In this document: positions 1-32,000 of the stretch, piece after piece
Numbering within the stretch: the first letter of the stretch is position 1
Layout of the letters: the number at the start of each line of letters is the position of its first letter
Assembly: GCF_024721015.1 (NCBI RefSeq)
Contig: NZ_JANAIF010000027.1
Location: 1 to 32,000, forward strand
Reading direction: 5' to 3'
DNA length: 32,000 bases
Origin: Xenorhabdus bovienii
Lineage (GTDB): Bacteria; Pseudomonadota; Gammaproteobacteria; Enterobacterales; Enterobacteriaceae
Notes under the pieces: generated by a model
Databases searched by the model: none
What the model was told of the DNA's origin: nothing
Seen by the model: only the letters and a program-made list of their open reading frames with translations
Position numbers and translations under genes: made by a program

Positions 1-698
1 TCGGTATCAATACGCCCATGCAGTTTATTGTCCTCGGCATCCCGTGCCGCCTGTTCGCTGGCAATCAGTTTATCGGTGCGGGTGTTGCTGTTAGTAATGG
101 CCTGAGTGCGTGATCCCTGTTCGCCGGCAATTAACTGGTCAGTGCGGGTGTTGCTGTTAGTAATGGCCTGAGTGCGGGTTTGCTGTTCCGCGTTAATGCG
201 GCTGTGTAATTGCGAATCAGCATTTTCCCTAGTTGATTTTTCACTATTAAACAAATTACTAGCGTGAGATTTTGAACTGGATTCACTATCTATCAGTTGT
301 TTCAAATTTGTCGCATCAGTGTTTGCTGTTCCATTCGCAACATTTGTTAGAATTTTTTCAGAACCGGCTTTACCAAATGAAACAGAATTATCTCTATCCG
401 TTTTTGATTCAAAACCAATAGCAATCGAATTTTCATGATCGACCTGTGCGTGATTGCCCAACGTAACTGATGCCTTCCCGAATGATTTAGCTTTCTCACC
501 TATAGCGACAGCTTCCCAGCCTGGCGCCTCTGAATCAGCACCGAATGCTGTTCCAAACTCTCCAGTTGCCCTAGAATTTTCTCCAACTGCTGTACGTTTT
601 CCGGAAAGTAAGCCATTTCTCCCGTCAAAGGCACTCGCAGATAATGAACAGGTGATCAATATCGATAAAACTGTTAAATTAAGCGGTGTAGTTTTCAT
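1..698 (-). CDS. Trimeric autotransporter adhesin (YadA/Hia-like), N-terminal part; the gene runs off the window start
   Basis: Absent from the ORF track because there is no stop in the window. Minus-strand ATG at 698-696 follows GAGAGA. It translates to MKTTPLNLTVLSILITCSLSASA (signal peptide), then head-type repeats (AVGENSRATGEFGTAFG, NSIAIG, NSVSFG), a neck-like ILTNVANGTANTDATNLKQL, and stalk repeats TRTQAITNSNTRTD x2. Confidence 0.75.
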   Translation of the reverse strand, partial: MKTTPLNLTVLSILITCSLSASAFDGRNGLLSGKRTAVGENSRATGEFGTAFGADSEAPGWEAVAIGEKAKSFGKASVTLGNHAQVDHENSIAIGFESKTDRDNSVSFGKAGSEKILTNVANGTANTDATNLKQLIDSESSSKSHASNLFNSEKSTRENADSQLHSRINAEQQTRTQAITNSNTRTDQLIAGEQGSRTQAITNSNTRTDKLIASEQAARDAEDNKLHGRIDT

Positions 699-801
699 AT
701 TAAATTTCTCTCATGAACTTATATGTAGCTGCTAACTGAACGTGTTGAAGCACATTCGTTAGAATTTCCATTAAATGAGTTCTCGTAATTTTTGTTAATT
801 A

Positions 802-833
802 ACGGTTAGTCACATTGCCGTGTGACTAACCGT
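802..833 (-). terminator. Perfect 13-bp stem hairpin directly after the stop of the 834-1211 gene
   Basis: ACGGTTAGTCACA (802-814), loop TTGCCG, TGTGACTAACCGT (821-833). The downstream T-run on the minus strand is weak. Confidence 0.5.
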
Positions 834-1211
834 CTAACTTTCTTTTTGTTGCAACCAAAAGCACAACAATTTCAATTCTTCTGCTTTAGTACGTTCGTTT
901 TTTTTCACTCTCTCCTCTAACCACAAATGGACGCTTAAAGGCAACTGTACTCCTGTCCATTTAATATTTTTAGTGTGTCCTTGATAGAGTTTTTCTTCTA
1001 ATCCTGTTAAATCAGGGTCAAGTTTCATCAACTGAGCGACAATCACTTTAATTTCAGCGCGTTTTGCACGTACATTCATTTTGGCTCTTGGCTCTAGCCA
1101 CAGATGAAAACTCACAGGGAAATCAATATTGATACTTTTCATATTTTCATTTTTCACAGACGGTTCACTTCCCAATCTCAATTTGATTTTGTCTATGATA
1201 CTGAAAAACAA
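834..1211 (-). CDS. Tandem ribbon-helix-helix (Arc/MetJ/TraY-like) DNA-binding protein; start uncertain (TTG at 1211 or ATG at 1142)
   Basis: Two internal repeats, INIDFPVSFHLWLEPRAKMNVRAKRAEI and VQLPLSVHLWLEERVKKNERTKAEEL, match the RHH beta-strand/helix pattern. Confidence 0.5.
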   Translation of the reverse strand: MFFSIIDKIKLRLGSEPSVKNENMKSINIDFPVSFHLWLEPRAKMNVRAKRAEIKVIVAQLMKLDPDLTGLEEKLYQGHTKNIKWTGVQLPLSVHLWLEERVKKNERTKAEELKLLCFWLQQKES

Positions 1212-1255
1212 ACCTTTGTCTGTCCCGCCAAACGATACATCAAAAAATGAGTAGA

Positions 1256-1284
1256 AATAAAAAAACCACCTAGAATCGGTGGTT
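1256..1284 (-). terminator. Rho-independent terminator downstream of luxR-like copy 1
   Basis: AACCACC (1264-1270) / GGTGGTT (1278-1284) stem, with an A-run at 1256-1263 that gives a T-run on the minus strand. Confidence 0.7.
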
Positions 1285-1356
1285 TAATAAAAAATTTCTG
1301 GATTTTGTAATATTTTGTTACATTTTATTTAAGTAAATATAGAAAACCTTTCATCA

Positions 1357-1617
1357 CTAAATAGCGATTATATTTCGAGCTAAAATACGAAGAACCACAA
1401 CCCCCCTCAATTCTTGTAAAGAATCGCATTCAAGCTTTTCTTTCGCCCGTTTAAAATAAGTATCAATAGTGTCAGGAGCAACCCCTCGCTCCTTGGCAAT
1501 GGCTTTTGTCGTCATTCCCATTAGGGAATTAAGGATTACTACTATTTTCTCTGTAGGACTTAATTCAGGAAAAAGTTGAGATAAAGCGTTAATACAGCTA
1601 CGATCATACTCAGTCAT
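1357..1617 (-). CDS. Stand-alone LuxR/GerE-family HTH regulator, copy 1 (86 aa)
   Basis: LSPTEKIVVILNSLMGMTTKAIAKERGVAPDTIDTYFKRAKEKL fits the GerE HTH pattern. Differs from copy 2 by 2 aa. Confidence 0.75.
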   Translation of the reverse strand: MTEYDRSCINALSQLFPELSPTEKIVVILNSLMGMTTKAIAKERGVAPDTIDTYFKRAKEKLECDSLQELRGVVVLRILARNIIAI

Positions 1618-1646
1618 GTTAACCTCGACTTAGGTTGATATGATTA

Positions 1647-1679
1647 GTTACGTGGGAGGGCGCAATCCTCTCACGTAAC
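1647..1679. other. 13-bp stem hairpin (1 mismatch) between the lipoprotein and luxR-like genes, copy 1
   Basis: GTTACGTGGGAGG, loop GCGCAAT, CCTCTCACGTAAC. No T-run, so it could be an operator or an RNA processing element. Confidence 0.5.
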
Positions 1680-1710
1680 GTCAAAGAACCTGATTTTTCA
1701 TTGTGTTAAA

Positions 1711-1953
1711 CTAATTTGATTTTGTATATGTAGTTTCTTGGCTATTATAAATAGATTTCAATTTATCATTTTCAATTTTGAAAATTTTCTTATTCTGTTC
1801 AGATGGAATAACCAAAATACTGTTTATCATCTTGATTAAAAGATAAAATCATTTGGTCTTTATTTTCGGACTGATAAACTCCCACAAGTTCGCCATTATC
1901 CTCACCATCATTACAACCTACTAATGCCAATACTCCTAATAAAACCGCTGCAA
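1711..1953 (-). pseudogene. Lipoprotein gene remnant (paralogue of 2562-2924) with a 107-bp frameshifting deletion and lost start
   Basis: Alignment to copy 2 shows AACCAAAA|TACTG joining 2668 to 2776. Homology ends at 1953, before the start codon. Confidence 0.8.
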
Positions 1954-2105
1954 ATATTGATGCAGCGGTTTTTCAATATTGATACTTTTCACATTTTCAT
2001 TTTTCACAGACGGTTCGCTTCCCAATCTCAATTTGATTTTGCCTATGATACTGAAAAACAAATCTTTGTCTGTCCCGCCAAACGGTACATCAAAAAATGA
2101 GTAGA

Positions 2106-2134
2106 AATAAAAAAACCACCTAGAATCGGTGGTT
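2106..2134 (-). terminator. Rho-independent terminator downstream of luxR-like copy 2
   Basis: Same AACCACC/GGTGGTT hairpin and T-run as at 1256-1284. Confidence 0.7.
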
Positions 2135-2207
2135 TAATAAAAAATTTTTAGATTTTATAATATTTTTATTACATTTCACTTAAGTAAATATAGAAAACCT
2201 TTCATCA

Positions 2208-2468
2208 CTAAATAGCGGTTATATTTCGAGCTAAAATACGAAGAACCACAACCCCCCTAAATTCTTGTAAAGAATCGCATTCAAGCTTTTCTTTCGCCCG
2301 TTTAAAATAAGTATCAATAGTGTCAGGAGCAACCCCTCGCTCCTTGGCAATGGCTTTTGTCGTCATTCCCATTAGGGAATTAAGGATTACTACTATTTTC
2401 TCTGTAGGACTTAATTCAGGAAAAAGTTGAGATAAAGCGTTAATACAGCTACGATCATACTCAGTCAT
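2208..2468 (-). CDS. Stand-alone LuxR/GerE-family HTH regulator, copy 2 (86 aa)
   Basis: Same protein as 1357-1617, with L to F and I to T substitutions. Confidence 0.75.
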   Translation of the reverse strand: MTEYDRSCINALSQLFPELSPTEKIVVILNSLMGMTTKAIAKERGVAPDTIDTYFKRAKEKLECDSLQEFRGVVVLRILARNITAI

Positions 2469-2497
2469 GTTAACCTCGACTTAGGTTGATATGATTA

Positions 2498-2530
2498 GTT
2501 ACGTGGGAGGGCGCAATCCTCTCACGTAAC
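2498..2530. other. Hairpin, copy 2 of 1647-1679
   Basis: Identical sequence. Confidence 0.5.
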
Positions 2531-2561
2531 GTCAAAGAACCTGATTTTTCATTGTGTTAAA

Positions 2562-2924
2562 CTAATTTGATTTTGTATATGTAGTTTCTTGGCTATTATA
2601 AATAGATTTCAATTTATCATTTTCAATTTTGAAAATTTTCTTATTCTGTTCAGATGGAATAACCAAAAAATCATTTTCTCTTACAGAATAACCGACAAGG
2701 CTAGAATTTTTATATTGTGGCTTTGCATATTTATTTACTTTAGACAAATCAATATACTGTCGGTAATCAACTTTATACTGTTTATCATCTTGATTAAAAG
2801 ATAAAATCATTTGGTCTTTATTTTCGGACTGATAAACCCCCGCAAGTTCGCCATTATCCCCACCATCATTACAACCTACTAATGCCAATACTCCTAATAA
2901 AACCGCTGCAATAAATTTTTTCAT
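2562..2924 (-). CDS. Small lipoprotein (120 aa)
   Basis: MKKFIAAVLLGVLALVGC gives a signal peptide with lipobox LVGC. Confidence 0.75.
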   Translation of the reverse strand: MKKFIAAVLLGVLALVGCNDGGDNGELAGVYQSENKDQMILSFNQDDKQYKVDYRQYIDLSKVNKYAKPQYKNSSLVGYSVRENDFLVIPSEQNKKIFKIENDKLKSIYNSQETTYTKSN

Positions 2925-3126
2925 AAAAGCCTCTTTTTAAAAACGTTTTAAAATAATAAATATTAAATGACTTAGGTTATTAATGCAACTGATAAATCAT
3001 TTTAAGTGAAATATTTTTCAACCCGAAATAACTAATTTACTTTCTTTGGTTAAGATGATTTTTGGTAACTCTGATTCTTTGGGTAAATATTTTTTGAGAA
3101 AGTTATAGAAAAATTATTTTCATCAA

Positions 3127-4089
3127 TCATTGTTTTCCCCAAAAATTTTTATCAAATGGGTTGCCAATTATTTCATGCCAATTAATGACCTTTTCTAAAT
3201 CAGGTTTACTTAAATTCAATTTACTATCATAAGCTCTTAATTTTAATAAGTAGTCTTTCATAATTTCAATGCACTTTCTAGCCCAATCACCCTCCCCTGC
3301 GCTCCCCTTTGTTACATGAGGTCTATTCGGCATTCTTGGACGTGCAGGTTTAATTTTATCTATTAACTTTTCTTCAATATAACAAAAAACTATAGATTCT
3401 ACTTTTCGGTTAGACTTAATTTCATTATAAGTTACAGTTATTCCTGTTGCATTATTAATAATAGTTACGGCAGGCTCTATAACTCTTCTTTTAAATTCAC
3501 CGTATTTAGGATATAGCCCCTCCATACCAAGAGACATTTTTACCCACTCCACACCTAATGGATTAGTACAAATTACTCCATTTTCCTTTTTATTTTTATT
3601 TAATAACTTGTATTTCATTAACCAACTATAAATTCTAAAGGCAACCGGAGAATCTAGTTTAACCATTTCTTCTAAATTAATTTGAGTAAACGATTCTTTC
3701 AGTTCATATAAATAATCTCTAACATCTTCTGAAAACTTAACAGTGACATCGCCATAAGCATCTCCAACCCCTTGGTTTATTCTTGTAAACCAATAAATAA
3801 TATCTTTTTCGACTCGTTTTTTTTCTTCATTATATGAAAAAAGAACTACAGGTTTAGATGCTAATGATTCAACAACATTTCTAACTTGCTTATAACCAAT
3901 TTCTTTTAAACCATAAATATCTATATATTCTTTTGCGTAGACGGTATAAAACCCCTCCGGCTGAGGTTTTTTACTATCAATTTTTGTTAAAATCAAATAG
4001 AGCCAACGAATTTCAGGTAAAGTTAAGCTATACGAACCATCAATCAAATCATTTGCTTGTGTAAAAACAATAGAATTTTTATTTTTCAT
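3127..4089 (-). CDS. rep: Rep_3-family plasmid replication initiator (iteron-binding)
   Basis: The N-terminus SIVFTQANDLIDGSYSLTLPEIRWLYLILTKI matches the Rep_3 pattern (N-L-I-x-a-x-Y-x-L-t-l-x-E-x-R). An iteron array lies adjacent. Confidence 0.85.
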   Translation of the reverse strand: MKNKNSIVFTQANDLIDGSYSLTLPEIRWLYLILTKIDSKKPQPEGFYTVYAKEYIDIYGLKEIGYKQVRNVVESLASKPVVLFSYNEEKKRVEKDIIYWFTRINQGVGDAYGDVTVKFSEDVRDYLYELKESFTQINLEEMVKLDSPVAFRIYSWLMKYKLLNKNKKENGVICTNPLGVEWVKMSLGMEGLYPKYGEFKRRVIEPAVTIINNATGITVTYNEIKSNRKVESIVFCYIEEKLIDKIKPARPRMPNRPHVTKGSAGEGDWARKCIEIMKDYLLKLRAYDSKLNLSKPDLEKVINWHEIIGNPFDKNFWGKQ

Positions 4090-4171
4090 TTCTTAATCCT
4101 TTTTCAATTTAACTAAAGTATAAATAAATTATTTATAGATGTACACATGTTTTTATTTGTACATACTTAAT

Positions 4172-4189
4172 TGATAAATCTGTACATCT
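4172..4189 (+). promoter_or_regulatory. Single iteron copy in the rep promoter region (likely autoregulatory operator)
   Basis: TGATAAATCTGTACATCT, identical to the origin iterons, lies about 85 nt upstream of the rep ATG. Confidence 0.6.
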
Positions 4190-4338
4190 TTCATTAATGC
4201 CAAAAAGCTCATAAACCAAAGATTAAGATCGAGTTTTTTCAAAAAAAACCAATTAATGACTGATCACATTAATACAAAACAGTTAATAAAAGCATAAATC
4301 ATTGAGTTTATTGCGATTTTCTATTTAGTCTATTTCTA

Positions 4339-4401
4339 TGGATAAATAAAGTCATTCTGTGGATAAATAAAGTTATTCTGTTGATAAATAAAGTTATTCA
4401 C
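4339..4401 (+). repeat. Three tandem 21-bp repeats (T[GT]GATAAATAAAGTYATTC) adjoining the iterons
   Basis: Copies at 4339-4359, 4360-4380 and 4381-4401. They share the GATAAAT core with the iterons. Confidence 0.8.
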
Positions 4402-4560
4402 AGAAAATCTGTACATCTTTATTGATAAATCTGTACATCTACTTTGATAAATCCGTACATCTTTACTGATAAATCTGTACATCTTAAAAATGAGTCATTG
4501 ATAAATCTGTACATCTTTATTGATAAATCTGTACATCTTTATTGATAAATCTGTACATCT
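4401..4560 (+). repeat. oriV iteron array: six direct copies of TGATAAATCTGTACATCT plus one partial copy
   Basis: Copies start at 4423, 4445, 4467, 4499, 4521 and 4543 (22-bp period, one 32-bp gap), with a partial copy at 4401-4418. An A-rich stretch follows at 4561-4700. Confidence 0.9.
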
Positions 4561-4724
4561 ATGAGTTTATAACTTATTGATATACAAAAATTTAAATTTC
4601 ATAAGAAAAGAAAGGAAAAGTAATATGTAGCATAGGAGTAAAGAATAAGAATTTAAAGAAAAAGAAAAAAACAATAATTAATACTTCCCTTTTTAGCTAT
4701 TCAGTGACTCTGCTCCCATTACGA

Positions 4725-4800
4725 TTAAGTGATATTACGCTTCCTCGCCCGTTCGCTCCCTACGGTCGGTCACTTGGCTGCGGCGAGCGTTGCGGGTTAA
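4725..4800. repeat. Left arm of the 76-bp inverted repeat flanking the TA module
   Basis: TTAAGTGATATTACGCTTCCTCGCCCGTTCGCTCCCTACGGTCGGTCACTTGGCTGCGGCGAGCGTTGCGGGTTAA is the reverse complement of 5739-5814 with 1 mismatch. Confidence 0.95.
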
Positions 4801-4908
4801 GAATTATTCATATCTTTGATATTTTAGGACTTATAAAAACAGTGTGACTTTATGTTACTTCTAGCTTAGAATGATATTAATCAATAGTGATTATTTTTTG
4901 GGGGCTTT

Positions 4909-5172
4909 ATGTCAATAACAAAACTGAGACAACAAGGCGGGGCTGTCGTCATGACGATCCCTAGTGAGATTCTTGCTACAAAGGGCTGGTTAGTCGGAAT
5001 GGTGATGAAGATTGATTCTTTTGGGGAAGCCATTAGCACAATGCCTTTAAAACGCATTCCTAGAGGTCGCAAGAGTGTTTCTGAAATATTATCGGACGTA
5101 GATACCGTAGAGATCCAAAAGCTCAATGAGCAATTAGGCGATCATTTGCCTGTTGGACGAGAGTTAATTTAA
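4909..5172 (+). CDS. AbrB/SpoVT-fold antitoxin (PemI/MazE-like)
   Basis: GGAVVMTIPSEILATKGWLVGMVMKI fits the swapped-hairpin AbrB-type motif. The stop overlaps the start of the downstream toxin gene. Confidence 0.75.
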   Translation: MSITKLRQQGGAVVMTIPSEILATKGWLVGMVMKIDSFGEAISTMPLKRIPRGRKSVSEILSDVDTVEIQKLNEQLGDHLPVGRELI

Positions 5173-5534
5173 TGGCGAAAAAAATCCCCGCTAAAGGTCA
5201 AATTTGGCATACAAACGGCGACCCTATTAGTGGTCGAGAATTTAAAGGGTCGCATTATTATCTGGTTATTTCAGACGAACAATTAAACAAAACGTTGGGA
5301 ACGGCGATTTGCGTTCCCATTACTAGCACAGGACTGACCGCCCGCTCATCAGGAGTTACTGTGATACTTGATGGAGCAAGCACCGATAAGGGGATTGTAA
5401 CGGGGTGTGCGTTATGTCACCAGTTACGCACACTTGATTTAGAAGCAAGAAACGCGAGTTATTCTTCAAACGTGACCCTTGAAATTCTGGATGAAGTCAT
5501 TGGAAAGATTATCGATATTATCGACCCTACTTGA
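5172..5534 (+). CDS. PemK/MazF-family endoribonuclease toxin
   Basis: GQIWHTNGDPISGREFKGSHYYLVIS...AICVPITS...CHQLRTLD matches the MazF/PemK pattern (GdIw..dP..G.E..g.RP.lVls...PiTs...dQiRtlD). Confidence 0.8.
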   Translation: MAKKIPAKGQIWHTNGDPISGREFKGSHYYLVISDEQLNKTLGTAICVPITSTGLTARSSGVTVILDGASTDKGIVTGCALCHQLRTLDLEARNASYSSNVTLEILDEVIGKIIDIIDPT

Positions 5535-5738
5535 TCAGCCAAGCTGAAAGATCTAATTCCGATCCTAAAGAGATCTAATTTTTAAACGCCCTCAAACGCC
5601 CTCTGTTGAATTATTTTGGTCTAATTCGTTGGATTGTATGTCTAAACAAAAAAATAGCTTAGAATCGATTACAAAAAGTTTTAGGGGGAATGTAAGAAAG
5701 TGTCGCCTGAACTACTCAAGATCAAGCACCTGCAACTA

Positions 5739-5814
5739 TTAACCCGCAACGCTTGCCGCAGCCAAGTGACCGACCGTAGGGAGCGAACGGGCGAGGAAGC
5801 GTAATATCACTTAA
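5739..5814. repeat. Right arm of the 76-bp inverted repeat flanking the TA module
   Basis: Reverse complement of 4725-4800 (75/76 identical). Confidence 0.95.
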
Positions 5815-5835
5815 ATTATCGTTCTCGGTGATGTT

Positions 5836-6169
5836 TCCCTTATCTTTTGTCTCCGACCGTCAGACAATCGTATTGTGTTGCGTTCTGTGCCTGTTTGGTT
5901 CGCTCCGCTCACGGCTGACCAGCCCGGGGGGGTTCCCTGCTCTATTCAATCCCCCCTTTTTTATCGGCAAATCAACTAAGGGCGTTTTCCTTGGCTTTCG
6001 TGGGTTGCCTGACATGCCCTAAAGGGCATAAAAATAAATGAAAAAAAGCAAAATATTCAAGCATTAGATCAATCTAAACCTTGCACAATCACCCGAAAAC
6101 GGGCATAATGTATTTATCGAAACGGGGAATGTTCCCTACCACTAAATGCCAATAGGCAGGAGTTTTAAA
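5836..6169 (+). repeat. Leading-region cassette copy A: GC-rich module (about 5846-6030) + promoter + palindrome + RBS
   Basis: Identical to copy B (7405-7739) except for 3 substitutions over 324 nt. About 90% similar to copy C. Confidence 0.9.
6081..6109 (+). promoter_or_regulatory. Sigma70-type promoter of cassette A, followed by the GGGAA-TG-TTCCC palindrome (6125-6136)
   Basis: TTGCAC (6081-6086), 17 nt, CATAAT (6104-6109). The spacer contains CCCGAAAACGGG. Confidence 0.65.
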
Positions 6170-7360
6170 ATGACTAAACATGAATTAGCTATGGAAGCAT
6201 TAAACCGCGCTGAAAGTAATCATTCAGAAGCTAATTATGATGCTATTTTTGCGGGATTTATGGAGATGGAAATAAGCGAGGAAGATATTGAGCCGCGTGT
6301 TAATGTTTTTACGTTCCGTGCGTGGAAAGCCAAAGGTCGCGTAGTTAAAAAAGGTGAAAAAGGCGTTAAGGTAATTACCTATATTCTTGTTGATAAAAAA
6401 GAGGAAAATTCGGAAGAAACCAAAAAAGTGAAAGTGAAACGTCAAACTACTGTTTTTCATATTTCACAAACTAAACCTTTAGATGAACCAACAGAACCCA
6501 AAGATAAAACGGAAGATATCCCCCTCGAAGCGCAGGACGTTGATTTAGAGTCTCAAGAAAAGCCGCTTAACTGGTATGAAGAAAAGCAAGCCCGCCGCAA
6601 GGAGCGTTACCAAGAACTTGCAAAGAACGCAGCTATTCAAAGTAATGGAACTTATTCAAGAGCAAAAGAAATGGCATCAGTTATTCCTTTTGGTCAACCT
6701 ATTTTAATCGGACACCATAGCGAAAAACGCGATAGAAATTACAGACAAAAAATTACAAATACTTTTGATAAATCATTTGAGCAAGCCAAAAAATCGGAGT
6801 ATTACGAAAACAAAGCCGATTCCGTTGGTAAATCAGGTATATCCAGTGATGATCCTAATGCAATTGTAAAATTACAAGACAAATTAGCGCGGTTACAAAA
6901 AAGTCATGAAATCATGAAATCAGTAAATAAAATTGTTAAAAATAAAAAATTAACTGATGAACAAAAAATAATAAATATTGCAGAGTTAGGATTAAAAAAA
7001 GAAACGGCAGAAGAATTATTAAAAGGGGATTTTATAGGGCGTATTGGGTTTGCCTCTTATCGGCTTCAAAATAATAACTCTGAAATTAATAGAATTAAAA
7101 AAAGAATAGAAAGTTTATCAAAAAATAAAGATAAAACAGATGTGATTGAGGTTAACGAAAATTTCACTTTTAAACTGGATTATGAGATTAATCGGATCAT
7201 GTTTATTTTTGAAGGAAAGCCCTCTTATGATATTAGAGAGATTTTAAAAGGAAATGGGTTTAATTGGAGTAAAACCAATAATGCTTGGATAAGAAAAACA
7301 ACTTCTAATGCGCTTTATGCTGCTAAATCTGTCAAAGCGCAATTATTAAATTTATCGTAA
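6170..7360 (+). CDS. ArdC-N-like ssDNA-binding motif fused to a DUF3560-like domain (leading-region protein)
   Basis: AGGAG lies 7 nt before the ATG at 6170; the track start at 6146 has no SD. TFRAWKAKGRVVKKGEKGVKV resembles the ArdC N-domain motif. IPFGQPILIGHHSEKRDR...ISSDDPNAIVKLQDKLARLQ resembles DUF3560. Confidence 0.65.
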   Translation: MTKHELAMEALNRAESNHSEANYDAIFAGFMEMEISEEDIEPRVNVFTFRAWKAKGRVVKKGEKGVKVITYILVDKKEENSEETKKVKVKRQTTVFHISQTKPLDEPTEPKDKTEDIPLEAQDVDLESQEKPLNWYEEKQARRKERYQELAKNAAIQSNGTYSRAKEMASVIPFGQPILIGHHSEKRDRNYRQKITNTFDKSFEQAKKSEYYENKADSVGKSGISSDDPNAIVKLQDKLARLQKSHEIMKSVNKIVKNKKLTDEQKIINIAELGLKKETAEELLKGDFIGRIGFASYRLQNNNSEINRIKKRIESLSKNKDKTDVIEVNENFTFKLDYEINRIMFIFEGKPSYDIREILKGNGFNWSKTNNAWIRKTTSNALYAAKSVKAQLLNLS

Positions 7361-7368
7361 ACATTCAA

Positions 7369-7393
7369 TAAGCCCTTAACGAGGGCTTTTTAT
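7369..7393 (+). terminator. Rho-independent terminator
   Basis: AGCCCT (7371-7376) / AGGGCT (7382-7387), followed by TTTTT. Confidence 0.65.
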
Positions 7394-7404
7394 TTATCTT
7401 GTGG

Positions 7405-7739
7405 TTTTCCTTTCTTTTGTCTCCGACCGTCAGACAATCGTATTGTGTTGCGTTCTGTGCCTGTTTGGTTCGCTCCGCTCACGGCTGACCAGCCCGGGGG
7501 GGTTCCCTGCTCTATTCAATCCCCCCTTTTTTATCGGCAAATCAACTAAGGGCGTTTTCCTTGGCTTTCGTGGGTTGCCTGACATGCCCTAAAGGGCATA
7601 AAAATAAATGAAAAAAAGCAAAATATTCAAGCATTAGATCAATCTAAACCTTGCACAATCACCCGAAAACGGGCATAATATATTTGTCGAAACGGGGAAT
7701 GTTCCCTACCACTAAATGCCAATAGGCAGGAGATTTAAA
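7405..7739 (+). repeat. Leading-region cassette copy B
   Basis: See copy A. Confidence 0.9.
7651..7679 (+). promoter_or_regulatory. Sigma70-type promoter of cassette B; palindrome at 7695-7706
   Basis: TTGCAC, 17 nt, CATAAT. Confidence 0.65.
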
Positions 7740-8075
7740 ATGTCAGTATCTAAATTAGTTTTTCGTAATGGTTCGGTTTCAGTGAATGATGTTTTAGCTT
7801 CATCTTGGGGTTACGAACAAACCAACGTGAATTTTTATCAGGTGATCGAGTTACACGGTAAAAAAACGGTCATTGTAAGAGAAATTAGTGCTAAAACGCG
7901 CAAAGATGGGAATATGTCAGGCTATAAAAAACCCGTATTAAATGACTTTATTGGTGAGCCACTTCGCCGTCAAGTGAAAGAGTATGATTCAGAGCCTTTG
8001 ATTAAAATTGAAGATTTTGAACAAGCCAGACTAACTCCAGTAGACGAAGAACACTTTTTTAGCTCTTGGTACTAA
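7740..8075 (+). CDS. Hypothetical leading-region protein (111 aa)
   Basis: ORF with the cassette RBS (AGGAG, 7 nt, ATG 7740). No family recognised. Confidence 0.6.
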   Translation: MSVSKLVFRNGSVSVNDVLASSWGYEQTNVNFYQVIELHGKKTVIVREISAKTRKDGNMSGYKKPVLNDFIGEPLRRQVKEYDSEPLIKIEDFEQARLTPVDEEHFFSSWY

Positions 8076-8149
8076 CTGATAATAACGCCCAGTAATGGGC
8101 GTTTATAAAAAACTAAGTCTAAGGGCAAACACAATAATAGGAGTGCAAA

Positions 8150-8383
8150 TTGATTAACGTAAATGATGTAAAACCCAAAGATTTAGTTTTTTTTCAACAA
8201 ACGCTAAAAAAATCAGATCAAGAAATAGCTGATCTGTTAGGCATTAGTGCTAAAACATGGGTAAATAAACGTTCTAGCACTCAAATAATTCGAAAACAAT
8301 TATTAAGCCCTGCGGAATGTGAATATTTCCTATTGTTAACAGGTATTCACCCCAAATATAAGTTAAATACGAGCAAGAAATAA
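8150..8383 (+). CDS. Small HTH (XRE-like) DNA-binding protein; TTG start
   Basis: AGGAG lies 6 nt before the TTG. QEIADLLGISAKTWVNKRS is HTH-like. Confidence 0.5.
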   Translation: MINVNDVKPKDLVFFQQTLKKSDQEIADLLGISAKTWVNKRSSTQIIRKQLLSPAECEYFLLLTGIHPKYKLNTSKK

Positions 8384-8446
8384 TTAAAATGTTTTTAATT
8401 ATTCATTGATAACCTTATTAGTCGCCAATAGGCGGGAGAAAATAAA

Positions 8447-9274
8447 ATGACCGATAAAAAAGCAACTTCATTAGATCAGCTTTCACGTCTTGATAAAGAA
8501 GCTGTAAGATCAAGAAAAACCTTAATGCTTGATATTAAATTTCTTGAGTTGCCAAAAGAATTGAATATTCGTTATGCGGGTTTAGGTTATGATGAATATT
8601 GGGAACAACCTTATGTAAAAGAATATGTCTCTAAACTGGCAAAAGACTATGCTGATGGAGGGGTTTTCCCGCCTATCGTAGTGAAATTTGACGTTGATAT
8701 CCAAAAAGCCGTTATTATTGATGGTGCTCATCGATACATGGCTATTAAAGAAGCTAACACAGAGTTAGGGGCTGAAATTATTCGCCATGCAGTAACAGAC
8801 TCTAAAGGGGATGAAGCAAAAAACATCTTATTGATGATCAACACAGGTCAGCGTTTAGATGTGAGCGCGGTTGAGATTGCCGAGGGGTTAGCCCGTTTAG
8901 AGGCGTTCGGCTTCACGGTTGAAGAAATTGCGGGAAAAGTGGGTAAAACGGTTCAACATGTTTACTATATGAAAAAAGTAAATAACTTACCCATTGAAAT
9001 CAAAAAACTGATACGCCAGAAAAAACTGACGGTTGCAAAAGCGTTATCCGGCGATAAACCGAAAAAATATACCCCGCCCAAGAAAACGGTTTCTAAAATT
9101 TTAGATATTGTGGCAGAAGCCCATCCAGAAATTAACGGGGAGTTGGTGAATGTGTCAATTCCGCTGGAACTCTACAAACAACTGTTTGATCCAAATATGG
9201 ATATTAATAACGAGAGTCAAGAAGAGGAGAGTCAAGAAGAGGAGAGTCAAGAAGAGGAGAGTCAAGAAGAGTAA
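8447..9274 (+). CDS. ParB/Srx-fold (ParB-like nuclease domain) protein with an acidic (ESQEE)x4 C-terminal tail
   Basis: PPIVVKFDVDIQKAVIIDGAHRYMAIKEA matches the ParB N-domain DGxHR motif. An HTH-like segment FTVEEIAGKVGKTVQHVYYM follows. The upstream CGCCAATAGGCGGGAG resembles the cassette RBS. Confidence 0.7.
   Translation: MTDKKATSLDQLSRLDKEAVRSRKTLMLDIKFLELPKELNIRYAGLGYDEYWEQPYVKEYVSKLAKDYADGGVFPPIVVKFDVDIQKAVIIDGAHRYMAIKEANTELGAEIIRHAVTDSKGDEAKNILLMINTGQRLDVSAVEIAEGLARLEAFGFTVEEIAGKVGKTVQHVYYMKKVNNLPIEIKKLIRQKKLTVAKALSGDKPKKYTPPKKTVSKILDIVAEAHPEINGELVNVSIPLELYKQLFDPNMDINNESQEEESQEEESQEEESQEE
9212..9271 (+). repeat. Perfect 15-bp x4 tandem repeat (GAGAGTCAAGAAGAG) encoding ESQEE x4
   Basis: Read directly from the sequence; it ends at the stop codon. 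Confidence 0.95.
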
Positions 9275-9330
9275 TCTATCGTAAAGAGTGGCTATTAGCC
9301 GCTCTTTATTATTATATGAAAGGAAGTTTA

Positions 9331-9615
9331 ATGATTTTAAATTATGAATTAATTTTTAGAAAAGTGAAAGGAAATACCTTTAGTGAGTGTTTTTCTGTTT
9401 TTCACAATAGTGAAAAATACAAGCTCGTCTTTCAGAAGTTCAAGCGAGATCAGGTTTCAAGAGAAGATAAGCTCAAGGGGATAAAGCCTAAACGAACTTT
9501 ATTAATGGAAACTGAACATTATTTCACAAAACTTGAAAATATTGAGTTTTCATTACTGCCCTGCAAAGAACTCACGAAAGAATTTTGTGAGAAATTTAAT
9601 TTATTTTGGAGATAA
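9331..9615 (+). CDS. Hypothetical protein (94 aa from the ATG at 9331)
   Basis: AAGGA lies 7 nt before 9331; the track start at 9316 lacks an SD. Confidence 0.45.
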   Translation: MILNYELIFRKVKGNTFSECFSVFHNSEKYKLVFQKFKRDQVSREDKLKGIKPKRTLLMETEHYFTKLENIEFSLLPCKELTKEFCEKFNLFWR

Positions 9616-9617
9616 AA

Positions 9618-9998
9618 ATGAAAAGAAATAATCAAACAATGATTAGTTTAGAATTCGATAAATTATTAAAATTGGTTTCTAATCGAAATAAAAAATGCGA
9701 GTCTGTTATTTGTTGTATATGGGCTTTTTTTTGTGGATTTTCTGGTTGGTGTATTTATTCATTCCCGGCAGAAGTCGCGGCATGTTTTGTGTTCATGTGT
9801 TTTCTTATGACTTTAGTTATTATGCTATTTGTTCATGCGTGTTTTACTAGCTTTGATTCTATAGCCGAATCTTTATATAAAAAATTATCCAGTGATGAGA
9901 TCGCAGAAATTGAGTATTTTTCCATTTTAAAGCGATGTGATATAGACAATAATCTAATTATTGATTACGCCAATGAAAAATTAATACAAGGATATTAG
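9618..9998 (+). CDS. Small membrane protein (2 predicted TM segments)
   Basis: GGAG lies 6 nt before the ATG at 9618. Hydrophobic stretches CCIWAFFCGFSGWCIY and AACFVFMCFLMTLVIMLFV. Confidence 0.5.
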   Translation: MKRNNQTMISLEFDKLLKLVSNRNKKCESVICCIWAFFCGFSGWCIYSFPAEVAACFVFMCFLMTLVIMLFVHACFTSFDSIAESLYKKLSSDEIAEIEYFSILKRCDIDNNLIIDYANEKLIQGY

Positions 9999-10001
9999 GA
10001 A

Positions 10002-10274
10002 ATGAACTTAATTAAGTTAGAAAAAATCGTAAATTTTACTTTTTCGATCATGGTTTTTGTTGTGGTTGGTCTATTATTAACGGATAAATACCTTTCGATT
10101 AGTCCTATCTTTTTCTTTGCCATGTATATATTGGCAGGGTTAAATATTTTTTTAGTAACCTTTAATCGTAAGGGTAAAGGGGTTTTACTTAAAATCAATC
10201 GGATTTTATCAATAATTCTCGCAGTCACGTTAACAATAGGACTCGGGTTGATTGTGTTTTTTTTCTTTATTTGA
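10002..10274 (+). CDS. Small multi-pass membrane protein (90 aa)
   Basis: Three hydrophobic segments. AGGA lies before the ATG. Confidence 0.5.
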   Translation: MNLIKLEKIVNFTFSIMVFVVVGLLLTDKYLSISPIFFFAMYILAGLNIFLVTFNRKGKGVLLKINRILSIILAVTLTIGLGLIVFFFFI

Positions 10275-10311
10275 GCACGTAAAGTTATCCACGGCTTTAA
10301 AAAGTCGAGCA

Positions 10312-10392
10312 GGATTGCCGCACCCTTAAAAGTGCGGCAATCCGTAGCGCACGGGTAGCTGATAGCGTAGCGCAGGCGTACCCGCGATTTTT
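10312..10392 (+). other. GC-rich structured island: a perfect 12-bp hairpin plus a second hairpin with a T-run (terminator-like)
   Basis: GGATTGCCGCAC (10312-10323) / GTGCGGCAATCC (10332-10343). CGGGTA (10352-10357) / TACCCG (10379-10384), followed by TTTTTT. Confidence 0.55.
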
Positions 10393-10519
10393 TAAGTGCG
10401 GTGGGTAACTTGGTATCACAAAAAATAAATTTGCTAATAGCTGGCCGTGCATTTTTCGTTGGCAAATAAAAAAAACAAGCCGCCTAAACGATTCTGAGCG
10501 GTTTAATCATTTAACGTGA

Positions 10520-10824
10520 CGTTTCCCATATCTTTTGTCTCCGACCGTCAGACAATCGTGTTGTGTTGCGTTCTGTGCCTGTTTGGTTCGCTCCGCTCAC
10601 GGCTGACCAGTGCGGGGGGGGTTCCCTGCTCTATTCAATCCCCCCTTTTTTATCGGCAAATCAACTAAGGGCGTTTTCTTGGCTTTCGTGGGTTGCCTTA
10701 CATGCCCTAAAGGGCATAAAAAATCAAAAATAAACTTGCACTAACGCCCTAAAACGGGCATAATATATTTGTCGAAACGGGGAATGTTCCCTACCACTAA
10801 ATGCCAATAGGCAGGAAAGTTAAA
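10520..10824 (+). repeat. Leading-region cassette copy C
   Basis: Same module as A and B, with a G-tract +1, a T-tract -1 and a shorter linker between the module and the promoter. Confidence 0.9.
10746..10774 (+). promoter_or_regulatory. Sigma70-type promoter of cassette C
   Basis: TTGCAC, 17 nt (containing GCCCTAAAACGGGC), CATAAT. Confidence 0.65.
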
Positions 10825-11028
10825 ATGCAACCAACTATTATTATCAATATTCTATTCAATAAACCTAAAACGTTTATTTTTCACCTTAAAGCGTTAAATG
10901 TTCACAAAGAAATCGTTAACGTAGAAACAACTCTTATTCAGGTAAAAGACACTGAGCATCTTTTAAGTGAAATCAAACGTTATGAGGATTTGGGATATAT
11001 AGAAATCGCGTGTAAAGAAATGATCTAA
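10825..11028 (+). CDS. Hypothetical small protein (67 aa)
   Basis: Cassette RBS before the ATG at 10825. Confidence 0.5.
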   Translation: MQPTIIINILFNKPKTFIFHLKALNVHKEIVNVETTLIQVKDTEHLLSEIKRYEDLGYIEIACKEMI

Positions 11029-11034
11029 AAGAAA

Positions 11035-11064
11035 ATAACCGCTAGAGGGCAATCTAGCGGTTAT
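11035..11064 (+). terminator. Perfect 12-bp hairpin after the 10825-11028 gene (no clear T-run)
   Basis: ATAACCGCTAGA, loop GGGCAA, TCTAGCGGTTAT. Confidence 0.5.
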
Positions 11065-11094
11065 CACATCAACATAGTTAAATGAGGTTTAAAT

Positions 11095-11292
11095 ATGTCA
11101 AAAGAAATGTTATCACTGATTGATTGCGTTAAGCAAGGATTACCCGTCAAAATGCCAGCCATGACAGGGAAGGAGTTTAAGGCGTTTATGGCTGAAATCA
11201 ACAATCATAACTCTGTGGCATTTCTTTATTCTGCCGTGTTATCTGCGTTGCTGTTTTTGTTGTGCTTCTCTAAAGAGTCAATTGTTTTTTAA
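11095..11292 (+). CDS. Small protein with a C-terminal TM segment (65 aa)
   Basis: GAGG lies before the ATG. C-terminal AFLYSAVLSALLFLLCF. Confidence 0.5.
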   Translation: MSKEMLSLIDCVKQGLPVKMPAMTGKEFKAFMAEINNHNSVAFLYSAVLSALLFLLCFSKESIVF

Positions 11293-11307
11293 CAACTTTA
11301 CTTAATT

Positions 11308-11330
11308 AAAGCCTATTCGTAGGCTTTTTT
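11308..11330 (+). terminator. Rho-independent terminator
   Basis: AAAGCCT / AGGCTTT stem followed by TTTT. Confidence 0.7.
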
Positions 11331-11376
11331 AAAAGGGTTTATCATGTCATAACTCACCGAATTACAATTATTTGAC

Positions 11377-11643
11377 TTGCTAGAATACTTCACAGAATTG
11401 GCGAATGAGGGTTTTATCAAGTGGAGTGATTCGTTAGATACCCCTGCCCCTGAACTGTTTGATAGCATCGAGGGTTTACACTTGGGTTATTATGACCTGA
11501 TTAATTTTTATTTTAAAGATGGTTATCCGGTCGGTTTTAGCGATGAATCACTATTATTAAAAATTCAAAAATTAATAGTTGCAATCACGCCCGTTATCGG
11601 GCATATTGTATTTATTGAAACGGGAAATATTCCTTACCACTAA
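11377..11643 (+). CDS. Doubtful ORF (TTG start) whose 3' end reads through promoter cassette D
   Basis: ORF track only. Its last ~20 codons are the conserved promoter and palindrome sequence. Confidence 0.25.
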   Translation: MLEYFTELANEGFIKWSDSLDTPAPELFDSIEGLHLGYYDLINFYFKDGYPVGFSDESLLLKIQKLIVAITPVIGHIVFIETGNIPYH

Positions 11644-11667
11644 ATGCCAATAGGCAGGAAATTTAAA
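11579..11667 (+). promoter_or_regulatory. Cassette copy D (short form: promoter + palindrome + RBS only)
   Basis: TTGCAA (11579-11584), 17 nt, CATATT (11602-11607), then GAAACGGGAAATATTCCTTACCACTAAATGCCAATAGGCAGGAA. Confidence 0.65.
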
Positions 11668-11979
11668 ATGACAACACGTAATATTGAAATTGCAAACACA
11701 ATTTTAGCTCAAATGGGAGGTAATTGTTTTATTGCCATGACAGGCGCAAAATATCTGGTAGCCATTGAAAATGGGTTGCAATTTAAACTTCCAGCGCGTT
11801 TTGCGGCAAAGGGCATTAACTGCGTCCAAATCACCCTCGAACCGTCCGACACCTATAAAATGAAATTTTTAAAAATCAGAGGGATAGAGTGTAAGGAAAT
11901 ATCCGAAATTCAAGGGGTTTTTTTCGACCAGCTTCAAGAATTTTTCACAGAAAAAACAGGGTTAAATTCCTATTTATAA
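11668..11979 (+). CDS. Hypothetical leading-region protein (103 aa)
   Basis: Cassette RBS before the ATG at 11668. ILAQMGGNCFIAMTGAKYLV...ITLEPSDTYKMKF looks like a conserved plasmid or phage family that I cannot name. Confidence 0.6.
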   Translation: MTTRNIEIANTILAQMGGNCFIAMTGAKYLVAIENGLQFKLPARFAAKGINCVQITLEPSDTYKMKFLKIRGIECKEISEIQGVFFDQLQEFFTEKTGLNSYL

Positions 11980-12044
11980 GATATAATAGGGCTATCACAA
12001 GATATGTTAGTGTAAATAAAAATTAATATTTCTAAGGGGTTATT

Positions 12045-12365
12045 ATGAAACAGTTACCGTATAGTGAAAAGGTAATTATTACAAATCTAATAGATTCTAT
12101 ATTATCTAACAAAGAATTAGCGATTTGCGTCCGTGACGAAGAATATGTTGCAGTAAAAACTACGAGAAACAAAGAAAAAATATTATCAGCAATTGGTGAT
12201 ACTGAATTAACAATTTTGAAAGTTAAACGGTTAACTGGAAATAAAATAGAAAAAAATTTTCCAGAAGTTGATGAACTAGGTTATATTCTACTTGTACATG
12301 GTAATGGTGGTGAGGTTATTAGTGATTACACAGAATCACTTCGTGGAATGTTTGGTTTATCCTAA
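12045..12365 (+). CDS. Hypothetical protein (106 aa)
   Basis: AAGGGG lies before the ATG. No motif recognised. Confidence 0.5.
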   Translation: MKQLPYSEKVIITNLIDSILSNKELAICVRDEEYVAVKTTRNKEKILSAIGDTELTILKVKRLTGNKIEKNFPEVDELGYILLVHGNGGEVISDYTESLRGMFGLS

Positions 12366-12385
12366 CAAATTATTGCTTGCCAGTC

Positions 12386-12410
12386 TCACCACCTCCTATG
12401 GAAGTGGTGA
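12386..12410. terminator. Hairpin between convergent genes (bidirectional terminator candidate)
   Basis: TCACCAC (12386-12392) / GTGGTGA (12404-12410). Confidence 0.5.
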
Positions 12411-12453
12411 TTATTCCTTTTACACTATCGCCTTTCAGAAGTTCAAGCGCGAT

Positions 12454-13731
12454 CTAATCACTTGATATTAAATCTGCTAAATCATCAAGCGTCAGCCCAA
12501 ATTCATATAGCAATGATATGGCTTTTTCTTGATTTATCTGTTTTAGTCGCTGCCGCTTAAATTCTCTTGCTAGCCTAATTTTATTTATTCTTTTTATTTC
12601 TGATTGATAGTGTTCAAAAATTTTCATTTTTTTCATAAATTGTAGTGGATTACCATTCTGATTAGGAGAATTAGGACAGTACATATCCAATACATTGAGG
12701 CTGGAGCGAAATTCGTTATAATTACAGTGCAAAATATTATCAGAAATATTATGGTAAACTTCTCCAGCAAGAGTGGATTTAAAATCTGGATTGAAGCCGC
12801 CTGTATTCATTTTTAAAACTGCTTCTACACAGAGTTTAATCGGAGTCCATTCAAATTTTTCTCTTAATTTGAATTTATGAGATGATAATTTTCTTAACTT
12901 GGCTTTTTCATAAAATATATTGAGTGCAATGATGTTGTCACCAATCGTAGCATTGATAGATATCACTTCTGGCGGTATGGCTTGATAACTGCTTCTTGAA
13001 CACCCATCGATAATACTAATTTCAGGTAATTCAGGAGAAACCATGAAACGTTTACTATTTATTGTTCGTGCATTGTATGGTGTGAGTTCATAAATTGGTT
13101 TTTCACTCTCTGGTTTGCCTTTTTGCCAGAAATGAGTAATGACATGAGTGTTTTTTCCACATATTGAGCACTCTCCATGAGAACGACTTGATGAATCCAG
13201 CCAATAGTAGTTTGGAATGGAGAAATAAATTGAGGTATCTGCACTATCAGATGTATTGCTTTTTATGGTTTCTCCCAGCGTCTCTTTTTCAATAAAATAT
13301 GTTACGGTGTTGAAATACATACCAGGGCGGAGTCCTGTCCCTCCCGGGCTAACAAATTGAGTTTTAGTATATAGTGCAATTGCGGCACATGGTTCACACA
13401 TTTGTTGACAATTATTCCGTTTGACGAAATGGTCAGTATTTTTTTTAATGGCGCTTTCACTAGGTGAGTCTAGTAACAATAAATCTATATTTTTTAGAGT
13501 CCCTTCTTGTGCTTTTGGATCTTGCACAAACCGTTCTATACCATTTAAGACCGTATAGAATTTATACGGATATTTTTTAACCCCGATCATTAGCAATAAA
13601 AAAGCGTAGTGAAATTCAAATCGGCTGAACGCCAGATGTGAGAGAGGTAAATTCATTGCCTCATCGATTGTGATGCGGGTAAATCCGCCGTTCTGCATTA
13701 CAGGAATCCATTTATCATTCAACAAATCCAT
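12454..13731 (-). CDS. Solitary Cse1/Cas8e-like protein (type I-E Cascade large-subunit homologue), 425 aa
   Basis: By-eye alignment to E. coli CasA: MDLLNDKWIPV vs MNLLIDNWIPV; LAFSRFEFHYAFLLLMIGV vs LSLPRDDMELAALALLVCIGQ; MCEPCAAIALYTKTQFVSPGGTGLRPGMYFNTVTYFI vs LCGGCTAIALFNQANQAPGFGGGFKSGLRGGTPVTTFV; ECSICGKNTHVITHF vs KCSCCGQESNLRYTGF. No other cas gene or array in the window. Confidence 0.75.
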   Translation of the reverse strand: MDLLNDKWIPVMQNGGFTRITIDEAMNLPLSHLAFSRFEFHYAFLLLMIGVKKYPYKFYTVLNGIERFVQDPKAQEGTLKNIDLLLLDSPSESAIKKNTDHFVKRNNCQQMCEPCAAIALYTKTQFVSPGGTGLRPGMYFNTVTYFIEKETLGETIKSNTSDSADTSIYFSIPNYYWLDSSSRSHGECSICGKNTHVITHFWQKGKPESEKPIYELTPYNARTINSKRFMVSPELPEISIIDGCSRSSYQAIPPEVISINATIGDNIIALNIFYEKAKLRKLSSHKFKLREKFEWTPIKLCVEAVLKMNTGGFNPDFKSTLAGEVYHNISDNILHCNYNEFRSSLNVLDMYCPNSPNQNGNPLQFMKKMKIFEHYQSEIKRINKIRLAREFKRQRLKQINQEKAISLLYEFGLTLDDLADLISSD

Positions 13732-13733
13732 AG

Positions 13734-14120
13734 TTACTCCTGAACGTATTTTTTGGCTATTTGGTGTAAATCAGAGAGGTAGGTTTCCTCATGAATTGAA
13801 TTATTTATGGCATCAAATGCGCCTTTTCTATAATGCTCATCCTCGTAGGTGTACTGAGAAACTATAGATTCAATGACGTCGGTAGTGACATCATCACCTG
13901 AGATGAAGCCAGATTTAGCGAGCGCTATCGCCTCGTTTATTTCACGCTGTTTTTTCTCTAGTGCCTCGATTAATCGATATGTCATAGGGGGACGCGAATC
14001 ACCAGATACATAGCGTCTAACTGCGCGAGACTCTACTCCCAAAAGGCGAGACATAGGAGATTGCCATTGTTTACCAAAAACTTTTTCACCAATTACAATT
14101 AATTTTTCTCGGTTATCCAT
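13734..14120 (-). CDS. HTH DNA-binding protein (Cro/YdaS-like N-terminus); candidate operon autoregulator
   Basis: FGKQWQSPMSRLLGVESRAVRRYVSGDSRPP is HTH-like. GGAG lies before the ATG. The stop is 2 nt from the Cas8e-like start, which suggests translational coupling. Confidence 0.65.
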   Translation of the reverse strand: MDNREKLIVIGEKVFGKQWQSPMSRLLGVESRAVRRYVSGDSRPPMTYRLIEALEKKQREINEAIALAKSGFISGDDVTTDVIESIVSQYTYEDEHYRKGAFDAINNSIHEETYLSDLHQIAKKYVQE

Positions 14121-14170
14121 GAATTAATCTCCATAAAAAAAAGCCCCGCTTATGCAAGGCTTTATGTTAT

Positions 14171-14329
14171 TTAAACCCGATATTTTTCTACGATGGCATT
14201 AGCGCTTTCATCGTCTTCAGCATTGCGATACAGATCTTCGATTATTTCGTCTTCGCGCTCGATATCAATAGCATTAATCCAGCCGCAGTTAGTTAAATAG
14301 GTTTTAGCATCATTGGTTGAATTAAACAT
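14171..14329 (-). CDS. Small acidic protein, 52 aa (13 D/E, 5 K/R)
   Basis: The internal ATG at 14329 has GAGGA 6-7 nt upstream and lies downstream of the predicted promoter. The track start at 14449 lies upstream of that promoter. Confidence 0.55.
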   Translation of the reverse strand: MFNSTNDAKTYLTNCGWINAIDIEREDEIIEDLYRNAEDDESANAIVEKYRV

Positions 14330-14386
14330 ATTTGAATCCTCTAGTGGTTTGTTTATCGGTCGGGTCAATTCCCTTACCGTAACTAC

Positions 14387-14415
14387 AGTATAAAATGACC
14401 TAATTATTAGGTCAA
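14387..14415 (-). promoter_or_regulatory. Near-consensus sigma70 promoter with an embedded palindromic operator
   Basis: On the minus strand: TTGACC (14415-14410), 17 nt, TATACT (14392-14387). The spacer holds GACCTAAT-T-ATTAGGTC (14397-14413), with perfect 8-bp arms. Confidence 0.7.
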
Positions 14416-14498
14416 TAAAGATTACTAAATAATCTGTTATTTTTATCACAAACTCTCAACACCCCATGCCATCAGTTATCCACGGCTTTATGATTTTT

Positions 14499-14564
14499 CT
14501 CTTATCTTTTTGTCTCCGACCATCTGACTATCTCGTTGTGTTGCGTTCTGCGCCCGTTGGGTTC
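14499..14564 (+). repeat. Degenerate copy F of the 5' part of the GC-rich module
   Basis: CTCTTATCTTTTTGTCTCCGACCATCTGACTATCTCGTTGTGTTGCGTTCTGCGCCCGTTGGGTTC aligns to 5838-5902. Downstream sequence has diverged and carries GC hairpins (for example 14648-14667). Confidence 0.75.
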
Positions 14565-14805
14565 ATGGTTAGGAAATTGAATCTCTGAGGGTTATATTCC
14601 CCGCCCCTTGGGGCGAACTACCCTGTAGTTGACTATTGGTTTTGATACCCCGCTGCTTGCGGCGGGGTTGTTCATTCATTTATTTTAAGCTCTCTATAAG
14701 ATTCTTCTTCTTTTTTTATAAACTCATTTAAAAAACAATAGAAATCATTTGGATTATCCTTGTGTGCTTTATATGAAAAAATAAGAGCGTTTTTTACTCA
14801 AATAA

Positions 14806-14841
14806 TTTGCATTTTGATACATATTTGTATTATAATGCAAA
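14806..14841 (+). promoter_or_regulatory. higBA-like promoter with an 8-bp inverted repeat
   Basis: TTGCAT (14807-14812), 18 nt, TATAAT (14831-14836). TTTGCATT (14806-14813) pairs with AATGCAAA (14834-14841). Confidence 0.65.
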
Positions 14842-14866
14842 TACAAGAAAGGAGGGGAAGGGAAAA

Positions 14867-15199
14867 ATGACCTATACCGTATTTTATCACCCAGAGGCTG
14901 AGATTGAAGCAGCAGAACTGCCATTTAATATCAAAGTTAAATACGATAAGGTGGTCGAAAAGTTAGAAGCAGATCCAACTAAGTTAAGAGAGCCACATAC
15001 AAAATCGTTAGGTGATGGTCTTTTTGAGCTGCGAACAATGGGAACGGATATTGCGCGAGGGATTTGGGTCTATCAATCAGGTCGCAACATAGTTATTTTA
15101 AGAGTTTTTATTAAAAAAACACAAAAAGTCTCACGGCATGATATCGAATTGGCTAAGTCCAGATTAAAGGAGTTGCTTAATGAAACTAAAAACGCATAG
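14867..15199 (+). CDS. HigB/Gp49-like (RelE superfamily) type II toxin
   Basis: AGGAGGGG lies before the ATG at 14867. GDGLFELRTMGTDIARGIWVYQSGRNIVILRVFIKKTQK matches the Gp49/HigB pattern. The gene overlaps the downstream XRE gene. Confidence 0.75.
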   Translation: MTYTVFYHPEAEIEAAELPFNIKVKYDKVVEKLEADPTKLREPHTKSLGDGLFELRTMGTDIARGIWVYQSGRNIVILRVFIKKTQKVSRHDIELAKSRLKELLNETKNA

Positions 15200-15458
15200 A
15201 GAACTACACGAAGAATGGGTGAAAGATCCAGAATACCGCGCAGCATACGAAGAAGAAACCAGAAAAGAGCGATTACAAGAAACCTTGCAACAATGGCGGG
15301 AACATGCAGGATTAACCCGTCAGGAAATCGCTAAAATTATGGGGGTTAATCCTTCAACCGTAAGCCGGATGGAATCTAACGTTGACAAGGCCAGTATCAG
15401 TACATTAGCGCGTTATGCAAAGGCGTGTGGTGTTGAACATCCCATTATTATGTTATAG
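15180..15458 (+). CDS. HigA-like XRE-family HTH antitoxin
   Basis: AGLTRQEIAKIMGVNPSTVSRMES is HTH-like. Toxin-first gene order with a 20-nt overlap. Confidence 0.75.
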   Translation: MKLKTHRELHEEWVKDPEYRAAYEEETRKERLQETLQQWREHAGLTRQEIAKIMGVNPSTVSRMESNVDKASISTLARYAKACGVEHPIIML

Positions 15459-15476
15459 GAAATTTGAAAGGGATTA

Positions 15477-15518
15477 GTCCCGTTTTACTTTTCGGGCGCA
15501 AAGTAAAACGGGACTTTT
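15477..15518 (+). terminator. Strong rho-independent terminator (15-bp stem)
   Basis: GTCCCGTTTTACTTT / AAAGTAAAACGGGAC followed by TTTT. Confidence 0.85.
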
Positions 15519-15650
15519 GTGGTCAAGATCGTACTTCGCCTGTAGCACTGGAGGGGCAACGATAGAAACGCTTATTAACGTTTACTCGCTTAATTTTTCC
15601 GCTTAATTTTTCCGCTTGATGAAATTGGAGCGTTAACGACGCGTTCAAAA

Positions 15651-16247
15651 TCACAGTGTGTACCAAACTAAAATCTGAGAGCCTATAACAATCACAGCAG
15701 CGCCTACAATCAAAATCCAATTAGCTTGTCGGTTGGTTTCCTTAATCGTTTTTACGCCCTCAGAAAACACCTTATCTTTAGCTTCTCTGAGTTCTTTTTC
15801 AAACACATGAACGTTATCACGCATTGATTGTGCGATAGTGTTTAGTGCCATACTGTTAATAGTTTCGACTTTAATTTGTAAAGCATCAACCTCTTGATTT
15901 ACTTGTTCGCGGGTTTCTGTTAACACATCACGAAAAAGCGCAACTTGCTGATCGAGGTTTTGAGGTAAATCCCCAATTGCGCCATGAATGGCATCAAGTT
16001 TTTTTGATAATTCATCAATAGAGACTTTGATTTGTTTTGCTACCCGATCATCAATTGTTTCCGGCAGGTCATTTGAAAGGCTTTTTAATTGCTTTTCTAA
16101 CTCATAACTCTGTTCTAATAAGCCATTCATAAAAAAGGCGCGTAGCTCGGGGTTTTCTTGTAATGCATCCAATGCTCTTGCCATATTTAACCCTTTTAAT
16201 GGGGATTCTTTATTGTCGATAACATTGTTACTTTCAATTTCAGACAT
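15651..16247 (-). CDS. Coiled-coil protein with a C-terminal TM anchor (third gene of the Stb-like operon)
   Basis: Heptad-rich sequence ending in WILIVGAAVIVIGSQILVWYTL. Confidence 0.55.
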   Translation of the reverse strand: MSEIESNNVIDNKESPLKGLNMARALDALQENPELRAFFMNGLLEQSYELEKQLKSLSNDLPETIDDRVAKQIKVSIDELSKKLDAIHGAIGDLPQNLDQQVALFRDVLTETREQVNQEVDALQIKVETINSMALNTIAQSMRDNVHVFEKELREAKDKVFSEGVKTIKETNRQANWILIVGAAVIVIGSQILVWYTL

Positions 16248-16416
16248 AATTTAATCCTTTTTTTAAACCTAAGATAAACAAAATAAATAATAACCCGTTA
16301 ATGTTTCCATACATATTCCCTCATGAATCCCATTGTCGAATCCATGAATATATTTATGGGGTTGGGTTATTTCTGATTCAGACTAATAAGGGCGCGAGCG
16401 TTACACGCCCTTTTTA

Positions 16417-17148
16417 TTAAAATAATTTTAATTCTAATGAATCAAAAATATCTTGAAGATTCGATTGATAACTATCAAATCCCATTCGATAAAATTGTAG
16501 AAGTTGGAATTTAGATTTTTCTTTCGCATCTTTAGCTTCGGTAATCTGCTGTTTTAACGATTCCATATCTACACTTTTAATAAAACCATATTCAATATTG
16601 GCTTTTTTCAGTGTTTCAAACAGCGTAGTGTTATTGATGCCAATTAGCGGAATTTCAGAATAAAAAGAATAACCATATTCTTTTAAATCGTCACTGCAAA
16701 TCAGCGTTTCAAATTGTTTTAATAAATCTTTTTTTACATTTAAGCGGTTAAAAACCACTTTGATTTTTTCTGGATTAACACCAATATCAATTAATGTTTT
16801 AATTGTCGTGATGGTATCACGCTGCTGTTTTTCATCAGGCGTAACGGGAACAATAAACCAATCAATAAAAGAATGCGAACCCACAAATTCATTTTCGAGC
16901 TTATAGTTAAATACTTCAACGTTTGAAGCCCCAACATCAACTAAAACATTTTCAGAGGATAAAATGGATTGGAAAATCTCATCAAACAGATCAGCTCCTA
17001 ATTTTTCACCTGTGCTTTCCCCATCATCATTAAGGGTTTCAACACGGATCACATCAATACCGTCTAAACGAGGAACGAGCATATTTTGACAGATGGTAGT
17101 TTTTCCGACATTACCGCTGTTATTCATTACGATGATTTTCATATTCAC
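16417..17148 (-). CDS. ParA/StbB-like P-loop ATPase with an atypical Walker A
   Basis: MKIIVMNNSGNVGKTT shows a Walker A GKT but NSG in place of the KGG signature. ATGA overlap with the upstream gene. Confidence 0.75.
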   Translation of the reverse strand: MNMKIIVMNNSGNVGKTTICQNMLVPRLDGIDVIRVETLNDDGESTGEKLGADLFDEIFQSILSSENVLVDVGASNVEVFNYKLENEFVGSHSFIDWFIVPVTPDEKQQRDTITTIKTLIDIGVNPEKIKVVFNRLNVKKDLLKQFETLICSDDLKEYGYSFYSEIPLIGINNTTLFETLKKANIEYGFIKSVDMESLKQQITEAKDAKEKSKFQLLQFYRMGFDSYQSNLQDIFDSLELKLF

Positions 17149-17684
17149 GAATCCTTTTTCAATATATGTGAAAATTCTTTTTGCATATTTTCTTTATCGA
17201 TAGATTGACAATGATTTTTAATCTTACTTTCAACTATCGATCTATCTTGAAAAGTCATTACGCCTAACGATTTTAATGTTTCCAAATCGATATCGTATTT
17301 ATCTATAAGATTTAATGAAATTCGGTTAAGATTTTTAAAATTCTTAAACGAATCTGATTTTTTGTTTTCGACATTATCACCTTTTTGAAGTGGTTCTGTC
17401 GATGGCTTTTTTTCTTCAATACTACTTTTTTCTTTTATAAGTGTATTTTTTGATTTTAATGTTTTATTAATGGCGCTTTTCTTCGATGCCCGATAAAACA
17501 TATTAGTTAAAAAACTTTCTTTAATTTGTAAACTTGTATTTTGATTAATGAAGTTAGTCACTGCACTCCATCCATACAAATCTTTAGATAACACTAAATC
17601 TTCATAATATAAATCGATACACTTTTGAATTGACTTAAATCGATTCTCTGATATCGCTTTGCATAAAGCATCTAGTTCTTTCAT
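17145..17684 (-). CDS. Putative StbA-like DNA-binding or adaptor protein (first gene of the operon next to oriT)
   Basis: GAGGTG lies 5 nt before the ATG at 17684. The call rests on position relative to the repeats and the ParA-like gene only. Confidence 0.4.
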   Translation of the reverse strand: MKELDALCKAISENRFKSIQKCIDLYYEDLVLSKDLYGWSAVTNFINQNTSLQIKESFLTNMFYRASKKSAINKTLKSKNTLIKEKSSIEEKKPSTEPLQKGDNVENKKSDSFKNFKNLNRISLNLIDKYDIDLETLKSLGVMTFQDRSIVESKIKNHCQSIDKENMQKEFSHILKKDS

Positions 17685-17736
17685 TTTTTCACCTCTATAA
17701 GAGGATATCACGTTAAAAATAATAGTCAACGTAACA

Positions 17737-17829
17737 ATGCTTTAAATATGCTTTAAATATGCTTTAACTATGCTTTTTTTCATGGTTAATGCTTTGTTTT
17801 TGCATTATATATGCTTTAAAAATGCTTTA
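17737..17829 (+). repeat. Seven ATGCTTT(A/T/G) repeats, mostly phased at 11 or 22 bp (centromere or operator-like)
   Basis: Starts at 17737, 17748, 17759, 17770, 17789, 17811 and 17822. Confidence 0.8.
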
Positions 17830-17869
17830 TTAATAACAACTAAATTCTGACAGTGATAATTACAGGCAC

Positions 17870-17938
17870 GAGGGCGATGTATACATTAAGCTAAAGCTTC
17901 ATGTATAATCGACGTGCTTAGGGGGAAAGTCCCCCTAA
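17870..17938 (-). other. oriT: Candidate oriT: two inverted repeats plus a CGCCCTC nic-core-like motif on the minus strand
   Basis: IR1 is ATACATTAAGCT (17881-17892) / AGCTTCATGTAT (17895-17906). IR2 is TTAGGGGG (17918-17925) / CCCCCTAA (17931-17938). The minus strand reads ...AATGTATACATCGCCCTCGTG after IR1. Confidence 0.45.
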
Positions 17939-17989
17939 TACCCCCGCGAAGCGGCTTTAATTGGAAATTAAAGGAGTCTCTACGAGCCT

Positions 17990-18346
17990 ATGAAAGAATC
18001 AAAAATAGAAAGAAAAAACATGGTGTCGTTTAGATTAACTGATGAAGAGTACGCACCATTTAAAGAAATCATTGAAAAAATGGATGTCAGCAAGAGTGAG
18101 TTTTTTCGCATGATGGTACTTGGTCAGGTTGAGGCAATTCCAAAGCTTCAAACCCGAAAACCGCCAGAGTATGACCGCATTCTCTTTTTAGTGAATAAAA
18201 CGAGCAACAACGTTAATCAGATTGCCAAACAAATTAACATTGCTTACAAAGAAAACACCGTGACCGAAAAACAGTTAACCGATTGGTATCGCAAATTGAG
18301 TATCATTACTGACAACTTAACGATAGGGATAGAACGTGTTAAGTAG
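17990..18346 (+). CDS. mobC: MobC-family relaxosome accessory protein
   Basis: VSFRLTDEEYAPFKEIIEKMDVSKSEFFRMMVLG...NNVNQIAKQIN matches the MobC family pattern (RHH-like N-terminus plus NxNQiAr). Confidence 0.8.
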   Translation: MKESKIERKNMVSFRLTDEEYAPFKEIIEKMDVSKSEFFRMMVLGQVEAIPKLQTRKPPEYDRILFLVNKTSNNVNQIAKQINIAYKENTVTEKQLTDWYRKLSIITDNLTIGIERVK

Positions 18347-21300
18347 AATTGGCGGTGGTAATAGTGGGATAGTTTATTACCTTGAAACAGGTCAAAAGCA
18401 AGGTCGTGAACTTGGGCGTGATGATTTAGACTATCGTTTATGTTTAGATGGGAACATCGAGCAATTAGATCATGTTATTGAAAGCATTCCAGATAAAGGA
18501 CAAGAACGCTATTTACACATTTCACTTTCTTTTCATGAAAGCCAAGTAAATGAAGAAACACTAAAAGCCGTTTGCGAAGAATACAAAACGCTTTTAATGA
18601 ATGCTTACGATAAAGACGAATATTGTTTTTATGCCGAAGCACACATTCCGAAAGTAAAAAATGTTGTCGATGAAAAAACGGGATTATTAATAGAAAGAAA
18701 GCCCCATATTCATATTGTGATCCCCGAAAAAAATTTATTAACAGGAAAACATTTAAATCCTAGAGGTCGTGGTGAATTCAATATTAAAAGCCTTGATGCC
18801 ATTCAAGAGCATATTAATAGTAAATTCAATTTAGCCAGTCCCAAAGATGGAGTTAGAGTAAGCGATCAGAACCATGCTAATGTATTATCCCGTATGAAAG
18901 GGGATTTGTTTAGTGAAGCTAAATCCGAGCTTAAACAAACGTTAATTTCTGACATTGAAAGTAAAAGCATTAAGACAGAAAAAGATTTTTTGACTCATTT
19001 ATCGCAATATGGGGAGGTGAAAACCTATAATCAAGGTAAATCAAATCAATATTATGGGGTTAAATTACCAGATGAAAGCAAGTTTACTCGATTAAAAATC
19101 CCATTATTTTCAAAACAATTTATTGAAACGCGGACTATTCCTTTAATCAAGCCAACTCCAAAGCAAATTGAAAAAGATTTAAACGAATGGTGCAATAAAA
19201 CCAGTCATGAAATAAAACATATTCATCCCGCAGGGGAAAGGTTGCGTAAAACCTACGCGAAATCAAGCGATCTTCAAAAAGCAGATATGCTTTTAACGTT
19301 AAGGAATCAATACAATGAGCGACACCAAATTGAACGAGAACCCAGAGAAAACCTTCATGGACAATTACAGCCCGGGAGAAATCCGCAGCGAGGTTTTACA
19401 CATCATATCCAAAGAACTCAATCCCGATCCGCGCCGGAGCGATTGTCATCTTTGCAAGAACGCAACATGGTTTACGAGCTACGAGGATTCGGGCAGCGCA
19501 AAACCGGACAATCTAACCCTGTATTGTCACCTAATGAACGTGGTGTTATTAAAAACGAACAAGATAGACAATATCATCGTAGCGGAATGCGACGGACATC
19601 GAATTCAAGAGGACGAGGAAGAATAACAAATCCAATTCAGCAATCATTAATGAAATTGGAAAATAAACCCTCTGAAAATGATTTAACGTTAATGCGAGAA
19701 ATCAGACAAACGATAAATCCTGAACGGTTTTTATCGTATTGCGTCAGTAAATATAATATTGACCCTGCATTGCATAAAGTGACGTTTGCAAAAGATAACA
19801 GCCCTCGATTTTGCGTTAGTAAACTAAATTTAAATGCGAGTGATTTTCTCACAAAACATTTAGGTTTATCGTGGGAAGATGCTAAAATAGACTTATTAAC
19901 GGTTAATGAATCTCAACAAAAAAATGAACCTTTCTTATCGGTTTTATCACGACCTCCATTAAATCGTGAGCAAGCAAAAGAAAGGTCTATTTCACGAGAA
20001 ACCGCGAAAAAAACATTAAACGTTTTTTACCGTGATGAAAAGAAAGCGTTGGAATTTGAATATCGAAAAGAATTGAAATCCATTTTTTCAATAAAAGATG
20101 TTCAAAAAAAAGAAGTTGAACGCGGCTTTTTAATGTTTAATCATTTAAAAGACATTGAAGCTTTAAATAAAATCACGCAGGAAAAACGCAGTGTTGTTAA
20201 TGCGATTCATAATCACTGGAATCCAAGTGATTTAGAACAGAAATTATTACTTGATAAAATGTTAACTGAAAGAGGAAATTACATGACCAATAAAATTATG
20301 AATGCTGATACTGATTTTAGTTTTGAAAAAGCAGTCACTCGCAAAAAACAATTTAATGAATTTGAAGAGCAAGTGAATTCAGGTAAAAAACTTACTGATT
20401 TAGTGGCATATAAAAAAGATAAGGAAGTCCAATATCTTGATCAAAAGACCAAACAAATGGTTTTTAAAGACACAGGTTCACATGTTGAAGCGAAAGGAAC
20501 AATCAGTAAAAATGAAGCCGCAATGATGCTGGAATACGCCAAAAAAAAATATGGCGGTGCATTACGTTTATCAGGCAGTGACGCTTTTAAAGAAACCCTC
20601 GCGCTTGCTGCTGCTGAAAAAGGCATGAATATTATTTTCACACCTGAAAAATATCATGAAATGATGTTAAAAGAGGTTGAACGCCTTAAAGAAATACAAA
20701 AACAGCAAAATACAAGTGATTTTAAAGAGCAAGATTCAAATACCATTAAAGAAAATACTAACATTAAAGTTGATTATCAGGTTAAATCTGAAAAAGAATC
20801 CGTTATTGAAAGTCCGCATGAAATCACAGTTGATAATACCCCTAAAAATACGTTATCTACGTTAGAAATGGAACCTGTTCATATCCCTGAAAGAAAAAAT
20901 AATGACCTTTCAGTTATGGCAAATAATGATGTACGAGCTTACGAGCAGAATAAGATTGCTGCTTATGAAATCATGTTTAAATCTCAACATAGCCCTGAAT
21001 ACGCTCAAGCATTAAAATCAGTGGGTGTTGATAAAGATACAATGCAAAACATTGAATTAATGGGTAGGCCAAGTCAAATCCCTGAGCAAGCGCGATTAGA
21101 CATTGAAAACAAAGTGAAAGCAATGGACTTTAACGTGTCTAAGTCTGATCTCGAAGCAATGGCAGCGCGTGATTTAAAGGCGGTAGAAAATCATAAAGTC
21201 ACTGCTTATGAAGTTATGCTTAAAATTGATTCTAATCCCGAATACGCTCAAGCATTATCGAAAATTGCGCCTAACGACGAGTTTATGAAAACAATTGAAA

Positions 21301-21875
21301 TAATGGCTAAATACTATCCAATGCCAGAGCAAGCAAAAAACAGTATTGAAGCCAAGCTTAAAGAGCAAGGATTTAATATTAATCCGAAACCAGAACAACA
21401 AAAACCAGCTACAGAAACGGCAACCATTGACGGAAAGAAATTCAATAAACTTATTGTTGTTCCAGTACAGAAAAACGATGGATTTGAAAGTAAAACGGAA
21501 TTTAAGGTTGCCTTTAAACAAGATGATAAGATGGTCACTCAATTAAAAGATGTGACTGAAAGTGATTTAAATCGTATGGGAATTGATACTAAAAATCTTG
21601 ATATGCGAAAAATTGAGCCAGTATCGATTAATATCACTAAATTAGCCAATCCACAGGTTGAATCACCGCTTAAACATGCTGAAAAACAACTTAACACGCA
21701 TGTTGACCACATGAAATCAAAAACGTGGTCACGTAGCGAATTTGACGAACTGAAAGAGCAACGTGGTAAACTGGATTCGAATGTTGAAAAGGCTAAATCT
21801 CAACATGCACCAGAACAAGCCCAACAGAACGAACAGAAGAAATCTCAAGAGCAAAATAAAGGGCGTAGTTTATAA
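18336..21875 (+). CDS. MobA/VirD2-family relaxase (1179 aa) with an LPD7-like domain and a duplicated C-terminal segment
   Basis: GIVYYLETG (candidate catalytic Tyr), HISLSFHESQ, and KPHIHIVIP (His cluster). FKDTGSHVEAKG...AKKKYGGALRLSGSDAFKETLALAAAEKG is LPD7-like. Roughly 65-aa repeats AYE(I/V)M(F/L)K...PEYAQAL...PEQA occur at about 20935-21125 and 21190-21385. Confidence 0.85.
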   Translation: MLSRIGGGNSGIVYYLETGQKQGRELGRDDLDYRLCLDGNIEQLDHVIESIPDKGQERYLHISLSFHESQVNEETLKAVCEEYKTLLMNAYDKDEYCFYAEAHIPKVKNVVDEKTGLLIERKPHIHIVIPEKNLLTGKHLNPRGRGEFNIKSLDAIQEHINSKFNLASPKDGVRVSDQNHANVLSRMKGDLFSEAKSELKQTLISDIESKSIKTEKDFLTHLSQYGEVKTYNQGKSNQYYGVKLPDESKFTRLKIPLFSKQFIETRTIPLIKPTPKQIEKDLNEWCNKTSHEIKHIHPAGERLRKTYAKSSDLQKADMLLTLRNQYNERHQIEREPRENLHGQLQPGRNPQRGFTHHIQRTQSRSAPERLSSLQERNMVYELRGFGQRKTGQSNPVLSPNERGVIKNEQDRQYHRSGMRRTSNSRGRGRITNPIQQSLMKLENKPSENDLTLMREIRQTINPERFLSYCVSKYNIDPALHKVTFAKDNSPRFCVSKLNLNASDFLTKHLGLSWEDAKIDLLTVNESQQKNEPFLSVLSRPPLNREQAKERSISRETAKKTLNVFYRDEKKALEFEYRKELKSIFSIKDVQKKEVERGFLMFNHLKDIEALNKITQEKRSVVNAIHNHWNPSDLEQKLLLDKMLTERGNYMTNKIMNADTDFSFEKAVTRKKQFNEFEEQVNSGKKLTDLVAYKKDKEVQYLDQKTKQMVFKDTGSHVEAKGTISKNEAAMMLEYAKKKYGGALRLSGSDAFKETLALAAAEKGMNIIFTPEKYHEMMLKEVERLKEIQKQQNTSDFKEQDSNTIKENTNIKVDYQVKSEKESVIESPHEITVDNTPKNTLSTLEMEPVHIPERKNNDLSVMANNDVRAYEQNKIAAYEIMFKSQHSPEYAQALKSVGVDKDTMQNIELMGRPSQIPEQARLDIENKVKAMDFNVSKSDLEAMAARDLKAVENHKVTAYEVMLKIDSNPEYAQALSKIAPNDEFMKTIEIMAKYYPMPEQAKNSIEAKLKEQGFNINPKPEQQKPATETATIDGKKFNKLIVVPVQKNDGFESKTEFKVAFKQDDKMVTQLKDVTESDLNRMGIDTKNLDMRKIEPVSINITKLANPQVESPLKHAEKQLNTHVDHMKSKTWSRSEFDELKEQRGKLDSNVEKAKSQHAPEQAQQNEQKKSQEQNKGRSL
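19315..19626 (+). CDS. Overlapping alternative-frame ORF inside the relaxase gene (103 aa); possible mobB-like nested gene
   Basis: AAGGA lies 9 nt before the ATG. The segment is locally GC-rich. The relaxase frame is R/Q/G-rich low complexity here, while this frame looks like balanced, globular sequence. Confidence 0.35.
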   Translation: MSDTKLNENPEKTFMDNYSPGEIRSEVLHIISKELNPDPRRSDCHLCKNATWFTSYEDSGSAKPDNLTLYCHLMNVVLLKTNKIDNIIVAECDGHRIQEDEEE

Positions 21876-21880
21876 CCCCG

Positions 21881-21915
21881 AAATCCCTGACTAGGTGTGT
21901 CCTAGTCAGGGATTT
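21881..21915. terminator. Perfect 15-bp hairpin between convergent genes
   Basis: AAATCCCTGACTAGG, loop TGTGT, CCTAGTCAGGGATTT. Confidence 0.75.
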
Positions 21916-21940
21916 AAATTCTTAAAATTACATTTTCGAT

Positions 21941-22141
21941 TCACAGCAACAACTCAGATTTGTTAATCATTTCATAATCATGATATTCACAAATTAAGAC
22001 TTTTTTACCATCAAAAACCGTGGTTAAACCGTGTCTTGATATGTTATTAGGCAGCTCACTTATATAAATTTCGGCATCATCAGGGCATTCATTAAGCGCA
22101 TCTTTAAGTTCTCTAACTGTTTTGAATTTGTGCTCAAGCAT
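21941..22141 (-). CDS. Hypothetical protein (66 aa), distal gene of the par operon
   Basis: ORF track; co-directional with and 5 nt downstream of the ParG-like gene. Confidence 0.45.
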   Translation of the reverse strand: MLEHKFKTVRELKDALNECPDDAEIYISELPNNISRHGLTTVFDGKKVLICEYHDYEMINKSELLL

Positions 22142-22146
22142 TGTAG

Positions 22147-22425
22147 TTACCTCATTACTTCTATTAAAAACTTAGCTTTATCGCTAGGTGATAGCGATTC
22201 AAAGGCAAGCAGTGAAGCCCGTAAAATGTTAATACGTTTCTTGCCTAGTCCGTTAGTTAGCCTGTCTAATCGTTCTAAGGTATCTTCATCCATGCGAAAA
22301 CCTACCATGATAGATTCTGTTTTTTTTGTCGGTTTTTTATCACCTTGGGCGATAAAATCATTAACCGTCTTACTTTCTGACTGTTCAATCGCTGGCGCGT
22401 GTTTTTTTAATTTATTTATATCCAT
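22147..22425 (-). CDS. ParG-like ribbon-helix-helix centromere-binding protein
   Basis: GAGGTGG lies before the ATG at 22425. The C-terminal IMVGFRMDEDTLERLDRLTNGLGKKRINILRASLL fits an RHH. Confidence 0.6.
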   Translation of the reverse strand: MDINKLKKHAPAIEQSESKTVNDFIAQGDKKPTKKTESIMVGFRMDEDTLERLDRLTNGLGKKRINILRASLLAFESLSPSDKAKFLIEVMR

Positions 22426-22490
22426 AATCCACCTCAATATCGAGTTAATCATTGATTAATCAATGATTTTCAATGGTTTTCAATGGTTTT

Positions 22491-23153
22491 TTAGCTATCT
22501 TGAATGGAATCAATGAGTTCAGCGAATAAAAGCTCTAATTGTGCTTTTGCTGACCCTACATTTTTTCCTTTAAGCTCATGCACTCCCAGCCCTTCATTTA
22601 TGGCTTTTTCAAAAGCCTTTAAGTTTGATATGCGTGTTTTGAATGGAGATAAAAGCAGGGGATCATCGTTAAGATATTGTGTGATTTTTACTGCATCATT
22701 ATTAAATGGTGAAGTAGGGCAACGATTAAGTAAAGCAAAGGCTTTTAGCTTTGTGTTTTCCTTTTTAGCTTCGTTCACAATGGATGATAATTTATTCAGT
22801 GTAACAACTTCTAACATGGATGTCGGGCTTACTGGAGCTATAAATACATCTGCAACAAGTAATGCACTGCGAAGCTCAACGCTATCATGTCCGGCAGTGT
22901 CTACCAATATTACATCTGTTACCCCGTGCAATTTGTTAATTTCTTTATGTGTATTGCTTCCGTAACAAGTCATAATTGGAATATCAGGAACGGGCTGTTC
23001 TCGTCGTAAACTTTGCCATGTATTCAAATCTTCGTTTTTGTCTGTTCGCACTAATGCGACAGACGCAGTTTTTTGTTGCAACATTACTGCTGAGTTTGCC
23101 GTAATTGTTGTTTTTCCTACACCACCTTTATCTGATCCAAAAACTATAATCAT
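22491..23153 (-). CDS. parA: Type Ib ParA partition ATPase
   Basis: MIIVFGSDKGGVGKTT is a deviant Walker A (KGGVGKT). The ATG at 23153 has an upstream GAGG. Confidence 0.85.
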   Translation of the reverse strand: MIIVFGSDKGGVGKTTITANSAVMLQQKTASVALVRTDKNEDLNTWQSLRREQPVPDIPIMTCYGSNTHKEINKLHGVTDVILVDTAGHDSVELRSALLVADVFIAPVSPTSMLEVVTLNKLSSIVNEAKKENTKLKAFALLNRCPTSPFNNDAVKITQYLNDDPLLLSPFKTRISNLKAFEKAINEGLGVHELKGKNVGSAKAQLELLFAELIDSIQDS

Positions 23154-23181
23154 TTTCCTACCTCTCATTGATGTTTATCAT

Positions 23182-23333
23182 TGATTAATCAAAGGCTAGC
23201 AGAAGTGATTAATCAATGGATATCACGTAACGATAATCTTTGATTAACCATATCAAGATAATCATAGATTATCAATAATGATTAATCAAAAGATAACAAA
23301 ATATGTTAATCTTTGACTAATCATGCGTGTAAC
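23182..23333. repeat. Cluster of TGATTAATCA palindromes upstream of parA (centromere or operator)
   Basis: Perfect copies at 23182-23191, 23206-23215 and 23279-23288. Variants TGATTAACCA at 23241 and TGACTAATCA at 23324. One more perfect copy lies at 22453-22462, between parA and the ParG-like gene. Confidence 0.75.
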
Positions 23334-23598
23334 TCAACTTATCAAGCGTTGGGTGAAAAAAAGCGGTGAAGTATAATTTTGTTAAAAAGTTTCTTAATTG
23401 TTGCAAATTTAACAAAAAACAAACGGTGGTATTTTGTCTGGATTGCTGACAGAAAACTTCTGATTTTGGCGGGTAGGGCGTGTGTGTGACAGGTATTGTG
23501 TATTACCCGCCCCGATTTTTCCTATTTAGCTTGCGATCTGGATGTAAATTCACTGGGGCAAGGTGTGGTCATTATATATATGTATGATGTAACTAATA

Positions 23599-23802
23599 TT
23601 AGTCTAGTAACCCACTAACAGCAGATCTGTACCGTTCAATCTTCCCTTTGTACTCGTCACGTTCCCGCTCAATTTGACGTAAGGCACTACGCAACTTGTC
23701 GATCTCTTTAAGATGCGGCTCATAGGCCATCAGTGCCTTTAATAACGTTTGTGACGCTCTCTTATCACCGACCAGAACCGACCACAGCCAGAGCTTTTTC
23801 AT
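23599..23802 (-). CDS. Hypothetical small coiled-coil protein
   Basis: ORF track only. The start is uncertain (an internal MAYEPHLKE start is possible). Confidence 0.35.
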   Translation of the reverse strand: MKKLWLWSVLVGDKRASQTLLKALMAYEPHLKEIDKLRSALRQIERERDEYKGKIERYRSAVSGLLD

Positions 23803-23933
23803 GCTCTGGCAGAGTCCTAACAGTTAATGTACCCATGAAATTTCCTTGATAGTATTTAATCGCTCGATGCCTAGTGTCTGGTTGACTCGTTGGCCAACTC
23901 ACCGGCACTGTTGAAAATGATAGTATTCACACA

Positions 23934-24577
23934 TCATGAGGGGGCTAATGTAATGCTACAATCACCGCAAATAAGGGAGGCGGTAGGTTTAGCCCACGCA
24001 TTAAGGCCGCATTCAGGACAGGTAAATTTAGTCCTTGTTGCGGCTCCCTTTACAGGTGGCCTAACGTCAATTACTGGCTCAGAGCCGTCTGTATCATCAT
24101 CGTCGTTAGTGCCTATATCAGTTTTACCCTTGCTGATCAGTTCTAAGTCGTTCTTATCCGTTACACGTAGCCAGTCGTCCAGAATGTCGCCGTTTGTCTT
24201 TGACGTAATCACCGCCCCTTGTGACCACTTGTCATACCATGAGATAGAAAATCCGGTCTTGAGCAGGTCATACACCGCTGTTTGAAAACGACCACCACGA
24301 ATAATGTAATCCGTCATTTGTTGGCCTGTTTTTTTCCCCCGGGGAGGCCAGTATTGGAGGGCATAAGACCAATTTCCTCCATCTTTGCGCCCCAAACGCG
24401 ATCATGATACCCGCCTCGGCATTTCTTGGCTGGTGTGTGATGTTGCCAGACGTGACACATCTCATGTACCAACGTTGAGAGCGTATCCGGCAAAGAATCA
24501 GCGAACAACGTAGCATTGAAAAAATCATATGCTTGCTGTAGTTCGGTATACGCCCTAATTGCAGGTTTGTTACTCAT
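23934..24577 (-). pseudogene. SprT-like zinc metalloprotease gene, frameshifted and apparently internally deleted
   Basis: AYTELQQAYDFFNATLF...LSTLVHEMCHVWQHH (HExxH) in ORF 24314-24616 continues as TGQQMTDYII...CPECG...CGDC in ORF 23934-24395. The frame changes in the C4G5A7 run at about 24336-24351. Confidence 0.7.
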
Positions 24578-24769
24578 GATTCGACACCTACCGTCAATTT
24601 GTATTGCACAATACAATCTCTATCATTTTTAACTATCTTGATGAGCTGCAGGATTTTAAATTGATAGTAGAAGGAAAAGCAGAGAGGCTTAAAGGGGAGG
24701 GGATAGATACCCCCTCATAAATATGTAAAAATGGATCACCAATCTACTAATTGTTCGAATTTATACTAA

Positions 24770-25258
24770 TTATAAAAGAGATTTTTTTATTATGTCTATT
24801 TTATGTAGTTCATTTTCTTCATCCATTGTCTTTATAAAAAAAGAATCAATTTCATTCCTGTCATTATATTTTATAATTTTTCTAGAATTGAAAATAGCCA
24901 TAAAAAAATCTCTAAACTCCTTGTCTGTATAGCATTTTACAAAATATCCTAATAACGTCTCTGACGACATGGCTTTTATCATGTTTACCATTCCCACTCC
25001 AAATATGAATAAATTTAAAAAAGCAACAAATACAACAGATAAAACAAAAGCAACAAATACAGTAGATAAAACAAATACAGGTTCAGGTTCAGCTAAAACT
25101 AAAAAACAAATAGTGCCAGTCATAGATATTGTGAATATAATATAAAGAATTTTTATAAAAAATAAAATTTTTTCATTATATCTATCATGTTCATTTATTT
25201 TTTCAAGTATTCTTAATTCTAAATTATCTTTGTTAAATTTAATATTTTCTTTCATCAT
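24770..25258 (-). CDS. Membrane protein (2 TM) in the AT-rich array
   Basis: Hydrophobic core FFIKILYIIFTISMTGTICFLVL...VFVLSTVFVAFVLSVVFVAFLNLFIFGV. Contains a 27-nt internal tandem repeat. Confidence 0.55.
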   Translation of the reverse strand: MMKENIKFNKDNLELRILEKINEHDRYNEKILFFIKILYIIFTISMTGTICFLVLAEPEPVFVLSTVFVAFVLSVVFVAFLNLFIFGVGMVNMIKAMSSETLLGYFVKCYTDKEFRDFFMAIFNSRKIIKYNDRNEIDSFFIKTMDEENELHKIDIIKKSLL

Positions 25259-25282
25259 TGATTACTCTTTTTAAAAATTACA

Positions 25283-25684
25283 TTAACTTAATAGAGGATT
25301 AAAAAAATTACAGGACTTACTTTTAGATTCAATTCTATCAACCTGAATAATATTTTTATTACCATATTTTCGGTTATGATATGACAGAGTACCGTTAACG
25401 TTTTCACAGGTAACGTAATCATTAAATTTTGAAATTCTCACAAACTGGAAATTAGCCTTGCCTTGATTAATATCTGTAGTGAGATTTCTAATATTCACAA
25501 CCTCATTGTAACTATAAGCTGTTGTTATATATTCAGTGACTTGTTCTCTTTCTGATTTTCCGTGATGATAATCACCTGAAATTGAGTTAAATGTGATAAC
25601 AAGCGCCAGAGTAAGAAATATATATTTAATCATTTGTTTAAACTTTAACAGTCTAATCTTGTCACTCCTATATGAATTCTTCAT
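25283..25684 (-). CDS. Secreted or membrane-anchored small protein (133 aa)
   Basis: Signal-like MIKYIFLTLALVITFNSISG. Shares a leader with the 27772-28140 gene. Confidence 0.5.
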   Translation of the reverse strand: MKNSYRSDKIRLLKFKQMIKYIFLTLALVITFNSISGDYHHGKSEREQVTEYITTAYSYNEVVNIRNLTTDINQGKANFQFVRISKFNDYVTCENVNGTLSYHNRKYGNKNIIQVDRIESKSKSCNFFNPLLS

Positions 25685-25720
25685 TAATCATTATCCTCAA
25701 GCCACTTATCAACTAACTAC

Positions 25721-26416
25721 TCATTTAATATCTATATCTTCAACAGACGGGTTATCTGGCAGAGCACCTACGTGAACTAACTTGGCTGGCTTGCGCATCG
25801 TGCGAGAAATAAGATCATGCTGCTCAGATGGTGTTATTTTTGGTAAATCTGGCAAATATAACTCTGTTACTTCATCAAGATTCCACAGGCGACTTTTTAC
25901 CATGTAAAACTGATTTGTCGCCTCAAGCTGATCATCGGCATAAAGCACAACAATAACTCCAGCAGCTCCTGCATTATGATCTTTCCATGCTTCCGTAATG
26001 TCCGCTTCTACGGCATCATCGTAGAACCTGACTCCGCTAATTTTCTTTTTGGCTTTTAAAGCATTCATCACTCCTTCTGCAAAAGTACTACGGCCTGTGT
26101 TTTTTTTGCCGTACACACAAAGGATAAATGCCTCGTCTTTTTCCATCACGGACACCAAATCATTGACAGTGGGACTGTCAAAACATGATAAGCCTGTCAT
26201 GTTTTCATTGACTGTAGTATGCATGATCACACTGAAACGCGGTTGATAATCAAACTGTGCGCTCAATTCAGGTAGTGTGATTGATGCCAATCCTCGCGCA
26301 ATTACCGCCTTTAAAACATCACCTTCTTTGATTATCGCCTTCTTTTCATCAATCAGATCTACCGTCATGGCCTCAATTTTCGACCATTGTTCACTATCAA
26401 TATGCTTTGTTGGCAT
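25721..26416 (-). CDS. Hypothetical protein (231 aa) with a degenerate P-loop-like motif
   Basis: ILCVYGKKNTGRSTF is Walker-A-like, with R in place of K. No family recognised. Confidence 0.55.
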   Translation of the reverse strand: MPTKHIDSEQWSKIEAMTVDLIDEKKAIIKEGDVLKAVIARGLASITLPELSAQFDYQPRFSVIMHTTVNENMTGLSCFDSPTVNDLVSVMEKDEAFILCVYGKKNTGRSTFAEGVMNALKAKKKISGVRFYDDAVEADITEAWKDHNAGAAGVIVVLYADDQLEATNQFYMVKSRLWNLDEVTELYLPDLPKITPSEQHDLISRTMRKPAKLVHVGALPDNPSVEDIDIK

Positions 26417-26427
26417 AACAACCTCAC

Positions 26428-26469
26428 GTTCTAATAAATTAGATTTAATGAATTCTAATATATTAGAAC
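26428..26469. promoter_or_regulatory. Operator-like repeats upstream of the 231-aa gene
   Basis: GTTCTAATA (26428-26436) plus a perfect 16-bp palindrome TTCTAATATATTAGAA (26453-26468). Confidence 0.55.
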
Positions 26470-26530
26470 ATGATTATTTTTGCAACATCAAAAAATCCTT
26501 AACGTGTGAATTCGATGTGGCTTTAATTTT

Positions 26531-26720
26531 CTTTCGTCTCCGACCGTTTAACATCCTCATCGCTTTAGATGATGTTCTTACAGTTCGCTACGCTCACGGC
26601 TTGGCAGGAAGTGGGGAGGTTAGGTAAATTATACCAGCCCCCTTCTTTTTATCAGAGGATTAACGGTAGGTGCTCTCTGTGGGTTGCGATGTGCCTCTTC
26701 CCTCATACCCTGACGGGCAC
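26531..26720 (+). repeat. Degenerate copy G of the GC-rich module (conserved blocks only)
   Basis: GTCTCCGACCGT (26536-26547), GTTCGCTACGCTCACGGCT (26583-26601), a G-run and C-run followed by TTCTTTTTATC, and GTGGGTTGC (26679-26687), in the same order and spacing as copy A. Confidence 0.7.
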
Positions 26721-26777
26721 AAATCAAAAAGGGGCTATACGCCCCTTGATTAAAAATAAAAGCCCTAATGGGCTTTT
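26721..26777 (-). terminator. Two tandem rho-independent terminators after the 26786-27397 gene
   Basis: AAAAGCCC / GGGCTTTT (26758-26777) and AAGGGGC / GCCCCTT (26729-26747). Each has a T-run on the minus strand. Confidence 0.75.
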
Positions 26778-26785
26778 ATTTAGTT

Positions 26786-27397
26786 TCATATTTCTTTCGA
26801 TAAGAATTTGAATTTTTCTTTTAGTTCTTCTTGATCTTGTGAATTTTCTTCCTCATGAATAAACTTTAATATGGACTCAACTTCAAAACCATTCTTTTTT
26901 ATCTTTTTTTGTAATTTTTCAAAGTTGTTATTGTCATTTGGTTTGTATGTTATTAATAAATCATCGATTTCATTATATTTCTTCTCTAGGAATAAATAGT
27001 AATCATCAGTCTCCATATATATATTTCTTTTTTTTGTTGCTATTGTTTCTCTTTTTTTATCTATTGATGATATTACATAATTACTTACATATTTTCCCGG
27101 AATAGAAAAAATACAACCCCATAACATTATAGTAAAAATATTAGCTAATACAAAAAACCAATCATCTCCAACGCTTGATTTATTGCCTGAAAACTGAGAG
27201 TCTAAGAATAAAAATATTAAATATCCTCCTGTAATAAGAATCAGCATGTGTAAAAAAAAGCAGACTAAAGAAATTACTTTTTCTTTTATATTATAGCGTG
27301 GTGTAAAGTATTCAAGGCTATTTGCTCTTTTTATCATTATAGAAAGATCTTTCATTTTTTTTAACATTTCTTTATTGCATGTAGTTTGTTCTGTCAT
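26786..27397 (-). CDS. Membrane protein (2 TM) with a charged C-terminal domain
   Basis: GAGGA lies 8 nt before the ATG at 27397. Hydrophobic segments VISLVCFFLHMLILITGGYLIFLFL and WFFVLANIFTIMLWGCIFSI. Confidence 0.55.
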   Translation of the reverse strand: MTEQTTCNKEMLKKMKDLSIMIKRANSLEYFTPRYNIKEKVISLVCFFLHMLILITGGYLIFLFLDSQFSGNKSSVGDDWFFVLANIFTIMLWGCIFSIPGKYVSNYVISSIDKKRETIATKKRNIYMETDDYYLFLEKKYNEIDDLLITYKPNDNNNFEKLQKKIKKNGFEVESILKFIHEEENSQDQEELKEKFKFLSKEI

Positions 27398-27508
27398 TCT
27401 TATATTCCTCATTCGTTTTCTTTCGAATTACGCTATTTTTTCAAAAAATCTATCAAATTATCCGTTGAAAATTTTCCATGTTTTAAACAATAATCGGTGA
27501 TTTCTTTT

Positions 27509-27754
27509 TTAGAATTTAACCCCATGTGTTATCAAGACCAAGCATAAAAAAGAACTTAATAAGTGCATCAAGAATCCTACAATAAAAAGTATGTCATCAT
27601 CCACGCCTATTCTGATATGAAAAAATGAAAAACATATTAATATAAATCCTAATACTCCCATTGACAATGTTATCATTCCAAATTTAAACATTGTTTTATT
27701 AAATTTTGATACTTTATTATTCAACATGTTTTTTAATATTTTTTGTTCATTCAT
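27509..27754 (-). CDS. Small membrane protein (2 TM, 81 aa)
   Basis: GGGG lies 5 nt before the ATG at 27754. Confidence 0.5.
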   Translation of the reverse strand: MNEQKILKNMLNNKVSKFNKTMFKFGMITLSMGVLGFILICFSFFHIRIGVDDDILFIVGFLMHLLSSFLCLVLITHGVKF

Positions 27755-27771
27755 TTTTACCCCTAATATCA

Positions 27772-28140
27772 TTATTTTTTGTTATCTAAATAAGCCTTGA
27801 TTGCATCATCGTACTCACTTGAATTAACATTTACAATTGTATCATTACAATATAAACGGTTGGTATCTGATTTTAAAAAGCCAATGTTAATATTTAATTC
27901 AAGCGCTTTGCAATTATTAGTGAAATATTCACCGGCCTTGATTCTATTATCTATATCCTTAGAATTAGAATAAAGGAAAAAACCAATTAAACCAAATATC
28001 ACTGCTAATGTTGGAGTGCTATACTTTCCTTTATTTTTTAAATTTTCATAGAATGAAATTATTAAAATAATAACGCATAATATGATAAAAAACAAACCAG
28101 TGTAGTACATATTAAAAATATCTCCTATATGAATTTTCAT
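27772..28140 (-). CDS. Small membrane protein (2 TM, 122 aa)
   Basis: Shares a leader with the gene at 25684. Hydrophobic segments LFFIILCVIILIISF and LAVIFGLIGFFLY. Confidence 0.5.
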   Translation of the reverse strand: MKIHIGDIFNMYYTGLFFIILCVIILIISFYENLKNKGKYSTPTLAVIFGLIGFFLYSNSKDIDNRIKAGEYFTNNCKALELNINIGFLKSDTNRLYCNDTIVNVNSSEYDDAIKAYLDNKK

Positions 28141-28180
28141 TAATCATTATCCTCAAGCCACTTATCAACTAACTGATTTA

Positions 28181-28687
28181 TTACGTCCTACCCTGTGGGG
28201 GTTTTGGTGTTGATTCGTTTTTGAAAAAGCATTTTGATTGAACTCCACTATCATAACAAATCATTTCAATCTTGTTCTTATTTTCTTCAAGCTGTGATTT
28301 TACTTCATTATTAAGTTCACTAATACAAGATGGATAACTATTATACTGGTAAGTTTTAATTGATAATTCTATATTTTTAGGTAAAAAAACATCTTTACCG
28401 TAGATCTCAAAAACTCCTTTATCGGTGGTAATTTTATGAAACGGATAATCACCGAAATAAAGCACACTGATATTTTGTTTTATTTTTGAATGTGACTGAA
28501 ATAAACCAATATTTTCATTTTTAACTTGTGATTTATCCTGATAATTCATCACGTTATTCATACATCTATCAAAATTATTTAATTCATTATTTATGATGCC
28601 CGTTGAAATTGTTGCGATGATTATAAATGAAATTAAAACAATAACAGCAATGCCAATAATATTTTTCATATTTATTTGCCAATTCAT
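28181..28687 (-). CDS. N-terminally anchored protein (168 aa)
   Basis: TM segment IIGIAVIVLISFIIIATIS followed by a soluble domain containing several Cys. Confidence 0.5.
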   Translation of the reverse strand: MNWQINMKNIIGIAVIVLISFIIIATISTGIINNELNNFDRCMNNVMNYQDKSQVKNENIGLFQSHSKIKQNISVLYFGDYPFHKITTDKGVFEIYGKDVFLPKNIELSIKTYQYNSYPSCISELNNEVKSQLEENKNKIEMICYDSGVQSKCFFKNESTPKPPQGRT

Positions 28688-28988
28688 ATTAAATTAGAAT
28701 TTGATTAAAATACTTTGCCTACTTTAAGATAAAGATACCATTTTGGCTCCCGTTAAAATTTTATCAACTTACACAATAATAGCAAGGTAAAAATACATTA
28801 CTTTCAAGTGCATTATAAAAAGAAATTGAACTTGGGTTTCATCGGTTTCACCCGCTTCTTTCGCTATAGCAATCCAACTGGCAGTACGCCCTAGGTCATG
28901 CGCTAAACGTACATGTGACATTTGAAAACCTCACATGATATAAGTTTATTTTTGTCGCGGTGGGGCATCCCGCCGTTTTACATTGAGA

Positions 28989-29306
28989 TTAAATGTGATC
29001 TACTATTAATATAGCCGTGTCTGTAGAAAACCATTTTATAGAAAATTCTGCTTGTTTTTCTAATCTCCCTTTTATTTCCTTATCTTTTTCTAAGTTGATA
29101 TTTTTTAATATATTTTTATAATTATCAAAACATTGGATTTCAGCATTGTTTTCATCACTCACCTTCATAGAACAAGGTGGAGAAACAATTGCACCTGAAA
29201 ATCTGATAACACCTGAATTATTATTCTGTGAAAAAGAATTTGATGATAATAAAGTTGAAATAAGTATAGTTGTAAAAAAAACTGGTTTTAATAGCATAGT
29301 TTTCAT
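28989..29306 (-). CDS. Short secreted protein with a fimbrial-subunit-like N-terminus (105 aa)
   Basis: Signal peptide followed by GVIRFSGAIVSPPCSM, which resembles the GxIxFxGxIvxxxC motif of chaperone-usher pilins. It is far shorter than a typical pilin. Confidence 0.45.
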   Translation of the reverse strand: MKTMLLKPVFFTTILISTLLSSNSFSQNNNSGVIRFSGAIVSPPCSMKVSDENNAEIQCFDNYKNILKNINLEKDKEIKGRLEKQAEFSIKWFSTDTAILIVDHI

Positions 29307-29442
29307 AGTTAAGATGCCTTACTGTTTAGTGTGATTTAATTAGGCTATATAATGAGCCGCATGGGGGGCGGCTCATTACTTACTACTTTATTAATATAGA
29401 ATATTATTCTATTGGTTAAACCATAGAGATTATTGATTATTG

Positions 29443-29607
29443 TTAATCAACTTCTACAGTAATATTTGCTTCTGGAAAGTTACATAGCTCAAGACTAATT
29501 ACAGCATTATCTTGAATTAGATCTTGTAAATCTTGGATGTTGTCGCTTTCAGATTGGGTGTATGCCTGAGCTTCTTTTTTGCTCATTTTTATGTGCATTT
29601 CTATCAT
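29443..29607 (-). CDS. Small acidic protein (54 aa), below the ORF-track cutoff
   Basis: Hand translation gives MIEMHIKMSKKEAQAYTQSESDNIQDLQDLIQDNAVISLELCNFPEANITVEVD. Its leader is homologous to the one upstream of 29306. Confidence 0.4.
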   Translation of the reverse strand: MIEMHIKMSKKEAQAYTQSESDNIQDLQDLIQDNAVISLELCNFPEANITVEVD

Positions 29608-29686
29608 GTTAGGTTGCCTTACTGTTTAATGATTATGAAGCTACACGGTGAATCGTATGGGGGTACGGTTCACCACTATTTTTGTT

Positions 29687-29875
29687 CTATTCCTCGCTAT
29701 CTAATGGTTTTTCTAAATTCCTACGCCACGAATATAAATTATGATTTATTACAACAAAATCATTTTTAATCCATTGACTAACTAACTGTGGCGATACACC
29801 TTGTTGGCGCGCGAATTCTGCTTTCACTCCTTTATAATAAATTTCTATATAATCACTTAAGCTATGAACGTCCAT
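29687..29875 (-). CDS. Cro/YdaS-like small HTH protein
   Basis: KAEFARQQGVSPQLVSQWIKN is HTH-like. Confidence 0.6.
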   Translation of the reverse strand: MDVHSLSDYIEIYYKGVKAEFARQQGVSPQLVSQWIKNDFVVINHNLYSWRRNLEKPLDSEE

Positions 29876-30160
29876 AATCTACTCTTGCTGTAACAATAAA
29901 CTGGTTTAGTAAATTTATAATACAGTCATAGAATATCAAAATGTGACTGTATTTTTTTTCTCCTATTTACATCAGTTAATTATCATGTAAAACACATGAT
30001 AATGCAAAACAAATGATAAAGCAAAACACTTTATGTTTTTAATGTAAAAAAACCATCGTTTTTTTGACATAGTTCAAACTTTTTTCATATGGAGTATCTA
30101 ATAATCTTCGAAAAGCCCTTAAAATAGTGTGCTCGCGCCCTGCAATTGCTGATGCGTTTT

Positions 30161-30736
30161 TCACTTATCCAGTAATCCTCGTTCAACCCCAGGTATGTCG
30201 AAAACTGGAATGCCCCCTCCTTTTTTTGATTTCATACTGGACGATATAAAACTGCTCACTATATTACGATATATTTTAGTTTCAGATATTGGCTTACCTT
30301 TTAAACTGTAATTACCGTTATTATCACAATCGACTAAATTACCATCAACCCAAACAGCTTCTATAATTTCAATCGATTGCCTATATTTAATAAGTAGTTT
30401 TCCCGTATTCGCATGATCACAAACAAAAGAAATGTTAACCTTAACCGAATCAGGGGAAAGATAATTAGCGTAATCCGCAGGTATGCTAGTTTCAAAACTG
30501 CTCGAACTCGGAGGGAGCATGACAGGATCACCGGTGGAAACAGTATTTATAGACCTCAACATTACTATGCCTGAAATACCAACCAGTAACACAATCCCCA
30601 TTATTACACCAAAAATCAGCATAAATATTTTCGCTGGGGAATATTTATTCATACCATGCGTAAATTCATTGAGCCTCTGCTCTACTTGAATGACTTTGCG
30701 TTCCCCTAAATTATTTGTATTTTTCATGACCATCAT
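30161..30736 (-). CDS. N-terminally anchored protein (191 aa)
   Basis: TM segment IFMLIFGVIMGIVLLVGISGIVML. No family recognised. Confidence 0.5.
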   Translation of the reverse strand: MMVMKNTNNLGERKVIQVEQRLNEFTHGMNKYSPAKIFMLIFGVIMGIVLLVGISGIVMLRSINTVSTGDPVMLPPSSSSFETSIPADYANYLSPDSVKVNISFVCDHANTGKLLIKYRQSIEIIEAVWVDGNLVDCDNNGNYSLKGKPISETKIYRNIVSSFISSSMKSKKGGGIPVFDIPGVERGLLDK

Positions 30737-30852
30737 CTCCAGTTAAAACATTGAAAAAACCCAAAGACCCAACACCAAATAACGCTCCCACACAATCGAA
30801 GTCAACAAAAAACCCCATGATTTATAATGAGGCTTTTAAATATGTTAAGTGT

Positions 30853-31035
30853 TTACTGATCTTCTTTTTCTACCAAACGACATATGTCAGACATAAGCAA
30901 CTGAATATGCCCTGCGGACGCAACGATTATTTCTTTATCTTGTATTTCGTCAGAAGAGTTAACGATAATAGCCAGATGTTTATTTATATCTGATGCAAGA
31001 TTATATAACTCTTCCTCTTTAGTTAATTCACTCAT
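30853..31035 (-). CDS. Small acidic protein (60 aa)
   Basis: ORF track; co-directional with its neighbours. Confidence 0.4.
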   Translation of the reverse strand: MSELTKEEELYNLASDINKHLAIIVNSSDEIQDKEIIVASAGHIQLLMSDICRLVEKEDQ

Positions 31036-31113
31036 TTTTTCGCCTGTTTGTTTTCAAATTCAAACGTGCTTTAATAATATCATTCGCAATTTGTGGTTTT
31101 TCCGCAATAAATA
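31018..31113 (-). pseudogene. Possible remnant of a topoisomerase III (Toprim) N-terminus, 31 codons
   Basis: Hand translation gives [21 protein letters not shown]..., compared with E. coli TopB [27 protein letters not shown] lies before the ATG. Confidence 0.3.
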
Positions 31114-31119
31114 ATCTTT

Positions 31120-31566
31120 TCATCGAATCACCTCTTTTTCAGGAAAACTAATCATAAAATAACTAACCGTCCGGCCTTGTAACCTATCAATGAAATCATT
31201 AATTTCATCACAAGACACATGAGCAAAATAACGAATAAAATCGACTAACGATGAAAATACAGACAAATACGAATAATCACTATCCCGATAAAGACTTTGA
31301 GCATCCCTCCCATATTCAATACAAAATGCTTTTAGCAAAACTATAGTATCGTTATTATTCGATTTCATTTCCATAACAGGATATGAACAAGGTAACTTTG
31401 AAAAATTAACAACATCAATATCCATTACCTCATCACCCTGAATTTTTTTATTAATAATCTCTCTCAATTCAAGACCTTCTGAATTGCAATCAGTAATATC
31501 AGCAGAAAGATCTACACAATGAAAAAAACAAGTATCTAATCGTTGTATTTCTTTATTTGTTAACAT
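31120..31566 (-). CDS. Hypothetical protein (148 aa)
   Basis: ORF track. It overlaps the upstream gene by 14 nt, which suggests coupling. Confidence 0.5.
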   Translation of the reverse strand: MLTNKEIQRLDTCFFHCVDLSADITDCNSEGLELREIINKKIQGDEVMDIDVVNFSKLPCSYPVMEMKSNNNDTIVLLKAFCIEYGRDAQSLYRDSDYSYLSVFSSLVDFIRYFAHVSCDEINDFIDRLQGRTVSYFMISFPEKEVIR

Positions 31567-31852
31567 AAATCACCTGTTTTAGTATTACCTGCCCCTCGTC
31601 ATCAGGATCGCCAGCAATCGGTAGCCCTATAAGAGGATTTGCTCGCGCAAATGCTCTTAGTTCATTAAGATTTTCATCCATAACTCTATTGTAGGTATCA
31701 CAGATGAATTGTTGAAGAGACTGATTAAACGTTGCCCCAGAATGGTCACAGCACAAAGAGAATGACCCACAGGCCAAACATTGTTTAGCTGGTTCACCAT
31801 CATTATCGGCAAAAGATAATTCATTGCATTGTTTACATCGCATAACAGACAT
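31553..31852 (-). CDS. Zinc-ribbon protein (99 aa)
   Basis: CKQC...CLAC near the N-terminus. Confidence 0.5.
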   Translation of the reverse strand: MSVMRCKQCNELSFADNDGEPAKQCLACGSFSLCCDHSGATFNQSLQQFICDTYNRVMDENLNELRAFARANPLIGLPIAGDPDDEGQVILKQVIYVNK

Positions 31853-32000
31853 TGTTTACTCCTCCTTTACTGTATCTGCGTTTGCAGCAAAATATTTGCA
31901 TATCCTTTCATTTTTATAACGCATGAATATGTTTGAAAGATAGAATGGAAAACCATTACAAAGTATTTTTAAAAAAAGATAACTCAGTGAAGACAAAATA

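Follow-up and report, generated by a model that had tools for sequence, protein, structure and literature searches.

Leading-region repeats of a Xenorhabdus bovienii DNA stretch combine a CUP- and par-related module with a putative promoter and leader

The best-described relatives of the repeats analysed here are the CUP (conserved upstream) repeats that belong to the IncN leading-region regulon in pKM101 and R46 (Delver and Belogurov 1997, as summarised in PMC6289460 and PMC5371602). CUP repeats of R46 end at a start codon, and CGTACTTGTATTGAC, common to the ardK and CUP promoters, overlaps the −35 element and is a candidate ArdK site. CUP-mediated recombination has been reported for IncN2 plasmids (PMC5371602). 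Another point of reference is par of pSC101, a cis-acting stabiliser that binds gyrase and makes the origin more negatively supercoiled; a strong promoter close to the origin can stand in for it, given a suitable position and orientation (PMC5043065). Deletion of the par interval in pMW119-delta-par makes the plasmid unstable (PMC4041236). The Frpo/ssi elements of IncF and IncI1 plasmids (classes 1–3) lie upstream of leading-region operons templated by the transferred strand, with early expression of establishment genes as their presumed purpose. In enterobacterial chromosomes, GC-rich palindromic repeats of the REP/BIME type separate transcription units that run in one direction, and BIMEs are reported to be enriched for gyrase cleavage sites.

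The window, i.e., the whole stretch of 32,000 nt that was analysed and that belongs to a conjugative plasmid, carries four copies (A–D) of a block of about 95 nt, each ending at the ATG of an unrelated plus-strand gene, where none would be expected by chance. Its 43-nt core, GAAACGGGGAATGTTCCCTACCACTAAATGCCAATAGGCAGGA, occurs without mismatch at 6119, 7689 and 10774 and with three mismatches at 11617, always on the plus strand (chance expectation 0 in 100 shuffles), and GCCAATAGGCRGGAR is found five times (chance expectation 0), including at 8424. This last occurrence belongs to a partial leader (8423–8449, plus strand; hairpin CGCCAATAGGCG, GGAG, ATG 8447) before a gene that retains only the last hairpin and the Shine–Dalgarno (SD) sequence of the block. 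The genes that follow, all on the plus strand, encode a DUF3560/ArdC-N protein (A, ATG 6170), a 111-aa product (B, ATG 7740; phrog_37844), a ParB-like protein (partial leader, ATG 8447), a 67-aa product (C, ATG 10825) and a 103-aa product (D, ATG 11668; phrog_9437). These counts bear out what the earlier note had claimed, a block before four unrelated genes with a partial fifth. The repeat length of about 90 nt given there was too short: in A–C the 90-nt block makes up only the 3′ part of a composite of about 330 nt, beginning near 5841, 7411 and 10522, whose upstream 200 nt or so had been omitted.

The composite is made of two separable modules, module 1 (the upstream ~200 nt) and module 2 (~90 nt), and only one of them is present in copies D, E and F. 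In copy A, module 1 (5841–6037) is GC-rich (~50%) and hairpin-bearing, matches our model R2 with 164.9 bits and closes with a terminal hairpin, ATGCCCtaaaGGGCAT (6015–6030), and an A-run. It is followed by an AT-rich linker (6038–6080) that is A-tract-rich and UP-element-like, the same in B and far shorter in C, then by a promoter-like core (6081–6109) and the shared leader (6116–6172). Copy B spans 7411–7742 (module 1 at 7411–7607, promoter-like core at 7651–7679, leader, ATG 7740) and copy C 10522–10827 (module 1 at 10522–10725, a short A-rich linker, promoter-like core at 10736–10764, leader, ATG 10825). Copy D is module 2 only (11579–11670) and overlaps the 3′ end of the ORF at 11377–11643. 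Two additional copies of module 1 had escaped the earlier note: E, a fragment of its sub-part 1a (14503–14564; R2 positions 9–70, E 2.2e-10), and F, full-length and diverged (26520–26727; E 9.2e-37), with 63% identity to A, no promoter block and minus-strand genes all around it. All these features read on the plus strand, so that five of five window copies of module 1 share one strand.

By sequence comparison, module 1 is related to both the IncN CUP repeat core and the pSC101 par core. Model R2, built without R46 or pSC101, matched all four leading-region CUP copies of R46 (E 1e-8 to 2e-7) and a fifth R46 site that adjoins the repA iterons; in pSC101 it matched positions 4759–4880 (E 1.8e-15), within the interval deleted in pMW119-delta-par. 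The matches cover different parts of the model, positions 78–205 only in R46 and 4–128 only in pSC101: sub-part 1a (~5841–5925) resembles the par core and sub-part 1b (~5915–6037) the CUP core. The par-like 5′ part of the window version is unaligned in R46, whose CUP repeats have about 200 nt of additional GC-rich sequence, and the 3′ half is missing from pSC101. We found no paper reporting a CUP–par relation, and module 1 matched no Rfam family. Its helices (GGCAA/TTGCC; ATGCCC/GGGCAT, with variants ATGCACC, ATGCTC and ATGCGC) show modest covariation, with 11 cells changed on both sides where shuffles give 6.3 ± 2.0 (13 of 500 shuffles reach 11), and their G.T pairs favour the plus strand.

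The earlier comparison with CUP repeats was apt, and the accompanying remark that the sequence differs holds for the promoter-proximal 90 nt, which have no match in R46, but not for the homologous upstream part. In both systems, several direct repeats of 300–450 nt stand before unrelated leading-region genes directed toward oriT, each running from a GC-rich part through a hairpin, CATGCCCtnanGGGCAT, and an A-run to an A/T-rich stretch, promoter, leader, SD and ATG; in both, one copy adjoins iterons and the repeats recombine. They differ in that homologues of ArdK and ArdR were looked for here and none is present. As in pSC101, module 1 lies beside a Rep3-type iteron origin: copy A is the closest to the iterons (4377–4582; Rep3-type rep gene at 3127–4089, minus strand), and the replicon-adjacent copies of the window, L002, pSC101 and R46 are all directed away from them. 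Unlike par, module 1 occurs in 3–5 copies per plasmid, scattered through the leading region. A promoter can substitute for par in pSC101, and the par-like element of the window is linked in cis to a predicted promoter of that kind.

Module 2 reads as a putative sigma-70 promoter, TTGnnn–17 nt–CATAAT, with a two-hairpin leader. The hexamers described in the earlier note, TTGCA(C/A), 17 nt, CATA(A/T)T, are present in all four copies: TTGCAC at 6081–6086 and CATAAT at 6104–6109 in A, the same shifted by +1570 in B, TTGCAC at 10736–10741 and CATAAT at 10759–10764 in C, and TTGCAA at 11579–11584 and CATATT at 11602–11607 in D. Across 25 aligned copies, TTG, the 17-nt spacing, a spacer palindrome (CCCGAAAACGGG at 6092–6103 in A) and CATAAT are conserved while the remaining −35 letters vary (TTGCAC, TTGACA, TTGTAT, TTGATA). 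Because promoter-like hexamers are not enriched in the AT-rich region (21 found, 22 expected), the prediction draws solely on this conservation pattern. The near-invariant palindrome, (AT)GCCCGAAAACGGGC(AT), is likely the operator of a plasmid repressor, placed in the spacer and not over the −35 as the candidate ArdK site of R46 is, although it could alternatively be a DNA or RNA hairpin. The product of 8150–8383, put forward earlier as the nearest HTH candidate, was not confirmed as such: its best Pfam match, Xre-like-HTH, is below threshold (E 0.055).

Downstream of the promoter-like core, copy A has two leader hairpins, GGGAATGTTCCC (6125–6136) and TGCCAATAGGCA (6147–6158), followed by the SD GGAG (6159–6162). 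The ATG stands 7 nt past GGAG/GGAA at 6170, 7740, 10825 and 11668, and the RNA of every copy is predicted to form two hairpins that leave SD and AUG unpaired. In the distant copy of L004, both hairpins are retained with different sequences. The hairpin before ATG 8447 shows a compensatory exchange of T-A for C-G (TGCC/GGCA to CGCC/GGCG), a variant also found in L006, L007 and L008.

The search of other plasmids for the block, suggested by the earlier note, found module 2 in only seven plasmid records, of Proteus/Providencia and of one lineage, with 5–7 places each. In the window and four related Proteus/Providencia conjugative plasmids there are 25 full-length and 6 partial block matches; those reaching the 3′ end of the model all end at a start codon, and all lie on the leading-region coding strand. 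About 10 gene families, including DUF3560/ArdC-N, ParB-like and several small unknowns, stand downstream. In the four relatives, a relBE-type toxin–antitoxin pair is located between modules 1 and 2. Recent exchange or homogenisation of cassettes, one of the options raised previously, is supported by module 1, which is 95–99% identical among window copies and 78–87% identical to those of related plasmids; the copies within a plasmid evolve in concert. Likewise, the near-identity of A and B stands, with differences at 6110, 6116 and 6163 only, although the denominator is 330 (5843–6172) rather than 324.

All genes behind the cassettes point toward a candidate oriT on the minus strand (17863–17938), which, in the minus-strand reading, comprises the inverted repeat TTAGGGGGActtTCCCCCTAA, the inverted repeat TATACATGAAGCT/AGCTTAATGTATA and then CATCGCCC|TCGTGCCTG, with an RSF1010-like CGCC|CT core 8 nt past the inverted repeat. 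It is adjoined by a NikA/MobC-like gene (17990–18346) and a relaxase gene (18336–21875), and the relaxase operon is directed away from it. This anatomy favours the minus strand as the transferred strand, as had been proposed, so that the transferred strand would be the template of the cassette genes, 6–12 kb from the candidate nic site.

We hypothesize, with a probability of roughly 0.6, that the repeats form a CUP-type leading-region regulon of two separable modules, with double-strand promoters, a par-like module and copies homogenised by recombination. Module 2 would act as a sigma-70 promoter of the ordinary kind, working on double-stranded DNA and preceded by an A-rich UP-like stretch. 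It would be fused to a leader in which two small hairpins come before an unpaired GGAG and, after 7 nt, the AUG, and any gene placed behind it would acquire a uniform start of transcription and translation. A repressor bound at the palindrome would hold expression of the gene set down in an established donor. After entry into a new recipient, the promoters would fire once the second strand has been synthesised, while repressor has yet to build up, a zygotic induction or overshoot proposed by analogy with IncN CUP/ArdK and IncW-type networks. Module 1 would be a cis element in its own right, derived from Rep3-type replicons, and, by analogy with pSC101 par, a gyrase-binding site that sets supercoiling. 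Lying between the terminator of one unit and the promoter of the next, as well as beside iterons, it may remove positive supercoils from strong co-directional transcription, so that promoters and origin stay negatively supercoiled. The likeness of module 1 to REP/BIME would be a functional analogy, with no sequence relation claimed; module 1 differs in its greater length, its location on plasmids and its link to origins. Copies would have been multiplied and homogenised by homologous recombination.

Another reading is that the blocks, whose genes would be templated by the transferred strand, are Frpo-like single-strand promoters, RNA polymerase transcribing the folded incoming minus strand, or making primers on it, before its complement exists. 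Repeats of about 330 nt before unrelated leading-region genes recall ssi1–3/Frpo of ColIb-P9 and F, several small hairpins are conserved in spacer and leader, and new, sequence-unrelated classes of single-stranded DNA promoters are still emerging (PMC12672017). However, the known classes are large stem-loops that restore −35 and −10 as duplex, and none of the inverted repeats found here, with arms of only 9–12 nt, spans the hexamers. The hexamers stay single-stranded outside the hairpins, and of the −10 the transferred strand offers only the template side. The fold of the 341-nt block is no better than shuffles (z = −0.29 for minus, −0.60 for plus), known Frpo/ssi sequences reached a best blastn E of 0.11 against the window, a class-1 profile gave no nhmmer match, and the G.T pairs of module 1 point away from the transferred strand. 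We consider this reading improbable, and with it the transcription of the incoming single strand implied by the earlier note. Slightly less improbable, though still unlikely, is that module 1 works on single-stranded DNA, as an initiation signal where a primosome, a primase or RNA polymerase lays down primers, or as a structural signal such as a roadblock. It would then do without gyrase and act on the transferred strand or, at the vegetative origin, on the template of the lagging strand. The orientation of a site is important if its signal is strand-specific, but not evidently so if it works as a duplex, and the uniform strand of the window copies and the constant direction away from the iterons in four replicons would suit this reading, as would the conserved hairpins with some compensatory changes; ssi-like palindromes adjoin iterons in small plasmids, where their loss leads to multimers and instability. 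Against it, there is no match to known ssi/Frpo or to an Rfam family, the fold energy is not unusual, the orientations of the fifth R46 copy to origin and to transferred strand disagree, and pSC101 par, the sole homologue with experimental data, is described as a gyrase site acting via supercoiling.

Near-identical copies of a modular, separable unit before unrelated genes could also be the ends of a mobile element or MITE-like repeats with an outward promoter. This we judge very improbable: there are neither terminal inverted repeats nor a nearby transposase, module 2 was found in seven plasmid records of one lineage only, its sites are all of one kind and end at a start codon, and the pairing of cassette and downstream gene is largely orthologous among related plasmids. 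A tentative but more credible proposal, compatible with the CUP-type regulon, concerns the leader, which may be mainly a post-transcriptional control site whose hairpins and two GGA motifs (GGGGAAUGU and the SD) bind an RNA-binding regulator such as CsrA, a small RNA or a nuclease, and so determine how stable and how well translated the mRNAs of the entire set are. Among plasmids with only ~82% backbone identity, the leader is better conserved than the −35, and the retention of hairpins with different sequences in L004 and the 8447 copy is easier to reconcile with nucleic-acid structure than with a protein operator. The GGA motifs, ~32 nt apart and one inside the SD, we take to be loosely CsrA-site-like. 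On the other side, the leader has no Rfam match and its fold z-scores (−0.1 to −0.8) are not significant.

Finally, the leader also accounts for a peculiarity of the predicted proteins. A spurious in-frame ATG upstream of the start codon (6146 in copy A) explains the ORF starts at 6146, 7716, 10801 and 11644, and the shared MPIGRxFKM prefix is, as the earlier note had it, a nucleotide-level artefact.

The block of about 90 nt that the earlier note had described in front of unrelated genes is real and far above chance expectation. Its 43-nt core occurs four times on the plus strand (three exact occurrences and one with three mismatches) and never in shuffled sequences, while its last 15 nt, comprising a hairpin and the SD, occur five times, one of them before the gene at 8447. 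As read from the sequence, full copies consist of TTGCA(C/A), exactly 17 nt, CATA(A/T)T, a 55-nt leader, GGAG or GGAA, 7 nt and an ATG, and these block-final ATGs are located at 6170, 7740, 10825 and 11668. The MPIGRxFKM prefix of the encoded proteins is indeed an artefact, as had been supposed, because an in-frame ATG within AAATGCC, 24 nt upstream of the block-final ATG, creates the ORF starts at 6146, 7716, 10801 and 11644; annotated homologues in related plasmids begin at the downstream ATG. One of the copies, D, sits within the 3′ end of an upstream ORF (11377-11643, plus strand) which terminates at the TAA within the conserved CACTAAATG, and an annotated CDS homologous to this ORF in the related plasmid L006 (18570-18857) likewise ends in the block.

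Although the recurrence of the block stands, the reported 90 nt are only the 3′ part of a unit of approximately 330 nt, which repeat finding and alignment revealed to be common to copies A, B and C. The 5′ portion of this unit (≈200 nt, 5841-6037 in copy A), here called module 1, has a G+C content of about 50% in an otherwise AT-rich plasmid. It is followed by an A/T-rich linker (43 nt in A and B, about 10 nt in C) and by the promoter-proximal block, module 2. The two modules are separable, because copy D has module 2 without module 1, two other copies are module 1 without module 2 (a fragment at 14503-14564 and a diverged full-length copy at 26520-26727), and a relBE-type toxin–antitoxin pair splits the modules upstream of the DUF3560 gene in four related plasmids. 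This relBE/parDE-type pair maps to 9960-10542 in L001, 24971-25479 in L006, 36579-37087 in L007 and 9232-9740 in L008. The window has no such pair between the modules; a PemK-type toxin–antitoxin pair (4909-5534) is found upstream of module 1 instead.

In module 2, TTG, the 17-nt spacing, a palindrome inside the spacer (GCCCGAAAACGGGC, often ATGCCCG-N4-CGGGCAT) and CATAAT are nearly invariant across copies, and −35 positions 4-6 are variable (CAC, ACA, TAT, ATA). This is the conservation pattern of a predicted sigma-70 promoter with a sequence-specific site in its spacer, which would drive the downstream gene. A scan with the promoter consensus showed no enrichment (21 sites versus 22 expected) and is uninformative in AT-rich DNA. 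In every copy, the leader RNA is predicted to fold into a pair of small hairpins, with neither the SD nor the AUG base-paired. A distant plasmid, L004, keeps both hairpins with other sequences (GAAAGGGGauguUCUCUUUC and GCCCuuaaGGGC), and the copy before the 8447 gene carries a compensatory change in its hairpin, from TGCC/GGCA to CGCC/GGCG. In our interpretation, the leader serves as an ordinary 5′ end of the mRNA that gives stability and an open ribosome site, and it is possible that it is the target of a regulator. With promoter, leader and RBS within about 90 nt, module 2 would be a small, naturally occurring expression cassette. Its promoter (6081-6109; TTGCAC, 17 nt with hairpin, CATAAT) has a look-alike at the 3′ end of module 1 (6003-6036; TTGCCT, 16 nt with hairpin ATGCCCtaaaGGGCAT, CATAAA), which may have arisen by internal duplication or may be another site of the same factor.

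The nearest plasmids are conjugative Proteus and Providencia plasmids of approximately 40-60 kb with about 82% identity; resistance genes are present in some members of this lineage, and CP047287 carries cfr. With a sequence-only model of module 2, the window and four relatives together yielded 25 full-length and 6 partial matches, all on the coding strand, and matches that reach the 3′ end of the model terminate at a start codon. One extra, weak match within the relaxase gene is probably due to chance. Module 2 is limited to 7 plasmid records, with 42 places. Downstream of it are about ten unrelated gene families, including DUF3560/ArdC-N, a ParB-like protein and small proteins of unknown function, and the pairing between cassette and gene is mostly orthologous across the lineage. 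A pattern scan of the genome collection returned 84 loci, mostly chance matches, with approximately 17 Enterobacterales or plasmid-like contigs being real.

These features invite comparison with CUP, the conserved upstream repeats of the IncN leading region. In both cases, direct repeats of a few hundred nt precede different leading-region genes, and window copies A-D end at start codons of different genes as the R46 copies end at the ATG of ccgAI, ardA, ccgD and ardB. A profile of module 1, likewise derived from sequence alone, drew on six copies taken from replicons other than R46 and pSC101. Its positions 78-205 match all four leading-region CUPs of R46 in gene orientation, and a fifth match lies beside the R46 repA iterons (all with E between 1e-8 and 2e-7). 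By eye, module 1 and the R46 CUP have a common layout: GGCTTAGCAGG-GGGGG ... CAGTCCC ... GGCGA/TCGCC ... CCATGCCCTGACGGGCATAAAAA. The model of the 90-nt promoter-proximal block, in turn, has no match in R46. The earlier description of the repeats as CUP-like but different in sequence therefore holds for that block only; that the module 1 model finds the four CUPs and a fifth copy argues for real homology, located in the part beyond the coordinates first reported.

The repeat is best interpreted as a CUP-type leading-region regulon. The set in the window is a CUP-type variant outside strict IncN membership, because it lacks ArdK and has an unrelated promoter-proximal part; the CUP regulon would thereby extend beyond IncN to a Proteus/Providencia plasmid lineage. 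In IncN plasmids, ArdK represses through CUP, whereas neither an ArdK nor an ArdR homologue was found in the window (tblastn best E 5.6 and 2.5, respectively), and BLASTP against the sigma-70-r4-like ORF gave no alignment. For the repressor we can name candidates only: a conserved 77-aa ORF (8150-8383), a ParB/KorB-like protein (8447-9274) and two duplicated sigma-70-r4/LuxR-type ORFs (1357-1617 and 2208-2468). The first of these had been put forward as an HTH gene, an assignment that was not borne out, as it has no Pfam, NCBIfam, PHROG or PDB match at threshold and its HTH match is sub-threshold only. More speculatively, the NikA/MobC-like protein is a further candidate, because the oriT-distal inverted repeat has a GGGGA..TCCC core in common with the leader palindrome.

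Some observations accompany these candidates. The sigma-70 region 4/LuxR-type HTH ORFs, each of 86 aa and on the minus strand, lie one in each copy of an ≈850-bp tandem duplication (1123-1588 and 1973-2439, 95-96% identical), and related plasmids have one annotated “sigma factor-like HTH” gene near rep. The gene of the ParB-like protein contains four tandem 15-nt units, GAGAGTCAAGAAGAG, at 9212-9271, which encode an acidic (EESQE)n tail. The GGGGA..TCCC core is seen in both the oriT-distal inverted repeat TTAGGGGGActtTCCCCCTAA (17918-17938) and the leader palindrome GGGGAATGTTCCC (6124-6136 and the equivalent positions), and GGGGA(0-4 nt)TCCC also occurs in the oriT regions of relatives; a single protein, such as the NikA/MobC-like product, might bind both the oriT-distal repeat and the palindrome.

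The orientation of the cassettes relative to DNA transfer could be worked out from the layout of the plasmid. The NikA/MobC-like gene (17990-18346) and a relaxase gene with an LPD7 domain (18336-21875) are both on the plus strand. Two inverted repeats are found on the minus strand at 17938-17863, and 8 nt after the second is CATCGCCC|T, which resembles the nic core of RSF1010, CGCC|CT; as a rule, the inverted repeat is located 5′ of nic on the nicked strand. Since the relaxase operon points away and the inverted repeat and nic-like core are on the minus strand, it is this strand that is transferred, with lower coordinates first to enter. The cassette-driven genes (6170-11979, plus strand) thus lie in the leading region, pointing toward the candidate oriT with the incoming strand as their template, which is the geometry that the earlier note had anticipated.

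This geometry raises the question of whether the blocks are single-strand promoters of the Frpo/ssi type, with which they share orientation and a position upstream of leading-region operons that have the transferred strand as template. However, known ssDNA promoters of classes 1-3 are large stem-loops in which the −35 and −10 are re-formed as duplex (PMC12672017, PMC11541004), and this defining structure is absent in the window. Inverted repeats have arms of 9-12 nt only, none spanning both hexamers, and on both strands the 341-nt block is no more stably folded than shuffled sequences (minus-strand minimum-energy z = −0.29). Similarity to Frpo/ssi sequences taken from the supplement of PMC11541004 is also absent in the window (blastn best E 0.11, no nhmmer match to the class-1 profile). 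We consider an Frpo/ssi-like nature of the blocks quite improbable.

The module 1 model also matches pSC101 at 4759-4880 (49.6 bits, E 1.8e-15), a non-coding stretch separated from the DnaA box and iterons by about 125 bp. It falls within the interval 4613-4896, which corresponds to delta-par as deduced from the primers used for pMW119-delta-par, an unstable plasmid (PMC4041236). The par locus is a gyrase-binding locus approximately 200 bp from the origin, where it raises negative supercoiling, and a suitably oriented promoter can substitute for it (PMC5043065). The same recent review regards par as unique to pSC101 (PMC5043065), whereas we found relatives of its core in 54 plasmid records with module 1 and in 217 with its 5′ part alone, mostly small mobilizable plasmids and pSC101 included. 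The small plasmids that have the 5′ part belong to the pSC101 replicon family and are arranged as mobA, traD-like gene, element, ori and repA. In the window, copy A lies beyond the eight 22-bp iterons (4377-4582) of the Rep3-type rep gene (3127-4089, minus strand). A replicon-adjacent copy is also present in NZ_CP099265.1, pSC101-family plasmids and R46; it points away from the iterons in the window, NZ_CP099265.1, pSC101 and R46. NZ_CP099265.1, of only 1951 bp, is composed of a pSC101-type repA (67% identical), an origin and a full-length module 1 (1678-1879), so module 1 can travel with a bare replicon.

Judging from these model matches, the upstream half of CUP, module 1 and the pSC101 par core appear to be homologous. 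This would give the previously unexplained CUP upstream half a testable function, and we infer for module 1 either gyrase/supercoil management or a strand-specific, origin-associated signal. A full-text search on pSC101, IncN, CUP and par did not find this link in the literature, although Delver and Belogurov may have noted the resemblance. A bolder proposition, which we regard as doubtful, is that CUP repeats and par are one widespread origin-associated cis-element family, copied through some leading regions as a per-gene topological or strand-specific module. If that were true, every early gene would bring its own gyrase-loading (or single-strand-active) site and fire on newly double-stranded, still relaxed DNA, with consequences for how a freshly transferred plasmid gains transcriptional competence. 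More pointedly, strand conversion might be coupled to early transcription in a new, non-Frpo manner by the combination of module 1 and the promoter with its hairpin in the spacer.

Module 1 keeps three to four helices as inverted repeats: CYGTG/CACGG, a G-run/C-run pair, GGCAA/TTGCC and a terminal ATGCCC/GGGCAT. RNAalifold gave no structure on the raw 41-row alignment owing to gaps, and the helices were analysed on filtered rows. They are 87% paired, versus about 50% when the partners are slid, and compensatory variants exist for GGCAA/TTGCC (GGCTG/CAGCC, GGCGG/CCGCC, GGCGA/TCGCC) and for the terminal hairpin (ATGCACC, ATGCTC, ATGCGC). Overall covariation is modest (11 cells versus 6.3 ± 2.0, with 13 of 500 shuffles reaching 11). 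G.T cells outnumber A.C cells (≈55 versus 19) and favour the plus strand, a weak hint that may be compositional, as this strand is itself G+T-rich. Rfam had nothing relevant for the whole window at gathering threshold or for the block at E up to 10. We rejected the terminal hairpin as a terminator: an A-run follows it on the plus strand, on the minus strand the T-run comes before the hairpin, and modules B and C already have separate terminators ahead of them.

The near-identity of copies A and B, attributed before to recent exchange or strong selection, was confirmed with 3 differences in 330 positions rather than in 324. Even the non-conserved linker is common to both, so the near-identity reflects recent duplication or conversion and not selection alone. 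The module 1 copies of the window are 95-99% identical to each other versus 78-87% to those of relatives, and the two copies of L001 (96% identical) behave in the same way. Among L006, L007 and L008, same-position copies in different plasmids can reach 100% identity, and copies within one plasmid are 86-89% identical. Module 1 copies are therefore in concerted evolution by recombination on top of vertical descent. CUP-mediated recombination is documented in IncN2 plasmids (PMC5371602). About 100 nt of module 1 copy C (10574-10678) match one site on each of two large Xenorhabdus plasmids with 97-99% identity; nothing else in the window comes nearly as close to any sequence in the collection.

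Finally, the leading region harbors, within 12454-14449 on the minus strand, a 425-aa ORF with a partial match to Cse1/CasA, the type I-E Cas8e (Pfam PF09481, 2.6e-11 over aa 68-202; TIGR02547, 8.7e-8), followed on the same strand by ORFs of 128 and 92 aa. No other cas genes were seen alongside it in the window, and its product could be a decoy or an anti-CRISPR-type factor.

Follow-up and report, generated by a model that had tools for sequence, protein, structure and literature searches.

The plasmids R1/R100 have, about 400 bp downstream of oriR, a 'G site' where DnaG alone primes the leading strand, and ColIb-P9 has a G4-type single-strand initiation signal (ssi) close to its origin. Plasmid G sites consist of conserved blocks in two domains with a dispensable variable domain between them. 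The literature on them reportedly comprises Masai and Arai (1989), Nomura (1991), Tanaka et al. (1991, 1994) and Bernander et al. (1992).

Two other kinds of element are known from leading regions. The CUP repeats of pKM101/R46 are said to have been described by Delver and Belogurov in 1997. They are conserved upstream repeats that head ArdK-controlled operons in the IncN leading region (PMC5371602, PMC6289460). Frpo, a single long imperfect hairpin that rebuilds the -35 and -10 boxes for RNA polymerase, represents the single-strand promoters (Frpo/ssi1-3) of IncF and IncI1 leading regions (PMC12672017; PMC11541004; bioRxiv 10.64898/2026.01.09.698686), and the F/IncI strategy is to transcribe single-stranded DNA and delay its conversion (bioRxiv 10.64898/2026.01.09.698686). 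Single-strand promoters of new classes, unlike Frpo in sequence, have been described in front of ardA, klcA and a gene for a methylase (PMC12672017).

The window considered here, the whole stretch of 32,000 nucleotides from Xenorhabdus bovienii, belongs to a conjugative plasmid of Proteus/Providencia type. Its relevant features are the following.

3127-4089, minus strand: gene for a Rep3-family initiator
4377-4582: 22-bp iterons of the vegetative origin
4735-4789, minus strand: inverted twin of the ColE1 ssiA-like sequence at 5750-5804
5172-5534: gene for a PemK toxin
5750-5804, plus strand: ColE1 ssiA (n'-pas)-like sequence, directly before module copy A
5833-6039: module copy A, drawn in the plus sense, with minus as the predicted active template; cmsearch 210.8 bits, E 3e-75
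5849 and 5898: GTCTCCGACC and GTTCGCTCCGCTCACGGCT, respectively, in the 5' domain of copy A, located by block search
about 5920-5922: conserved CAG of copy A (CTG on the minus strand)
5926-5956: H2, the G-run/C-run hairpin, in the 3' domain of copy A (hairpins H2, H3 and H4)
5966-6011: H3, a long-range stem of GGCAA (5966-5970) with TTGCC (6007-6011)
6014-6029: H4, the terminal hairpin ATGCCC-TAAA-GGGCAT, followed by an A-rich tract
6081-6109, plus strand: sigma-70-type promoter TTGCAC-N17-CATAAT, from the promoter scan (107-nt repeat family D4)
6146-7360, plus strand: gene for an ArdC-N/DUF3560 protein
7403-7609, predicted template minus: module copy B, 98% identical to A
8447-9274, plus strand: gene for a ParB-HTH protein
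10521-10727, predicted template minus: module copy C, with a G8 tract and +1/-1 indels relative to A
14495-14564, predicted template minus: copy D, a 5' remnant; nhmmer E 3e-9, cmsearch 41 bits
16417-17148, minus strand: StbB
17880-17907, minus strand: oriT-type 13-bp inverted repeat, then CATCGCCCTCG on the minus strand, a possible nick region
17990-21875, plus strand: NikA/MobC-like gene and LPD7 relaxase
26520-26730, predicted template minus: module copy E, diverged; cmsearch 155 bits, E 6e-55

The relaxase operon is directed away from the inverted repeat, and the plus-strand genes to its left, which form an array after the PemK gene, are directed toward it. From these directions and from the position of CATCGCCCTCG after the repeat on the minus strand, we infer that the minus strand is the one transferred, that the leading region extends from about 17.8 kb down to about 5 kb, and the approximate place of the nick. 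The preliminary description had put the modules in a plasmid leading region, upstream of genes oriented toward oriT, and the NikA/MobC-like gene, the relaxase, StbB and the inverted repeat bear this out.

Copies A to C head cassettes of one layout, namely module, AT-rich spacer, sigma-70 promoter and gene. The conventional promoter is 20-65 nt downstream of the module, and the spacer between copy C and its promoter is the shorter one. The spacer of the promoter at 6081-6109 contains an inverted repeat, CCCGAAAACGGG, and GGGGAATGTTCCC follows the promoter; further copies of this promoter are found at about 7651, 10736 and 11579, the one at about 11579 being without a module upstream. A terminator-like hairpin of the upstream operon (AAGCCCTTAACGAGGGCTTTTT, from 7370) precedes module B and was confirmed for that copy only.

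A direct-repeat search of the window returned 300-nt repeats at 5832-6131, 7402-7701 (98%) and 10520-10819, and nhmmer and cmsearch delimited four full GC-rich modules with E values of 1e-55 to 1e-75. All of the copies, including the remnant, are on the plus strand and hence in one orientation. The repeats had been counted as five copies of about 185 nt. They are real, and the exact tally is four full modules plus one 5' remnant, because copy D consists only of the first ~70 nt of the 5' domain and is divergent beyond; the limits from nhmmer and cmsearch lengthen the module to about 207 nt. In the window GTCTCCGACC occurs at 5849, 7419, 10537, 14512 and 26536 and GTTCGCTnCGCTCACGGCT at 5898, 7468, 10586 and 26583. 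The 15-mer core occurs four times, against 0.04 expected by chance. The pattern of conserved blocks with replaceable sequence between them was described correctly, as were the positions of the G7 (5926-5932) and C6 (5951-5956) tracts. The statement that the same blocks survive in all of the diverged copies is right for GTCTCCGACC, which is present in all five, and not for GTGGGTTGC in copy E; there the string sits within the H3 loop, is not positionally homologous, and the 3' arm is CCTCT.

The module copies are noncoding, as had been suggested. When the family is compared with copy A, 76 of the 79 indel runs are not multiples of three, no open reading frame is preserved family-wide, with stops in all frames, and the 64-aa and 51-aa open reading frames match no NCBIfam family. 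A protein-coding reading was dropped on these grounds.

Two helices in the 3' half, H3 and H4, are maintained by compensatory changes across about 25 distinct relatives. H3 encloses a variable insert of about 36 nt. In the model-fitted alignment 100% of its cells are paired and four of its five pairs have changed on both sides, and 96% of cells are paired in a MAFFT alignment that includes R100, R6K and R46. The stem is rebuilt in relatives as GGCTG/CAGCC, AGCGG/CCGCT, GGCGA/TCGCC, GGCGG/CCGCC, GGCGCAA/TTGCGCC or AGAGG/CCTCT; the last of these is found in copy E, where H4 is ATACCC/GGGCAC. H4 is paired in 93.5% of cells in the model-fitted alignment, with four of six pairs compensatory. RNAalifold independently recovers both helices. 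When 25 distinct 3' domains, R100, R6K and R46 among them, are simply aligned with MAFFT, H3 and H4 taken together have 91% of cells paired and 7 of 11 pairs compensatory; their covariation is 0.272 versus 0.112 for shuffles (0 of 500 reach 0.272), and slid partners give 0.10 or less.

The remaining helices of the first model, H1, H2 and H3b, are weak, with 70%, 76% and 51% of cells paired. The covariation of H2 is also weak; its interior is swapped wholesale for other hairpins in relatives, and it is followed by a nearly invariant linker, TTTTTTATCG. The long-range pairings that had been seen by eye, 5859-5867 with 6005-6013 and 5908-5913 with 5999-6004, did not hold up: only 51% and 71% of their cells are paired, and their covariation (0.089) is no better than that of slid controls (about 0.08).

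Two checks had been proposed, a covariance model and single-strand folding. H3 and H4 covary in the alignment fitted to the covariance model that was built, and the folds of the two strands are unremarkable compared with shuffles. Single-sequence folds of both strands, as DNA or RNA, are no better than shuffles (z -0.6 to -1.5); folded as DNA, both strands form several short hairpins, with z of -0.96 and -1.23, and the conserved helices are 5-6 bp long. The DNA folding energies display no strand bias. The helices are almost purely Watson-Crick, with nearly no G-U pairs, so that energies and wobble counts give no confident indication of which strand is folded; the non-Watson-Crick cells of H4 (six A-C versus one G-T) lean weakly to the minus strand. 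The strand assignment given below therefore rests on homology and orientation.

The module is widespread. Searches with blastn found it in about 60 plasmids of Proteus, Providencia, Morganella, Arsenophonus, Yersinia and Klebsiella, and it is also present in Xenorhabdus and Photorhabdus contigs and in metagenomes. A pattern scan of the contigs was unspecific, returning mostly chance matches, and six loci are real. The 5' domain is strongly conserved and can stand alone, yet R100, R64 and the R46 CUPs lack it; some plasmids have short variants made of the ~95-nt 5' domain and one hairpin only. On the plus strand CAG(G), directly 5' of H2, is conserved in most members and is TAG or CAA in a few.

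Several of the relatives adjoin vegetative origins. For example, tiny non-mobilizable plasmids have single copies, and one of 1951 bp that encodes Rep alone has rep followed by three iterons, AT-rich repeats, a perfect DnaA box and then the module. The module lies beyond the origin and is directed away from it in loci L001, L003, L004 and L144-L146, in the window, and in pTAFB, L147, R46, R100 and R64. This geometry recurs with Rep3, TrfA, IncFII-type, IncI-type and IncN initiators.

A covariance model (model R1) built from the Morganellaceae-type family only was searched with filters off. In R100 it has only one significant match in 44 kb, at L153 40453-40519 in the repA sense (29.4 bits, E 8e-10), which puts it about 780-850 nt after the stop codon of repA and about 400 bp past the DnaA box of oriR; nhmmer also finds this site (E 1e-3). 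In R64 the sole significant match in 9 kb, at 2263-2329, occupies the equivalent place (28.3 bits, E 4e-10). These positions we take to be those of the DnaG-dependent G sites (G4-type ssi) mapped in R1/R100 and ColIb. The R6K match (L150 22876-23100, E 7e-14) is in the oriT region beside ddp1/taxA, about 90 nt past the nick-like CCTATCCTG/CA (the stroke marks the putative nick), and ori alpha presumably lies at about this position. One match in R46 directly follows the repA iterons (E 5e-9), and its four CUP repeats, upstream of ccgAI, ardA, ccgD and ardB, all match as well (E 3e-10 to 4e-12). At least 5000 plasmids retain the R100 site, and at least 1525 retain that of R6K.

The likeness to the G sites of R1/R100 and ColIb-P9/R64 is one of sequence and of position. 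The linker TCGG, H3, the linker CCTTnC and H4 align in the two matches just given, the sites are a few hundred bp beyond the origin with their sense directed away from it, and a candidate primase start, CAGG (CTG on the template), is upstream of the hairpins in most members. The conserved blocks with dispensable variable sequence between them, characteristic of plasmid G sites, are the same pattern that the preliminary description gave for the module. The window module differs in its extra ~95-nt 5' domain and its G-run/C-run hairpin, and in being present in four to five copies across the leading region rather than once at an origin. Phage G4 is similar in overall logic, with three hairpins and then CTG on the template strand. 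However, no sequence or covariance-model similarity to its origin was detected, the only string in common being a chance-level 8-mer, GTCTCCGA.

As the 3' half is homologous to the sequences downstream of the R100 and R64 origins and the family adjoins vegetative origins in many unrelated replicons, we believe that the module is probably a single-strand initiation signal of the plasmid G-site kind (DnaG-dependent, G4-type ssi). An ssi element was one of the three functions offered for it earlier, and it is the one that the analysis supports. The repeats, their noncoding character, the helices H3 and H4, the homologies to sites in R100, R64, R6K and R46, and the positions and orientations are observed; we infer which strand is active, that the enzyme is primase, where the primer starts and how the module is tied to early expression. 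On a single-stranded minus strand coated with SSB, the hairpins H4, H3 and H2 would persist and would present the conserved 5'-CCTGnTAAGCC-3', which contains the CTG preferred by primase. A short RNA primer would be laid there, and Pol III would extend it in the plus direction. At a vegetative origin, a module past the iterons, the AT-rich region and the DnaA box would start the leading strand of the departing fork, as is reported for the G site of R1/R100. In the leading region, where each copy stands after the end of one operon and before the AT-rich spacer and ordinary promoter of the next, extension of the primer would pass through the adjacent promoter and its anti-defence or maintenance genes toward oriT, so that these genes might become transcribable duplex soon after entry.

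The orientations fit one strand. Co-oriented copies number five in the window, three in pTAFB, three in L147, four among the R46 CUPs and two of three in pHI4320, and in such leading-region copies the presumed transferred strand is the complement of the module plus sense. The R100/R64 match runs in the direction of rep and of the moving fork, and therefore the leading-strand template there is also the complement of the plus sense. The minus strand of the window would thus be both the transferred strand and the primase template. The exceptions are the IncX oriT-adjacent copies (R6K, pHI4320, L148 and L149), which are reversed relative to the transferred strand and so are unable to prime synthesis in the recipient in this way; their role is probably in vegetative replication instead.

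Other explanations have to be weighed against a G-site-type signal. One is a single-strand promoter of the Frpo kind, in which the folded transferred strand would mimic a duplex promoter and RNA polymerase would make cassette mRNA and possibly a primer. The situation is indeed alike, since the modules are in the leading region upstream of early genes templated by the presumed transferred strand, a link to complementary-strand synthesis is common to both, Frpo was originally isolated as an ssi, and single-strand promoters dissimilar to Frpo exist (PMC12672017). The structure is not: instead of one long stem-loop the module has three short hairpins (fold z about -1), its stems have no conserved -35/-10 hexamers, the H3 arms varying among GGCAA, GGCTG, AGCGG, GGCGA and AGAGG, and a good conventional duplex promoter is already present downstream. 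The same element is also found at the origins of non-conjugative 2-kb plasmids and past oriR in R100 and R64, places without anything to transcribe, and blastn (word size 11) against 5,426 complete E. coli genomes plus plasmids detected no similarity to the Frpo-carrying plasmids. We regard this explanation, and with it the earlier suggestion of an F-type Frpo promoter, as distinctly unlikely. A part that acts in duplex DNA, as the regulatory or insulating section of a CUP-like unit (a protein platform, an intrinsic terminator or a recombination substrate that shuffles cassettes), would suit the homology to the IncN CUPs, which are described as promoter/ArdK-operator units and recombination sites, and the arrangement of the copies as direct repeats flanking cassettes; H2 followed by TTTTTT on the plus strand even resembles a terminator. 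However, the T-run after H2 is lost in R100, R6K and R46, and a terminator scan of the module region found none. The compensatory changes in H3 and H4 favour a folded single strand over a duplex binding site, tiny Rep-only plasmids have one copy by the DnaA box without any cassette or regulator, the ArdK-binding/promoter part of the CUP is precisely the part that is not homologous here, and the window is without an ArdK or ArdR homologue. Such a duplex function is in our opinion unlikely.

Short motifs suggest a PriA-dependent primosome assembly site (phiX174-type ssi), or else a composite element that has such a site as its 5' domain and a G site as its 3' domain. The minus-strand core of the 5' domain, GTGAGCG(N)AGCGAAC, has GAGCGTAGCGA in common with the ColE1 ssiA region, where this is the only match in ColE1 and is reached by 2 of 200 shuffles, and AGCGAAGCG in common with the n' site in the phiX174 F-G intergenic region (reached by 3 of 200 shuffles); clear homologues of the ColE1-type PAS are also nearby. 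The resemblance to ColE1 ssiA/rriA and the phiX174 n' site is confined to a short AGCGnAGCG motif, without extended similarity to the module itself: the common motifs are only 9-11 nt, the full 15-mer has no match within three mismatches, and the R46 CUPs, R100 and R64 lack the 5' domain and retain the 3' domain. We give this explanation little credence. Still less probable, to the point of being very doubtful, is a structured RNA made from the plus strand (whether sRNA, leader or 3' UTR element), another of the functions offered earlier. Covarying helices would be expected of one, and the 5' domain, H2 and the T-run could in principle form an sRNA of about 130 nt. However, a scan of the whole window with Infernal against Rfam 15, also proposed earlier, gave nothing at gathering score and only a spurious snoRNA at E 10, and thus no genuine match for the module even at that threshold; no conserved promoter precedes the module, which is itself upstream of the cassette promoter and in copy B comes after a terminator-like hairpin. 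In IncX plasmids the element may face either way with respect to the genes around it, it is also found beside origins without sign of transcription, and the near lack of G-U pairs in its helices is not what one expects of RNA. A Xer/cer site, a DnaA-box hairpin (ABC primosome) and an IHF site were dropped by eye, their consensus being absent or not conserved.

Returning to the probable G-site-type signal, its combination with a promoter in the window would be the counterpart of an IncN CUP repeat. Both are co-oriented direct repeats that head, at their 5' ends, successive operons of the leading region; both have the homologous GC-rich distal half followed by an A-rich tract and a sigma-70 promoter with an operator-like inverted repeat; and in both plasmids stbAB adjoins oriT. 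In contrast, the promoter/operator halves are unrelated and not alignable by eye, the operator sequences differ, and the IncN CUPs are without most of the 5' domain. The window has no homologues of ArdK, ArdR, ArdA or ArdB; tblastn with these proteins and the Ccg proteins of R46 gave no match in it at E 0.01. The R6K (IncX) element is a full-length homologue, including the 5' domain, H3 (GGCGA/TCGCC) and H4, and differs in being a single copy about 90 nt from the nick-like site and reversed relative to the transferred strand.

In the literature searched, we did not find a link stated between the CUPs, the oriT-side block of R6K/IncX and the G sites of R100/ColIb. The link between CUP and G site suggests a 'prime here, then transcribe' design for early genes. 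Put more broadly, and as a tentative proposal only, the leading-region operons of IncN-like, Proteus/Providencia-type and IncX plasmids might have a primase signal on the transferred strand directly upstream of a duplex promoter. The CUPs could then be viewed as priming-plus-promoter units, with early expression achieved through locally fast conversion to duplex, and the same element would serve as the leading-strand start at many vegetative origins. If true, this strategy would be distinct from that of Frpo and opposite to it in logic.

To the questions of how the incoming strand is primed in most conjugative plasmids and how those without Frpo switch on anti-defence genes so fast, the module family offers a testable answer, namely that each early operon is headed by a host-primase signal put to new use. 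The family also provides a likely function for the unexplained GC-rich half of the IncN CUPs and for the conserved oriT-side block of the IncX plasmids. Elements of the module type and the R100-type site together occur in thousands of resistance plasmids, and since deletion or inversion of a module should shift the timing of plasmid establishment, these elements are candidate targets for blocking it.

The surroundings of the origin display one further pattern. The ColE1 ssiA-like sequences at 5750-5804 and 4735-4789 are the best two matches between ColE1 and the window, with 76-78% identity over 55 nt (E 1e-5 and 2e-6). The plus-strand site is on the lagging-strand template of the rightward fork. 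Homologues of the ColE1-type n'-pas flank the origin, and the arrangement corresponds to a known pairing, in which the lagging strand is served by a PAS and the leading strand by a G site.

Relatives of the GC-rich module, the noncoding repeat of about 207 nt, display three different arrangements in the comparison sequences (L-numbers):

L142 1496-1718, L143 2082-2303, L144 (pCKF) 1325-1543: copies with a second GTTCGCT..CGCTCAC block
L070, L029, L145, L146, L128, L129, L131, L134; L127 (pHI4320) 35455-35610: short variant
L150 (R6K) 22791-23100, L127 30831-31033, L148 4843-5053, L149 5978-6185: full copies in IncX-type plasmids

In the Arsenophonus and Yersinia pestis pCKF copies, the C-run and the T-run are replaced by the second block, as if GTTCGCT..CGCTCAC were a repeated recognition unit for a protein or enzyme. 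The short variant, found in small MOBQ plasmids, where it precedes rep, and in metagenome contigs, consists of the 5' domain (about 95 nt) and one different hairpin, and it lacks both covarying helices of the 3' half, H3 and H4. These copies show the 5' domain to be a unit in its own right. The IncX-type plasmids have one full copy directly past a nick-like ATCCTG|C, adjoining ddp1/taxA, and its orientation is reversed relative to the leading-region copies. In R6K, ori alpha lies at about this site.

Two other sequence types are found near the modules of the window:

6081-6187, 7651-7757, 10736-10842, 11579-11685: 107-nt promoter/operator module, copies 1 to 4
4735-4789 (-) and 5750-5804 (+): 55-nt ColE1 ssiA/n'-pas-like sequences, 76-78% identity to NC_001371 1310-1364

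The promoter/operator module is TTGCAC-N17-CATAAT with CCCGAAAACGGG inside the spacer and GGGGAATGTTCCC downstream. Its presence in four copies, the last of them without a GC-rich module upstream, suggests a putative repressor common to all four. The ColE1-like sequences form an inverted pair, one on each side of a pemIK-like module, and the whole group is located between the iterons of the vegetative origin and module copy A. The pair are probably PriA-type primosome assembly sites on both strands.

One minus-strand region runs opposite to the leading-region genes:

12454-13731 (-): 425-aa ORF matching Cse1/CasA of type I-E CRISPR systems
13734-14120 (-) and 14171-14449 (-): small ORFs upstream of it

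The match exceeds the Pfam cut-off (E 3e-11) and, at 31.5 bits, is under the curated NCBIfam cut-off of 70. Neither small ORF has a match. The identity anticipated from size and position was umuDC, which is ruled out.

Several other repeats were observed in the window. Duplications of about 140-470 nt with 95-98% identity (1123-1588/1973-2439 and 1817-1953/2775-2911) are spaced about 850-960 nt apart and cover paired minus-strand 86-aa ORFs (1357-1617 and 2208-2468). The interval that separates the stbA-like gene from the oriT inverted repeat holds at least five 11-bp repeats (ATGCTTTAAAT, 17725-17842), which may be binding sites of StbA or an accessory protein. Finally, two 66-nt direct repeats (23186-23324) upstream of the gene at 22491-23168 (-) contain many TAATCA/TGATTA inverted motifs and might function as a site for partition or as an operator.

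Follow-up and report, generated by a model that had tools for sequence, protein, structure and literature searches.

The open reading frame (ORF) at positions 12454 to 13731 of a 32-kb stretch of Xenorhabdus bovienii DNA (here, the window; ~19.7 kb of the 51.7-kb source contig lie beyond it) encodes a true homologue of Cas8e/Cse1, the large subunit of the type I-E Cascade. We refer to this compact protein as mini-Cas8e. Its family was found only on mobile elements, i.e., plasmids, a phage-plasmid-like contig, and lambdoid prophages. We propose, as a reading to which we give an even chance, that mini-Cas8e is a putative dominant-negative large subunit, i.e., an anti-CRISPR that would act by subunit replacement.

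Homology and predicted structure of mini-Cas8e

The initial annotation of the window described an intact 425-aa Cse1/Cas8e-like ORF about 75 aa shorter than E. coli CasA. Profile searches and the predicted fold confirmed this ORF, and the difference in length is 77 aa (425 versus 502 aa). Mini-Cas8e scores 43.8 bits (E 2.6e-11) against Pfam PF09481 (CRISPR_Cse1), which has a gathering cutoff of 24.7 bits, in a direct match that covers aa 68-202 only. The PADLOC model for Cas8e matches with an E of 4e-15, and there is no PADLOC match except Cas8e. Of the two profiles that had been proposed as a check, mini-Cas8e thus passes the Pfam cutoff and fails that of NCBIfam TIGR02547 (31.5 versus 70.05 bits); it also fails the cutoff of NF007247 (13.9 versus 576), and both of these are equivalog models, which pose the stricter test of having the same function as CasA. 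A search of the PDB with the single mini-Cas8e sequence returned nothing, and CasA was reached by profiles only. In hhalign, residues 1-290 of mini-Cas8e aligned with residues 1-365 of E. coli CasA with a probability of 99.95% and an E of 7.8e-38.

All five landmarks listed in the initial annotation are real and lie at the expected E. coli CasA positions in the profile-profile alignment. MDLLNDKWIPV of mini-Cas8e corresponds to MNLLIDNWIPV of CasA, C112-x2-C115-AAIAL...GGTGLRPG pairs with C140-x2-C143-TAIAL...GFGGGFKSG, C188-x2-C191-G pairs with C250-x2-C253-G, and IIALNIFYEKAKL pairs with IMGGYRNNQASIL within the beta-hairpin of CasA residues 343-366. For the L1 helix, the zinc cysteines, the glycine loop, and the wedge hairpin, the alignment with CasA holds in every column, and the four cysteines are invariant in an alignment of 19 family members. 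[quoted passage not shown] Three insertions of canonical Cas8e are gone from mini-Cas8e; the N-terminal domain is without the insertions at roughly CasA residues 59-91 and 190-225.

AlphaFold returned a model with a pLDDT of 92.1 and a pTM of 0.87 from an input alignment dominated by canonical Cas8e, and homology of the C-terminal domain has no support at the sequence level; an alignment of 6 sequences gave a pLDDT of 47 and was unusable. The model has the layout of the Cas8e fold, with an N-terminal globular domain followed by a C-terminal helical bundle. When it was compared with the PDB using Foldseek, the top 17 matches were all Cas8e (E down to 1.8e-15; TM 0.59-0.65), while the next match had an E of 0.3. 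The structure prediction that the initial annotation had suggested thus agrees with its claim, in that the confident model resembles Cas8e structures only. C-terminal helices are predicted at aa 296-310, 320-336, 340-350, and 362-397, and an extra acidic tail (aa 398-425) is present only in the copies in the window and in the related locus L001. hhalign left the C-terminal domain unaligned with the canonical four-helix bundle, and a run with the C-terminus only gave a probability of 6%. The residues E420 and F423, which are invariant in the C-terminal domain of canonical Cas8e, and the near-invariant residues W450 and F462 fall in the stretch that the profiles leave unaligned. The C-terminal helical domain of mini-Cas8e thus appears to be unrecognizable by sequence.

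Table 1. Features of the mini-Cas8e gene and its cassette in the window
Feature	Positions	Strand	Description	Basis
Mini-Cas8e	12454..13731	-	Compact Cas8e/Cse1 paralogue, 425 aa, intact ORF, ATG start	PF09481, PADLOC, AlphaFold, Foldseek, dN/dS
N-terminal globular domain	12862..13731	-	aa 1-290; homologous to E. coli CasA 1-365	hhalign
Elements of the N-terminal domain			WIPV motif; L1 helix NTDHFVKR, aa 98-105; zinc cysteines C112/C115/C188/C191; glycine loop, aa 130-137; wedge beta-hairpin, aa 264-289	
C-terminal helical domain	12454..12861	-	aa 291-425 and stop codon	AlphaFold secondary structure
HTH partner	13734..14120	-	XRE/Cro-type, 128 aa; N-terminal HTH and conserved ~60-aa C-terminal domain	
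Terminator-like hairpin	14140..14163	-	With T-run, between 52-aa ORF and HTH gene; putative attenuator	Consensus scan
First cassette gene	14171..14329	-	52-aa acidic ORF with RBS	Sequence, alignment
5'-leader hairpin	14357..14379	-	Conserved; CGGUAAGGG-AAUUGA-CCCGACCG	Comparison of loci
Promoter	14387..14415	-	Sigma-70-like, TTGACC-17-TATACT; overlaps palindrome	
Palindrome	14396-14414		Perfect, 19 bp, TGACCTAATAATTAGGTCA, over the -35 box; candidate operator of HTH partner	

Distribution and genetic context of the family

In an exhaustive search, the mini-Cas8e clade proved to be rare, with ~20 clusters of 351-441 aa. The search recovered 17 representatives at E<1e-30, each as one end-to-end stretch, while canonical Cas8e (500-560 aa) scored about 100 bits split over three stretches. 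In a neighbor-joining tree, which is rough because the distances are saturated, the split between mini-Cas8e and canonical Cas8e has a bootstrap value of 89%, and the family does not nest with host Cas8e. These data support that the family forms a clade apart from bona fide Cas8e. Its members lie on plasmid-like contigs (L001, L002, L003, and L091), a phage-plasmid-like contig (L007; also an IMG/VR contig), and in lambdoid prophages (L090 and L092). Family members were encountered in GCA_028598805.1, GCA_029104695.1, GCA_029104545.1, GCA_032518125.1, and Enterobacteriaceae bacterium B14. The plasmid-specific setting assumed at first was, therefore, not borne out: the gene also resides in lambdoid prophages, with its own promoter. 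No cas gene lies within 10 kb of mini-Cas8e in eight related loci with long flanks. No family member was found among PLSDB plasmids, GenBank phages, PHROGs, or BFVD viral structures, and a literature search retrieved no description of a solitary Cas8e-like family. The dN/dS ratios of 0.14-0.36 in both domains, with 0.22 for the C-terminal domain in the comparison with L001, show that mini-Cas8e is under purifying selection. The copy in L008 is frameshifted.

The window contains Rep3 with iterons, PemK, ArdC-N/DUF3560, a ParB-like protein, and NikA with a relaxase, which bears out the annotated plasmid context. The annotation had also stated that the window holds neither another cas gene nor a CRISPR array. 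Both statements hold: Pfam identified zero cas families among 35 ORFs of the 32 kb, and TRF together with a direct-repeat scan of the same 32 kb identified no repeat-spacer array. A scan for crRNA sources gave no Rfam CRISPR match and no match to the I-E repeat pattern. The assignment to the leading region was correct as to distance, with 4-5.5 kb between the gene and a nikA-proximal candidate oriT, whose position, like the direction of transfer, is itself deduced, but not as to strand. The minus strand carries the cassette, and the plus strand carries the ArdC-N/DUF3560 gene, the ParB-like gene, and their neighbors. Anti-defense genes of plasmid leading regions are all on one strand (PMC11541004). 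Because the cassette is opposite in strand to the leading-region-type genes, it is unlikely to be expressed early from the single-stranded DNA that enters a recipient, and the mini-Cas8e gene is not oriented as a leading-region early gene.

The X. bovienii chromosome (locus L094) carries a canonical type I-E interference module, cas3-cas8e-cse2-cas7-cas5-cas6e. The L1 helix of the chromosomal Cas8e reads NTDHFIKR versus NTDHFVKR in mini-Cas8e, and the two proteins are ~26% identical over the N-terminus. Subtype I-E is present in all analyzed X. griffiniae/TH1 strains, with protospacers in conjugation and prophage genes (PMC11566119). We note that this evidence for type I-E systems in the hosts is at the level of the species and genus (X. 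bovienii and other Xenorhabdus).

Mini-Cas8e is the last gene of a cassette that consists of a promoter with a palindromic operator, a leader hairpin, a variable first gene, an XRE-type HTH gene, and the mini-Cas8e gene. The HTH partner lies directly upstream of mini-Cas8e also in L001, L008, L005, L007, L090, L091, and L092. Members of the partner family match HTH_3/HTH_26 and PDB 3op9 (E 0.005), and PHROGs 12690 and 3626 are common to three of them. Translational coupling of the two genes, as claimed in the initial annotation, is plausible, as the TAA of the partner gene ends 2 nt before the ATG of mini-Cas8e and an AGGAG lies inside the 3' end of the partner gene. The possibility that the partner mimics Cas11 or Cas5 was dropped because hhalign against each X. 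bovienii Cas protein revealed no similarity. In the X. bovienii copies L002 and L003, the partner genes are deleted, and mini-Cas8e there is still under purifying selection; this pattern fits a regulator rather than an obligate cofactor.

The product of the 52-aa first gene is 85% identical to its counterpart in L001 and has no match in Pfam or PHROGs; other cassettes carry unrelated genes for proteins of 127-155 aa instead. The leader hairpin is present in the window, L001, L090, L091, L092/L093, and L005, and a remnant is present in L003. In the alignment of these hairpins, 89.6% of cells are paired, with 2 compensatory pairs, as opposed to 8-52% in slid controls. The hairpin is within the minimum-free-energy fold with a z of only -1.0. 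In the window, L001, L090, and L092, a CCTA-N5-TAGG palindrome lies ~60-69 nt ahead of the first ATG. L091 and L093 also have it upstream of their first gene, and the remainder of the 193 kb of loci is free of it. Overall, the cassette architecture and promoter are kept across proteins that are 27-40% identical. In the prophages, the cassettes have their own promoter, and the lytic genes that flank them lie on the other strand.

Proposed subunit replacement and alternative functions

Because mini-Cas8e is a true Cas8e paralogue that is solitary and has kept L1, and because its host species has a type I-E system, a dominant-negative or decoy subunit is the most economical reading. Under this proposal, an autoregulated accessory cassette on mobile elements would supply a compact paralogue of the Cascade large subunit. 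[quoted passage not shown] Since the docking parts are retained, mini-Cas8e could take the position of Cas8e on a Cas5e-Cas7-Cas11-crRNA body; this body would come from the host, none being encoded on the element itself. The C-terminal domain and the three surface insertions are either reduced or replaced, and we predict failure of the hybrid complex in R-loop locking and/or in licensing of Cas3, by which the plasmid or prophage would evade type I-E interference. In an Aca-like manner, the XRE-type HTH protein probably acts on the palindrome that covers the -35 box to repress the promoter of the cassette. We infer all three activities, i.e., that mini-Cas8e docks to host Cascade, that it inhibits interference, and that the partner is a repressor.

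Several observations count against an anti-CRISPR. The 425 aa of mini-Cas8e are large for an Acr, the HTH gene is upstream although most acr-aca operons have theirs downstream, the leading-region-type genes lie on the other strand from the cassette, and the copy in L008 is frameshifted. The retention of nearly all DNA- and PAM-facing elements in a full two-domain layout is a further point of this kind. The N-terminal identity to host Cas8e of ~26% also counts against it and bears on whether mini-Cas8e would fit the host Cas5e. No known acr gene was recognized beside mini-Cas8e.

We regard it as unlikely that the Cas8e fold and its XRE partner have been exapted, independently of Cascade, for DNA binding, regulation, or exclusion in temperate elements; in one form of this idea, they would be a "moron" of prophages or plasmids with a role in protecting the host cell or controlling a competitor. 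The prophage cassettes, with their own promoter and anti-lytic strand, are indeed like many morons and defense genes expressed in lysogens, and such a role would also suit the strongly conserved non-HTH C-terminal domain of the partner and the distant relationship of the family to any host Cas8e. However, the top-conserved positions shared with canonical Cas8e include L1, and because L1 contacts Cas5e and the crRNA in E. coli, its retention is hard to explain without Cascade. Moreover, the conserved part of the cassette has no enzymatic or membrane effector domain, PADLOC matches Cas8e alone, and the partner is dispensable in two strains.

As nearly all DNA- and PAM-facing elements and the two-domain layout are kept, mini-Cas8e could be a working rather than a broken large subunit. 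The element would then supply a functional alternative subunit that reprograms host Cascade for its own benefit, e.g., as a Cas3-independent, CRISPRi-like DNA binder or with changed rules for the PAM or for self/non-self, and host crRNAs would be used for regulation of the element itself or in competition with other elements, with the XRE partner and the leader hairpin timing expression. Every DNA- or PAM-facing element of Cas8e is kept under purifying selection, and the fold is complete and predicted with confidence; as a lead only, one of the regions lost from the family is likewise cut short in the Cas8e of the Cas3-independent I-E HNH variant. Such a co-option of Cascade is nevertheless distinctly improbable: the element has no source of crRNA (no array, I-E repeat, or Rfam CRISPR match), the content of the cassette suggests no effector, and we identified no benefit over plain inhibition. 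If true, it would turn the host type I-E Cascade into a different machine that serves the element.

That a free Cas8e look-alike soaks up the Cas8e-binding Acrs of competitors and so spares the type I-E immunity of the host is very doubtful. The surfaces for PAM recognition are kept, a type I-E Acr is reported to target PAM-recognition sites (PMC8887544), and the mini-Cas8e gene is probably expressed from resident elements. However, this idea is purely speculative, and we found no precedent for it; it leaves the retention of the L1 helix that plugs into Cas5e unexplained, and for a mobilizable plasmid, an anti-CRISPR would be of more direct benefit. Finally, we rejected, as having next to no probability, a functionless and decaying remnant of a plasmid-borne type I-E system, to which the shortness of the gene, the frameshift in the L008 relative, and the deletion of the partner genes in L002 and L003 might point, because about 20 divergent clusters have intact ORFs of consistent length, both domains are under purifying selection with a dN/dS of 0.14-0.36, the cassette architecture and promoter are conserved at 27-40% protein identity, and there are no other cas remnants nearby.

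Relation to known systems

Subunit replacement, our preferred reading, is not a new concept: Cas-derived anti-CRISPRs have already been shown for type I-B by Katz et al. (bioRxiv 10.1101/2023.06.24.545427). In that study, the Cas5 homologue AcrIB3 and AcrIB4, which is homologous to the Cas8b C-terminus, were shown to be built into a type I-B Cascade that is then defective, and the authors propose a faulty subunit as the mechanism. Like these Listeria proteins, mini-Cas8e is a homologue of a Cascade subunit carried on mobile elements outside CRISPR-Cas loci and lies in a clade of its own. The cognate subtype is present in its host species (X. bovienii). It differs from them in its subtype (I-E versus I-B), in being a near-full-length large subunit, whereas AcrIB4 corresponds to the last 90 residues and AcrIB3 to a copy of Cas5, and in its setting in Enterobacterales plasmids and lambdoid prophages with an XRE partner, an operator, and a leader. 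The catalogue of Katz et al. lists 358 orphan viral cas genes, of which eight are cas8e (Table S3 of bioRxiv 10.1101/2023.06.24.545427); the one IMG/VR contig of the mini-Cas8e family, UViG_2619619259, is absent from that table. The family is, therefore, distinct from the published type I-B cases, yet the same general idea has already been published.

In comparison with Cas8e/Cse1/CasA (PF09481; PDB 4QYZ, 4U7U, 5H9F, 4AN8, and 6C66), mini-Cas8e shares the homology of the N-terminal sequence and fold, the two domains, the WIPV motif, the L1 helix, the four zinc cysteines, the glycine loop, and the wedge hairpin. Unlike these proteins, it is 60-150 aa shorter, has the three insertions removed and a C-terminal domain that appears unrecognizable by sequence, is not adjoined by cas3, cas11, cas7, cas5, cas6, or an array, and belongs to a separate clade on mobile elements. 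AcrIF3 offers a parallel in the idea of interference through resemblance to the large subunit. As summarized by Katz et al. (bioRxiv 10.1101/2023.06.24.545427), this small protein mimics the helical bundle of Cas8f and blocks recruitment of Cas2-3 without detectable sequence homology to Cas8f. AcrIF3 mimics the helical bundle only, whereas the homology of mini-Cas8e is detectable and lies mainly in the N-terminal domain.

The cassette also resembles acr-aca operons in that it has an XRE-type HTH gene in the operon, a palindrome over the -35 box, relatives of which precede the cassette at comparable positions in five other loci, and a variable gene at the front. Aca proteins are HTH repressors that bind inverted repeats in acr promoters. 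Unlike in acr-aca operons, the HTH gene precedes the candidate Acr gene, the HTH protein has an extra conserved C-terminal domain, and there is a conserved leader hairpin.

Should mini-Cas8e inhibit type I-E Cascade, a near-full-length type I-E large subunit would for the first time have given rise to an anti-CRISPR, and subunit replacement would reach from type I-B in Listeria to the best-studied CRISPR system and to plasmids and lambdoid phages of Enterobacterales. In that case, the kept and deleted segments would represent a natural dissection of Cas8e into parts for docking to Cascade and parts for R-loop locking and Cas3 licensing. The promoter, operator, and leader, with their variable first gene, may serve as an anchor in searches for further anti-defense genes. 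At NCBI, the mini-Cas8e protein is labeled "type I-E CRISPR-associated protein Cse1/CasA," a name that could be misread as indicating a CRISPR-Cas system on such elements.

A compact Cas8e homologue on plasmid DNA

The window is plasmid DNA that, besides the features in the table below, carries genes for a PemK toxin, an ArdC-N/DUF3560 protein, a ParB-like protein, ParA-like ATPases and NikA, as well as a Gp49/HigB-type toxin paired with an HTH antitoxin. The initial annotation had singled out a solitary gene for a Cas8e-like protein, here mini-Cas8e. Within the window it is solitary: a Pfam scan of 35 ORFs returned no cas genes, neither TRF nor a direct-repeat scan found a repeat-spacer array in the 32 kb, and the window, which covers all but 19.7 kb of a 51.7-kb contig, contains no Rfam match and no I-E repeat.

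Several lines of evidence support that mini-Cas8e is homologous to Cas8e. The protein scores 43.8 bits (E 2.6e-11) against Pfam CRISPR_Cse1, above the gathering threshold of 24.7, and matches four Cas8e models in PADLOC (best E 4e-15); it falls below the stricter NCBIfam equivalog cutoffs (TIGR02547, 31.5 vs 70.05). Using hhalign with profiles of 19 mini-Cas8e family members and 38 canonical Cas8e proteins, we obtained a probability of 99.95% (E 7.8e-38) over residues 1-290, which align with residues 1-365 of E. coli CasA. An AlphaFold model based on a 98-sequence alignment reached a pLDDT of 92.1 and a pTM of 0.87, while a six-sequence alignment was insufficient (pLDDT 47). In a Foldseek search of the PDB with this model, every one of the 17 best matches was a Cas8e/Cse1 chain (E. 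coli, T. thermophilus, T. fusca or the I-E HNH variant; E-values to 1.8e-15, TM-scores 0.59-0.65), and the 18th match had an E-value of 0.3. An identical protein from Xenorhabdus bovienii at NCBI, on a 51.7-kb contig, bears the name "Cse1/CasA", which is misleading.

Features of the window and of related loci (positions in nt of the respective sequence)
Feature	Position	Strand	Description
66-bp tandem duplication	43-174		85% identical; relatively GC-rich stretch at left edge of window; probably within a gene running off the window
Rep3 initiator gene	3127-4089		
Iterons	4334-4582		21-22 bp, two sets (3 + ~7 copies), adjoining Rep3 gene; likely replication origin
Perfect 15-bp tandem repeat	9212-9271		4 copies (GAGAGTCAAGAAGAG); 3' end of ParB-like gene 8447-9274; codes for repeated acidic pentapeptide tail of the protein
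mini-Cas8e ORF	12454..13731	minus	Intact, 425 aa
Partner gene	13734-14120		128 aa; directly upstream of mini-Cas8e
First cassette gene	14171-14329	minus	52-aa strongly acidic ORF; also in L001, X. yunnanensis
Leader hairpin	14357-14379	minus	Between promoter/palindrome and first gene; also in L001, L005, L090, L091, L092, L093
Perfect 19-bp palindrome	14396-14414		Covers -35 box
Sigma-70-like promoter			TTGACC-17-TATACT; upstream of cassette, -35 box under palindrome
Intergenic element	14573-14677		~100 bp; between cassette and HigB-like/HTH pair; GC-rich hairpins, e.g. 14647-14668
11-bp repeats	17725-17842		~Eight copies (ATGCTTTAAAT and variants) between ParA-like operon and nikA; candidate centromere or oriT-associated repeat
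Relaxase	18336-21875		1179 aa; weak MobA/VirD2-type nuclease domain and LPD7 (large polyvalent protein) domain
L001-L003			Xenorhabdus contigs; plasmid markers relaxase, Rep3, ParAB, PemIK
L002, site of partner deletion	9439-10000		X. bovienii
L003, site of partner deletion	7560-7757		X. bovienii
L007/L086			80.9-kb scaffold, Enterobacteriaceae bacterium B14; ParA, PAPS-reductase-like, ParB-like genes
L008, frameshifted copy	732-1930		Xenorhabdus sp. IM139775
L090			Lambdoid prophage; cassette between Q and lysis genes
L091			H-NS/Hha/SNF2 contig
L092			P22-like (lambdoid) prophage; cassette in nin region
L094, type I-E module	5263-12640		X. bovienii chromosome (GCA_000736655.1)

Elements kept and lost in mini-Cas8e

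In the profile alignment with E. coli CasA, every Cas8e landmark proposed in the initial annotation fell in the expected column. These comprise the N-terminal LLxDxWIPV motif, C112-x2-C115 followed by AAIAL and a glycine-rich loop, and C188-x2-C191-G; the four cysteines are invariant across the family alignment. [quoted passage not shown] The remaining landmark, the mini-Cas8e beta-hairpin IIALNIFYEKAKL, aligns opposite E. coli residues 343-366, which are placed between the two DNA strands (PMC4787809). Insertions at about E. coli residues 59-91 and 190-225 are lost or reduced, as is a shorter insertion C-terminal to both. The Cas8e of the Cas3-independent I-E HNH variant is likewise shortened, at about E. 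coli residues 190-232, which we note as a lead only.

The C-terminal domain of mini-Cas8e has no recognisable similarity to that of canonical Cas8e (hhalign probability 6% for the C-terminus only), and the canonical invariants E420 and F423 fall in the stretch where the two profiles fail to align. AlphaFold predicts a small helical domain at this end, to be read with care because the input alignment consisted mostly of canonical Cas8e. Judged from the model, mini-Cas8e looks structurally complete.

A conserved family and its regulatory cassette

We searched 1.84 billion representative proteins exhaustively with an HMM and obtained 17 proteins of 351-441 aa that matched end to end in one stretch (E<1e-30), separated by a clear gap from hundreds of canonical Cas8e proteins of 500-560 aa, whose scores of ~100 bits were split over three stretches. 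A rough NJ tree sets 21 short proteins apart (89% bootstrap) from all canonical Cas8e, including the X. bovienii chromosomal protein, with which mini-Cas8e shares only 26% identity over residues 1-152. By these sequence comparisons, the compact proteins are an old paralogous lineage rather than a recent capture. They form a real, conserved family on plasmids and prophages, with a conserved regulatory cassette. The family is apparently undescribed: we found no paper describing it, and its members are absent from PLSDB, GenBank phages, PHROGs and BFVD.

All readable contexts of the family are mobile elements, and none of the eight loci with long flanks has a cas gene within 10 kb. The L007/L086 scaffold is also classed as viral in IMG/VR. 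The hosts of the cassette-bearing prophages are Enterobacteriaceae, and the prophage cassettes have their own promoter and run in the opposite direction to the phage genes around them.

The partner protein is of the XRE/Cro HTH type; beyond the HTH it has an additional, strongly conserved C-terminal domain, and it does not resemble the Cas proteins with which it was compared. Its gene adjoins the Cas8e-like gene in seven further loci, with junctions from a 4-nt overlap to a ~14-nt gap. Palindromes with a CCTA-N5-TAGG core also precede the cassette in L001, L090, L091, L092 and L093, and 193 kb of loci contain no further copy of this motif. The distance from the end of the palindrome to the first ATG is ~60-69 nt in the window, L001, L090 and L092. 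The nucleotide sequence of the leader is conserved also between cassettes with proteins of only 27-40% identity. Two compensatory pair changes and 89.6% of cells paired, vs 8-52% in slid controls, give suggestive covariation support for the hairpin among six sequences. The hairpin, which has no Rfam family, may be a site of RNA-level control. In place of the 52-aa acidic ORF, which has no family assignment, other cassettes carry an unrelated gene for 127-155 aa. The size and charge of the 52-aa protein are typical of small anti-defence proteins.

In X. bovienii L002 and L003, only the 3'-terminal 30-110 nt of the partner gene survive. This remnant in L003 is joined to the promoter and leader and lies immediately before the Cas8e-like gene; the arrangement suggests derepressed expression, and the Cas8e-like gene is still under purifying selection. 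Thus, the partner looks like a regulator and not an obligate co-factor.

The proposed placement of the gene among plasmid leading-region genes needs correction. The gene lies 4-5.5 kb from the likely oriT beside nikA, with the position of oriT and the direction of transfer both inferred; the cassette, however, runs counter to the ArdC-N/DUF3560 and ParB-like genes, while anti-defence genes of leading regions reportedly all lie on a common strand (PMC11541004). Together with the prophage contexts, this orientation points to expression from the established element via its own regulated promoter more than to expression from incoming single-stranded DNA. The intergenic element upstream of the cassette is 97-99% identical to sites on Xenorhabdus plasmids NZ_CP147735.1 and NZ_FO818638.1, which have nothing else of the region in common with the window. 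Candidates for its identity are a small mobile element, a REP-like element and a shared terminator.

Possible action on host Cascade

Potential targets exist in the host genus. The X. bovienii chromosome carries a cas3-cas8e-cse2-cas7-cas5-cas6e module with no cas1 or cas2 after cas6e; its Cas8e lacks the first C-x2-C pair, whereas the plasmid paralogue retains it. Canonical Cas8e is also present in other Xenorhabdus and in Photorhabdus species, and every X. griffiniae/TH1 strain analysed was reported to have subtype I-E, the protospacers falling in genes for conjugation and in prophage genes (PMC11566119).

On the simplest reading of the sequences, mini-Cas8e would poison host Cascade by subunit replacement, much as the initial annotation proposed; we give this about an even chance because the protein looks complete. 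Among the conserved residues that it has in common with canonical Cas8e are those of the L1 motif, which contacts Cas5e and the crRNA handle in E. coli, and the element itself codes for no Cascade body. Mini-Cas8e would engage host Cascade in the place of Cas8e, and the altered C-terminal domain and trimmed surface would leave a hybrid Cascade unable to complete interference. The XRE partner and the palindrome would provide Aca-like autoregulation. AcrIB3 (homologous to Cas5) and AcrIB4 (homologous to the C-terminus of Cas8b) are built into a defective type I-B Cascade and are a direct precedent for a dominant-negative subunit; the accompanying survey listed 358 orphan viral cas genes, of which eight were cas8e hits (bioRxiv 10.1101/2023.06.24.545427), and the IMG/VR contig of the compact family is not among these eight. 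Mini-Cas8e is thus a candidate Cas-derived anti-CRISPR and nothing categorically new, and the family is worth a bench test.

An exapted function independent of Cascade seems unlikely. Still less probable is that mini-Cas8e reprograms host Cascade instead of poisoning it, and a role as an Acr sponge is very improbable. That mini-Cas8e is a decaying remnant is scarcely credible; dN/dS is 0.25 against the 85%-identical X. yunnanensis copy (0.27 in the N-terminal and 0.22 in the C-terminal domain) and 0.14-0.36 in other pairs of family members. The L008 copy has a frameshift near codon 150, after which it stays open in another frame, and its partner gene is intact. Either this copy has recently become a pseudogene or the assembly is in error.
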